Source of the DNA: Nemertoderma westbladi | Lineage: Eukaryota > Animalia > Xenacoelomorpha | DNA length: 64,000 nt | NCBI GenBank assembly: GCA_032718475.1 | Contig: JAUCBJ010009103.1 | Location: 124,001-188,000 of the forward strand | Direction of reading: 5' to 3' | Shown here: positions 1-64,000 of the stretch, one piece after another | Position numbering within the stretch: position 1 is the first letter of the stretch | Layout: each line of letters opens with the position of its first letter | Notes under the pieces: generated by a model | The model's database searches: none | The model's input: the letters and a program-made list of their open reading frames with translations, nothing else | What the model was told of the DNA's origin: nothing | Made by a program: the position numbers and the translations under genes

Positions 1-399
1 TCAAAAAAGCATTAATCTAGGGCGTACTATAAATCGTAATCTATATAGCAATCTAAGGTGATGTCCAAGAAGTCTTACCTAAAATTTAATCAAACCTGTC
101 ATCACTACAGTGACCTCAATTCTAACTCGAACAAGATGTAAGTAAAGTACAAGCGCTGAATTACAACCTAGTGTAGACTCTAATCCGTAATTCGATAAAT
201 ATTTTAATATTTTTGAATGAATTCATTGTAAATAAATATATGGCTTTTCAATAAACGACATCAGTTAGGGTATATCATATAACCGTTTTCCCCTTATCCT
301 TTAGTATAACAGGAATCGGCGCAGGGTGCACAGCAATACCTACTACAGTATGTACACATAAGTAATGATATGTTATACTACTAGGGCGATATCTCGTTG

Positions 400-690
400 A
401 CAAGACCCAGCATCACCCTGCAGAACGCAGAGACGCAGTCTGAAGCTTGTTGGACACTGTTTTCGCTGGAAGGATCAACCTGTCCGCAATCTCGTGCTGT
501 GGCAACCTTCCTTCGAGAATAGGTGTGGTGGACAGCTAATGACTTTCCTCAAAAGCCTGCTTAAGGACATCAAACTTGAGAACAGGGATGAACTGGAAAA
601 CTATATAGCTGAATGTGAAATCTGAAATCTGGGGGCGCTATGTTGTTGGTTCCGACGGCACTGCACCTTAGTTAAAACTGATCATCATCA
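400..690 (+). mobile_element. RTE-like LINE 3' fragment (degenerate)
   Basis: Encodes a decayed ...LVGHCFRWKDQPVRNLVLWQP... segment homologous to the copies at 23060-23580 and 36157-37440. Boundaries approximate. Confidence 0.65.
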
Positions 691-867
691 TTACTATATA
701 TAATAAATTCACAAACCAAATTAATCTGTTTACACTGTTCCAAATTGCCGATCCAATAATCATTGCTTAAATAAAACACTCACAACAACCGCGTTCAATT
801 GTGTAATTAAGTCACTCTAAATGAACTTCAGTTACTAATTAGTATATCTCAGGTAGGAGTGGACGCC

Positions 868-3728
868 GTCCACCCCTACCCTCGGCTAGCAGATAGGAGT
901 ACCGCCAAGCCCTACCTTCGGGTAGCAGATAGGAGTAGCGCCCACCCCTACCATCGGGTAGCAGATAGGAGTAGCGCCCACCCCTACCCTCGGGTAGCAG
1001 ATAGGAGTAGCGCCCACCCCTACCCTCGGGTAGCAGATAGGAGTAGCGCCCACCCCTACCATCGGGTAGCAGATGGGAGTACCGCCCACCCCTACCTTCG
1101 GGTAGCAGATGGGAGTAGCGCCCACCCCTACCCTCGGGTAGCAGATAGGAGTAGCGCCCACCCCTACCCTCGGGTAGCAGATAGGAGTAGCGCCCACCCC
1201 TACCCTCGGGTAGCAGATAGGAGTAGCGCCCACCCCTACCCTCGGGTAGCAGATAGGAGTAGCGCCCACCCCTACCCTCGGGTAGCAGATAGGAGTAGCG
1301 CCCACCCCTACCCTCGGGTAGCAGATAGGAGTAGCGCCCACCCCTACCCTCGGGTAGCAGATAGGAGTAGCGCCCACCCCTACCCTCGGGTAGCAGATAG
1401 GAGTAGCGCCCACCCCTACCCTCGGGTAGCAGATAGGAGTAGCGCCCACCCCTACCCTCGGGTAGCAGATAGGAGTAGCGCCCACCCCTACCCTCGGGTA
1501 GCAGATAGGAGTAGCGCCCACCCCTACCCTCGGGTAGCAGATAGGAGTAGCGCCCACCCCTACCCTCGGGTAGCAGATAGGAGTAGCGCCCACCCCTACC
1601 CTCGGGTAGCAGATAGGAGTAGCGCCCACCCCTACCCTCGGGTAGCAGATAGGAGTAGCGCCCACCCCTACCCTCGGGTAGCAGATAGGAGTAGCGCCCA
1701 CCCCTACCCTCGGGTAGCAGATAGGAGTAGCGCCCACCCCTACCCTCGGGTAGCAGATAGGAGTAGCGCCCACCCCTACCCTCGGGTAGCAGATAGGAGT
1801 AGCGCCCACCCCTACCCTCGGGTAGCAGATAGGAGTAGCGCCCACCCCTACCCTCGGGTAGCAGATAGGAGTAGCGCCCACCCCTACCCTCGGGTAGCAG
1901 ATAGGAGTAGCGCCACCCCTACCCTCGGGTAGCAGATAGGAGTAGCGCCACCCCTACCCTCGGGTAGCAGATAGGAGTAGCGCCCACCCCTACCCTCGGG
2001 TAGCAGATAGGAGTAGCGCCACCCCTACCCTCGGGTAGCAGATAGGAGTAGCGCCCACCCCTACCATCGGGTAGCAGATAGGAGTAGCGCCCACCCCTAC
2101 CCTCGGGTAGCAGATAGGAGTAGCGCCCACCCCTACCCTCGGGTAGCAGATAGGAGTAGCGCCACCCCTACCCTCGGGTAGCAGATAGGAGTAGCGCCCA
2201 CCCCTACCATCGGGTAGCAGATAGGAGTAGCGCCCACCCCTACCCTCGGGTAGCAGATAGGAGTAGCGCCACCCCTACCCTCGGGTAGCAGATAGGAGTA
2301 GCGCCCACCCCTACCATCGGGTAGCAGATAGGAGTAGCGCCCACCCCTACCCTCGGGTAGCAGATAGGAGTAGCGCCCACCCCTACCCTCGGGTAGCAGA
2401 TAGGAGTAGCGCCCACCCCTACCCTCGGGTAGCAGATAGGAGTAGCGCCCACCCCTACCCTCGGGTAGCAGATAGGAGTAGCGCCCACCCCTACCCTCGG
2501 GTAGCAGATAGGAGTAGCGCCCACCCCTACCCTCGGGTAGCAGATAGGAGTAGCGCCCACCCCTACCCTCGGGTAGCAGATAGGAGTAGCGCCCACCCCT
2601 ACCCTCGGGTAGCAGATAGGAGTAGCGCCCACCCCTACCCTCGGGTAGCAGATAGGAGTAGCGCCCACCCCTACCCTCGGGTAGCAGATAGGAGTAGCGC
2701 CACCCCTACCCTCGGGTAGCAGATAGGAGTAGCGCCCACCCCTACCATCGGGTAGCAGATAGGAGTAGCGCCCACCCCTACCCTCGGGTAGCAGATAGGA
2801 GTAGCGCCCACCCCTACCCTCGGGTAGCAGATAGGAGTAGCGCCACCCCTACCCTCGGGTAGCAGATAGGAGTAGCGCCCACCCCTACCATCGGGTAGCA
2901 GATAGGAGTAGCGCCCACCCCTACCCTCGGGTAGCAGATAGGAGTAGCGCCACCCCTACCCTCGGGTAGCAGATAGGAGTAGCGCCCACCCCTACCATCG
3001 GGTAGCAGATAGGAGTAGCGCCCACCCCTACCCTCGGGTAGCAGATAGGAGTAGCGCCCACCCCTACCCTCGGGTAGCAGATAGGAGTAGCGCCCACCCC
3101 TACCATCGGGTAGCAGATAGGAGTAGCGCCCACCCCTACCCTCGGGTAGCAGATAGGAGTAGCGCCACCCCTACCTTCGGGTAGCAGATAGGAGTACCGC
3201 CCACCCCTACCTTCGGGCAGCAGATAGGAGTAGCGCCCACCCCTACCCTCGGGTAGCAGATAGGAGTAGCGCCCACCCCTACCCTCGGGTAGCAGATAGG
3301 AGTAGCGCCACCCCTACCTTCGGGTAGCAGATAGGAGTACCGCCCACCCCTACCTTCGGGTAGCAGATAGGAGTAGCGCCCACCCCTACCCTCGGGTAGC
3401 AGATAGGAGTAGCGCCCACCCCTACCCTCGGGTAGCAGATAGGAGTAGCGCCAATCCCTACCTTCGGGTAGCAGATAAGAGTAGCGCCCATCCCTACCTT
3501 CGGGTAGCAGATAGGAGTAGCGCCCACTCCTACCTTCGGGTAGCAGATAGGAGTAGCGCCCACTCCTACCCTCGGGTAGCAGATATGAGTAGCGTCCACC
3601 CCTACCGTCGGGTAGCAGATAGGAGTAGCGCCCACCCCTACCCTCGGGTAGCAGATAGGAGTACCGCCCACCCCTACCCTCGGGTAGCAGATAGGAGTAC
3701 CGCCCACCCCTACCCTCGGGTAGCAGAT
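868..3728. repeat. 36-bp minisatellite (CCCACCCCTACCCTCGGGTAGCAGATAGGAGTAGCG)n, about 80 copies
   Basis: Direct reading. Homogeneous core, 35-bp deletion variants from about 1910 onward, more variants at both ends. Confidence 0.97.
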
Positions 3729-4134
3729 ACCGAAAGAGGAGCCTTTTGGTCGCCTTCGACTTCGGCTGACTATTTGCTTTGCTTTGATATGTTACGTAGT
3801 TTACGGCCCCGGTACAACAATAAGTGGCTATGATACTGATATGCAGCAACAACAATAAGAGGAAACAACATAAGAAGAAATATTATAAATTCAATATTTA
3901 CAGATGATCATCTAAACTAAAACTAACCCTTTCCAGAAACGCGGCATAAACCAAACTGCTGACCACAGAGTCGAGATCACACGAACAGTTGCCAATTACT
4001 GCATGCACAACATTGAACAACTCGAATTGGTCCTAAAAAATCAATTCAGTTACAGGTACTAATGACTGAATGATGGCGATGGGGGATATGATGAGTTCTG
4101 CGAGAGGGTGGGTGTATTTATGTACATTTTTACA

Positions 4135-5360
4135 AGTAAGCCACGCATGAATTTGTGCCTAAAAAAATAACTGAATAAAGCTTTAATACGGTATTTAGAG
4201 GGTCCGGTCAATGGGTCCGGTCAGTAGCCACTTCTTATTAGTGGCTACTGACCGGACCCTCTAAATACCGTATTAAAGCTTTATTCAGTAATTATTGACC
4301 GGATCCTTATTACCACAATTACTACTACTGTACTACGATCGGCAAGCTGCATTGCAGCTGCATTACATATTTTTATTTATTTATTTATTTAATCATCTAA
4401 AATGATATATAATTAAAATTTTTGTACACACCTGATAAAAAGTACCGGTATAACATTAAATTAATAAGACATAGATTAAAGTTAGTTCGTAATTATCAGA
4501 CTTGACAGACATGAAGTATAAATTTTCTGTTGACACTGATAAATAATTAAAATGTTACGGTATAGAGCTGTAGGTAGATGGCTCACTTATATTGTGTTGA
4601 AAAATTCGATTATTCGACTATGTCGGGTGTTGAATGGGGATGTACTATAAATATCGTTGTAACAATTATTAATGAAGTCACACTGAGCTGTCTCACCGAC
4701 GGACAGGGAACCCAGGTTCAGTCGAGAGATGAGATCCAATTTGCTGTATTGGTATGTGAGTAAAGAGACTATGCAGGGAACAGGAAATGACTCACGGCAA
4801 TTATAATATGTTGATCCAATCCCGATATAATGATTTTGACTTCTGGAATCTGCTCGTCTTGCGTTCCTGTGAAGTGATATACGCAATAGACTTTGTAAGA
4901 TTGCATTAGGGCACGTAGATATGCGAATTATAGTGCCTATAGAAGCTGCAAATGCATCAGAGGTAATAGGTCGGCATTTCATCAGTTTGTATATTATCGA
5001 GTTACTAGCATACGTTCCCAAATGTAGAAGACCCCTCAGTGCCTTTCGATGGTATGTATCAAGTTTGTTTCTATCCCCGCTCGTCATTCGTCCAACCATA
5101 AACCTTGCACTATAGATAATATATAGTAAGCCACGCATGAATTTGTGCCTAAAAAAATAACTGAATAAAGCTTTAATACGGTATTTAGAGGGTCCGGTCA
5201 ATGGGTCCGGTCAGTAGCCACTTCTTATTAGTGGCTACTGACCGGACCCTCTAAATACCGTATTAAAGCTTTATTCAGTAATTATTGACCGGATCCTTAT
5301 TACCACAATTACTACTACTGTACTACGATCGGCAAGCTGCATTGCAGCTGCATTACATAT
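4135..5360. repeat. Two identical 236-bp direct repeats (4135-4370 and 5125-5360), each containing a long palindrome
   Basis: The blocks match at a 990-bp offset. Each contains GGGTCCGGTCAGTAGCCACT-7 nt-AGTGGCTACTGACCGGACCC plus an outer arm. Confidence 0.9.
4770..5160 (-). pseudogene. Non-LTR retrotransposon ORF2 fragment (post-RT region)
   Basis: ORF 4587-5201 contains KLDTYHRKALRGLLHLGTYASNSIIY, typical of the region C-terminal to LINE RT domains. Confidence 0.55.
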
Positions 5361-5525
5361 ATATTAAGAATGCTGTGCCGGCTTGAGGACGAAATTGCGT
5401 CGCCACAACTCCTTATCACCCATGACATTTGCTAGATCATCCGTATCTTCAAGGCCAGTGTCCTTTAAGATGCGTCTCAAGAAAGTCATGGGCTGTTAGA
5501 CCACAATTAAGAAACCTGCATAATC
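5310..5525 (-). mobile_element. RTE-like LINE 3' end with (GTA)n tail
   Basis: Reverse complement matches 36480-36670, including the GCAGCTGCAATGCAGC...GATCGTAGT tail. Confidence 0.75.
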
Positions 5526-7405
5526 TTGTAACATGTGTTAACTTTCGTTTATTGTTTTGGTTCCCCCAACACGCCTCTGTAACCTGCTCCTTTAAATGGC
5601 AATGGGTCCGGCCAACGGGTCCGTTCAATTGAGTAATGAGTCCGGTCAGTAGCCTTTGCCACGTTAGAGAAAGAATTTCAGAGAGCTGGGAGCTAGTCGG
5701 CCGCGGCCGCAGTGTGGTACCGGTACCGGAAACCAACAGAGTAGAGAAGCATAGGGCGTAAATATTATTATATCTGTAAATCCCGATCCCGTTATTAAAT
5801 TGAACAGTAAAAGCCTTCCGCAAATGCAGGTAGGCAGGCAGGCGTTAGCCTATTGCCTATGCTTGCTTCCTTAGTTTTGCGTAGGCCCTACCGCAGTACC
5901 ACCAGTACCGAATCGGTTCGTTGTTGAAGTTTGTTCTGTTGTTTGTAGTCAGACAGTTTGCAGTTAGTAGGTCTGTAGGTACCGCGTACCGGTCAGCCGG
6001 TAACAAATATTGACGAAATATTCTGATACCGGAATTCAGGTACCCGGTTGCCGGTACCGGTAATGGCGGTATTTGTAAATTTAAATATCACACATAGGAT
6101 GCTACGGATTAGGTACTTTGTATTTTAATACGAGATTGTCGAATTTTAAGACTTACCTTGATATTTTGTAGATGGTCAATGTATGGTTCCATGCTGTGTT
6201 GTGGTCTCCAGCTAGGTTCAGTATGTTGTATCATGCACCAGTGCACTGAGAAGCGAGACCGAGAACCAGTCTATCTCTACAAATGCAGAAATGTCTGGTA
6301 CAGCTGTAGTTCGAGAGTAGGTACCCTACCGGCAACAAACCATGTAAGCCTAAATGATATGATTATTGGTAATAAGTAGTAAAGATGCAGAGATGTGCAC
6401 TGCACAGTAGCCGGCGGCGGTCCAATGAAATAAAATAAACAAATAAAAAATAATTATTTACTGTCACACAGGATCCCTGCTCCCACAGGTTCTTACTGCA
6501 GCAGATCCTGGCTGGTAGCCATCCTCGTTGGCAACACTGCATCCATCATGGCTACAGCTGGCCCATCCCCCGGCGGAATCTTTGACTGAGAGATTTTTAA
6601 CTCTACCATTTGTAAGTCCTTCTTCATCCCTTTTGCTTTTATGTTGGTTGACCTACACAGAATATGGATTTACTTTACCGTATAACAGTATAAGGATTTA
6701 TGTTAATTAAAGTTTTTAGATTATTTTGTACTCAGTATTTCGGTTCAACTGTATAAATAGTTATTCGATTATGAACATACATAAAAATCTAATTTTAAAA
6801 TGGGCTCAAATTTATTAGTACATTTGAGATGAGATTTAAAAATAATCAGTTGTTAATTATTACTGCACTTAATGAATATCATATTCCTATTACACGAAAA
6901 AATAAGGTATTCTTGACAGTGTTCAGTTCGTAGTTTTTGGCTATGTACTCTATAGTTCTACAAGAGGTATCACGCTCGAAATATAAACTCACAAACATGA
7001 GGCACAATTCAGCCACCGTAATTATAAATTATTCAATTTTTTTAATTGGCACAATTCAGCCACCGCAACATCTGTAACTGCCGTTAATAGAGATACTGTA
7101 GTTTCACTGAACTCCCCCTGGGTGGGTGAGTCAGAATTGTTATTTTTGTTATTTTTTAATTTTTTAGCTACCAGCGTTTAACAAAAAGTGTCTCCATCGA
7201 TATTGCACCAGTCGTACAGCAGTTATTCCTAAACCTTATAGCGATTCGTTGGTACTGATGGAAAGCTGGTCGTGCAAGGATTCCAAATACTGTATGTTAC
7301 ACAATCTGAATTTTGTCGTAAAATAGCTGTGTTATGAGCGTTTGAATGTTGCATGGTTTTGCAATTGCGCGAGGCTATTTTATTCAATTAAATAAATACA
7401 ACATA

Positions 7406-9950
7406 CATGACCTACTATAGATTACGACCCGCCACCCGCCAAGCTGCTGCAAAGCCCCAAAATTTAGTGGGCCAGTTACTGTATTTCTTTTACATAGTAC
7501 CCCTGAAATAATAGGTCTAGCGCGTCGAAAGCACTTCTCCCTAACTAAAATTATGTCCTCTTTCAGATGAGACAAATAAAAATTTAATAGCTCCAGTAGT
7601 TTTCGAGATATGAGGAGTTCCCATACCATATCAGCACTTTTCGGAATTGATAAAATTACTCAAAATACAAGCTTCAATACTTTGTTATAACCATGAAACC
7701 ATATTGCTTTTTTGGTTAGTAAAATTTATTATTGGTAATCGAAAGCGAAATTAGAATAAAATCTTCATTGTTTATTTTATAATAGACACTAAAAGAGCAC
7801 TAAAATTACAAGTAGCTCGAAATTTTCAAATAGCCAAAATTGGTAATTTGACCGTATAGTTTGGCTACTGAGGTTTTATAATGTGCTGATTTCATTGGCA
7901 AGGTTTATAAAATTGTGGTACATTATTTTCAAAAATGGCCAATGTTTCAGTCGAAAATTCGAAGTGCCAACCTGTGCAAGTGCACTTCTATTTCAGTACT
8001 GCAGTACTCTGGTACTGGTGCGGTAATGTAGTGAATTATTCAGATGTGTTATTTGCATTGCACTGCACTACTGCGTTAGGCATTACATCACTGCTGATAG
8101 TGCTGCGCATTATGCTGTTACTGTGTTAGGCATCAATGCCGTATCATTATTACATTACCTGATTACCTGTATTTATTTGTCAATATTTATTATCACCTCT
8201 CTCTACACGGGCTGGCAGCCACGGGCGCGGGGGCCTAACTAATCTAATCCGGACATAGTGTAGTATCTGAATCTGTATGGAGGCCGTAGCAGTTATAGAA
8301 ATTGGAAAGTGCTGTGTGTATAGTTGACGCTCGCTCGCTCTGTCTACAGAGTGGCACTTAGTTCGACTAGTCAGGGCTTTTTTATAGATCAGATGACACC
8401 AGGGCCTTCCACTAACATTTGTACATTTCGACGGGCGATATATTGTGTAAACCCGGAGTGCTTCATTGTGCTATAAATGCCTCAAATTCCTCGGAGACCG
8501 CCAGTAACAGAGTAAACAGAATACTGTATACCGTCCATCGTCTATCGAAATTCATGAAGGAGAGTAAAATTAGTTCTTTATCTGATCTATAGAGATGAAG
8601 AGTCGGCACTGATCACGATAAAACATGTCAAACATTCTGGCAAATTTAAATTTTCTGGCAATGCATCAATCATATTTGGTGCTATTTTCTGATTTTGGCT
8701 CCCCAGGACGAAAAGTACAAGTCAAACTAAACATTTTGTGTTTGGTTTGATAATTCTAAACGTATACGGGTTTTTGAGGTAGCTGATCGCGATGAAAGTA
8801 GTTATAAATATTTATGGTATGTGCAAACCCAATTTTGGTGCCATTTTGGTGCTCCAAAATGAAAAGTACAAGTAGCAAAAATTTGAAACTGTTACATTTT
8901 GCCTTTGGTTTGGTAATTCTGAAAAGGTACTGGTTTTCAAGGTCGCTAATCACGATACAACTCGTTAAAAATAATTCGTGGTAACGCTACTATCGTTTTT
9001 CGTGTTTGTGTGGTGGGACGAAAAATGGAAGTAGCACAAAATTTCAAAGGGAAAAAATCAAATTTGGTTGGATGGATAATACTATATTTATGAGTGTCAT
9101 ATTCGTGATCAGCATCCCAAAAATCCCCTAATGTTATAAAATCAGGTTGATTCGGTAATGATTTTTCATTATGAAATTTGTGCTACTTGTATTTTTCGTG
9201 CCGCACATTGACACGTTTCCAAAAAAGCCGTAATCAACAAGGTGCGATATTTTCAATTTCTTATTCGTGATCAGCATCCCAAATAAACCACATGGTCATA
9301 AAATCAATTTGTTTTCGTGGTGAGTTTTCATTATCATATTTCCACTACTTGTTTTCTTCGCGCTCCAGGGGCACAAATAACTGACTAATAACTAATATAA
9401 CAACATGCCTATGTTGTTATATTACACAACTCTTCGATCTGTTTGATGTAGGTAGAGGAATACACCTTCCCAATGAAATCAGCATATTCTAAAACCTCAG
9501 TAGCAAAACTGTATGGCCAATTTACCACGTTTGAAAAAAGTGCTACTTGCACATTTGGTGCTCTTTTAGTATCTATTGATAAAAAAAATGTAAATTTTGC
9601 TTCTAATCTTATTTTCGATTACTAATAATGAATTCAACAAACCAAAAAGGCATAATATGGTTTCATGGTTATACCAAAGTCTTTGAAGGGTGATGTATTT
9701 TATGTAATTTTAATAATTCCAGAAGGTTCCGAAATGGTATGGGTGCCAGGAATGCCTCATATCTCGAAAACTACTGGAGCTATTAACTTTTTATTTGTCT
9801 CATCTGAAAGAGGATATAATTTTAGTTAGGTACAAGTACTTTCGACGCGCTAGAATATTGTTTCAGGGGTTCTATCTAAGATAAATAACTGGCCCACTAA
9901 ATTTAGGGGCTTTGCAGCGGCTTGGCGGGTCGTATCTATAGTAGGTCATG
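7406..9950. mobile_element. Non-autonomous foldback-type DNA transposon with long imperfect TIRs (P/Galileo-like)
   Basis: CATGACCTACTATAGA... at 7406 is inverted at ...TCTATAGTAGGTCATG ending 9950. Inverted similarity runs several hundred bp (about 7406-7900 vs 9470-9950). Flanks CAACATA/CACCATA resemble a 7-bp TSD with one mismatch. Confidence 0.75.
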
Positions 9951-10189
9951 CACCATATTCTGGAACATTATGTTTATCCAATACGAAGCTATGCGACAAT
10001 GCAATACCTCTTTACTGTAATCTTACTATTACGTAGCTATTCATACGTTAACGTTCCAGAATATAGTGTATTAATTAAGGCTAAGGTTTAAGGGTAATTG
10101 CTTAAGGGATTTTTTAACCGTATAAAGCGCTTATAAAATAAACTTAAAATAAATTTACCTTATAAAATAAATTTGAAGTAAATTGAATG

Positions 10190-10450
10190 GGAAATAATTC
10201 CACATTGGAACCCCCCAGATGGCCATACTTAGTGCTCCCCTCTTCCTACTGTACATCAACGACTTACCTAACTGCACAAATAACGCTACTTTATTTGCTG
10301 ATGACACCAAATTAATTTAGAGTCACAAAGACATAAAAATACTCACTGAAACAGTAAACATCGAGCTCGACAATGTTGATCAATGGTTAACTGACAACCA
10401 GCTGTCTCTAAATAAAAAACAACGGAATATCTACATTTCACCAAATAAAA
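10190..10450 (+). pseudogene. CR1/L2-type LINE reverse transcriptase relic, host of the 12-bp array and the LTR element
   Basis: Translates to ...PLFLLYINDLPNCTNNATLFADDT..., the RT core. It appears to resume after the LTR element at about 21333. Confidence 0.75.
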
Positions 10451-10454
10451 AAGG

Positions 10455-11006
10455 TTGCTATTACAGTTGCTATTACAGTTGCTATTACAGTTGCTATTAC
10501 AGTTGCTATTACAGTTGCTATTACAGTTGCTATTACAGTTGCTATTACAGTTGCTATTACAGTTGCTATTACAGTTGCTATTACAGTTGCTATTACAGTT
10601 TCTATTACAGTTAATATTACAGTTGCTATTACAGTTGCTATTACAGTTGATATTACAGTTGCTATTACAGTTGCTATTACAGTTGCTATTACAGTTGCTA
10701 TTACAGTTGCTATTACAGTTGCTATTACAGTTGCTATTACAGTTGCTATTACAGTTGCTATTACAGTTGCTATTACAGTTGCTATTACAGTTGCTATTAC
10801 AGTTGCTATTACAGTTTCTATTACAGTTGATATTACAGTTGCTATTACAGTTGCTATTACAGTTGCTATTACAGTTGCTATTACAGTTGCTATTACAGTT
10901 GCTATTACAGTTGCTATTACAGTTGCTATTACAGTTGCTATTACAGTTGCTATTACAGTTGCTATTACAGTTGCTATTACAGTTGCTATTACAGTTGCTA
11001 TTACAG
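10455..11006. repeat. 12-bp tandem repeat (TTGCTATTACAG)n, about 46 copies
   Basis: Direct reading. Confidence 0.97.
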
Positions 11007-11021
11007 TCGACTCACGATTCC

Positions 11022-12777
11022 TGTTGGCGAGAGTACACGCCATTGTAATATTCTTATCGAAAGATATTAGATTAGCTTAGTTATCTTTAGGTACGCACCA
11101 AGAAAATTTTTGATATTTTATAATATATTATGGTCAGTCATATTGTCTTAAGAAATCTAAAATCTACTGTATAATATACCTAAAATGTGTGCAACGATAC
11201 CTACAAATAACATTAGGTAAGTATTATTTAAACAACCCACCAAAAATATATTTAAAAGGTGCCATTTGCAACATTTCTATTGGACGCCAGTCTTGCATTA
11301 GGCCAGGCGGGCATATGATTCATTATGTGCATAAGTCACAATACTTGTACTCTTTAACTCTAAAATTCTGAATTCTGTACCGCAGTACCGTGCTGCTGTA
11401 CTTGTGTACTGCTGTACTGGAATATGTACCGGTCCGGTGCTGCCTGACTGATTATACAATTTAAATTTAATTAATTTTACATATTAATATTCTGCAATGT
11501 GCTGATCAACAATACAGACTTTTAAAACCTAGTCCGCGGTCAGTGCTGTGCAGAGCCTACCGTCACACCGTGCTGTCGTAGGTACCTTGCAACCTTGAAG
11601 GCGGTGAATCCCTGTGATATGGAGTAGGGATCATCTAGGCCCGACGCAGGCCTATGGAACGTGAAAGGGGGAAAGTCTGAGATGCGTTAGCTAACAAAAA
11701 AAATCAGGGAAGTTGAACTATTGTACCAGGCCAGCCACTGCAGTAAGCGTTGTATTTGTTTTAAAATAGGGGAGATTAACCGCATTACAGTAATTTAGTT
11801 GCTTGGCGTTTAATTTGGGGCCCAAAAAAGGGGCACAGTTGACTTTGTTACCCTTTGCATTTACTACCAGGTGTCAAGTTATGAGGTCAATTGTGACTGA
11901 TAACAGGGCAGCAGGGGTAAGTGGTGAAGTGTAGGCGCCTAGCTAAAAATTGTGCGGTGTGATTAGGCTAAGCCAAATAAGGGAGGTTCGGGAGGTGCGT
12001 CCTGATTGTTACTACAGGATTAGCGCCCTAGTTTGTGAGCTTCTTTGTGAGGGTTCATTGGGTTTTATTTTGCTTTATTCATTCATGCCCTGATGGTTTG
12101 TTGTGGGATTAGCTTGGCGTTGAGAAATAAATATATATACCAAGTTTCGGCTTACTATCGTTACCTACGGTCTTGGGAGGTGAACGAAAATAAGTTTTTA
12201 TCATCACGGAACCGTATTTTATTTTCTCATCTCATTTTAACCCATTTCACAATTCCTACAGGTACATTTGTATAGCGAAGCCAAGGTTTACCCTTTTTCC
12301 CTTACCTGCTGCTTGATGAACAACGATACTTGCGTCAAACAAAAGCCAAAGGGTGATAAACATTATTTTGATCTATCTATGCCAAAACCCCCTTACTAGA
12401 AACATACATTTTTACATTGCAAAACTATAAAACGGTTTCATTCTAGAATATTTTCGGATAAAATTATGTAATATTGTTTTGGACCTCGCCACTATTTGAA
12501 TTACACTGCAGATCGGATCGAGTCGGGATTCCAACTGGATTACTGGGTTGTTGTAAAATAAATTATTTAAGCGAGTGGGTATCTCGCATTATTGCCAGAA
12601 AGTTGTAGAAAATTATCAAATTAAAATATTTAGATTTCCCTTTGTAGCGGGTGTTTTCTGCAATCATTACCGGTATGGATTTTAGCAGGGTTATATGTGC
12701 TATTTGAGCACAAATAACTGTAGCTGCATTTGGATGGATTTTCAACAGTATTGGATTAGCTGCTGTTGGATTTATCA
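11022..12777 (+). repeat. 5' LTR (1756 bp)
   Basis: Starts TGTTGGCGAGAG and ends GGATTTATCA. Near-identical to 19583-21327. Confidence 0.97.
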
Positions 12778-12791
12778 GTAGTAAATGCAAA
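12778..12791 (+). promoter_or_regulatory. Primer-binding-site position, GTAGTAAATGCAAA, complementary to LTR 11854-11867
   Basis: Lies immediately after the 5' LTR, lacks the TGG start of tRNA PBSs, and is the exact reverse complement of TTTGCATTTACTAC in both LTRs. Confidence 0.65.
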
Positions 12792-13708
12792 ATTATTTAA
12801 TAATTTATTTTCAGAAAATTTTGAAATAAAAGTTTTAGAAAGTTAAAAAATTGGATAAAGTTTGACTGATAAAATTCTAGAACAAAGTGATCTTTGGAAT
12901 CGTGAGTTCGATTTTCTGTTTTGTATTCAGGTTGTGGCGAATTTGAATTTAATTTTGCCTTTAAATTTTGGACAAAATTTGTAATTTACAGTAGGGTAAA
13001 TCTGCCAGGCCACCGCTGATTTCTCTATACAACTTACAGGTACGGGTAAAGTCACTGCAAATGAGTTCGGGAGCCCGGAGACGCAAAATCCGTCGGTGCA
13101 TTCGTGGTCCGCGCAACCCACGATTACTTTGGCATTCGAAGAAACGCGACTTCAGGGGTCCGAGGTTGGTCGTAGTGTCAGTAGCTGTGTTTGTGAGATC
13201 TATAGATCAATTTTGTGGTAGTCTGCTGGTTTGTATATACATATATACTAGGTATATAGTGGCGTACCGGTATATATCAGACTTTGATGTTATTATACTT
13301 TCCCGATTTTTTTTGAACACAAATGTGTCAACAATTTGTGTTTGTAAGCACGCGTTTTTGTAAACCATCGATTTCCCCAGAAAAGTTCCATTGATGCCTA
13401 GCGGGGCCTTTTAAATTTAAAATAAAATATATTATATATATATTTTAAAAACTTTACAGCATAAAACCTATTATGATAGTCAATATATCGCGGTAAATTT
13501 GAAATTCGAAAGTTGGTAAATTTCGAATATTTTTTGAGTTATAAATATATAGAATATATATAACCCGCGATATTGTTATAATATTTCCCATCGCGGTAAT
13601 AAATAGCTTACCTATTTTATAAGCTGACCTATTTTATTATATACCGCACATCATTTAGTCAATTTGACTACTGTTTAAATAAATTAAGTAATCAAACCTA
13701 TCCTGACA

Positions 13709-16700
13709 ATGAGTCAGACATCCCAGACAGACGTTCCGGTAACGGATGATTTCGAGACAGCTGATGGACTCAGTCAGCAACTTGACGTGTCAGTTACACC
13801 AGACACTGAGACTATTAGTGAGCCTGCCACACAACCAGCAGGTGTCGTTGCCACTGAAGGATTAATAGCAGAGGGTGGTGCTCACACACTAATCGACACA
13901 CAGCACCCTGACTCTGAAATTCCTGACGCCGACAGTAGCGACTATTCAGACACTTCCTTAAGGCGTCCAGCTATTACTAAGAGTGCCGGTGGTTACATGG
14001 GTAAGGTAACCAAAGTGACGAACTGGCTGACAACTTTACTAGACCAATCAGCTTACGATCCAGCTGACCTAGGGGAAATAATTGACAAATATAACATGAC
14101 ATTGAGACAGCAGGTCATTAACCTGCAGGAACTGGTCACAGTCGCTGAAAGGCGGAGACAAGGTAAGTTACTAACATCCCTATATGACAAGTTACAAGTG
14201 ATTAGGGACAACTTTTTGCGATTAAATAAGCGTGTAAACGCTCTTAGACAGGAATACCGAGGTAGTTTGACAGAAGGTGTAGACACCGACACCTTTGACT
14301 CTGAGGAGTTTGAGTTAGTAAAATGGTGTCAGAATTTCCAGAAGGAGTTAGAACAATACTTTAGGAAAAAGGGAGTTGTAGTTGCTGGGCTGCCTTTACC
14401 CACTAGAGAGAATATTGCAGATGCAGATAGCAACCCTTCACAGGTAGGTCGGAGTAGATATCGGCAAACGAGCTCGGTAAGTTCGCAGTCTGTTACAGCA
14501 TCGCAGCTGGTGACGCTGAAGCGGCTGAGCGAAGATGGCCGCCGAGCGAAGCAAATCCAAATCCAGTTTCAACAGGAAGAGGAGATTAGAAAGAGCACTG
14601 AGTTAGCTGAAGTAGAGCTAAAGCGACTAACTACAGATATTTCTCGCCTCAGTATCACCGAGGAGGTGCCAGATGTATCAGCATTAGAGGAGGCTAATAA
14701 AGGAGAGCGGGAAGCATATGCACGTATTCTAACGATCGAACGCGAGGAAGCTGAGCGTGAAGCACAGCGCGAGACTGCACGCTTGGAAGCTGAACAGGTA
14801 ACAGCTGAACGACTCCAGCTTTTAGCGGAAACGGAGCGGATTAAGAAGGATAAACTGGCAGCCATTGAACGTAAACAACTTGAAAGTGAGTCAAGCCTTC
14901 GCATGCAGCGTATAGCAGAGGAGAATCAGCGCATCACAAGGGAGCGCGAACTTGCACGAAAGAAGGCTGAACTGCGTGAGAAACAGGAGGAACTTATGCT
15001 CCAACAGCAACAGCGATTTAGGGATGATGAGCGTCGACGGAAAGCAGAAGAGCTAGAGGATAACCGCCGGAGTATAGCGCTCCAACTTGAGGAAGCACAA
15101 ACTACTTGGCGCTGCAATCGAATGGAGTCGCTACTAAGTGGGGTTGACCATGTAGCTTCATCAGTAGAACGCTTCAACCGAACTCATGACAAGCATGGAA
15201 TGGAGTCCAAGGTTCACTTCATAGATTCCTTCCATCGACAATTTGCTGGTAAAGGTTGGGTACCGCCAGAGGATGACTCCCCACCTAGCGTGATCGTGGA
15301 GCGGCGTCCTCGAGGTGAGTCAGATCGGCGGCGAAATGCTCCACCTTTTGCGAGTTCAGGTATGTACAACCTAACAGAAAATGTTCTGAATTCACCAAAT
15401 GACAAATGGCAAACAGATTTAGGTGTTCCGAATGATCACCGACATATCGACCACCTGTCTCCGTACCACGCACAGGGATGCAAATGTTTGACCTGCCAGC
15501 CTATATCACCAATTGGAGCGGAGCCGTCTAATCCATTATCCAACGTTGAGTCCAAAGAAAAATTCAGGACTAAGGAAGTTGAGCAACCTCGCAGATGGAA
15601 TGAATCTCCAGGTGAAGGGAAATATATTCCAAATGAAACGAATAACCAGCCTCAGATCTCATTAGAACAATTGAAGGATGCTATCCAAGAGAGCAACCGT
15701 GGGGTGATCAACGAGGTCAGGCATGTTCAGGACCAGATCTTGGATGTACAACAGCAGGTGGATGGGGTCCAGGAACGTGTCGTGGGGGTTCATGAGCGAG
15801 TCGACGGAGTGCAGGAGCGAGTTCAACGCGTTCAAGGTCAAGTTAGCCAGGAATTCGAGCAGGTGAGATGGTCAGTGAAGGAGGTTCATGAGCAGATGGA
15901 GAGGGCCAAGCTAGAGATGGAAAAGAACAAGTTATCTGGCGTGAAACTGACTGTTCACCCCGAGACTAAACTGAAACCTCCAGTTGTAGATTGCAGGACC
16001 GATTCCGAAGAAGAATTGGATTGTCAACCAACGATTAACCATAAGGGTGTTTATGTGGGGGAGAGTCCGCGCATTCGAACAAGGGTAATCACTCCCAGCA
16101 AAACGCCAACTATCACACCCAAGTCCAAGACTGCTCACACTTTTGTAGCGCCTAGGGTGGATGTGGAAAATCCAGCACCAGTAAATGCGATTGCGACTGA
16201 GTTGTCAAAATTTACAGCAAGGCAAAGTTTACCAACTACACAACCACCATGTTTCACTGGGATATCCAAACATTGGAGAAATTTTATTAGCTACATTGAT
16301 GCTAGTGTGGCGTCACAAGATTTTACATCCCAGGAAAAGTTCTCATATTTATATCAACTATTACGGGGAGAACCAAAGGAACTGGTTAGTACTTTCATGG
16401 GAGATGATAATGCATTTCAGATGGCTTATGACAGGTTAGTAACCACCTATGGTGGAGATGTCAAAATGGCCAGGTCAGTGGTAGATGAATTGACAAAGGG
16501 GGGCTTATGTACTACACCCATAGAGTTAGTAAAACTAGCTGATGCTATTAAATCGGCTATGAATATCTTACCGGTTTACGGTTGTGAACATTATGGCGCT
16601 AGACCCGACATTCTAGCAGCCTTAATGGGACGACTAGATGTGCGACATAGGCGTAAGGTAAGAGGGATAGAACGGCGTGTAGAAGCCAGGGGCGAACCCC

Positions 16701-18064
16701 TGTCCATCAAACATATCTATGACGTCATCTCAGCAGAAGGTGAAGCTGACTTGCGATCTAATTATTCTGAGGAATATTTGGGTTATAACAAAAAACAATC
16801 CCTTAAATATCGAACAATGGTTAGTGCAGGGGATTATAATACAACCTATAATACTTTATCTGAAAAGAAGGTAGTTAGTACAGGAGGTAGTTTTGGAAAT
16901 AGCGCCAAAACTAGTAAAGTAGCATCACCCATTGGTCCGAAGGCAATTAAGATACAACAGTTGCCTGAGGATTTTAAAGGGTGCCAATATTGTCACCAAT
17001 TAACTCAAAGGTCTAATGACCATAGACTGGCGAGTTGTAACCTATTTTCTAAGCTAGACGTGGACAAGCGCCGTCTAGTTATTAGATCTTTAGACGCTTG
17101 TTGGAAATGCTTGGCAGTAGGCCATAAGCGCCGAGCCTGCACTGCCACTAATGTAAGTAATGGGTGTGCTGATTGCGGCAGGTTACACCATAGGTTGCTG
17201 CACACGCCTCAACACACTCCAACTAAGAAATACTTGAAGGACCACCCGACCAAGGTAGTTCGACCAAATGAAACCAGGAAGCTCCAGGTAACTTTCGCCC
17301 AGACTAGCCATACCGATGATAATTATCAGTCTGGATCAAGTGAAGAGGATTATAGTGGTGAGACCTCAGAGTCGGAATACGGTAGGACCGATTGCGATTC
17401 AGAACCCAGCACTACCCTGCTTACACGGACACAGTCAGCATCATTTAGCGTAATACCTATTAAGATCCAAGGTAAGTACGGCTCGAAACGCATTTATTGT
17501 TTATTAGACCATGCTTCAAATCAAAGCTATGTAGACGAGGAAATAGCTAGCGTGGTTGTGGATGTAGATCGACTAGAGTCCTCCACAATGAATGTAGGAT
17601 CGTTACATGGTCGCAGAGATGTCACTGTTAAATATGTCATGTTAACCATTGACTCTTTACTACCAAAGGAGGGGTTGTCAGACATAGAACAAAATTTGCT
17701 GCCGATTCACTGCTTAAAGTTCGCAGCCATACGCGATTTTACTCAGTTGCTAGGACCCGTATCAATGCCAAATAAAACGCAGAAGGAATATTTTAGGAAA
17801 CATCACATACCGGAACATCGTGTAGACTATCGCAATATAGCGATGATTATCGGCACTGATCAATTCAATGCACACAGAGTGTTGGAATATCGACCAAAGT
17901 TATGGACGCCGAATGAACCATACTCATGCAGAACACTATTGGGTTGGTACACACGGTTCCCATTAGATTGGCGTGGTAATGTTTCCGAATATTTACTGGA
18001 CGATTATCATTATCGACATAGACAAGCTGACACTTTGACAACTAACTTAGGTGAAGGAAGATAA
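13709..18064 (+). CDS. BEL/Pao Gag-aspartic protease polyprotein (1451 aa)
   Basis: Uninterrupted ORF with an E/R-rich coiled coil and a DUF1759-like capsid region (PPCFTG..WRNF...EKFSYLYQLLRGEPKELV). Zinc knuckles CQYC..H..C, CWKC..GH..C and CADC..HH.LLH. Protease motif LLDHASNQSYV, then IIGTD and RTLLGW, then a stop. Confidence 0.92.
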   Translation: MSQTSQTDVPVTDDFETADGLSQQLDVSVTPDTETISEPATQPAGVVATEGLIAEGGAHTLIDTQHPDSEIPDADSSDYSDTSLRRPAITKSAGGYMGKVTKVTNWLTTLLDQSAYDPADLGEIIDKYNMTLRQQVINLQELVTVAERRRQGKLLTSLYDKLQVIRDNFLRLNKRVNALRQEYRGSLTEGVDTDTFDSEEFELVKWCQNFQKELEQYFRKKGVVVAGLPLPTRENIADADSNPSQVGRSRYRQTSSVSSQSVTASQLVTLKRLSEDGRRAKQIQIQFQQEEEIRKSTELAEVELKRLTTDISRLSITEEVPDVSALEEANKGEREAYARILTIEREEAEREAQRETARLEAEQVTAERLQLLAETERIKKDKLAAIERKQLESESSLRMQRIAEENQRITRERELARKKAELREKQEELMLQQQQRFRDDERRRKAEELEDNRRSIALQLEEAQTTWRCNRMESLLSGVDHVASSVERFNRTHDKHGMESKVHFIDSFHRQFAGKGWVPPEDDSPPSVIVERRPRGESDRRRNAPPFASSGMYNLTENVLNSPNDKWQTDLGVPNDHRHIDHLSPYHAQGCKCLTCQPISPIGAEPSNPLSNVESKEKFRTKEVEQPRRWNESPGEGKYIPNETNNQPQISLEQLKDAIQESNRGVINEVRHVQDQILDVQQQVDGVQERVVGVHERVDGVQERVQRVQGQVSQEFEQVRWSVKEVHEQMERAKLEMEKNKLSGVKLTVHPETKLKPPVVDCRTDSEEELDCQPTINHKGVYVGESPRIRTRVITPSKTPTITPKSKTAHTFVAPRVDVENPAPVNAIATELSKFTARQSLPTTQPPCFTGISKHWRNFISYIDASVASQDFTSQEKFSYLYQLLRGEPKELVSTFMGDDNAFQMAYDRLVTTYGGDVKMARSVVDELTKGGLCTTPIELVKLADAIKSAMNILPVYGCEHYGARPDILAALMGRLDVRHRRKVRGIERRVEARGEPLSIKHIYDVISAEGEADLRSNYSEEYLGYNKKQSLKYRTMVSAGDYNTTYNTLSEKKVVSTGGSFGNSAKTSKVASPIGPKAIKIQQLPEDFKGCQYCHQLTQRSNDHRLASCNLFSKLDVDKRRLVIRSLDACWKCLAVGHKRRACTATNVSNGCADCGRLHHRLLHTPQHTPTKKYLKDHPTKVVRPNETRKLQVTFAQTSHTDDNYQSGSSEEDYSGETSESEYGRTDCDSEPSTTLLTRTQSASFSVIPIKIQGKYGSKRIYCLLDHASNQSYVDEEIASVVVDVDRLESSTMNVGSLHGRRDVTVKYVMLTIDSLLPKEGLSDIEQNLLPIHCLKFAAIRDFTQLLGPVSMPNKTQKEYFRKHHIPEHRVDYRNIAMIIGTDQFNAHRVLEYRPKLWTPNEPYSCRTLLGWYTRFPLDWRGNVSEYLLDDYHYRHRQADTLTTNLGEGR

Positions 18065-19212
18065 AAAGAAGATCATAACAGACCTAAATAAAGATTTATA
18101 AAAATAAAGTATATGTTTTATGTCATCATAGATAATTCCAGTAATGTATGTTTTTTAACATACATTGGGGCGGTATGCTCTACGAGTTCTGGAATTATAC
18201 TTACAGATTTGGCGAAAATAATTATTTTAAATTATTTATCGAGAAAATATATTTTTTAATTTTTAATTTTATTGAAAATTTTTTAATTTCCAAAAGGAAA
18301 TAAGTGAAAAGGAGTAAATTACATAAATACGAGATAAAATGTAACAGCGATAACATCAAAGTCACGTATTGCAAAACTCAGAATTGCCATTGGGTTCCAC
18401 AGACATAGTTTACTCGATAGTGCGATCAGTTTTGGATGTTTGTTGTCGCGTCACGTGTGCATTGACAGCGTCCGGTTTTCCGAAATCGTTTGTGTCATAT
18501 TTCATTATTGATCACACACCCGCTTCACCTTCATTCATTTTAGGCGTTATATATATTTGGGAGGGTACTTCCGTTCTACTAGATAGGTCCAATTTAATTT
18601 AATTTGAGTTAAATCCTTTAATAAACGCGCGAGAATGTGAAGCGAGGAGGGCGACCGACGCGTCGCGACAACCTCTGGGGCCAGGTTTTGGGCGAGGCGC
18701 ATTTTGCACCTTCAATCCCGCAAGGAAAGGGAATGGGCCGTGGTAAACTATCGACTGTTATCTGAATCCCAACGAATCCTGGTTTTGCCCAAAACCTGAA
18801 GGCGGTTCTAGATTCGCTCTAGAATGCGCAGTGGTGGCACAGCTTTATTCGTTTCTATTTAATTTATGTTTGATTAAACCGAATTGAGAAGAATTATATT
18901 TGTAAGCTCTGAAGAATATGTAAATTGATCTAAATTAATTTTTATGTCAGAAAAGTGTTTGGATTATATTTTGATTTATTACATACGTAGATTTGATTAA
19001 AGAATAGTAAATATTCAAATGTTGAAAGAAAGTTTAATTTGTATGTAATTTTGAACTCATTTATAGTGATGCTGTAGATTACAGTACGGGAAGTTCTCTA
19101 GGAACTGAAGATGTTGACATGTTGCATAGCAACCCCGATTATTTTACACTTCTCTGTGACAATTATAATTGGTGAACACCATATCATATTATATTATCAA
19201 GTTTTGTCTAAC

Positions 19213-19295
19213 AGGCTGTTAGCTCACTCGGTAGTGCGTCGATGCACAAATCTATAGGTTAGGGGTTCGATCCTTATGAAGGAATTGGAATTTTT
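19213..19295 (+). other. tRNA-derived sequence (SINE head or tRNA pseudogene) inside the LTR element
   Basis: A-box-like TAGCTCACTCGG (19220), B-box GGTTCGATCC (19264) and a T5 run at 19291. Acceptor and anticodon stems are degenerate. Confidence 0.6.
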
Positions 19296-19575
19296 GTATA
19301 TTATTTCAAACAAACTAATATTTGGTTTAAAATTAAATTACCTTTATGAATGAAATATTTATTTATATTCGTAATATTATTCGTAGTATTGTGCGAAAGA
19401 ATATTTTGTATTGTTTAGTAATAATTTGGAACTCGATCTAATTACAAATAATATTACTTAAATACTCATCTTATCTGTGCAATATAATGTTTTAGATCTA
19501 TTAGTTATTACTGTAGTTTGTATACCGTGTACTTGGAAGCATCGTAGCTATATAGATAGCCGCTATCGATGCTTC

Positions 19576-19582
19576 GGGGCGG
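19576..19582 (+). promoter_or_regulatory. Polypurine tract (GGGGCGG)
   Basis: Directly abuts the TG of the 3' LTR and follows a 9-bp hairpin stem (GAAGCATCG/CGATGCTTC, 19536-19575). Confidence 0.7.
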
Positions 19583-21327
19583 TGTTGGCGAGAGTACACG
19601 CCATTGTAATATTCTTATCGAAAGATATTAGATTAGCTTAGTTATCTTTAGGTACGCACCAAGAAAATTTTTGATATTTTATAATATATTATGGTCAGTC
19701 ATATTGTCGTAAGAAATCTAAAATCTACTGTATAAATTACCTAATATGTGTGCAACGATACCTACAAATAACATTAGGTAAGTATTATTTAAACAACCCA
19801 CCAAAAAATATATTTAAAAAGGTGCCATTTGCTACATTTCTATTGGACGCCAGTCTTGCATTAGGCCAGGCGGGCATATGATTCATTCTATGTTTATAAG
19901 TCACAATACTTGTACTCTTTAACTCTAAAATTCTGAATTCTGTACCGTGCTGCTGTACTTGTGTACTGCTGTACTGGAATATGTACCGGTCCGGTGCTGC
20001 CTGACTGATTATACAATTTAAATTTAATTAATTTTACATATTAATATTCTGCAATGTGCTGATCAACAATACAGACTTTTAAAACCTAGTCCGCGGTCAG
20101 TGCTGTGCAGAGCCTACCGTCAGACCGTGCTGTCGTACCTTGCAACCTTGAAGGCGGTGAATCCCTGTGATATGGAGTAGGGATCATCTAGGCCCGACGC
20201 AGGCCTATGGAATGTGAAAGGGGGAAAGTCTGAGATGCGTTAGCTAACAAAAATCAGGGAAGTTGAACTATTGTACCAGGCCAGCCACTGCAGTAAGCGT
20301 TGTATTTGTTTTAAAATAGGGGAGATTAACCGCATTACAGTAATTTAGTTGCTTGGCGTTTATTTTGGGGCCCAAAAAAGGGGCACAGTTGACTTTGTTA
20401 CCCTTTGCATTTACTACCAGGTGTCAAGTTATGAGGTCAATTGTGACTGATAACAGGGCAGCAGGGGTAAGTGGTGAAGTGTAGGCGCCTAGCTAAAAAT
20501 TGTGCGGTGTGATTAGGCTAAGCCAAATAAGGGAGGTTCGGGAGGTGCGTCCTGATTGTTACTACAGGATTAGCGCCCTAGTTTGTGAGCTTCTTTGTGA
20601 GGGTTCATTGGGTTTTATTTTGCTTTATTCATTCATGCCCTGATGGTTTGTTGTGGGATTAGCTTGGCGTTGAGAAATAAATATATATACCAAGTTTCGG
20701 CTTACTATCGTTACCTACGGTCTTGGGAGGTGAACGAAAATAAGTTTTTATCATCACGGAACCGTATTTTATTTTCTCATCTCATTTTAACCCATTTCAC
20801 AATTCCTACAGGTACATTTGTATAGCGAAGCCAAGGTTTACCCTTTTTCCCTTACCTGCTGCTTGATGAACAACGATACTTGCGTCAAACAAAAGCCAAA
20901 GGGTGATAAACATTATTTTGATCTATCTATGCCAAAACCCCCTTACTAGAAACATACATTTTTACATTGCAAAACTATAAAACGGTTTCATTCTAGAATA
21001 TTTTCGGATAAAATTATGTAATATTGTTTTGGACCTCGCCACTATTTGAATTACACTGCAGATCGGATCGAGTCGGGATTCCAACTGGATTACTGGGTTG
21101 TTGTAAAATAAATTATTTAAGCGAGTGGGTATCTCGCATTATTGCCAGAAAGTTGTAGAAAATTATCAAATTAAAATATTTAGATTTCCCTTTGTAGCGG
21201 GTGTTTTCTGCAATCATTACCGGTATGGATTTTAGCAGGGTTATATGTGCTATTTGAGCACAAATAACTGTAGCTGCATTTGGATGGATTTTCAACAGTA
21301 TTGGATTAGCTGCTGTTGGATTTATCA
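19583..21327 (+). repeat. 3' LTR (1745 bp)
   Basis: Same termini as the 5' LTR and followed by the TSD ATTCC. Confidence 0.97.
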
Positions 21328-22099
21328 ATTCCTACAGACTCAAAAATCACTTTAATACAGTATCATGGTGCCATTATCTGGAACACATTAGATGTCAACA
21401 CAAAAAAACATTAAGACAAAAATTTACTAGGAAGAAATATAAAGAAAAATCTAATTTTATGAACTTGATTAGTACAATAATTGAATAAATATATATACAA
21501 ATTGAATGGGCAAATAAATAATTGAATAACTACAAAATGTATTTTTTTTTTTTAAAGTTAAATATTATTTAATTCAAATAACGCTAAACACAAAATAATC
21601 GACGGCAATCCACGTTGTTTTGTCCCCCCCCCCCCCCCCCCCCCTCTCTGCCTTCCCCTCCCCTCCAATTTATCCAGTCCCTCTCCCCTCAATTGCCCAA
21701 TGTCAGGTGCTGACAGACTAGTACCCGCTAGGCCTATTGTCAACTCCTGTCAGTGCACTTAAAAATTATAGAAAAAAAGAGAACTCAAAAAATTTACTAA
21801 AATTATCTAAAATGCTTTGTTAAAATTAATAATCATTACATTTTATAATCATAATTGTATATGTGCTTGGCCAAATTGAAGGAAAATAAATAATAATATA
21901 TTAATCATTTATTCCACATTTCGCCGAAATAATAACAAATGACGTCACTTTCTACAGTAAAATGTCTAAACTTTGTATATGAAAATAAGTTTAACGATTC
22001 CCGGTTTTTTTTATCTACTACTTCTACTACTACAATCGGTATGCTGCATTATATTGTTATAAATAATAATCTCAAATTATTTTTAATTAATCTCAAAAG

Positions 22100-23050
22100 A
22101 TTTGGAGGTACGTTTCACTTTTGCATATGAGATGGTGGAACCCATGCGAAGTGGCGCAGGTTATGTGGAGGCGGTTACGCTGCCCGGCGAGTTTCCAGAC
22201 TGAGCTGGAGAAGCCTGGGCCGGAGGCGTAGTGTTCATTCGCAAAGTTGGCCTCGCGGTTACGACGGAACTCTTTGTAAGCGGCAGTGACATTTGCGTTG
22301 AATGATTCCAGGTACTTATTACACAGTTTCCATGAAAGGCGACTCATTGACTAATTTTAAAGCAAGGGTGGAGGAAGCAGATATGTGTTGACTGAGCATT
22401 CTTTTGATATGGTGGGTCGGAATATAAAACGAGGTAATCTGCATAGAATAAGAGCTTGATGAGGCAGCAAGCGCTGGTCAGTGTGTGGGCGAGGTCGGCT
22501 ATAAATATGATGAAACATGTGGGCGAAAGGCAGTCGCCTTGGAGAATTCCGCGGAGCTGTTTAATACTGTAATATGTTAACTGCAGTCCATCATGAACGC
22601 GGATGGAGTTGTTCAGCAGATCCTTAATGATATCATAAGTTTTTCCTTTTATTCCGAATGGATGTATCTTATGTAGAAGGACAGCTCGACTGACGACGTC
22701 GGATACCTTCCTGAAGTCTACAAAGGCCGCGTACTTCATTCGCTTGTCGTTTACGGGATGTTGGAATGTCGCTGTTACTGTATGTCGGCTAATAGTTTCT
22801 CTACAGCTTGGCGATTAGATCTGCCGGGAATAAACCCGTATTGGTCGTCTGGTAAGAGATTAACAATGTGACGGAGGATACGTTTGTTGAAAATATAAGT
22901 TAGTGTCTTCAAGATTACAGATAGGAGGGCGATACCTCGGTAATTATCAAGGTCATTAACTGCTCCTTTACTTTTGTACAGTATTTTAATTATGCTCTCT
23001 TTCCACTGTGTGGGCAGTCTCCCTAGGTTTAAACATATGTTAAATAACAT
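22100..23050 (-). pseudogene. LINE ORF2 relic (RT domain, RTE-X-like), related to 54941-56341
   Basis: Broken frames give NYRGIALL..QYGFIPGRS, FVDFRK, GILQGDCLSP, YADY and RNRLHITCATSHGFHHLIC. Confidence 0.85.
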
Positions 23051-23059
23051 TAATAAGAA

Positions 23060-23580
23060 CGCCAGTTATGGATGGGGCTGCGGCTTTAATGTGTTCGACA
23101 AAATTGCGCCGCCACAACTCCCTATCACCCATATCATTTGCTAGATCATCCGCATCTTCAAGGCCAGTGTCTTTTAAGATGCGTCCCAAGAAAGCCATGG
23201 GCTGTCCACCATGCTTATTCATTCCATGAGACTGCCAAAGTACACGATTATGCACTGGCTGGTCCTCACGGCGAAAGCAATGTCCTGCAAAGCGGAGGCG
23301 GTTCTGTTCAAGTCTCAAAGCTAGGGGAGATTAATGGAACACCTCCAATGTTGTATAGAGTCTGATTGGATATGTGATCATTGTACTTGACACAATGAAT
23401 CCGGCGCAGGATTCTGTGAAAGTGCCATGCAGAGATTTGGTATCCTCTGCAGTTAGAGCCCAGCATGGACTCCCATATAAGAGTACTTACTACTGGTACT
23501 ACTACTGCCATAAATAATCGAACCTTTAAGGTTCCGTTTTATTCTATGGGACTTCCAAACCCTGTACAGACTTAGACTAT
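23060..23580 (-). mobile_element. RTE-like LINE 3' fragment
   Basis: RLRFAGHCFRREDQPVHN...DRELWRRNFV, with frameshifts. Confidence 0.8.
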
Positions 23581-24337
23581 TTAACGCTTTTTTTACTTAG
23601 TATTTAATTAAAGAACGAGATCCGCGCTTTAATGATTTTACAACTATTGAGATATCACGTAGAGGGAGACATACTGTAATAGCGCATGGAGAATACGTGG
23701 CCGGAAGCAAGATAGTATCAGACTACATTGTGAACCTATGACAGTAATCTTTCTACATGAGATCTGGAGATCTGTCATCATATGGCATATATGATATATA
23801 CTGTACAAGCAGATTCCATGTGTTATTATAAGTCCAAGACCAGACCTGTTTTTAACGATTTAGGTATACTGGTCTTGGAATCGTTAATCACAGGTCTACT
23901 CTTCAACGATGCCATTCACAGATTAAAGCGGGAAATTTGAATTCACCAAAGAGCAAACCTTTTCAGAAAATGACACCATATTACTGTTATGGGTCATACT
24001 GTATATCTTGAGATACATTAGTAAAGCTTAATTTTATATGAATTATTCATTGAAAATAAAAATATTTTTAACAATTTTATTATTTCAGATTGAGATTGGC
24101 GCTCTTGCCTGGAATGCCTGGAGACTGCAGCTAATTGACTGCATACAATCAGACAGTCGAAATCAGTCTGTCAGTACGGGCATTACAGCATTAGGCCTAC
24201 CTGTATACAGGTATATATATATATACCAAGGCCTTGATATATACAGATATATATATATATATATAAGGGTATACGGCAAACGCCCATGTCATGCTGCCAG
24301 GCGGCTGAAACTTTAGGCCACTTTGTACAATCAGACA

Positions 24338-25217
24338 ATGCCGGGTAAACTGAAAGTATACATAGCGTCGGCTCGCCACCTACCGGTAATGGACCGCGCG
24401 AGCGAGCTAACTGACGCCTTCGTCGAGGTCAAATTCAACGGAATCACCTACAAAACCGACGTCTGCAAGAAATCCTTGAACCCTGATTGGTTCACCTGGT
24501 TTAAGTTCGAGGTTGAGGACGAGGATTTACAGAATGAACCGCTACAAGTCCGCGTTATGGATCACGATACCTACAGCGCGCACGACGCAATCGGCAAACT
24601 ATACCTCGATCTAAACCCTCTACTAGTGGAGAACTCATCCGCGAACATTCTAAACGGATGGCTTCCGATCTACGACACGATGCACGGAGTCCGTGGAGAG
24701 ATTAAACTCTCCGTCGTACTCGAGTTGTTTAGCGATGCGAACCGGTTCCGGGCGTCTTCATGCGGGGTTCGTTTCTACGGCAGCGCTGCGGTACCGGCGA
24801 CCCACGGCCTCGTCGAGTTGTGCGGATTCGTTGAGGAGTTGGCGGTTTTCGACGACCCGGAGTACCAGTGGATCGACCGGGTGCGAACCCAGCGATCCAG
24901 TAACGAGGCCAGACAGCAGCTCTTCTCCAAGTTGTCTGGAGAGTTGCAGCGCACAATAGGTTTGCGAGCTATTCAACTCGGCGCGAATTCCGTTATCGGT
25001 TATCAACAGAACTTCGATCTGGAAGGGGAAACCGGTCTGGTTGTTAGAGCCATTGGGACGGCCGCGAATCTATTCAAACTTCCCGCGCATAGAGATACCG
25101 CGGACACTCTCAACATTAGTAACAATGCGGATTGCGTTTTAGAACCCTCGGAACTGCAACAAGGGCAATCGCTAGAAGATAAATCCAGGACGCATTCAGT
25201 TTGCGTTTCTTCCGTAG
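24338..25217 (+). CDS. C2CD5: C2 domain-containing protein 5 (KIAA0528/CDP138), coding exon 1
   Basis: MPGKLKV..ARHLPVMDRASELTDAFVEVKF N-terminal C2 domain and the YbjQ-like DDPEYQWID motif. Donor AG|GTAAGC at 25217/25218, phase 1. Confidence 0.9.
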
Positions 25218-25982
25218 GTAAGCTTACAGGCTTAGCTGTCAGGCTGTGGTGGTTCAATAGTAATTATGTCAGTATGTTTTCCAAAGTTAAAAGTTTTAGT
25301 AGCCCATGTCATTGGATGTCAAGTCCCCGAACCACTATAAGCCAGCGACGAATTCATTTATAAATATCATCTGTTCATGGACATGCACATTTTGTAATTA
25401 TTTGTTGTGTTATGAGTTACTGAGTTATGACTATCGTCTTTTTGATTAGCCATTTTTTAACTTTTCGGGGTGCCTTTCGGAGAAACAACCGCAAAGACAA
25501 GCCTACGAACTAGCAATTATAAAGATAGGGGGGACTTTCCATCAAAATGCATCTCTCTCCAGGGGAAAATCGACGCAAATATCAGCTGATTACACTCCTG
25601 CACTCAAAAGTAAAAGTGTAACCTGTTCTAATGACCTTAATTTATTGTTTTGGTTAGAATAACGTGTCTCTGTAACCTTCTCCTTTCCCTCAATTGAGAA
25701 TTTACCATTGAGGCGATATATTAACTCGCCGAGGTGGGATTTGCGTCAAGTCTCCCTCCTGTCTCGTCTCCAGTTATTACTGGTTTGGCTCCTGGGTTTC
25801 CTACAAACTGCTGTTAACCCTATTCTTAATAATTTATAACAACATAATATAATCAAATAAATAATATTAGATACTTTTTTTAACGTGGAGATATAGGTGG
25901 TTTTCCACTCACTTTACTGTGTGATTGAATTATTGATGTTGTTTCTCCGTTATAAATTATATAATTAATATTATGTTTTTAG

Positions 25983-27883
25983 GACTAATGAAGCCGACTC
26001 CGATGTACGGCAGTCTGCCACCCCGTCCGGACCTTTCGGACTACCCCTTCCTAACCCTGACCTCCTTCCCGGTCGGTCTGCTACTCCATCTGGGGGGAGT
26101 GGTGTCGGCGCGCTCCGTGAAACTCCTGTCCCGCATCCACAACCCGGAGGAGCCGGAAACCCGGGACGCTTGGTGGACCCAGCTGCGAGTCGAGGTGCGA
26201 GGCCACGCCGCCGCCATGGGCTGCCACGCGTTGCTGGGTTACCGCGAGTCTACGACCATCTGCGACGAACTGATAATCCTTTCGGCTACCGGAACCGCGG
26301 CGGTCATCAACACGGAGTTACTCCTGGAGACACAAGAAACCCTCGGGTGTTCGCCATCATCCCAGATCGATCGTCGTGAATCCCTTAACGATAACCCGCC
26401 TTCCTGCAACTTCTTCCACATCCCGTACGCGGAATCCCCACTCCCCTTCCCCGTAACCTTAGCTACCTGCGGTCATTGCCGCGCCGCTAAAGTCCCGGAC
26501 ATTCTCTTAGCGACTGTAGATCAACCGTCGAACAGTCCGGTCGCTAAGGTCACCATGGGTTGCGGGTTCATACAGGCGAGGGTCTCCCGCTCGTTGCGTC
26601 GCCTTCAAGGCGAGTCCAACGCGGCCCAAGTCTCCGACATTCTCCCCTTCCTCGAGTACGAGTTGCACAAACAGCTGTTGAGTAAGCTGCGAGTGCGAGG
26701 AATGAACGCGGTCTTCGGTCTGTCGACGGAACTCTCCGTCGGCGCAGTTTGCGTGCATCTAGTCGCTACGGGAACCGCGACGCGCGCCCACGCCCTTCCG
26801 ATGCCCGGGGGCCGTCCAGCCGCCATGTCCGAATGCTCCGCGTTCCCCGGAGTGATAGCCAATAGTCTCAGTTCCAATGATTCCTATCAATGCGGCTTTC
26901 AACCCGAAGCGAACCCTCTCGAATCGGGGGCCGGACAGTTGGATTTGAGTCTCGGTTGTCGGCAGTCATTCGTACTCGAGGTCAACGATATGGAGCCCAC
27001 GGGGGAGTCATTGCTCTGCGATGTGGCCCCGCCCTCTGGGGTCTACGCATCCACGATGCAAGGTCTCCCAGGACTCACTCTGGGTCCCTTATCCACCGAT
27101 ATGATATGCACCGTGTGCTCAACTGTTAACTCTAAAGTCGATATCGATATGGTCTACGATTCCATGATGCAATCACTTTACCTCAAACTAACTACCAATA
27201 AATCGAACAGCTCTCTACTCATCCACGGTATCAACTTCCGCACTTTGTTTGTAGATGACGACGAGATTCAGATTAATCTGATAACGTCTGTCTCCGAGGC
27301 GGTTGAGACTGTGTTTGAGGCTGATGGATCCATCCTAGAAGATTCAACCGCTGTTGTACAAGACAAGAAGATGACGAATGGTGCTGTTAGTCTAGACGAA
27401 GTCATCTCAGATAATTTTTTACGTAATCCTTCAGACTTATCTACAGATGATTGTATTTTCCAATTAGAGGGTTTTGAAGATGATCCTTTAACTATCTCCG
27501 CACTCAAACATAATTTCCAACCGTCTACCTTACCCAATGTCGTAGTAACTCCCTTATACATAATACCCATGGCTACTATTGTGCACTATCTTGGCTATAT
27601 TAACTTATTTGTTATTCGCGAGACCACAAATATTAGGGAGTGCGGCGGTCTAATAGGATTGGCGCACTCTTTCGTAAACGAGGCTCTTTCTCTCGCCCGG
27701 GCCCAGGTCCAAGCGTTAGGGGGCAACGCCTTGATATCGTTTCGAATTCACGAGATTAATATTACAGACTCGATGGGTAAAAATCAGGGACAATGTTTGC
27801 TTAATCTTAGCGGAGACGCAGTCTTGTATACACATTTAGAAAGACCTAGAAGTGTAACAACGTATAGTAATAGTTACGAATAG
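25983..27883 (+). CDS. C2CD5: C2 domain-containing protein 5, coding exon 2 (spliced product about 926 aa)
   Basis: Acceptor TTTTTAG|GA at 25982/25983 restores the frame (880+1901=2781 nt). Conserved GGVVSARSVKLL..PEEPETRDAWW and C-terminal LGGNAL..KNQGQCLLNLSGDAV. Confidence 0.9.
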
Positions 27884-28428
27884 TTAATAATAAAATAATT
27901 TGTATAAAAATTCCTGTAGCTAACAGGATAAACCATTTCCAGTATTATTATATTCCTTTTGAAATGAATATATTCTTGTCCCAGTTACTGGGAGAATCAT
28001 TTAAAAGTTAAAGGCGGGACAGAAACTCATGTCTAAGGTAATGTGATAAAAAAGTTATGTAATTAAAATATCAGCTCTGTCTGAACAATATTTTGATTTT
28101 ATGTATTTTTGGCGCCAATATTTATAAATTCAAACCTTGCAGTTAGCAACATTTAGGCTAAAATTTGTACATCATTATTGATTTTGTGTAAAAATCGAAA
28201 CGTTTAATTAATAGAACTTATGCATATAATTGCATTGCTTTTACTTTTCTGTATTAATATAAAGTTAAAGATTATCGCGCTTGCTGTTACTTTAATTCTC
28301 TCATTGCGTTTCCCTAAATCAATTCCACTCTAGTGTTTCTACTTTTCGCGAAATGAGGACCTGATAATTTGGAAATGTGACCAAGATTTGTGACATGGAA
28401 CACAAAATTGAAATTCGAGTGTCTATTC

Positions 28429-31400
28429 TAACAAAAGTGTGAAATATTATGTAACAAAAGTGTGAAATATTATGTAACAAAAGTGTGAAATATTATGTAA
28501 CAAAAGTGTGAAATATTATGTAACAAAAGTGTGAAATATTATGTAACAAAAGTGTGAAATATTATGTAACAAAAGTGTGAAATATTATGTAACAAAAGTG
28601 TGAAATATTATGTAACAAAAGTGTGAATTATTATGTAGCAAAAGTGTGAAATATGTAGCAAAAGTGTGAAATATTATGTAACAAATGTGTGAAATATTAT
28701 GTAACACAAAGTGTGAAATATTATGTAACAAAAGTGTGAAATATTATGTAACAAAAGTGTGAAATATTATGTAACAAAAGTGTGGAATATTATGTAACAA
28801 AAGTGTGAAATATTATGTAACAAAAGTGTGAAATATTATGTAACAAAAGTGTGAAATATTATGTAACAAAAGTGTGAAATATTATGTAACAAGTGTGTGA
28901 AATATTATGTAACAAAAGTTTGAAATATTATGTAACAAAAGTGTGGAATATTATGTAACAAAAGTGTGAAATATTATGTAACAAAAGTGTGAATTATTAT
29001 GTAGCAAAAGTGTGAAATATGTAGCAAAAGTGTGAAATATTATGTAACAAATGTGTGAAATATTATGTAACATAAAGTGTGAAATATTATGTAACAAAAG
29101 TGTGAAATATTATGTAACAAAAGTGTGAAATATTATGTAACAAAAGTGTGAAATATTATGTAACAAAGTGTGAAATATTATGTAACAAATGTGTGAAATA
29201 TTATGTAACAAAAGTGTGAAATATTATGTAACAAAAGTGTGAAATATTATGTAACAAATGTGTGAAATATTATGTAACACAAAGTGTGAAATATTATGTA
29301 ACAAAAGTGTGAAATATTATGTAACAAAAGTGTGAAATATTATTTAACAAAAGTGTGAAATATTATGTAACAAATGTGTGAAATATTATGTAACAAAAGT
29401 TTGAAATATTATGTAACAAAAGTGTGGAATATTATGTAACAAAAGTGTGAAATATTATGTAACAAAAGTGTGAATTATTATGTAACAAAAGTGTGAAATA
29501 TTATGTAACAAATGTGTGAAATATTATGTAACAAAAGTTTGAAATATTATGTAACAAAAGTGTGGAATATTATGTAACAAAAGTGTGAAATATTATGTAA
29601 CAAAAGTGTGAATTATTATGTAGCAAAAGTGTGAAATATGTAGCAAAAGTGTGAAATATTATGTAACAAATGTGTGAAATATTATGTAACATAAAGTGTG
29701 AAATATTATGTAACAAAAGTGTGAAATATTATGTAACAAAAGTGTGAAATATTATGTAACAAAAGTGTGAAATATTATGTAACAAAGTGTGAAATATTAT
29801 GTAACAAATGTGTGAAATATTATGTAACAAAAGTGTGAAATATTATGTAACAAAAGTGTGAAATATTATGTAACAAAAGTGTGAAATATTATGTAACAAA
29901 TGTGTGAAATATTATGTAACAAAAGTTTGAAATATTATGTAACAAAAGTGTGGAATATTATGTAACAAAAGTGTGAAATATTATGTAACAAAAGTGTGAA
30001 TTATTATGTAGCAAAAGTGTGAAATATGTAGCAAAAGTGTGAAATATTATGTAACAAATGTGTGAAATATTATGTAACATAAAGTGTGAAATATTATGTA
30101 ACAAAAGTGTGAAATATTATGTAACAAAAGTGTGAAATATTATGTAACAAAAGTGTGAAATATTATGTAACAAAGTGTGAAATATTATGTAACAAATGTG
30201 TGAAATATTATGTAACAAAAGTGTGAAATATTATGTAACAAAAGTGTGAAATATTATGTAACAAATGTGTGAAATATTATGTAACACAAAGTGTGAAATA
30301 TTATGTAACAAAAGTGTGAAATATTATGTAACAAAAGTGTGAAATATTATTTAACAAAAGTGTGAAATATTATGTAACAAATGTGTGAAATATTATGTAA
30401 CAAAAGTTTGAAATATTATGTAACAAAAGTGTGGAATATTATGTAACAAAAGTGTGAAATATTATGTAACAAAAGTGTGAATTATTATGTAGCAAAAGTG
30501 TGAAATATGTAGCAAAAGTGTGAAATATTATGTAACAAATGTGTGAAATATTATGTAACACAAAGTGTGAAATATTATGTAGCAAAAGTGTGAAATATTA
30601 TGTAGCACAAATGTGAAATATTATGTAACAAAAGTGTAAAATATTATGTAACAAAAGTGTAAAATATTATGTAACAAAAGTGTGAAATATTATGTAACAA
30701 AAGTGTGAAATATTATGTAACAAAAGTGTGAAATATTATGTAACAAAAGTGTGAAATATTATGTAACAAAAGTGTGAAATATTATGTAACAAAAGTGTGA
30801 AATATTATGTAACAAAAGTGTGAAATATTATGTAACAAAAGTGTGAAATATTATGTAACAAAAGTGTGAAATATTATGTAACAAAAGTGTGAAATATTAT
30901 GTAACAAAAGTGTGAAATATTATGTAACAAAAGTGTGAAATATTATGTAACAAAAGTGTAAAATATTATGTAACAAAAGTGTGAAATATTATGTATCAAA
31001 AGTGTGAAATATTATGTAACAAAAGTGTGAAATATTATGTAACAAAAGTGTGAAATATTATGTAACAAAAGTGTGAAATATTATGTAACAAAAGTGTGAA
31101 ATATTATGTAACAAAAGTGTGAAATATTATGTAACAAAAGTGTGAAATATTATGTAACAAAAGTGTGAAATATTATGTAACAAAAGTGTGAAATATTATG
31201 TAACAAAAGTGTGAATTATTATGTAACAAAAGTGTAAAATATTATGTAACAAAAGTGTGAAATATTATGTAACAAAAGTGTGAAATATTATGTAACAAAA
31301 GTGTGAAATATTATGTAACAAAAGTGTGAAATATGTAACAAAAGTGTGAAATATTATGTAACAAAAGTGTGAAATATTATGTAACAAAAGTGTGAAATAT

Positions 31401-32093
31401 TATGTAACAAAAGTATGAAATATTATGTAACAAATGTGCGAAATATTATGTAACAAAAGTGTGAAATATTATGTAACAAAAGTGTGAAATATTATGTAAC
31501 AAAAGTGTGAAATATTATGTAACAAAAGTGTGAAATATTATGTATCAAAAGTGTGAAATATTATGTAACAAAAGTGTGAAATATTATGTAACAAAAGTGT
31601 GAAATATTATGTAACAAAAGTGTGAAATATTATGTAACAAAAGTGTGAAATATTATGTAACAAAAGTGTGAAATATTATGTAACAAAAGTGTGAAATATT
31701 ATGTAACAAAAGTGTGAAATATTATGTAACAAAAGTGTGAAATATTATGTAACAAAAGTGTGAAATATTATGTAACAAAAGTGTGAAATATTATGTATCA
31801 AAAGTGTGAAATATTATGTAACAAAAGTGTGAAATATTATGTAACAAAAGTGAGAAATATTATGTAACAAAAGTGTGAAATATTATGTAACAAAGTGTGA
31901 AATATTATGTAACAAAAGTGTGAAATATTATGTAACAAAAGTGTGAAATATTATGTAACAAAAGTGTGAAATATTATGTAACAAAAGTGTGAAATATTAT
32001 GTAACAAAAGTGAGAAATATTATGTAACAAAAGTGTGAAATATTATGTAACAAAAGTGTGAAATATTATGTAACAAAAGTGTGAAATATTATG
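28429..32093. repeat. 23-bp minisatellite (AACAAAAGTGTGAAATATTATGT)n, about 160 copies
   Basis: Direct reading. Variant blocks recur in the left half. Confidence 0.97.
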
Positions 32094-32555
32094 GAAGGGT
32101 CCAAAATGGGAGAATAAGTTGATTTCGGATTTACTACAATAATACTGGAATTCTGCGCATTTATTTATATTTTATAACAAAAAAATAATTATTTCAAGCT
32201 CGACTATAACGCGCAGCCCGAGTACAACAATAACAAACTTAAGTTAAAGGTAAAATACTAACAACAGCACATAACGGACGGGAGAGAAATAATAAACAAC
32301 CCCTCGACTCGTAAATTACTTGCATTAAACGAGAAAACTGCAATATCTGACCGGGTGCACAAATTTAAACACAAAAACAATAATCTAAACTATATGATAC
32401 ATGACCTAAATAATAGTTTGAGGACTCGATAAATTAATCTGTTTAGAGTTCCAGCAACACTATTTATAATTTATTATTTGTGTTTGTTTTGGGCGAATGA
32501 GTGGTTTCATATTATTATAACTTTTTGTTGGGCACAGCTTTGCAAAGTCGGCAAT

Positions 32556-32628
32556 GACATCCAGGTGGGATCAAACTGGTGACCTCCGGGTTTGAAGTCT
32601 GACGCTCTAACCATTCAGCTAGCGGCTC
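32556..32628 (-). other. tRNA-derived SINE head or tRNA pseudogene
   Basis: Reverse strand reads GAGCCGCTAGCTGAATGGTTAGAGCGTCAGACTTCAAACCCGGAGGTCACCAGTTTGATCCC, with A-box and degenerate B-box. Stems are mismatched. Confidence 0.55.
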
Positions 32629-33118
32629 AGGTAAAAGATAGACATGGAAATACTACGTGTTACCTTGTATGTCCGCAATTTACGTCGTCATGGGCTCCCA
32701 TCTGTCAATAGTCATCATAGTAACAATGTGTTGGCAAGCTGTATGTGAGCTGTATATGAGTATATGGTAAGCTGTATATGAGACCAAGTACGGTCGAAAC
32801 GCGTACGTGGTTTGGAGAGATATGAGATATTAATTTCAAGAAAAATTACGCGATTCCTAAATTTGTACACAACCCGGTTAAAAAGTACGCATGTGATGGG
32901 ATTAGTCGTACAATTGCGCCAATAAAAGGTAAGTTATTTTCGGTAAAAAAATAAGCTTATCATTCGAGGTTAAGACCCCTAGATCCCTTCCTATAATAAA
33001 TATATAATACCATCATAAGCTGCCACTGGGGCTCAACCAAGGTCGCCTTGGGCTCAACCCTACAGTAGTAGTACCTGGCCGTTTTTAACCACTCGCTACA
33101 ACGAAAGGGTAGTGTACA

Positions 33119-33574
33119 TTAACCATACACTCTAGTAACCATACACATTAATACTAAGGTATGGCTATTAATTGATCTTGTGCGGTTATGCTTCCCACCG
33201 TAAAACATGTTTTGCGTTATAAAACAAATAAATATATTGGAATGATGAGCAACCTTAGTAAACAATACAGTTAAGGCTGTACTAGACTCAGTTTCTGTTA
33301 ATAAATCATCTATAATTAATAAATCTCGGCTATTTACTAAACTATCTATATTTTCAGGCAAACCTTTGTAAAGGTGAGTAATACCAGGAATAGTCGGGGG
33401 ATTGCTACTGTAACAATACAATACTCGCAAGGGGGCTTCGTTGAAACAACCATTCTTGTGTTTAATTAAATTGCCAACAAATGTAGACTTTCCGGAACCA
33501 GACGGGCCAGAAATTATCATACTCGTTCCCATTTGAAAGTTTAAATTATATGGACCTGAATTAAAGTCAGCCAT
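33119..33574 (-). pseudogene. Polinton/Maverick-type DNA-packaging ATPase (A32/FtsK-HerA family), 3'-truncated
   Basis: Walker A GPSGSGKST, Walker B LLIIDD, HHSNIFICFITQN and RTRSINSH match the family pattern. The usual C-terminal part is missing. Confidence 0.75.
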
Positions 33575-34899
33575 TTATTATTATTATTATTATTAAGATA
33601 TATCAACAATACAATACAATACAATACAATATAACATAAAGAACCATCATCACCATTACTATGTATATAACAATAATTGATGCAACTACAATATTAGCAG
33701 TACTGTATATTTAATAAACACGTGTCGCAACTGTCACCCAACTATAGGCGCTATTTCCGATTGTTGTTGTTGCTGTTATTGTTGTTGTTGTTGTTGTTGT
33801 TGATGTTGTATAGACTTAATCAATGTAATTCAATGAGCATTAGCACCTTTATACACGAGATAATGATAGGTAACATCAGCAGCATGGAAATGACTTCCCT
33901 GGAATTTTGCACCGATGATTTTTCTATCTTCGCAGTTGAAAAAATAAGGAACATAGTAGCAACACCGTCGTACTACATTTCTATAAAAAATATTCTCCAA
34001 TATTGTAAATAAATCTCCAGGATCATTACTTTCCGCAGAAATATAAGTTATATTTCGTAGCTCTTTCCAATAATTATACACTCTAGCTATTCATTTAGGT
34101 AGGACAGTGGCAGCATATGATGATATTGAATTGAAAATGAATTGGGGTCAATAAGACAGGCTACAGTTCCCATTGAGAGTGTTTAATTAATTGATTAACT
34201 CAAGACCCCCCCCACTCCCATATCTATAAATAATATGTGGAACATTATTTTGGTGTGTAACAGGAACCGATTTATTTAGCTCTTTTGAACAATTTATTTA
34301 TTAGGAATATAAATTCATCCTTTAACACATGATTCCCACTCTCTGTTACCATGGCTAATATTTTATCGTAGGCCGAAGATTCGAACCGCGAGAATTCTTC
34401 GTCTAGTTGGAGTTCCCGGTAAACTTCTTTGATTAGAGTCACTTTCATAGGGTCTGGAATTCCGTAGTTACGCGCCAATACCTCTAACTGATGGTGATTG
34501 GCCAATTCAACAGCCTTAACAACCAACCACGAACATTTATTGCACTCAATGTCCGTGCCAATCTTACCTGTGACGTCAGGGTCTCCATAGCAATCGAGAT
34601 AGTCGTCCTGCAACTGGATAGTAGTTATGGGTTGTAAATAAATATCATTGTGTCTATGTCTTTAGGATAGTAAAGGCTGGAAGGATTCTTAAAACATAAA
34701 CCAACAAATATAGAATCCAAAAACGACGCAGAGCTATTCTTAACAAACTAAGCAAGCAAATTGCGAGTTTCAAACTAATTTATAAACCACATATAGTCAT
34801 GGGGTAGTGGAAGACTCGGAAGAGCTATCATTATTAATTGTACCAAAGTTAAATTTACAACAGGTTCATCAAGGTCCTTATGGTCCTAATTTAACCTCA

Positions 34900-35130
34900 A
34901 TGCTACGCCGGTCCCCGCCAAGCTTGAGACTTGAACAAAGCCGCTTCAGCTTCGCAGGACATTGCTTTCGCCGTGAGTACCAGCCTCTGCGGCATATTCA
35001 TGGAGAAAGAAAGCGATAGACAGCCCTTGACTTTCTTGGGACGCCTCTTACAGCTAAAAGGCATCGGATTTGAAGATTCGGATAATCTCGCGAAAGTCAT
35101 GGATCGTGATTGGAGAGCATTTTTATTAAA
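34900..35130 (+). mobile_element. RTE-like LINE 3' fragment inside the FDPS intron
   Basis: LRLEQSRFSFAGHCFRREYQP, same family as the other RTE pieces. Confidence 0.75.
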
Positions 35131-35621
35131 ATTTGATAGACCCACCTGGAAGAATCCTCCGATCTCTAGAAGAATCTCTTTAGCAGAAGAATGAACATCC
35201 AATGAATGTATCGAGTTGAGATGCATACCAAGTACTACTGGTAAATAACAGGAATAATACGAAGTCTTGTTGACAACTATAGATAAATATTTTTCCATAT
35301 TGAAGTTATTTGAAGGCGGTTCGCCTTTTCTAGAGTAAGCCATATCTAGTGTCTGTCCGATTACCGTCAGCAGTGAGCAGTTCAACAACTCGTCGAGAAT
35401 AATAATAATAATATTAACAAAGCGTCATTGACGGCACAGTCTCTGTTGTTATCGCGTTTATACCAACATGGCTTACCTCGTCGGGTAATAGAGTGGTCTA
35501 TTATATCATCGAATACTATTGCATAGGCCTGTAGCATCTCAACGCACCAACATGAGAGTAAAAACCCAAGCGATCATTTTGTGAACATCCAATGATATTG
35601 CCTGTTTTATAAATGCTTTAA

Positions 35622-37704
35622 CCCTTTGCTGCGCAGTGTTGTTCCGGAACAACATTCCTATTATTGGCTCTCCTAATCTCAGAATGGTAATATGTGATAT
35701 CTGATTGGTTGATATGGGTTGTCAACATGTTTCTTGTACCTGAGGATCAGTTTCGTTTGCTTTCAAGAGGGAAATTTGAACATTGGCTTACATATTGTGA
35801 GCATATGCTTCAATAAGCGGTAATTGAAAAAACATGTGCATTCATAATGTTAAAAAATGCAATTCCCTTTAATTTTTCCGTTCCAAAAAAATTGAGTAGA
35901 TAGGAAAACATGTCTAAGATGATTTTCGAATGCTCCAATAGATTGTTAATAGATTTTAACCAAGTTAGTAGTGTTTTAAAGATTGTTGTCCCACAACAAC
36001 ATTGCCCATTTAAGAAAGCTAAAATTACACTGTTATTAGTTTTTATTTCTCAGTTATTTAGGTGGTGTCTCATAACTCATCTGGTGTCTCATCTAATATT
36101 TATTATTATTACCTATTCAGATTTTTATGCTTGCGAATTAATTGTTCGGTAACTTAAACGAAACCTTAAGGTTCGATTATTTATGGCAGCAGTAGTACCA
36201 GTACTCTTATATGGGAGTCCATGCTGGGCTATAACTGCAGAGGATACCAAATCTCTGGGTGGCACTTTCACAAGAATTTTGCGCTGAGTTCACTCTGTCA
36301 AGTACAAGGAACACATCTTCAACCAAACTCTATATAGCATTGGAGGTTTTCCAGTAATCTTCACTAGCTTGACACTTGAACGGAACCGCCTCCGCTTTGC
36401 AGGACATTGCTTTCGCCGTGAGGACCAGCCAGTGCATAACCTTGTGCTTTGACGCTCTCATGGAGCGAATAAGCATGGTGTACAGCCCATGACTTTCTTG
36501 AGACGCATCTTAAAGGACACTGACCTTGAAGATGCGGATGATCTAGCAAATGTCATGGCTCATGGGTTGTTGCAGCGCAATTTTATCGACAAGCCGGCAC
36601 AGCATTCTTAATATATATGTAATAAATATATAATGCAGCTGTAATGCAGCATGCCGATCGTAGTAGTAGTAGTTCACTATGTCAAGTACAATGCACACCT
36701 CTCCAACCAGACACTATATAACATTGGAGGTGTGTCTCATTGGTTCCCCCAAGCTTGACACTAAAATAAAGCCGCCTCCGCTTTGTAGGACATTGCTTTT
36801 GCCGTGAGGACCAGCCAGTGCATAATCTTTTGCTTTGGAGGCCTCATGGAGTGAATACGCATAGTGGACAGCCCATGACTTTTTTGAGACGCATCTTGAA
36901 CGACACTGGCTTTAAAATACGGATGATCTAGCCAAAATGTCATGGGTGATTGGCAGTTGTGGCGGCGAAATTTTGTCGACAATCCGGCACAGCATTCTTA
37001 ATATATATGTAATATATATATAATGCAGCTGCAATGCAGCATGCTGACCGTAGTAGTAGTAGTTCACTGTGTCAAGTACAATGCAGACATCTCCAACTAG
37101 ATACTATAAAACATTGGAGGTGCCTCTCATTGGTTCCCCCCAAGCTTGACACTACTGTAGAACAAAGCCGCCTCCGCTTTGCAGGACATTGCTTTCGCCG
37201 CGAGGACCAGCCAGTGCATAATCTTATGATTTGGCAGCCTCCTGGAGTGTATAAGAATGGTGGACAGCCCATGACTTTCTTGAGACGCATCTTGAAGGAC
37301 ACTGGCTTTGAAGATGCGGATGATCTAGCAAATGTCATGGGTTATAGGGAGTTATGGCGGCGAAATTTTGTCGACAAGCCGGCAAAGTTTTCTTAAAAAT
37401 GCAGCTCCAATGCAGCATGCCGATCCTTGGAGTAGTAGTTCGGTACCAGAACAAAGAGAAGGTGTATTCAATTGTCATACCAGATAGTAATGACAGTGGG
37501 AAAGATGAATCTGATTCTATTTTACCAAATATTATTGCTACCTTTAATGCTCATTGTTGTTCCTGAACAACATTCATTAAAAATATTCAAAAAATAAAAA
37601 ATAAATTTTTTTTGGCATTAATGTGTTCTTTTAGACTGTTTTCAGTTTATCTAACCTAAAAAAAAATTTTTTAAACCAGTAAAAATAATTCGAGCAGCAA
37701 AGGG
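35622..37704. mobile_element. piggyBac-like non-autonomous element nested in the left TIR of the Mutator-like element
   Basis: TTAA on both sides (35618-35621 and 37705-37708). Perfect 11-bp TIR CCCTTTGCTGC/GCAGCAAAGGG. Confidence 0.88.
36157..37440 (+). mobile_element. Three tandem RTE-like LINE 3' ends
   Basis: Three diverged units of about 400-500 bp, each encoding RLRFAGHCF..EDQPVHNL and ending in GTAGTAGT. Confidence 0.85.
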
Positions 37705-38002
37705 TTAAGTTGTTATGGGATGTTCTGTTTGATTGGTTGTTGTGTGATTTACTTGCTAATCTTGGCCAGTATTAAATACACTAAATCAACAAGCACTGAT
37801 CAATGTGTACAGATATACAGTAGGAGTCAATATGTTTCACAGGAGGCATGATGGAGGGAGGGGGGGGGGGATTTTCGAAAACCTATCTTGGCGCTTGGTG
37901 AATTAAAAGCACATCCCGGCGAATTAGCAATGATAATTATTAAGTGAGGGAAAGGAGCAGGTTGCTGTGGCAGGACAATGGATAGAATAATAATGATTTT
38001 TA

Positions 38003-38206
38003 TTACGTACTATATTTATTATTTATTTTGGAATAAAGATGTAAGGTAAAAAGAGCACGACATTGACATTTTCGTCGACATTGACTGATTGACGTCGTCG
38101 GGATGTGCTGTGCAGTTTTCCGATGTCGGATTATATTACTTTTCTCTGTAAATCTTTTCTCGCAATGGGTACCGGTACACGTATAATAATCTTTTTCACA
38201 ATTCAT
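38003..38206 (-). other. Isolated C2H2 zinc-finger-coding fragment inside the Mutator-like element
   Basis: YTCTGTHCEKRFTEKSNIIRHRKTAQH fits C-x4-C-x12-H-x5-H. Confidence 0.55.
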
Positions 38207-40526
38207 TATTAGGGCCTACTGTATTACGTATTATTTACCTACTTTAAATGTCCAGTTACTGCTGTATTGTACGATATGACAGTATTTTACAAAGATTAAA
38301 GCTGTAAAGAGGTCTGGCCTCTATCCTAGAACCTAGCACCTAGACCTAGAGCAAGAGTCCATCAATTGTATTATATTCTTAAGTACATTCCTGCATTCTG
38401 TCATTATTACGTCAGTCACTGCAAACAATCACTCATAGCGTCATAGGTAAGTGTGTTAGAGTCTGAGAGTACATGTAGAGCTACCAGCATACTGCTAATA
38501 TTTAAATGTAAACTACTAAGTTACATTGATCGCTTGTTGATTTAGTGCATTTAATACTGGCCAAGATTAGCAAGTAAATCTCACAACAACCAATCAAACA
38601 GAACATCCCATAACAACTTAAAGCATTTATAAAACAGGCAATATCATTGGATGTTCACAAAATGATCGCTTGGGTTTTTACTCTCATGTAACGCACCACC
38701 CCAGTACGTAGGCTTTACGTAGGCCTTCCGGGTCTACCGGTCCTTCCCTAGTAAACTGGTACGTCATAACAGTCAGCATACCGCGAGTGTACTTCCCGCC
38801 GATTACGTTGTATTCTAGTATTTCGCGTAGTCATTTGTAGTTATTTGAGTCGATTTTCCCCTGGAGAGAGATAAATTTTGTTTGCGTAGAAAGTCTCCCC
38901 CACCCCCCCCCCCCCCCCCCCCCCCCCATCTGGCAGAAGCAAAAGGTGATTTTCACTTTCGGATATTTCGCCCTATAGCAACAGACTGGAGAACTGCGCA
39001 CCGATAGCATTCTTCACAAAGAGGCATCATGTGGTAGCACATATGACAAGATTCAGGTTAAACGAATTAAAATCACGGAAATGGGAGAAGGTTTGCACTT
39101 TCAGACATTTCGCACTCTAGCGGTAGACTGGGGAACTGCAGACCGAAAACGACCCTAGAAAGACACAGGATGTATGTTCTATCACATATCTGACATGTTT
39201 CAGTTTGAACGGATCATAAATAAGGAATGGGTCATATATGTATTATAGATAGTAAGATAGGTAGACTGTTAGGTTGCCTTTGGGCAGCTTTTGTTGTACT
39301 ATATACAATACAATATATATTTAATGCAAAATACGGAAAAATGTGCCTTTTTTATCACTGACATACAGGGCCGGATTAATGACTTGGCGGCCCGGGTGCA
39401 CTTTTGAAATTTTCACTAGCGCTCCCCCTACAACACCCCCCCCCCCCCAGGATTTATATTATGCATTTTCAACTTAATATAATTAACTAAAAGGAATCCC
39501 CACCACTGAAATTAAACTGGTCACCACTGGTATAAATTAAAAATTTTATACCATTTTAGTTTCAAAAATTACCTTGAACAGTATTCTGTTACAGTATTGT
39601 GCAGGCTATACAATATTGTGCATACTGCAGCCTCATGGGGAGAATAAAGCTGCGGACAGCATGACTTTCATGGAATGTCTTGGGTGATCGGCCATTCACT
39701 TTTATTTCATGCAACTGCAATGCAGAATGCCGATTTTAGATAGATAGATTACTCACTACAGGCAAACTACAGTACATACAGTGTATAAGGACAACCTACT
39801 GGGTCTATCCTTTGTTCCTCTATGGGTTTACTGTATGGCACGTCTTAATTTATCTATATTTTTTCCACCTCTTCCATTACACTTAATGGGTCTATCATTG
39901 ACCCGCCCTACCTTAATAGATATATACCCTTTGTCCCGCCGCCCATTAACTTAGAGATTACTAATTGTGTCCAACCTGTGTAATCTCCCGGTTCTGGACC
40001 TGTATGTATATTGCTAAAAGGTATAGGCTTATATTTAAGTTGCCAATTGTGTTTATCAGTAACGGATAATAAATGCACCATCCGAGAACACAAATAATAT
40101 AATCATATTTACGTGCACTCAAAATATAACATCAAAACTGAAGAAAAATATCTGTAACAATACACTGACATTCAAATAATTTATTTCAGCTTGAATACGA
40201 AATTAATTTCTTAAAAAAAATATATTTTATTTTTTTCAGTTTTTATTATCATTATTCTTTTGATATTTCATGGATTAATACAAGACCTGAAAAAGTTACC
40301 AATTATGATATATACAGATACTTAAAGAGGGTTATGAACCCTATAGCAATGATTTAATACTTCCATAACATAAAATTTTGTGTTGTGTCATTTTCAGTGC
40401 AACACAATTTAGAGGATGTCAATTTTAGTTTTTACATGATAATTTTAGTTGCTAGGCCAACTGTCACGGAGTGATAAACTTAATTTAGATGATCTTCGAT
40501 ACAGATTTCGTGAAAATTTGAGTTCC

Positions 40527-43500
40527 GTTCAGTGTACCTGAACGTTCAGTGTACCTGGACGTTCAGTGTACCTGGACGTTCAGTGTACCTGGACGTTCAG
40601 TGTACCTGAACGTTCAGTGTACCTGGACGTTCAGTGTACCTGGACTTTCAGTGTACCTGGACGTTCAGTGTACCTGGACGTTCAGTGTACCTGGACGTTC
40701 AGTGTACCTGGACGTTCAGTGTACCTGAACGTTCAATGTACCTGGACGTTCAGTGTACCTGGACTTTCAGTGTACCTGGACGTTCAGTGTACCTGGACGT
40801 TCAGTGTACCTGGACGTTCAGTGTACCTGGACGTTCAGTGTACCTGAACGTTCAGTGTACCTGGACGTTCAGTGTACCTGGACTTTCAGTGTACCTGGAC
40901 GTTCAGTGTACCTGGACGTTCAGTGTACCTGGACGTTCAGTGAACCTGAACGTTCAATGTACCTGGACGTTCAGTGTACCTGGACTTTCAGTGTACCTGG
41001 ACGTTCAGTGTACCTGGACGTTCAGTGTACCTGAACGTTCAGTGTACCTGGACTTTCAGTGTACCTGGACGTTCAGTGTACCTGGACGTTCAGTGTACCT
41101 GAACGTTCAATGTACCTGGACGTTCAGTGTACCTGGACTTTCAGTGTACCTGGACGTTCAGTGTACCTGGACGTTCAGTGTACCTGGACGTTCAGTGTAC
41201 CTGGACGTTCAGTGTACCTGAACGTTCAGTGTACCTGGACGTTCAGTGTACCTGGACTTTCAGTGTACCTGGACGTTCAGTGTACCTGGACTTTCAGTGT
41301 ACCTGGACATTCAGTGTACCTGGACGTTCAGTGTACCTGGACGTTCAGTGTACCTGGACGTTCAGTGTACCTGGACGTTCAGTGTACCTGAACGTTCAAT
41401 GTACCTGGACGTTCAGTGTACCTGGACTTTCAGTGTACCTGGACGTTCAGTGTACCTGGACGTTCAGTGTACCTGGACGTTCAGTGTACCTGGACGTTCA
41501 GTGTACCTGAACGTTCAGTGTACCTGGACGTTCAGTGTACCTGGACTTTCAGTGTACCTGGACGTTCAGTGTACCTGGACTTTCAGTGTACCTGGACGTT
41601 CAGTGTACCTGGACGTTCAGTGTACCTGAACGTTCAGTGTACCTGGACGTTCAGTGTACCTGGACTTTCAGTGTACCTGGACGTTCAGTGTACCTGGAAG
41701 TTCAGTGTACCTGGACGTTCAGTGTACCTGGACGTTCAGTGTACCTGGACGTTCAGTGTACCTGGAAGTTCAGTGTACCTGGACGTTCAGTGTACCTGGA
41801 AGTTCAGTGTACCTGGACGTTCAGTGTACCTGGACGTTCAGTGTACCTGGACGTTCAGTGTACCTGGACGTTCAGTGTACCTGGACGTTCAGTGTACCTT
41901 GAGTTTCAGTGTACCTGGACGTTCGGTGTACCTGGACGTTCGGTGTACCTTGACGTTCAGTGTACCTGAACGTTCAGTGTACCTGGACGTTCAGTGTACC
42001 TGGACGTTCAGTGTACCTGGACGTTCAGTGTACCTGGACGTTCAGTGTACCTGGACATTCAGTGTACCTGGACGTTCAGTGTACCTGGACGTTCAGTGTA
42101 CCTGGACGTTCAGTGTACCTGGACGTTCAGTGTACCTGGACGTTCAGTGTACCTGGACGTTCAGTGTACCTGGACGTTCAGTGTACCTGGACGTTCAGTG
42201 TACCTGGAAGTTCAGTGTACCTGGACTTTCAGTGTACCTGGAAGTTCAGTGTACCTGGACGTTCAGTGTACCTGGAAGTTCAGTGTACCTGGACGTTCAG
42301 TGTACCTGGACGTTCAGTGTACCTGGACGTTCAGTGTACCTGGACGTTGAGTGTACCTGAACGTTCAGTGTACCTGGACGTTCAGTGTACCTGGACGTTC
42401 AGTGTACCTGGACTTTCAGTGTACCTGGACGTTCAGTGTACCTGAACGTTCAGTGTACCTGGACGTTCAGTGTACCTGGACGTTCAGTGTACCTGGACTT
42501 TCAGTGTACCTGGACTTTCAGTGTACCTGGACGTTCAGTGTACCTGGACGTTCAGTGTACCTGGACGTTGAGTGTACCTGAACGTTCAGTGTACCTGGAC
42601 GTTCAGTGTACCTGGACGTTCAGTGTACCTGGACTTTCAGTGTACCTGGACGTTCAGTGTACCTGGACGTTCAGTGTACCTGGACGTTGAGTGTACCTGA
42701 ACGTTCAGTGTACCTGGACGTTCAGTGTACCTGGACGTTCAGTGTACCTGGACTTTCAGTGTACCTGGACGTTCAGTGTACCTGGACGTTCAGTGTACCT
42801 GGACGTTCAGTGTACCTGAACGTTCAATGTACCTGGACGTTCAGTGTACCTGGACTTTCAGTGTACCTGGACGTTCAGTGTACCTGGACGTTCAGTGTAC
42901 CTGGACGTTCAGTGTACCTGGACGTTCAGTGTACCTGAACGTTCAGTGTACCTGGACGTTCAGTGTACCTGGACTTTCAGTGTACCTGGACGTTCAGTGT
43001 ACCTGGACTTTCAGTGTACCTGGACGTTCAGTGTACCTGGACGTTCAGTGTACCTGAACGTTCAGTGTACCTGGACGTTCAGTGTACCTGGACTTTCAGT
43101 GTACCTGGACGTTCAGTGTACCTGGAAGTTCAGTGTACCTGGACGTTCAGTGTACCTGGACGTTCAGTGTACCTGGACGTTCAGTGTACCTGGACGTTCA
43201 GTGTACCTGGAAGTTCAGTGTACCTGGACGTTCAGTGTACCTGGAAGTTCAGTGTACCCGGACGTTCAGTGTACCTGGACGTTCAGTGTACCTGGACGTT
43301 CAGTGTACCTGGACGTTCAGTGTACCTTGAGTTTCAGTGTACCTGGACGTTCGGTGTACCTGGACGTTTGGTGTACCTTGACGTTCAGTGTACCTGAACG
43401 TTCAGTGTACCTGGACGTTCAGTGTACCTGGACGTTCAGTGTACCTGGACGTTCAGTGTACCTGGACGTTTAGTGTACCTGGACATTCAGTGTACCTGGA

Positions 43501-43927
43501 CGTTCAGTGTACCTGGACGTTCAGTGTACCTGGACGTTCAGTGTACCTGGACGTTTAGTGTACCTGGACGTTCAGTGTACCTGGACGTTCAGTGTACCTG
43601 GACGTTCAGTGTACCTGGACGTTCAGTGTACCTGGAAGTTCAGTGTACCTGGACTTTCAGTGTACCTGGACGTTCAGTGTACCTGGAAGTTCAGTGTACC
43701 TGGACGTTCAGTGTACCTGGAAGTTCAGTGTACCTGGACGTTCAGTGTACCTGGACGTTCATTGTACCTGGACGTTCAGTGTACCTGGACGTTCAGTGTA
43801 CCTGGACGTTCAGTGTACCTTGAGTTTCAGTGTACCTGAACGTTCAGTGTACCTGAACGTTCGGTGTACCAGGACGTTCAGTGTACCTGGACGTTCAGTG
43901 AACCTGGACGTTCAGTGTACCTGGACG
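40527..43927. repeat. 17-bp minisatellite (GTTCAGTGTACCTGGAC)n, about 200 copies
   Basis: Direct reading. Confidence 0.97.
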
Positions 43928-44908
43928 ATTTATTTATATTGGTATATGTCGATGTCGATGGTGTATTATTATTATGTGCCTATGTTGTGAGCCCACAATA
44001 TGTGATAGATATTTGTTCTAAATTTTGTTAGGTATTTTTAATCTCTAAGATTAAGTACAAATACAAACCCTAATAAAAGTAAGGGCAAATGTAAACCCGC
44101 AGTTTAAATTTTAGTGGCAGACTTCCACATACCTCGGGTACAACACGTATTCGGTTAGGTATATTACAGAATTGGAATATAAATGAACTATAAAACAATA
44201 ATTTTATTTTGCGATATCCTCTAGTATGCGCACATTAAATACATTTATTTGTCATGAAACCAATAAATTATATACCGGTACTTATTTCTATTTGAAAATT
44301 AATCTAAGGTAATTGTTGGATTAACTGTTTGGATGGTCATAGGTATATTTTGGAACGTATTTCGAGTCGTTTTAAGGGTTTTCAACCTCAGCAATGCAAA
44401 TTATATATTACTAAAATACTTATCTGGGTTTTTTTGGATGATCATACAAATGGCATAAATCTCAGCGCATTTAAAATGACTTACGTTAAATTGTTGGTGC
44501 CACAATACTGAGCGCGGTTCTCGTAATTTTGAAATTTTCAAAGTGGTTTATTTGGTGATCCACATTTGGCCGCGGCACACAAAATATAATGATGAAAATT
44601 GATACTCCAATTTTTATGTTTCTGAAAGCGCTTTGATATGATTCGGCGTTATGGAAAAACCAAGAAATGGAAGGTCCATCATAAGAATTTTGGACACATT
44701 TTATAAAATAAAATCAATTTTAGGTGACATCTTCAAAATTTAAAGTTTCTGAAAATGGCAAGGGTATACGGGGACAACAAATATTGCTGGTACACAATTG
44801 TTCTACCACCCCACAAACAGGTGCAATTCAAGAATGGGGGCTATCTATAATACACAAATATTCAAAGAATTATACCATCACCAACAAAATAGTTGATTTC
44901 CAACACTC

Positions 44909-45559
44909 TTAGAAGATAAAAACCCCAAGAAGTACAATTCCAACCTGTATCTGAAAGATCAGATCGATGTTATGGGATCCGTTTGTTTCTGTTGAGGTTT
45001 CCATGACAACCATGCTCGTGGTTTCTGCTATGGGTTCATCCTTCCATGTCACAGATGGACAACCGCTACCGGTAATATTGCAACATTGCCATTGACATGT
45101 GCTTGCCACTTCGGTAAAAAAGCTTTCTCCCCACCGAACTACCCTTATAAAAAGATAGAAATCATCCGACATACTATCCTGGTCTCTCTCTATAGCGATG
45201 TTGTACTGCAGTGTGCATGTAGGCTCGTTCAGCTCTAAACACTTGTCCCAACATTCTAGTGTCGAGTAATAGAATACAACCTCATCCTTGGATTTGAAAT
45301 CATCTCCAGGAATTCCTGAGAATCTGAGATGTACAATGCCGCAAGTATTGCAGTCTCTCTTAATCCTTGTGTAGTTGAAATACTTATAGTTGTTCTGTGT
45401 AACTATGAGGTCTACCAATGCATCTGTAAAATAGGTTTGTAGTTGTTCATTTTCGGACTTTACGAAAAGGGAATTTCCAGTTTTACAAGAGCCTCCTAAA
45501 CAAATAGTTACATAAAATAATGATAAACTAATTATGATTGACACTTTGGAGTATTCCAT
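44909..45559 (-). CDS. Hypothetical Cys-rich secreted or membrane-anchored protein (216 aa, single exon)
   Basis: ATG at 45559. Signal-peptide-like IIISLSLFYVTICLG, about 10 Cys in the mature part, an S/T/E-rich stalk and a hydrophobic C-terminus (LIFQIQVGIVLLGVFIF). Non-repetitive open frame in AT-rich DNA. Confidence 0.6.
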   Translation of the reverse strand: MEYSKVSIIISLSLFYVTICLGGSCKTGNSLFVKSENEQLQTYFTDALVDLIVTQNNYKYFNYTRIKRDCNTCGIVHLRFSGIPGDDFKSKDEVVFYYSTLECWDKCLELNEPTCTLQYNIAIERDQDSMSDDFYLFIRVVRWGESFFTEVASTCQWQCCNITGSGCPSVTWKDEPIAETTSMVVMETSTETNGSHNIDLIFQIQVGIVLLGVFIF

Positions 45560-46264
45560 TTCGTTGCCAATCAATCATTCATCAAATTTTTCCCTAATTA
45601 ACTGCAGCCCAAATGTTTTGTAAGTTGGACCCCATTATCACCTAAGCCCCGTACTTATTATCACTTTAATTCCACATTCATGTATCGCAGGTTTATATTT
45701 TATAACTTTTAAACTTCTTAAATATAATTTGCAAATGTTCGGTGGTGACCACGTCTAATCGAACAGTCTAAACCGCCGCGGTGCAACGAGTTTGAATGTT
45801 TATACGTCGTCTTGGAGATATCTGATAGAAAAGTGAACAATGAATCAATATTATAAACTGAAACTAATTACTGCGGATGTGTTGATGTAAAACAAATGTA
45901 ACTGTATTCTCCTGTAATAAATAGTAATAAAGTATTGATTAGTAACAGTCAATAAGTCCATAGAGGTCATATATAAAAAGTAGTAACAGTCAGTGGTTGG
46001 TACAGAGAGATGATATATATACAATAAAAATTATTATTAAAATAAAATTACATAGATCTAATGCCAATTATATGCAATTAATTATTACAATAATTGTAAT
46101 TGCAACAGTTGCAATTATTGCAACTGTCACTACCAAGGTTTACCTGCTTTAGAAGACAAACTAAACAAAAATATCGAATGTGTCGTTAACTGCACTGCTT
46201 TGATGATTTTAATTTAATAATAATATTAAATATTTGTTATTATTAAATCAGATTCATGCCTTAA

Positions 46265-47784
46265 CCCTATTAAACCCGGGGGGGGGGGGGGGGTCAATAT
46301 GACCCTTCCCGTGGTTTTTTTTTGTTATAACTCTGAAACAAACGCAGTGAGGAATCATACATTTTGTGACTTTTCCTAGAAATCTATTGTCTTCCTAATA
46401 GTGAAAACGGTTTTCAAAAATATTGGGAAGTTTTCGAGTTATAGCACCATTTTTTAATTTTGGCACTTTTTTGAGGCGTTTTTTTGAAAATTACATTTCA
46501 TTAAATATTATTTGTAACATCTCTATTTTTGATTTACACCGGTTTTTTGGTGATTGCAATTAGATGGAATTCTTCTAAATAAATTTAGAAATTACAAACT
46601 TGTTTTTTTCGGCGGATGCCAATTTTGGTGCCAGCACCAAATTTTGAAATATGTCAATTGCGTAAATTGATTGCTTGAACCTGTTTTTTGCGCAATATGT
46701 GTTTTTTTGGGGCTCTGATTTCGATGGAATATATACGAGTTGCACTAGGAGTATCAAACTTGTATTTTTCGGCGCGGTGTGCAAAATTTGGTGCCAGCAC
46801 CAAATTGTGAAAATCCATTCAATAGTTAAATTGATCGTTACAACTTATTTCTCGCGTTTTAGAGGTTTATGGCGGTTCTGAATTCAATGAAATAAATAAT
46901 TATCTAACAAGACATCTCAAACTTGTACTTTTCGAAACTGGGTGGAAAATTTGGTGCTAGCTCCAAATTTTGAAAACCACCAAATATATCAATTGATAAA
47001 GGTTCTGAATTCAATGAATGGAATATGTAAAAATTCCATAAGAGTTTTTAAATCTGTATTTTTCGTCGGTGGGTGAAAATTGTTGTGCCAGCACCAAATT
47101 TTTGAAAATAAGCAAATTGATCAATAGATAGTATCATCTTGTTTCTTGCGTTATACGGGTTTATGAGGGTCCTTAATCCGATGGAATCAATAAAAACCGC
47201 ACTGGACAACTCAAACTTGTACTTTTTGGTGATGGGTACGAAATTTGGTGCCAGCACCAAACTTTGCCATATTACGCCGAAAAATACAATTAGCAGTGAT
47301 CTAGCAAATTAGAAATGTATTCCATTAGAATCAGCACCCTAGAAAACCTAAAAATGTGAATTTATAGCATCGTATAAGTGAATTAAAAATTTTGTGTTCA
47401 AACTGAAAAGTGCTGGTTACTTGTTTTTTTTCATTTTTTGCCTAAGTAGAGGGCTAAAACATCCATTTATAGTAATCATATCATTTTTAAACAGTTTCCA
47501 ATGGATTTTGCGCCCCAGAAAACCTGTATTGAAAAATAATTAGCCGAAAATTATAACTTTCAATCTTTATGAAAATTGTTCACTACTTGTAATTTTGGTG
47601 TAGCAAAATATCAACCACAGTACTTTTTTCGAATTTTTTTTATTTTGGTCGGATTAGGACTAGTGAGATCTACGTACAAACAAAAATCAGACATTTTTTT
47701 TGAAATTTGTAGATTTTAGAGGGAGGGGTCAATATTATTGTTATTTGTATTTGTACAACATTTTATAGCCCGGTACTAATAGGG
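46265..47784. mobile_element. TTAA-flanked non-autonomous DNA transposon (piggyBac-like)
   Basis: TTAA|CCCTATTAAACCCGGG ... CCCGGTACTAATAGGG|TTAA. Contains repeated internal palindromic TTTGGTGCCAGCACCAAA motifs. Confidence 0.8.
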
Positions 47785-48409
47785 TTAACTGAAATAAAAA
47801 AGCTACATAAAAAAATTACTCTGAATATTGAATGCTACTGTATGTTAATATACATTTTTAATCTACAGACCAAGCACTCACTGCTTGCTACATGACATTA
47901 CATCCACAGTAATAAAGTTATAATATTGTTGTATTACATGCTGTAAGGAGTCTTGCTGTTTCTTTAGTAAATGAATCAATATAAAAGTGAGGTATAATTA
48001 TACTCCGTTATTAAAGTACATTCGATTAATTAATTACAAACTAGAGAATTGTGACAGTGTGAATTCTTTCATAGAGTTACACTGTGATGTAGCCTAGCCT
48101 ATTAAAGCAATAAAGGGTCTCAATGATATCATACATTATTGCACCCGTGTAAATAATTCTTAGTGAATGGAGTTTGCCATGTAGAAAGAATGGGGGCAAT
48201 TTAAAACCTATATACAAACAAACTGTGTGACAATTTACAGTGAGCTGCTAATTTCACTGGATTGTTACACAACCGAACGTAGAGAGTGAGTTGATGTAAA
48301 TATACGAGGATCAATTAAATAAAGCAATTTTCACGGACACTCCTTTTTTACATACCTCTCTAGGGATTTCATCTAAACCACACAATTTATGTTTGGCATA
48401 CTTTTAATG

Positions 48410-49440
48410 TTTCTCTAGAGTTCGGCAGGTCTAAAGTCGCCTGTTTCTATATGTAGCATTTGATCAATATTTTCCTTGTAGGACTGACCTTATATTCGTC
48501 AAGGTATTCCCACCAGGCCAATTATAGGTGTGCCATCCTATATGCTGGGGATATATTCATGTCTTCTTCGTAGCTGAAGGTTAAGTGGACGGTCCCGGCT
48601 GTTCAATATACTAGAACCCGGAGGCCGTGCCATGGTCGATTTGGACAGTGGGTGTCACTCTCGTCGAGAGGTCTGTAGGCTGATCGGTACTGAGAATGGC
48701 TTGCCCATCCCGCCAGTCCGTGTCGCAGTTCCGAAGTTGATACTCGGGTATCGCTCCTGGGGTAAATAGGATTGTCGGAGGCTCATCGTACATATCCACG
48801 CGGGTTGTTTTGGTAACGGCCGTCCAATGTTCCGACATCGAGTCAGATTCGGTGAGTTCGGACAGCGTCCATGTGTCCGATGGAGCATCGAGTGCATACT
48901 CGCCGATCTCATAGTGAGTGTATGGCAATATGTGGTGATCTGTTCCTTATCCTCCTGTACCTACCTGTTTACACCTGTATCGAGAAGGAATCTCGCGTCA
49001 TAAAAAACTGTGTCGCCTTTGGCACCGGGAAAGATGACCAATGGACCGACGGGGATGTTGATCGAGTCGCGGATACCAACTGCTCGATCCGACACAAGGA
49101 ACGCATTTGGCTCTTTATTAATGACTACCGTCATGAATAGTTCGAGCATGGTGAGCAGTTACCAATTCTCCTGGAGAACGTAGCGCATCTGCTCCATGCT
49201 CACTGTGTCGATCATCCACTGATACAGCGTGGTCTGATTCGATCTCGCTTCCCAAATTAGTTTGTTGGCGAGCTGGGATCTTCCTTTTGCTGATTTTCCT
49301 GATTTTCCTGTTGCCGTTACTTCTAACGCCGATGTAAGTTTGAGTTGGTTGTGGATCTCAACAAGACTAGTCACCAGATATTGGATCGGGGAGATGTTGG
49401 ATAATGCAGGAAAAATCGAAAAAGAACGAGTTGGGTTGAA
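48410..49440 (-). pseudogene. Decayed ORF of unknown origin, about 1 kb
   Basis: ORFs 49159-49374, 48961-49149 and 48655-48912 share one frame and are separated by single stops. GC is higher than the flanks. No motif recognised. Confidence 0.4.
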
Positions 49441-49768
49441 TCATCAATTTTATTCCAACTAATCTAGTTCTTTTACCGATTTTAACACTGATTCCAAATA
49501 TATGGGACTCCCCAATATGCCAATATAAATAGAATATACACAATATAATGATTGAGTTTTATAACAATATTAATAAGCTTCCAGTACAAATTATTTAATA
49601 AGTCAGAATACTTTATTTTACTTTTTTATTTTAACCCCCCCCCCCCCCCCCTGAACTACGTTTGATATCTGTCTGTCTGGTCCATCTGTGATCGTCTATA
49701 AGTCGGTCATTAGGCCGTCAAATGTCCGTTGCCCGTTGGTAGTCCGTCGCGTCTATCACTCGCTTTGC

Positions 49769-50156
49769 CTAGTGTCACTGTAGCCCGAATCCTTTTCAGG
49801 CTCGTGCTACGCTAACCGGCTCCGCTCGGCTGTCCGTTGGGTGTCTGTCGGTTGGTGAGAGAATGCAGCAGTGATGCTGCATATCACTCCGTCTGGTTGG
49901 TAATACATCGACCCTTCAGCGTACCGCTCTCCCCTCGCCATCCATTTCGGGGTGAGTCCTAAGGCAGGTCAAGCGGTTTAACTTCGGGCTTTGTCGGGTC
50001 CTCACGAAGTCTAGTGTCACCAGGGTTCGAATCCTTTTCAGGCTCGCACTAAGCTTACCGGCGCTGTTCGGGTGGTCCGAGTCCCTCGGTCAGTCCCTTG
50101 CGTTCCGCTCGCCCCTAGCAATCCCTTTCAGGGTTGGTCCTAAGGCAAGTCAAGCG
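49769..50156 (-). ncRNA. Duplicated putative structured RNA motif (copy A 49769-49975, copy B 50011-50156)
   Basis: Shared blocks CTAGTGTCAC, CGAATCCTTTTCAGGCTCG and GTCCTAAGGCA.GTCAAGCG in the same order. On the minus strand they form GAAA-capped stems with G-U pairs. Confidence 0.45.
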
Positions 50157-50559
50157 ACTTAGCTCAGGTGTCAGCTGTCACCGTTGTTGTTGTTGAATGT
50201 CGGTGTTGTTGAATCCGCTTACACTCCCCCCCCCATGCTATCTTCCCGGTGAGAAGATAGCATCAACCTTAAGTGCGCTTCAATTCCGCTGGAACCCGAT
50301 CTACTATCGGGTGTGGGGTGGAGTTCTTTTTTCGGGGTTGGCTTTCCAGGCCGCCCCCCCCCCCCCTGGGTATGATATTACTACCCTTCCTTGGTGCAAT
50401 CGCGAGCTATGTTGCACTAAGGCATCTGGCGTCTCTACAATCGTGCTTTCTCTTCACACGATTTTCTAGAACCTCTCTTACTCTCGGACCTCTTTTTCCC
50501 TCACTCTCTTTCTCACGGACCTTGTTGTCCCTTACACTCTCTCTTACTGCTCGGGGCAA

Positions 50560-51430
50560 ATACCACACCATGGTTTGCCATTCCACAGGGTGGGTGTCGC
50601 AGTGGAGTCAGATATGAGGCCCATCACCCATATCTACTCTGGCGCACAAGACCCACCATTGGCTGTGCAGCTCATCTGCTGGGTCATGCCCTGTACCCCT
50701 GCTGCCAGGTGCAGGTCGCAGTGAAGTGCACTCAGAGTGGACATGAGAACACTCTACTCCTGACCAGCCATTGGTAGATCACCATCTGCCTGGCCAGGCC
50801 ATATAGCCCTGCAGCCAAGTATATGGGTCCTTAATCCAGGACCAAGGGCGTCCTTATCCCAGAACGAAGGGGGTCCTAGTTACAGGACCAGATTTGCCCT
50901 AGTAAGAGGGTCTATGCAGCTACAGGTGGCACCTCCTTTATGCTGCTTGGAGGTGGCAAGTTTTCTTGATCAATGACCTAGAATACCTGACCTGACCAGT
51001 CTGTAGCTGACAAGCCTGTAATGTTGTACTGCGAAGACGCTTGTAGGAGTTGCGACCACAAGCGGTTTACTCCCGCAACTGAAAGATATGAGTATGAGAA
51101 CCCTCCAGGAGAAATACCGGCTCGGTCGTCGCCCGGGTCAACAAGGACCGCGTCCCTCAGTGGTACACCAGGCTGGGGTCGATAAATTGGCTACTGGAAC
51201 AGAAGACAGAGAAGAAAGAAGAACCAACCTGTTGAAATGTAAAAAGACACTACAGATTGCTACAATGAACGCACGCACGCTGAAAGCACATAACAAACAG
51301 GGTGACATGGTCGCTCTGGCAATGGAATATAACATCGACATCATCTGCATCCAAGAACATCGGATTTGTCATGAAGACACTGCCATGAAGTACAATGACA
51401 TTGGAAATGGATGGACGTTAGTAACAAGAG
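50560..51430 (+). mobile_element. RTE-like LINE 5' end (UTR plus start of the APE endonuclease)
   Basis: ORF 51088-51441 contains LQIATMNARTL...YNIDIICIQEHR (APE motifs I-II) and is then truncated. The left boundary is approximate. Confidence 0.75.
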
Positions 51431-52766
51431 TAGTAGGGTAAACAACTTAATTGAAACAGCGTCTGCCATAGTCTACCATGTTAAAGACTTTGCCTGAACG
51501 GCTCTTGCCCCGCCTACCTACAGTACTATGGTTACCATTGTGTCGCCCCGCCCACTTACTATGGTTACCATTGCGCATATGTAACATATGTCACCACTGT
51601 GTATATGTAACATATGTGGTATATGGCCAGTCCACAGACGGAAGTAATTTAATTAATTCGTGTCTACCGGTTGGCGTTTGACCTTGAACCGCAATAGGTA
51701 AAACCCAATATAGTAAGTAGGTGGGTTGAAGTCTTTTACATGATAGACTATGACAGAAGCAACAACTAAAAAAGGTGAATAAACACAGACTAACGGCAGC
51801 CACCAATATTACAATTCTACAGTTATTGATAAGCAACAAGTTGTGGGGCGAGCCGCGAAGTGTGTATAAGGTTATAGTATTTATAATATTATTTTTAATT
51901 TGATTATTCTACTTATATGGGGAAGGGGCGAGCCATGAAGTGTGTGAAAGCATATGAAATCATGAAATGCCCCCTTCCCGATAAAGGGCGACATATTGGC
52001 TTTATAACTGCCGTTGGTTTTGCTTCGCTGCGCCGTTGTTGTTGTCGTCTCACCCACAATAATGTTGTGGCAATCTCCACCTTTTTCTCTTGTTCTTGGA
52101 ACTAAGTTCGCCTAAATTGGAACTAAATTCGCCAAAATTGGAACTAAATTCGTTTCCATTGGAACTAAATTCGCATGAGGCTTAAATTGGTACAGTACTA
52201 AGTACGGGGAATCGTTCCAATAGATGCGAACATACAGTAGTTCCAATGGAAGCGAACTTAGTTCCAATACAAGCGCCTAACCCAAAGCCTAATCCAAAAC
52301 GCCTAACCTCCTAACCAAAACAATCTTATCCCAAACAACGCCCAACCCCTTAACCCAAACAATTCAATTAAATTCATTTATATTTAATCATTTAAAATGA
52401 TATTCATTGTAAAAAACAACGCCCAACCTCTTAACCCAAACAACGCCCAACCTCCTAAACCGAAACAACGTCCATCTACTTAAACCGAAACAACTGGTAA
52501 TTATTGTATTTGGTGTGAAAAAGGCACAATGTGCATGACTTGAGTATATAATACTACAGACTCAGTCAGTCAGTATCAGTATACTCGTGATTAATATATA
52601 TTTCAAAATGTGTAATTATACATTTAATTCATTAATAATACTTCGTTTTTTAAATATGACGGAAGGATTTTACAATTTATTACAATTATTGTTGACCCTG
52701 ACCCACCCCAAATAGTTGCAATACGCAATAGGCTTCGCCTACTACGTGGCAGCCCTACGGTTGAAA

Positions 52767-54940
52767 CATTGGAACTAAGTTTGTAACCATTGGAACTAAA
52801 TTCGCTTCCATTGGAACTAAATTCGCATGTATTGGAACTAAATTCGCATGCATTGGAACTAAATTCGCCTCCATTGGAACTAAATTCGCTTCCATTGGAA
52901 CTAAATTCGCTTCCATTGGAACTAAATTCGCATGCATTGGAACTAAATTCGCTTCCATTGGAACTAAATTCGCCTCCATTGGAACTAAATTCGCCTCCAT
53001 TAGAACTAAATTCGCTTCCATTGGAACTAAATTCGCATGTATTGGAACTAAATTCGCTTCCATTGGAACTAAATTCGCATCCATTGGAACTAAATTCGCC
53101 TCCATTAGAACTAAATTCGCATGCATTGGAACTAAATTCGCTTCCATTGGAACTAAATTCGCATGCATTGGAACTAAATTCGCCTCCATTGGAACTAAAT
53201 TCGCTTCCATTGGAACTAAATTCGCTTCCATTGGAACTAAATTCGCATGCATTGGAACTAAATTCGCTTCCATTGGAACTAAATTCGCATGCATTGGAAC
53301 TAAATTCGCCTCCATTGGAACTAAATTCGCTTCCATTGGAACTAAATTCGCTTCCATTGGAACTAAATTCGCATGCATTGGAACTAAATTCGCTTCCATT
53401 GGAACTAAAATCGCATCCATTGGAACTAAATTCGCCTCCATTAGAACTAAATTCGCATGCATTGGAACTAAATTCGCTTCCATTGGAACTAAATTCGCAT
53501 GCATTGGAACTAAATTCGCCTCCATTGGAACTAAATTCGCTTCCATTGGAACTAAATTCGCATGCATTGGAACTAAATTCGCTTCCATTGGAACTAAATT
53601 CGCATCCATTGGAACTAAATTCGCTTCCATTGGAACTAAATTCGCTTCCATTGGAACTAAATTCGCATGTATTGGAACTAAATTCGCTTCCATTGGAACT
53701 AAATTCGCTTCCATTGGAACTAAATTCGCATGTATTGGAACTAAATTCGCTTCCATTGGAACTAAATTCGCATCCATTGGAACTAAATTCGCATGCATTG
53801 GAACTAAATTCGCTTCCATTGGAACTAAATTCTCATGCATTGGAACTAAATTCGCTTCCATTGGAACTAAATTCGCTTCCATTGGAACTAAATTCGCATG
53901 TATTGGAACTAAATTCGCTTCCATTGGAAATAAATTCGCATCCATTGGAACTAAATTCGCATGCATTGGAACTAAATTCGCTTCCATTGGAACTAAATTC
54001 TCATGCATTGGAACTAAATTCGCTTCCATTGGAACTAAATTCGCTTCCATTGGAACTAAATTCGCATCCATTGGAACTAAATTCGCCTCCATTAGAACTA
54101 AATTCGCTTCCATTGGAACTAAATTCGCATGCATTGGAACTAAATTCGCCTCCATTGGAACTAAATTCGCTTCCATTGGAACTAAATTCGCTTCCATTGG
54201 AACTAAATTCGCATGCATTGGAACTAAATTCGCTTCCATTGGAACTAAATTCGCATCCATTGGAACTAAATTCGCCTCCATTAGAACTAAATTCGCTTCC
54301 ATTGGAACTAAATTCGCATGTATTGGAACTAAATTCGCTTCCATTGGAACTAAATTCGCATCCATTGGAACTAAATTCGCATGCATTGGAACTAAATTAG
54401 CTTCCATTGGGACTAAATTCGCTTCCATTGGAACTAAATTCGCTTCCATTGGAACTAAATTCGCATCCATTGGAACTAAATTTGCATGCATTGGAACTAA
54501 ATTCGCTTCCATTGGAACTAAATACGCATGCATTGGAACTAAATTCGCATCCATTGGAACTAAATTCGCATGCATTGGAACTAAATTCGCATCCATTGGA
54601 ACTAAATTCGCTTCCATTGGAACTAAATTCGCATCCATTGGAACTAAGTTCGCATCCATTGGAACTAGGTTCGCATCCATTGGAACTAAATTCGCTTCCA
54701 TTGGAACTAAATTCGCATGCATTGGAACTAAATTCGCTTCCATTGGAACTAAATTCGCATCCATTGGAACTAAATTCGCTTCCATTGGAACTAAATTCGC
54801 TTCCATTGGAACTAAATTCGCATCCATTGGAACTAAATTCGCTTCCATTGGAACTAAATTCGCTTCCATTGGAACTAAATTCGCTTCCATTGGAACTAAA
54901 TTCGCATGCATTGGAACTAAATTCGCATGCATTGGAACTA
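52767..54940. repeat. 21-bp satellite (CATTGGAACTAAATTCGCTTC)n, left block
   Basis: Direct reading, about 103 units. Confidence 0.97.
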
Positions 54941-56341
54941 TTGGAATATGCAAGCAAAAAGGAAACTCGTCTCAGATATTAACAAAGTCCTTCACTCAAA
55001 AGAAGACCGTGTAATGTATGTAGCCTTTGTTGATTTTAAAAAGGCATTCGACCTAGTGAACCGAGCCTTGCTCCTTGGCAAGATATATAACAATTTCGAA
55101 ATAAAGGGGAAATTATTCGGCTTCATTAAGGCATTATTAACAAATACAATAAAAATATCCGAGGGTTTCAGCCTATCAAAACCTATCACACAGTTGCGAG
55201 GAATTCTGCAAGGAGACTCATTCTCCCCAACTTGCTTCATAATTTTTATTACCAGCCTCGCAACTGCACTCCGTGCAATATCGAGAGCGATACGATTCAT
55301 ATTCTTTGCGGACGATCTAGCCTTTTATTCTTCGAATCCACAAGTTATCCAACGCGGTCTTGATGTCCTAGAAAAATGGTGTATAAATAATTCAATGGAA
55401 GTGAACCTCTCTAAAACAAAAATAATGAAGTTCCGTAAAGGTGGCCGGCTGTGTATTAACGATAAATTCTACTACGGGGGAAAAGAAGTTCTCATCTGCA
55501 ATGAATACGAATATCTTGGCATAACCTTGCAACCGACCCTCACTTTTACCAAACATGTTAACAAAAGAAAACGGAAATCTTATGCAGCGATTGGTTGTCT
55601 TCGAAATTTAAACAGACTGTCAATATGTACCGCAATGAAGATCTTCGCAATGAAAATACAGCCAATGGTATCATATGGTCTTGTAGAGATCGGTTGCTTC
55701 TTTACAGTTGCACACATGAAAGAACTGGATAAAATCAAATCAAAGTTTATTAAAAGGGTGCTCTCCCTACCATCCAACTCATCGACAACCATGGCCATTA
55801 AAGCTATAGGAGAAAAAACATTCATTGAAGATCTCCTTATCGTAAAACCCACGCTATTCAACCCTACAGCATTAGACCAATATCGCTCTTACCGAACCGA
55901 ACGCACAGAAAACTTCAACCGGCAGGGTTACACAAGGGGCCCAGCCTTCACAACTTCGAGTTGGAAATCCTCACAGCAGAGAAACCGGCACACTGTCACC
56001 AGGGCAACCGCCCATGGGTTTCACTACCTCATCTGCTTGACCTGCACCCCTTTCCACGAGCTGTCATCGCAATGTATTTGTAAATATTGTAAGAACTCAG
56101 CCGTGGACAGATACCACGCTCTCAACTGCGATTGCTGCCCCTCTCTGACAGAACTGGCCAGCCACCCATATCACTAAAAGAAAATTGGTTCACCACAGCC
56201 ATGAGACTTTGATATTCGTACTGAATCGTATTTCATTCCAACTAATTGTAAAATTTTTAATTAATTTTAAACTTATTGCTCCACCTGTATAAAAGAATAA
56301 ACCTTTTACCCCGTTTAGGGGTGCACCTTGTTTTAAAAAAA
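54941..56341 (+). mobile_element. 5'-truncated LINE (RTE-X-like) inserted in the 21-bp satellite, with an open RT and C-terminal Cys/His frame
   Basis: YVAFVDFKKAFD, GILQGDSFSP, FFADDL, KTKIMKFRKGG, YEYLG and CKYC..HALNC, stop at 56177. AATAAA and an A-tail follow. Apparent TSD ATTGGAACTA (54931-54940 and 56342-56351). Confidence 0.9.
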
Positions 56342-59300
56342 ATTGGAACTAAATTCGCATGCATTGGAACTATATTCGCTTCCATTGGAACTAAATTCGC
56401 ATCCATTGGAACTAAATTCGCTTCCATTGGAACTAAATTCGCTTCCATTGGAACTAAATTCGCTTCCATTGGAACTAAATTCGCATCCATTGGAACTAAA
56501 TTTGCTTAAATTCGCATGCATTGGAACTAAATTCGCTTCCATTGGAACTGAATTCGCATCCATTGGAACTAAATTCGCTTCCATTGGAACTAAATTCGCT
56601 TCCATTGGAACTAAATTCGCATGCATTGGAACTAAATTCGCTTCCATTGGAACTAAATTCGCATCCATTGGAACTAAGTTCGCATACATTGGAGCTAAAT
56701 TCACATCCATTGGAACTAAATTCGCATCCATTGGAACTAAGTTCGCATACATTGGAGCTAAATTCACATCCATTGGAACTAAATTCGCTTCCATTGGAAC
56801 TAAATTCGCTTCCATTGGAACCAAATTCGCTTCCATTGGAACTAAATTCGCTTCCATTGGAACTAAATTCGCTTCCATTGGAACTAAATTCGCTTCCATT
56901 GGAACTAAATTCGCATGCATTGGAACTAAATTCGCATCCATTGGAACTAAATTTGCTTCCATTGGAACTAAATTCGCTTCCATTGGAACTAAATTCGCTT
57001 CCATTGGAACTAAATTCGCTTCCATTGGAACTAAATTCGCTTCCATTGGAACTAAATTCGCTTCCATTGGAACTAAATTCGCTTCCATTGGAACTAAATT
57101 CGCATGCATTGGAACTAAATTCGCATCCATTGGAACTAAATTCGCTTCCATTGGAACTAAATTCGCTTCCATTGTAACTAAATTCGCTTCCATTGGAACT
57201 AAATTCGCTTCCATTGGAACTAAATTCGCTTCTATTGGAACTAAATTCGCTTCCATTGGAACTAAATTCGCATGCATTGGAACTAAATTCGCATGCATTG
57301 AAACTAAATTCGCATCCATTGGAACTAAATTCGCTTCCATTGGAACTAAATTCGCTTCCATTGGAACTAAATTCGCTTCCATTGGAACTAAATTCGCATG
57401 CATTGGAACTAAATTCGCATGCATTGGAACTAAATTCGCATCCATTGGAACTAAATTCGCTTCCATTGGAACTAAATTCGCATGCATTGGAACTAAATTC
57501 GCATCCATTGGAACTAAATTCGCTTCCATTGGAACTAAATTCGCTTCCATTGGAACTAAATTCGCTTCCATTGGAACTAAATTAGCATGCATTGGAACTA
57601 AATTCGCATGCATTGAAACTAAATTCGCATCCATTGGAACTAAATTCGCTTCCATTGGAACTAAATTCGCTTCCATTGGAACTAAATTCGCTTCCATTGG
57701 AACTAAATTCGCATGCATTGGAACTAAATTCGCATCCATTGGAACTAAATTTGCTTCCATTGGAACTAAATTCGCATGCATTGGAACTAAATTCGCTTCC
57801 ATTGGAACTAAATTCGCATCCATTGGAACTAAATTCGCTTCCATTGGAACTAAATTCGCTTCCATTGGAACTAAATTCGCATGCATTGGAACTAAATTCG
57901 CTTCCATTGGAACTAAATTCGCATCCATTGGAACTAAGTTCGCATACATTGGAGCTAAATTCACATCCATTGGAACTAAATTCGCTTCCATTTGGAACTA
58001 AATTCGCTTCCATTGGAACTAAATTCGCATGCATTGGAACTAAATTCGCATCCATTGGAACTAAATTTGCTTCCATTGGAACTAAATTCGCATGCATTGG
58101 AACTAAATTCGCTTCCATTGGAACTAAATTCGCATCCATTGGAACTAAGTTCGCATACATTGGAGCTAAATTCACATCCATTGGAACTAAATTCGCTTCC
58201 ATTGGAACTAAATTCGCATCCATTGGAACTAAGTTCGCATACATTGGAGCTAAATTCACATCCATTGGAACTAAATTCGCTTCCATTGGAACTAAATTCG
58301 CTTCCATTGGAACTAAATTCGCATGCATTGGAACTAAATTCGCTTCCATTGGAACTAAATTCGCATCCATTGGAACTAAGTTCGCATACATTGGAGCTAA
58401 ATTCACATCCATTGGAACTAAATTCGCATCCATTGGAACTAAATTCGCTTCCATTGGAACTAAATTCGCATCCATTGGAACTAAATTCGCATGCATTGAA
58501 ACTAAATTCGCATGCATTGGAACTAAATTCGCTTCCATTGGAACTAAATTCGCATCCATTGGAACTAAGTTCGAATACATTGGAGCTAAATTCACATCCA
58601 TTGGAACTAAATTCGCTTCCATTGGAACTAAATTCGCATCCATTGGAACTAAGTTCGCATACATTGGAGCTAAATTCACATCCATTGGAACTAAATTCGC
58701 TTCCATTGGAACTAAATTCGCTTCCATTGGAACTAAATTCGCATGCATTGGAACTAAATCCGCTTCCATTGGAACTAAATTCGGATCCATTGGAACTAAG
58801 TTCGCATACATTGGAGCTAAATTCACATCCATTGGAACTAAATTCGCATCCATTGGAACTAAATTCGCTTCCATTGGAACTAAATTCGCATCCATTGGAA
58901 CTAAATTCGCATGCATTGAAACTAAATTCGCATGCATTGGAACTAAATTCGCTTCCATTGGAACTAAATTCGCTTCCATTGGAACTAAATTCGCTTCCAT
59001 TGGAACTAAATTCGCTTCCATTGGAACTAAATTCGCTTCCATTGGAACTAAATTCGCTTCCATTGGAACTAAATTCGCATGCATTGGAACTAAATTCGCT
59101 TCCATTGGAACTAAATTCGCTTCCATTGGAACTAAATTCGCATCCATTGGAACTAAGTTCGCATACATTGGAGCTAAATTCACATCCATTGGAACTAAAT
59201 TCGCTTCCATTGGAACTAAATTCGCTTCCATTGGAACTAAATTCGCTTCCATTGGAACTAAATTCGCATGCATTGGAACTAAATTCGCTTCCATTGGAAC

Positions 59301-62300
59301 TAAATTCGCATCCATTGGAACTCAATTCGCTTCCATTGGAACTAAATTCGCATGCATTGGAACTATAGTCGCTTCCATTGGAACTAAATTCGCTTCCATT
59401 GGAACTAAATTCGCATGCATTGGAACTAAAGTCGCTTCCATTGGAACTAAATTCGCTTCCATTGGAACTAAATTCGCTTCCATTGGAACTAAATTCGCAT
59501 GCATTGGAACTAAATTCGCTTCCATTGGAACTAAATTCGCTTCCATTGGAACTAAATTCGCTTCCATTGGAACTAAATTCGCATGCATTGGAACTAAATT
59601 CGCTTCCATTGGAACTAAATTCGCTTCCATTGGAACTAAATTCGCTTCCATTGGAACTAAATTCGCTTCCATTGGAACTAAATTCGCTTCCATTGGAACT
59701 AAATTCGCTTCCATTGGAACTAAATTCGCTTCCATTGGAACTAAATTCGCTTGCATTGGAACTAAATTCGCTTCCATTGGAACTAAATTCGCATGCATTG
59801 GAACTAAATTCGCTTCCATTGGAACTAAATTCGCTTCCATTGGAACTAAATTCGCTTCCATTGGAACTAAATTCGCATGCATTGGAACTAAATTCGCTTC
59901 CATTGGAACTAAATTCGCATGCATTGGAACTAAAGTCGCTTCCATTGGAACTAAATTCGCTTCCATTGGAACTAAATTCGCATGCATTGGAACTAAAGTC
60001 GCTTCCATTGGAACTAAATTCGCTTCCATTGGAACTAAATTCGCTTCCATTGGAACTAAATTCGCTTCCATTGGAACTAAATTCGCATGCATTGGAACTA
60101 AATTCGCTTCCATTGGAACTAAATTCGCATGCATTGGAACTAAATTCGCTTGCATTGGAACTAAATTCGCTTCCATTGGAACTAAATTCGCATCCATTGG
60201 AACTAAATTCGCTTCCATTGGAACTAAATTCGCATGCATTGGAACTAAATTCGCATCCATTGGAACTAAATTCGCATCCATTGGAACTAATTTCGCTTCC
60301 ATTGGAACTAAATTCGCATGCATTGAAACTAAATTCGCTTCCATTGGAACTAAATTCGCTTCCATTGGAACTAAATTCGCATGCATTGAAACTAAATTCG
60401 CTTGCATTGGAACTAAATTCGCTTCCATTGGAACTAAATTCGCATGCATTGGAACTAAATTAGCTTCCATTGGAACTAAATTCGCTTCCATTGGAACTAA
60501 ATTCGCATGCATTGAAACTAAATTCGCTTGCATTGGAACTAAATTCGCTTCCATTGGAACTAAATTCGCATGCATTGGAACTAAATTCGCTTCCATTGGA
60601 ACTAAATTCGCATGCATTGGAACTAAATTCGCTTCCATTGGAACTAAATTCGCTTCCATTGGAACTAAATTCGCTTCCATTGGAACTAAATTCGCATGCA
60701 TTGGAACTAAATTCGCTTCCATTGGAACTAAATTCGCTTCCATTGGAACTAAATTCGCTTCCATTGGAACTAAATTCGCATGCATTGGAACTAAATTCGC
60801 TTCCATTGGAACTAAATTCGCTTCCATTGGAACTAAATTCGCTTCCATTGGAACTAAATTCGCTTCCATTGGAACTAAATTCGCTTCCATTGGAACTAAA
60901 TTCGCTTCCATTGGAACTAAATTCGCTTCCATTGGAACTAAATTCGCTTGCATTGGAACTAAATTCGCTTCCATTGGAACTAAATTCGCATGCATTGGAA
61001 CTAAATTCGCTTCCATTGGAACTAAATTCGCTTCCATTGGAACTAAATTCGCTTCCATTGGAACTAAATTCGCATGCATTGGAACTAAATTCGCTTCCAT
61101 TGGAACTAAATTCGCATGCATTGGAACTAAAGTCGCTTCCATTGGAACTAAATTCGCTTCCATTGGAACTAAATTCGCATGCATTGGAACTAAAGTCGCT
61201 TCCATTGGAACTAAATTCGCTTCCATTGGAACTAAATTCGCTTCCATTGGAACTAAATTCGCTTCCATTGGAACTAAATTCGCATGCATTGGAACTAAAT
61301 TCGCTTCCATTGGAACTAAATTCGCATGCATTGGAACTAAATTCGCTTGCATTGGAACTAAATTCGCTTCCATTGGAACTAAATTCGCATCCATTGGAAC
61401 TAAATTCGCTTCCATTGGAACTAAATTCGCATGCATTGGAACTAAATTCGCATCCATTGGAACTAAATTCGCATCCATTGGAACTAATTTCGCTTCCATT
61501 GGAACTAAATTCGCATGCATTGAAACTAAATTCGCTTCCATTGGAACTAAATTCGCTTCCATTGGAACTAAATTCGCATGCATTGAAACTAAATTCGCTT
61601 GCATTGGAACTAAATTCGCTTCCATTGGAACTAAATTCGCATGCATTGGAACTAAATTAGCTTCCATTGGAACTAAATTCGCTTCCATTGGAACTAAATT
61701 CGCATGCATTGAAACTAAATTCGCTTGCATTGGAACTAAATTCGCTTCCATTGGAACTAAATTCGCATGCATTGGAACTAAATTCGCTTCCATTGGAACT
61801 AAATTCGCATGCATTGGAACTAAATTCGCTTCCATTGGAACTAAATTCGCATGCATTGAAACTAAATTCGCTTGCATTGGAACTAAATTCGCTTCCATTG
61901 GAACTAAATTCGCTTCCATTGGAACTAAATTCTCATGCATTGGAACTAAATTCGCTTCCATTGGAACTAAATTCGCTTCCATTGGAACTAAATTCGCTTC
62001 CATTGGAACTAAATTCGCTTCCATTGGATCTAAATTAGCATACATTGGAACTAAATTCGCATCCATTGGAACTAAATTCGCATGCATTGGAACTAAATTC
62101 GCTTCCATTGGAACTAAATTCGCATGCATTGAAACTAAATTCGCTTGCATTGGAACTAAATTCGCTTCCATTGGAACTAAATTCGCATGCATTGAAACTA
62201 AATTCGCTTGCATTGGAACTAAATTCGCTTCTATTGGAACTAAATTCGCATGCATTGGAACTAAATTCGCTTCCATTGGAACTAAATTCGCTTCCATTGG

Positions 62301-64000
62301 AACTAAATTCGCATGCATTGAAACTAAATTCGCTTGCATTGGAACTAAATTCGCTTCCATTGGAACTAAATTCGCAAGCATTGGAACTAAATTCGCTTCC
62401 ATTGGAGCTAAATTCGCATGCATTGGAACTAAATTCGCTTCCATTGGAACTAAATTCGCATGCATTGAAACTAAATTCGCTTGCATTGGAACTAAATTCG
62501 CTTCCATTGGAACTAAATTCGCTTCCATTGGAACTAAATTCTCATGCATTGGAACTAAATTCGCTTCCATTGGAACTAAATTCGCTTCCATTGGAACTAA
62601 ATTCGCTTCCATTGGAACTAAATTCGCTTCCATTGGATCTAAATTAGCATACATTGGAACTAAATTCGCATCCATTGGAACTAAATTCGCATGCATTGGA
62701 ACTAAATTCGCTTCCATTGGAACTAAATTCGCATGCATTGAAACTAAATTCGCTAGCATTGGAACTAAATTCGCTTCCATTGGAACTAAATTCGCTTCCA
62801 TTGGAACTAAATTCTCATGCATTGGAACTAAATTCTCATGCATTGGAACTAAATTCGCTTCCATTGGAACTAAATTCGCTTCCATTGGAACTAAATTCGC
62901 TTCCATTGGAACTAAATTCGCATGCATTGGAACTAAATTCGCTTCCATTGGAACTAAATTCGCATGCATTGAAACTAAATTCGCATGCATTGGAACTAAA
63001 TTCGCATCCATTGGAACTAAATTCGCATCCATTGGAACTAAATTCGCATGCATTGGAACTAAATTCGCTTCCATTGGAACTAAATTCGCATGCATTGAAA
63101 CTAAATTCGCTTCCATTGGAACTAAATTCGCTTCCATTGGAACTAAATTCGCATGCATTGGAACTAAATTCGCATCCATTGGAACTAAATTCGCATGCAT
63201 TGGAACTAAATTCGCATGCATTGAAACTAAATTCGCTTGCATTGGAACTAAATTCGCTTCCATTGGAACTAAATTCGCTTCCATTGGAACTAAATTCGCT
63301 TCCATTGGAACTAAATTCGCTTCCATTGGATCTAAATTAGCATACATTGGAACTAAATTCGCATCCATTGGAACTAAATTCGCATGCATTGGAACTAAAT
63401 TCGCTTCCATTGGAACTAAATTCGCATGCATTGAAACTAAATTCGCTTGCATTGGAACTAAATTCGCTTCCATTGGAACTAAATTCGCATGCATTGAAAC
63501 TAAATTCGCTTGCATTGGAACTAAATTCGCTTCCATTGGAACTAAATTCGCATGCATTGGAACTAAATTCGCTTCCATTGGAACTAAATTCGCTTCCATT
63601 GGAACTAAATTCGCATGCATTGAAACTAAATTCGCTTGCATTGGAACTAAATTCGCTTCCATTGGAACTAAATTCGCAAGCATTGGAACTAAATTCGCTT
63701 CCATTGGAGCTAAATTCGCATGCATTGGAACTAAATTCGCTTCCATTGGAACTAAATTCGCATGCATTGAAACTAAATTCGCTTGCATTGGAACTAAATT
63801 CGCTTCCATTGGAACTAAATTCGCTTCCATTGGAACTAAATTCTCATGCATTGGAACTAAATTCGCTTCCATTGGAACTAAATTCGCTTCCATTGGAACT
63901 AAATTCGCTTCCATTGGAACTAAATTCGCTTCCATTGGATCTAAATTAGCATACATTGGAACTAAATTCGCATCCATTGGAACTAAATTCGCATGCATTG
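56342..64000. repeat. 21-bp satellite, right block with higher-order repeats, running off the window end
   Basis: Direct reading. Rare variants recur at 1197-bp and 1302-bp spacing. Confidence 0.97.

Follow-up and report, generated by a model that had tools for sequence, protein, structure and literature searches.

A non-autonomous BEL/Pao retrotransposon with a primer binding site complementary to its own LTR: a candidate for self-primed reverse transcription

The analysed window, a DNA stretch of 64,000 nucleotides, harbors a recently inserted, non-autonomous BEL/Pao retrotransposon at positions 11022–21327, which lies between two ATTCC copies forming a 5-bp target site duplication (TSD). 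The alignment of its two LTRs (1760 columns, 19 of them with gaps) shows 10 substitutions, corresponding to 99.4% identity, and it thus appears that this copy transposed recently with its present primer binding site (PBS). The following features were assigned to the element:

11017–11021, + strand: 5′ TSD ATTCC (repeat pair flanking the element)
11022–12777, + strand: 5′ LTR, 1756 nt, TG...CA (LTR pair alignment)
11217–11222, + strand: GTAAGT, putative strong 5′ splice-site-like motif (6-of-6 donor, LTR position 196)
11854–11867, + strand: candidate self-primer, complement of the PBS, 3′ end AC (sequence match, fold prediction, comparison with relatives)
11868–11870, + strand: CAG directly 3′ of the candidate primer, putative 3′ splice-site-like motif (CAG/G)
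11917–12261, + strand: putative intron downstream of the primer, GTAAGT ... pyrimidine tract-CAG (motifs)
12426–12432, + strand: TATAAAA, rival promoter motif 3′ of the candidate primer
12557–12562, + strand: AATAAA, likely poly(A) signal (motif; an alternative at 12126 is altered in most contigs)
12733–12776, + strand: predicted U5 hairpin adjoining the PBS (fold prediction)
12778–12791, + strand: PBS without TGG (sequence; family contigs)
13709–18064, + strand: single ORF, first ATG to stop, ending before any RT (ORF and domain searches)
19576–19582, + strand: polypurine tract (PPT) GGGGCGG (sequence; relatives have similar tracts)
19583–21327, + strand: 3′ LTR, 1745 nt (LTR pair alignment)
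20404–20417, + strand: 3′ LTR copy of the candidate primer (sequence match)
21328–21332, + strand: 3′ TSD ATTCC (repeat pair flanking the element)

The ORF comprises 1458 codons, encoding a long N-terminal region, a BEL-type Gag (DUF1759), Cys/His knuckles and an aspartic protease. DUF1759 (PF03564) was found with an E-value of 1.3e-8, and atlas matches to DUF1759 stood at 0.96. The protease is the only pol domain present. As RT, RNase H and integrase are absent from the element, it needs these activities in trans. A profile of 24 BEL/Pao polyproteins, compared with all six frames of the window, matched over positions 43–612 (Gag-protease) and nowhere else. A word-indexed protein search with residues 830–1458 returned no relatives, but a full HMMER scan did detect them, yielding 2071 at E 0.001 or better (23–36% identical among those listed). 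The Pao Peptidase_A17 domain was present in nine of the ten long homologues scanned. None of 80 pattern matches in viral contigs was confirmed. The BEL-type Gag with its Cys/His knuckles, the TG...CA LTRs, the TSD and the PPT all agree with a BEL/Pao element, whereas the PR-RT-RH-IN pol and the 18-nt PBS for the 3′ end of a host tRNA are missing. Judged by its sequence, the element is classed as a non-autonomous BEL/Pao derivative. As its Gag is BEL-type and not that of a Ty3/gypsy chromovirus, it is no member of the Tf1/sushi group and would resemble Tf1 in its working mode at most. In a Gag-protease tree it sat on a long branch without placement, and it carries no RT for an RT phylogeny. The approximately 850 residues ahead of the Gag core (13709–16250) form a charged coiled-coil-like region with short heptad-like repeats and no Pfam match. 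A second copy of the PPT sequence is located at 18167–18176, about 100 nt past the ORF stop, and the 3′ non-coding region includes a tRNA-like stretch with box A- and box B-like motifs (19214–19290), possibly a SINE remnant, for which neither ARAGORN nor Rfam made a call.

The PBS (12778–12791) reads GTAGTAAATGCAAA and is the exact reverse complement of 11854–11867 and of the 3′ LTR copy at 20404–20417. The match begins immediately past the CA that closes the LTR (12777), hence at offset zero, and has no Watson-Crick extension on either side. An earlier note on this DNA had described such a 14-nt complement, anchored at the LTR end and lacking TGG, as well as a continuation of the LTR copy as CCA, and both were borne out by the sequence. 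Its chance estimate of about 1e-5 was, however, approximately tenfold too optimistic, as the Markov expectation for a 14/14 match amounts to 4e-5 to 1.4e-4 (about 1e-4), which still places the match beyond chance. Among dinucleotide shuffles, 14 nt were reached in 0 of 3000 at offset 0 and in 1 of 3000 with offsets 0–5, and resampling the LTR from a Markov model gave an equal match in 0 of 200 and, in a later resampling, 1 of 300 cases. Only one of 6722 internal positions of the element reaches 14 nt, namely the PBS itself.

Other origins of the primer were considered as well. A decayed TGG-containing site which had lost its TG in the window copy was ruled out, since the main contigs of the family have no insertion there. 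A spliced primer was also ruled out for the window element: the best junction match was 4 nt at plausible sites, and relaxed sites gave 8 nt at best, which is below most shuffles. Cer7, a BEL-type element of Caenorhabditis elegans, is said to encode its own tRNA-like primer. The window LTR differs in having neither a tRNA gene (none with ARAGORN defaults, noise only under relaxed settings) nor an Rfam family (nothing below E 1), and no cloverleaf appeared in predicted folds around 11790–11870.

Fold predictions gave the 14-bp helix between candidate primer and PBS a mean probability of 0.96–0.99 for RNA starts at 11850–11858, and of 0.03–0.78 for six earlier starts between 11700 and 11845. A further predicted hairpin (11835–11897), whose arms flank the candidate primer, competes with this helix if the RNA starts upstream. 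No TATA box was found about 30 nt 5′ of the segment. A weak pyrimidine-initiator-like motif, one of four such motifs in the LTR, overlaps the segment start, and the TATAAAA at 12426 could place the RNA start 3′ of the segment. Self-priming of Tf1 requires a U5 stem-loop beside the PBS. A stem just 5′ of the PBS, which the earlier note had already seen, was recovered by prediction at 12733–12776 (core 12743–12750 with 12761–12768); the stability of this hairpin is unremarkable, with z about −1.6 and an equally good fold in 12 and 14 of 200 shuffles.

Variation within the family was followed in four DNA-type public sequencing runs (X1–X4) from three studies, of which X1 and X2 represent one sample and the run holding the element best may be the source of the window itself. 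The PBS is unchanged in the main contigs of all four, as seen directly in X2 and X4 and deduced from counts of differences in X1 and X3. The lack of TGG is therefore a trait of the family and not of one decayed copy. Two variants affect the LTR segment. The only X4 contig covering it has a C>T change at 11867, the 3′ base of the candidate primer, and the PBS contigs of this run keep the G at 12778, resulting in a wobble pair. A 7%-diverged LTR, which may belong to a decayed copy, carries the change A>T at 11859 as well as 8 inserted nt following 11866, and for the partner sequence no change is listed. As two of the 36 listed LTR substitution sites (978 nt of LTR) fall into the segment versus 0.5 expected, the segment shows no extra conservation. 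In addition, an LTR form skipping 11766–12060 (295 nt, segment included) occurs in X1, X2 and X3. Another LTR variant in X1–X3 has two stretches replaced within 11048–11253, one of which covers the donor-like site at 11217. Co-variation of primer and PBS, the check proposed earlier, was thus not seen within the family, where no compensatory change occurs, but it holds across distant families, which match with different letters.

These distant relatives were retrieved with an alignment of six BEL/Pao polyproteins, and 78 metagenome loci were drawn from the best 80 of 547 confirmed matches. Of these 78, 24 were left out owing to short flanks, truncation or being sister copies. In Gag-protease, the relatives are 21–24% identical to the window element. 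For nine loci (eight families) the LTR end was fixed by two LTR copies. All eight families match their own LTR over 10–15 nt, with differing letters, seven at a predicted splice junction and one contiguously; since the search patterns derived from only a part of the superfamily, this gives no superfamily-wide rate. In seven of the anchored loci (six families) the contiguous match between PBS and LTR is weak (5–9 nt), whereas the PBS matches the exon-exon junction of a GT-AG LTR intron over 10–15 nt (0 of 200 shuffles each). Locus L066 has an 11-nt match across a predicted junction (0 of 20 shuffles). The contiguous 11-nt match belongs to L061 and was equaled by 3 and 6 of 1000 shuffles. Its LTR copies (566–911 and 7075–7401), which may stem from different insertions, are 74% identical with an invariant stretch around the PBS complement. 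This complement lies about 20 nt 3′ of an acceptor-like site. One family (L071) has a TGG two bases past the LTR besides its own-LTR match and may still be using a tRNA.

Of the 15 loci for which the LTR start but not its end was known, 12 had a junction match of 10–13 nt (at most 2 of 40 shuffles). Four of those loci belong to anchored families as sister copies, and here the blind scan recovered the same LTR ends. Under looser bounds, 12 of 35 loci (three repeated; many without a whole LTR) had a match equaled by no more than 2 of 20 shuffles, several of these matches possibly arising by chance, and 23 gave no signal. In a cross-test of the window element and 16 families, nine of them picked by the match-maximizing scan itself and eight anchored, the PBS matched its own LTR over at least 10 nt in 17 of 17 cases, compared with five of 272 pairings with a foreign LTR, two of which share a PBS core. 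Each of the 17 matches has its start within 0–5 nt of the LTR end. The matching stretch has a 3′ AC in 12 of the 16 relatives versus a background of 4.4%, and likewise in the window element. It is contiguous in the window element and in two of the 16 relatives. The distance from this stretch to the LTR end is 910 nt in the window element versus 74–243 nt in the relatives. A poly(A) signal is found 11–119 nt past the predicted primer end in 11 of the 16.

Considering both sides, it is fairly probable, as far as can be read from sequence, that the window element primes minus-strand synthesis with its own 14-nt LTR stretch. Transcription would start at or upstream of 11854, so that the segment could pair with the PBS as the predicted 14-bp helix. 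A cut after C11867, probably made by RNase H from an autonomous partner, would then leave a 3′ C from which the RT supplied by this partner would extend into U5. Splicing of an LTR intron would put the matching stretch together in most relatives, and the window element would represent a contiguous form for which no splicing is needed. The anchored exact match, the absence of TGG, the family-wide PBS, the predicted helix, and the own-LTR matches and AC end of the relatives count for self-priming. Against it count the within-family variants, the LTR form without the segment, the 910-nt distance and the TATAAAA at 12426. The lower helix probability for earlier starts, the distant identity of the relatives, the missing tree placement and the 23 of 35 loci without signal also weigh against it. 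The tRNA-independent priming by own RNA that the earlier note had claimed has gained strong comparative support from distant families. The narrower Tf1-like picture, in which the RNA 5′ end would lie at 11854, meets no upstream TATA box, a canonical TATAAAA on its 3′ side and no compensatory change within the family. Slightly better than even appears the wider proposition that a large part of BEL/Pao has dropped tRNA priming in favor of a 10–15-nt LTR RNA ending in AC, which is mostly built by splicing, with splicing gating reverse transcription. The window element would then be a contiguous offshoot, possibly with the 3′ tail of an excised intron as primer.

It is unlikely, although it fits a number of observations, that the primer is encoded by the element without being cleaved from the template's own 5′ end. 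It could be the 3′ tail of an excised intron (11217–11870) trimmed by three bases, a short transcript confined to the LTR, or the segment in the 3′ LTR of another RNA packaged alongside. The first of these forms follows from the position of the segment, which splicing of 11217–11870 would turn into an intron tail. The 14-mer is indeed pyrimidine-rich and followed by CAG/G, and the 6-of-6 donor at 11217 (LTR position 196) lies within the range of donors in the spliced relatives (LTR positions 126–347). However, none of the 16 relatives has a YAG right after the matching stretch, where the window element has its CAG, and a YAG at that place has a chance of a few percent. The three unpaired bases would moreover require trimming, and the splice sites are putative. 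In the two family variants the altered site still holds a pyrimidine, which would agree with another element-encoded primer, and a primer acting in trans would tolerate the LTR form lacking the segment.

Quite unlikely is a pairing that is selected for a purpose other than priming, for example by closing the RNA between its 5′ and 3′ parts or between LTR and leader during folding, packaging or strand transfer, with an unknown host RNA or tRNA fragment serving as primer. From DNA alone, priming and such other uses look the same, and the 3′ LTR copy at 20404–20417 is part of the genomic RNA wherever transcription starts. Priming by half-tRNAs is described as common in some LTR groups (PMC6317226, PMC10886601). 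Yet the match lies 0–5 nt from the LTR end in 17 of 17 cases, which is where the 3′ end of a primer must sit, and the 3′ AC is shared. A single host primer would also not account for PBS letters that differ between families, and by general tRNA rules the 14-mer corresponds neither to a canonical cytosolic 3′ end nor to a usual anticodon-loop cut. Coincidence, or a relic without present function in a family that is primed otherwise, the 14-mer being just part of the polypyrimidine tract, is very unlikely: the segment lacks extra conservation, its distance from the LTR end is atypical and a genome scan covers so many elements that events of 1e-4 do happen, but no alternative spliced match exists in the window LTR, AC end and zero offset agree with the pattern of the relatives, and the near-identical LTRs speak for recent transposition with this PBS.

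Self-priming itself is documented for a gypsy group; the earlier note had given it as established for fission-yeast Tf1/Tf2 and as proposed for related Ty3/gypsy chromoviruses. No tRNA PBS exists in Tf1 and Tf2 of Schizosaccharomyces pombe, in Tj1 or in the Tf1/sushi group of Ty3/gypsy, whose PBS is instead the complement of a short segment of the LTR (PMC7175516, PMC4600332). For Tf1, pairing involves the initial 11 bases, and the RNase H cleavage falls between bases 11 and 12 (PMC7175516). The window element shares the missing tRNA PBS and the complementarity to its own LTR at the LTR end. Unlike these elements, it is BEL/Pao and not Ty3/gypsy, non-autonomous, has a 14-nt match and a distance of 910 nt from primer to PBS. 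The position of the stretch at the RNA 5′ end is shown for Tf1-type elements, but putative here, and most BEL/Pao relatives would need splicing to make the primer. For Tcn1 (gypsy) and TAR/Houba/Osr-1 (copia), self-priming was predicted from DNA by a complement of at least 10 nt starting 0–5 nt past the LTR (PMC6317226), a pattern which is also found in the window element. These, however, are plant and fungal elements of other superfamilies, and the part available of that article mentions neither a BEL/Pao case nor a spliced primer.

BEL/Pao elements are usually described as tRNA-primed, which agrees with the ICTV profile of the Belpaoviridae (Semotivirus), listing an 18-nt PBS for host tRNA-Arg or -Gly, LTRs of 0.2–1.2 kb and a full pol (PMC8742986). 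Achilles, for instance, has a PBS for tRNA-Tyr (PMC4580426). The window element shares with this family its BEL-type Gag, protease, LTRs, PPT and animal-type host, but differs by the missing tRNA PBS, an LTR of 1.75 kb and the absence of RT, RNase H and integrase. The same profile calls replication of the Belpaoviridae poorly understood (PMC8742986). No self-priming BEL/Pao case was found in the freely available main texts searched, a limited part of the literature. The parts available of PMC6317226, PMC3601003, PMC10886601, PMC4600332, PMC3286476, PMC7175516, PMC6934838, PMC4580426 and PMC13524379 place self-priming in Tf1/sushi, Tcn1 and the copia TAR group, not in BEL/Pao, and PBS or tRNA terms are absent from two BEL/Pao papers (PMC3118150, PMC554778). 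Self-priming would thus apparently occur here outside the groups in which it has been described.

If true, self-priming would be a repeated solution in three LTR superfamilies, joining BEL/Pao to the documented gypsy and the predicted copia group. Self-primed BEL/Pao elements would no longer be controlled through 3′ tRNA fragments, and there would be an explanation for PBSs noted as "missing" in the annotation of animal genomes. The splice-built primer of the relatives would furthermore make the onset of reverse transcription dependent on host splicing.

Beyond the element, the window contains a C2CD5-like host gene at 24317–27883, which spans two long open frames and has C2 and YbjQ-like domains. 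Five tandem arrays (870–3729, 10454–11007, 28429–32093, 40526–43927 and 52767–64000) have units of 36, 12, 23, 17 and 21/42 nt, respectively, and the element begins ten bases past the array with the 12-nt unit. Several inverted-repeat families resembling MITEs or DNA transposons are located at 4163–4296, 5153–5286, 7434–9930, and 23095–23487 with 36200–37396.
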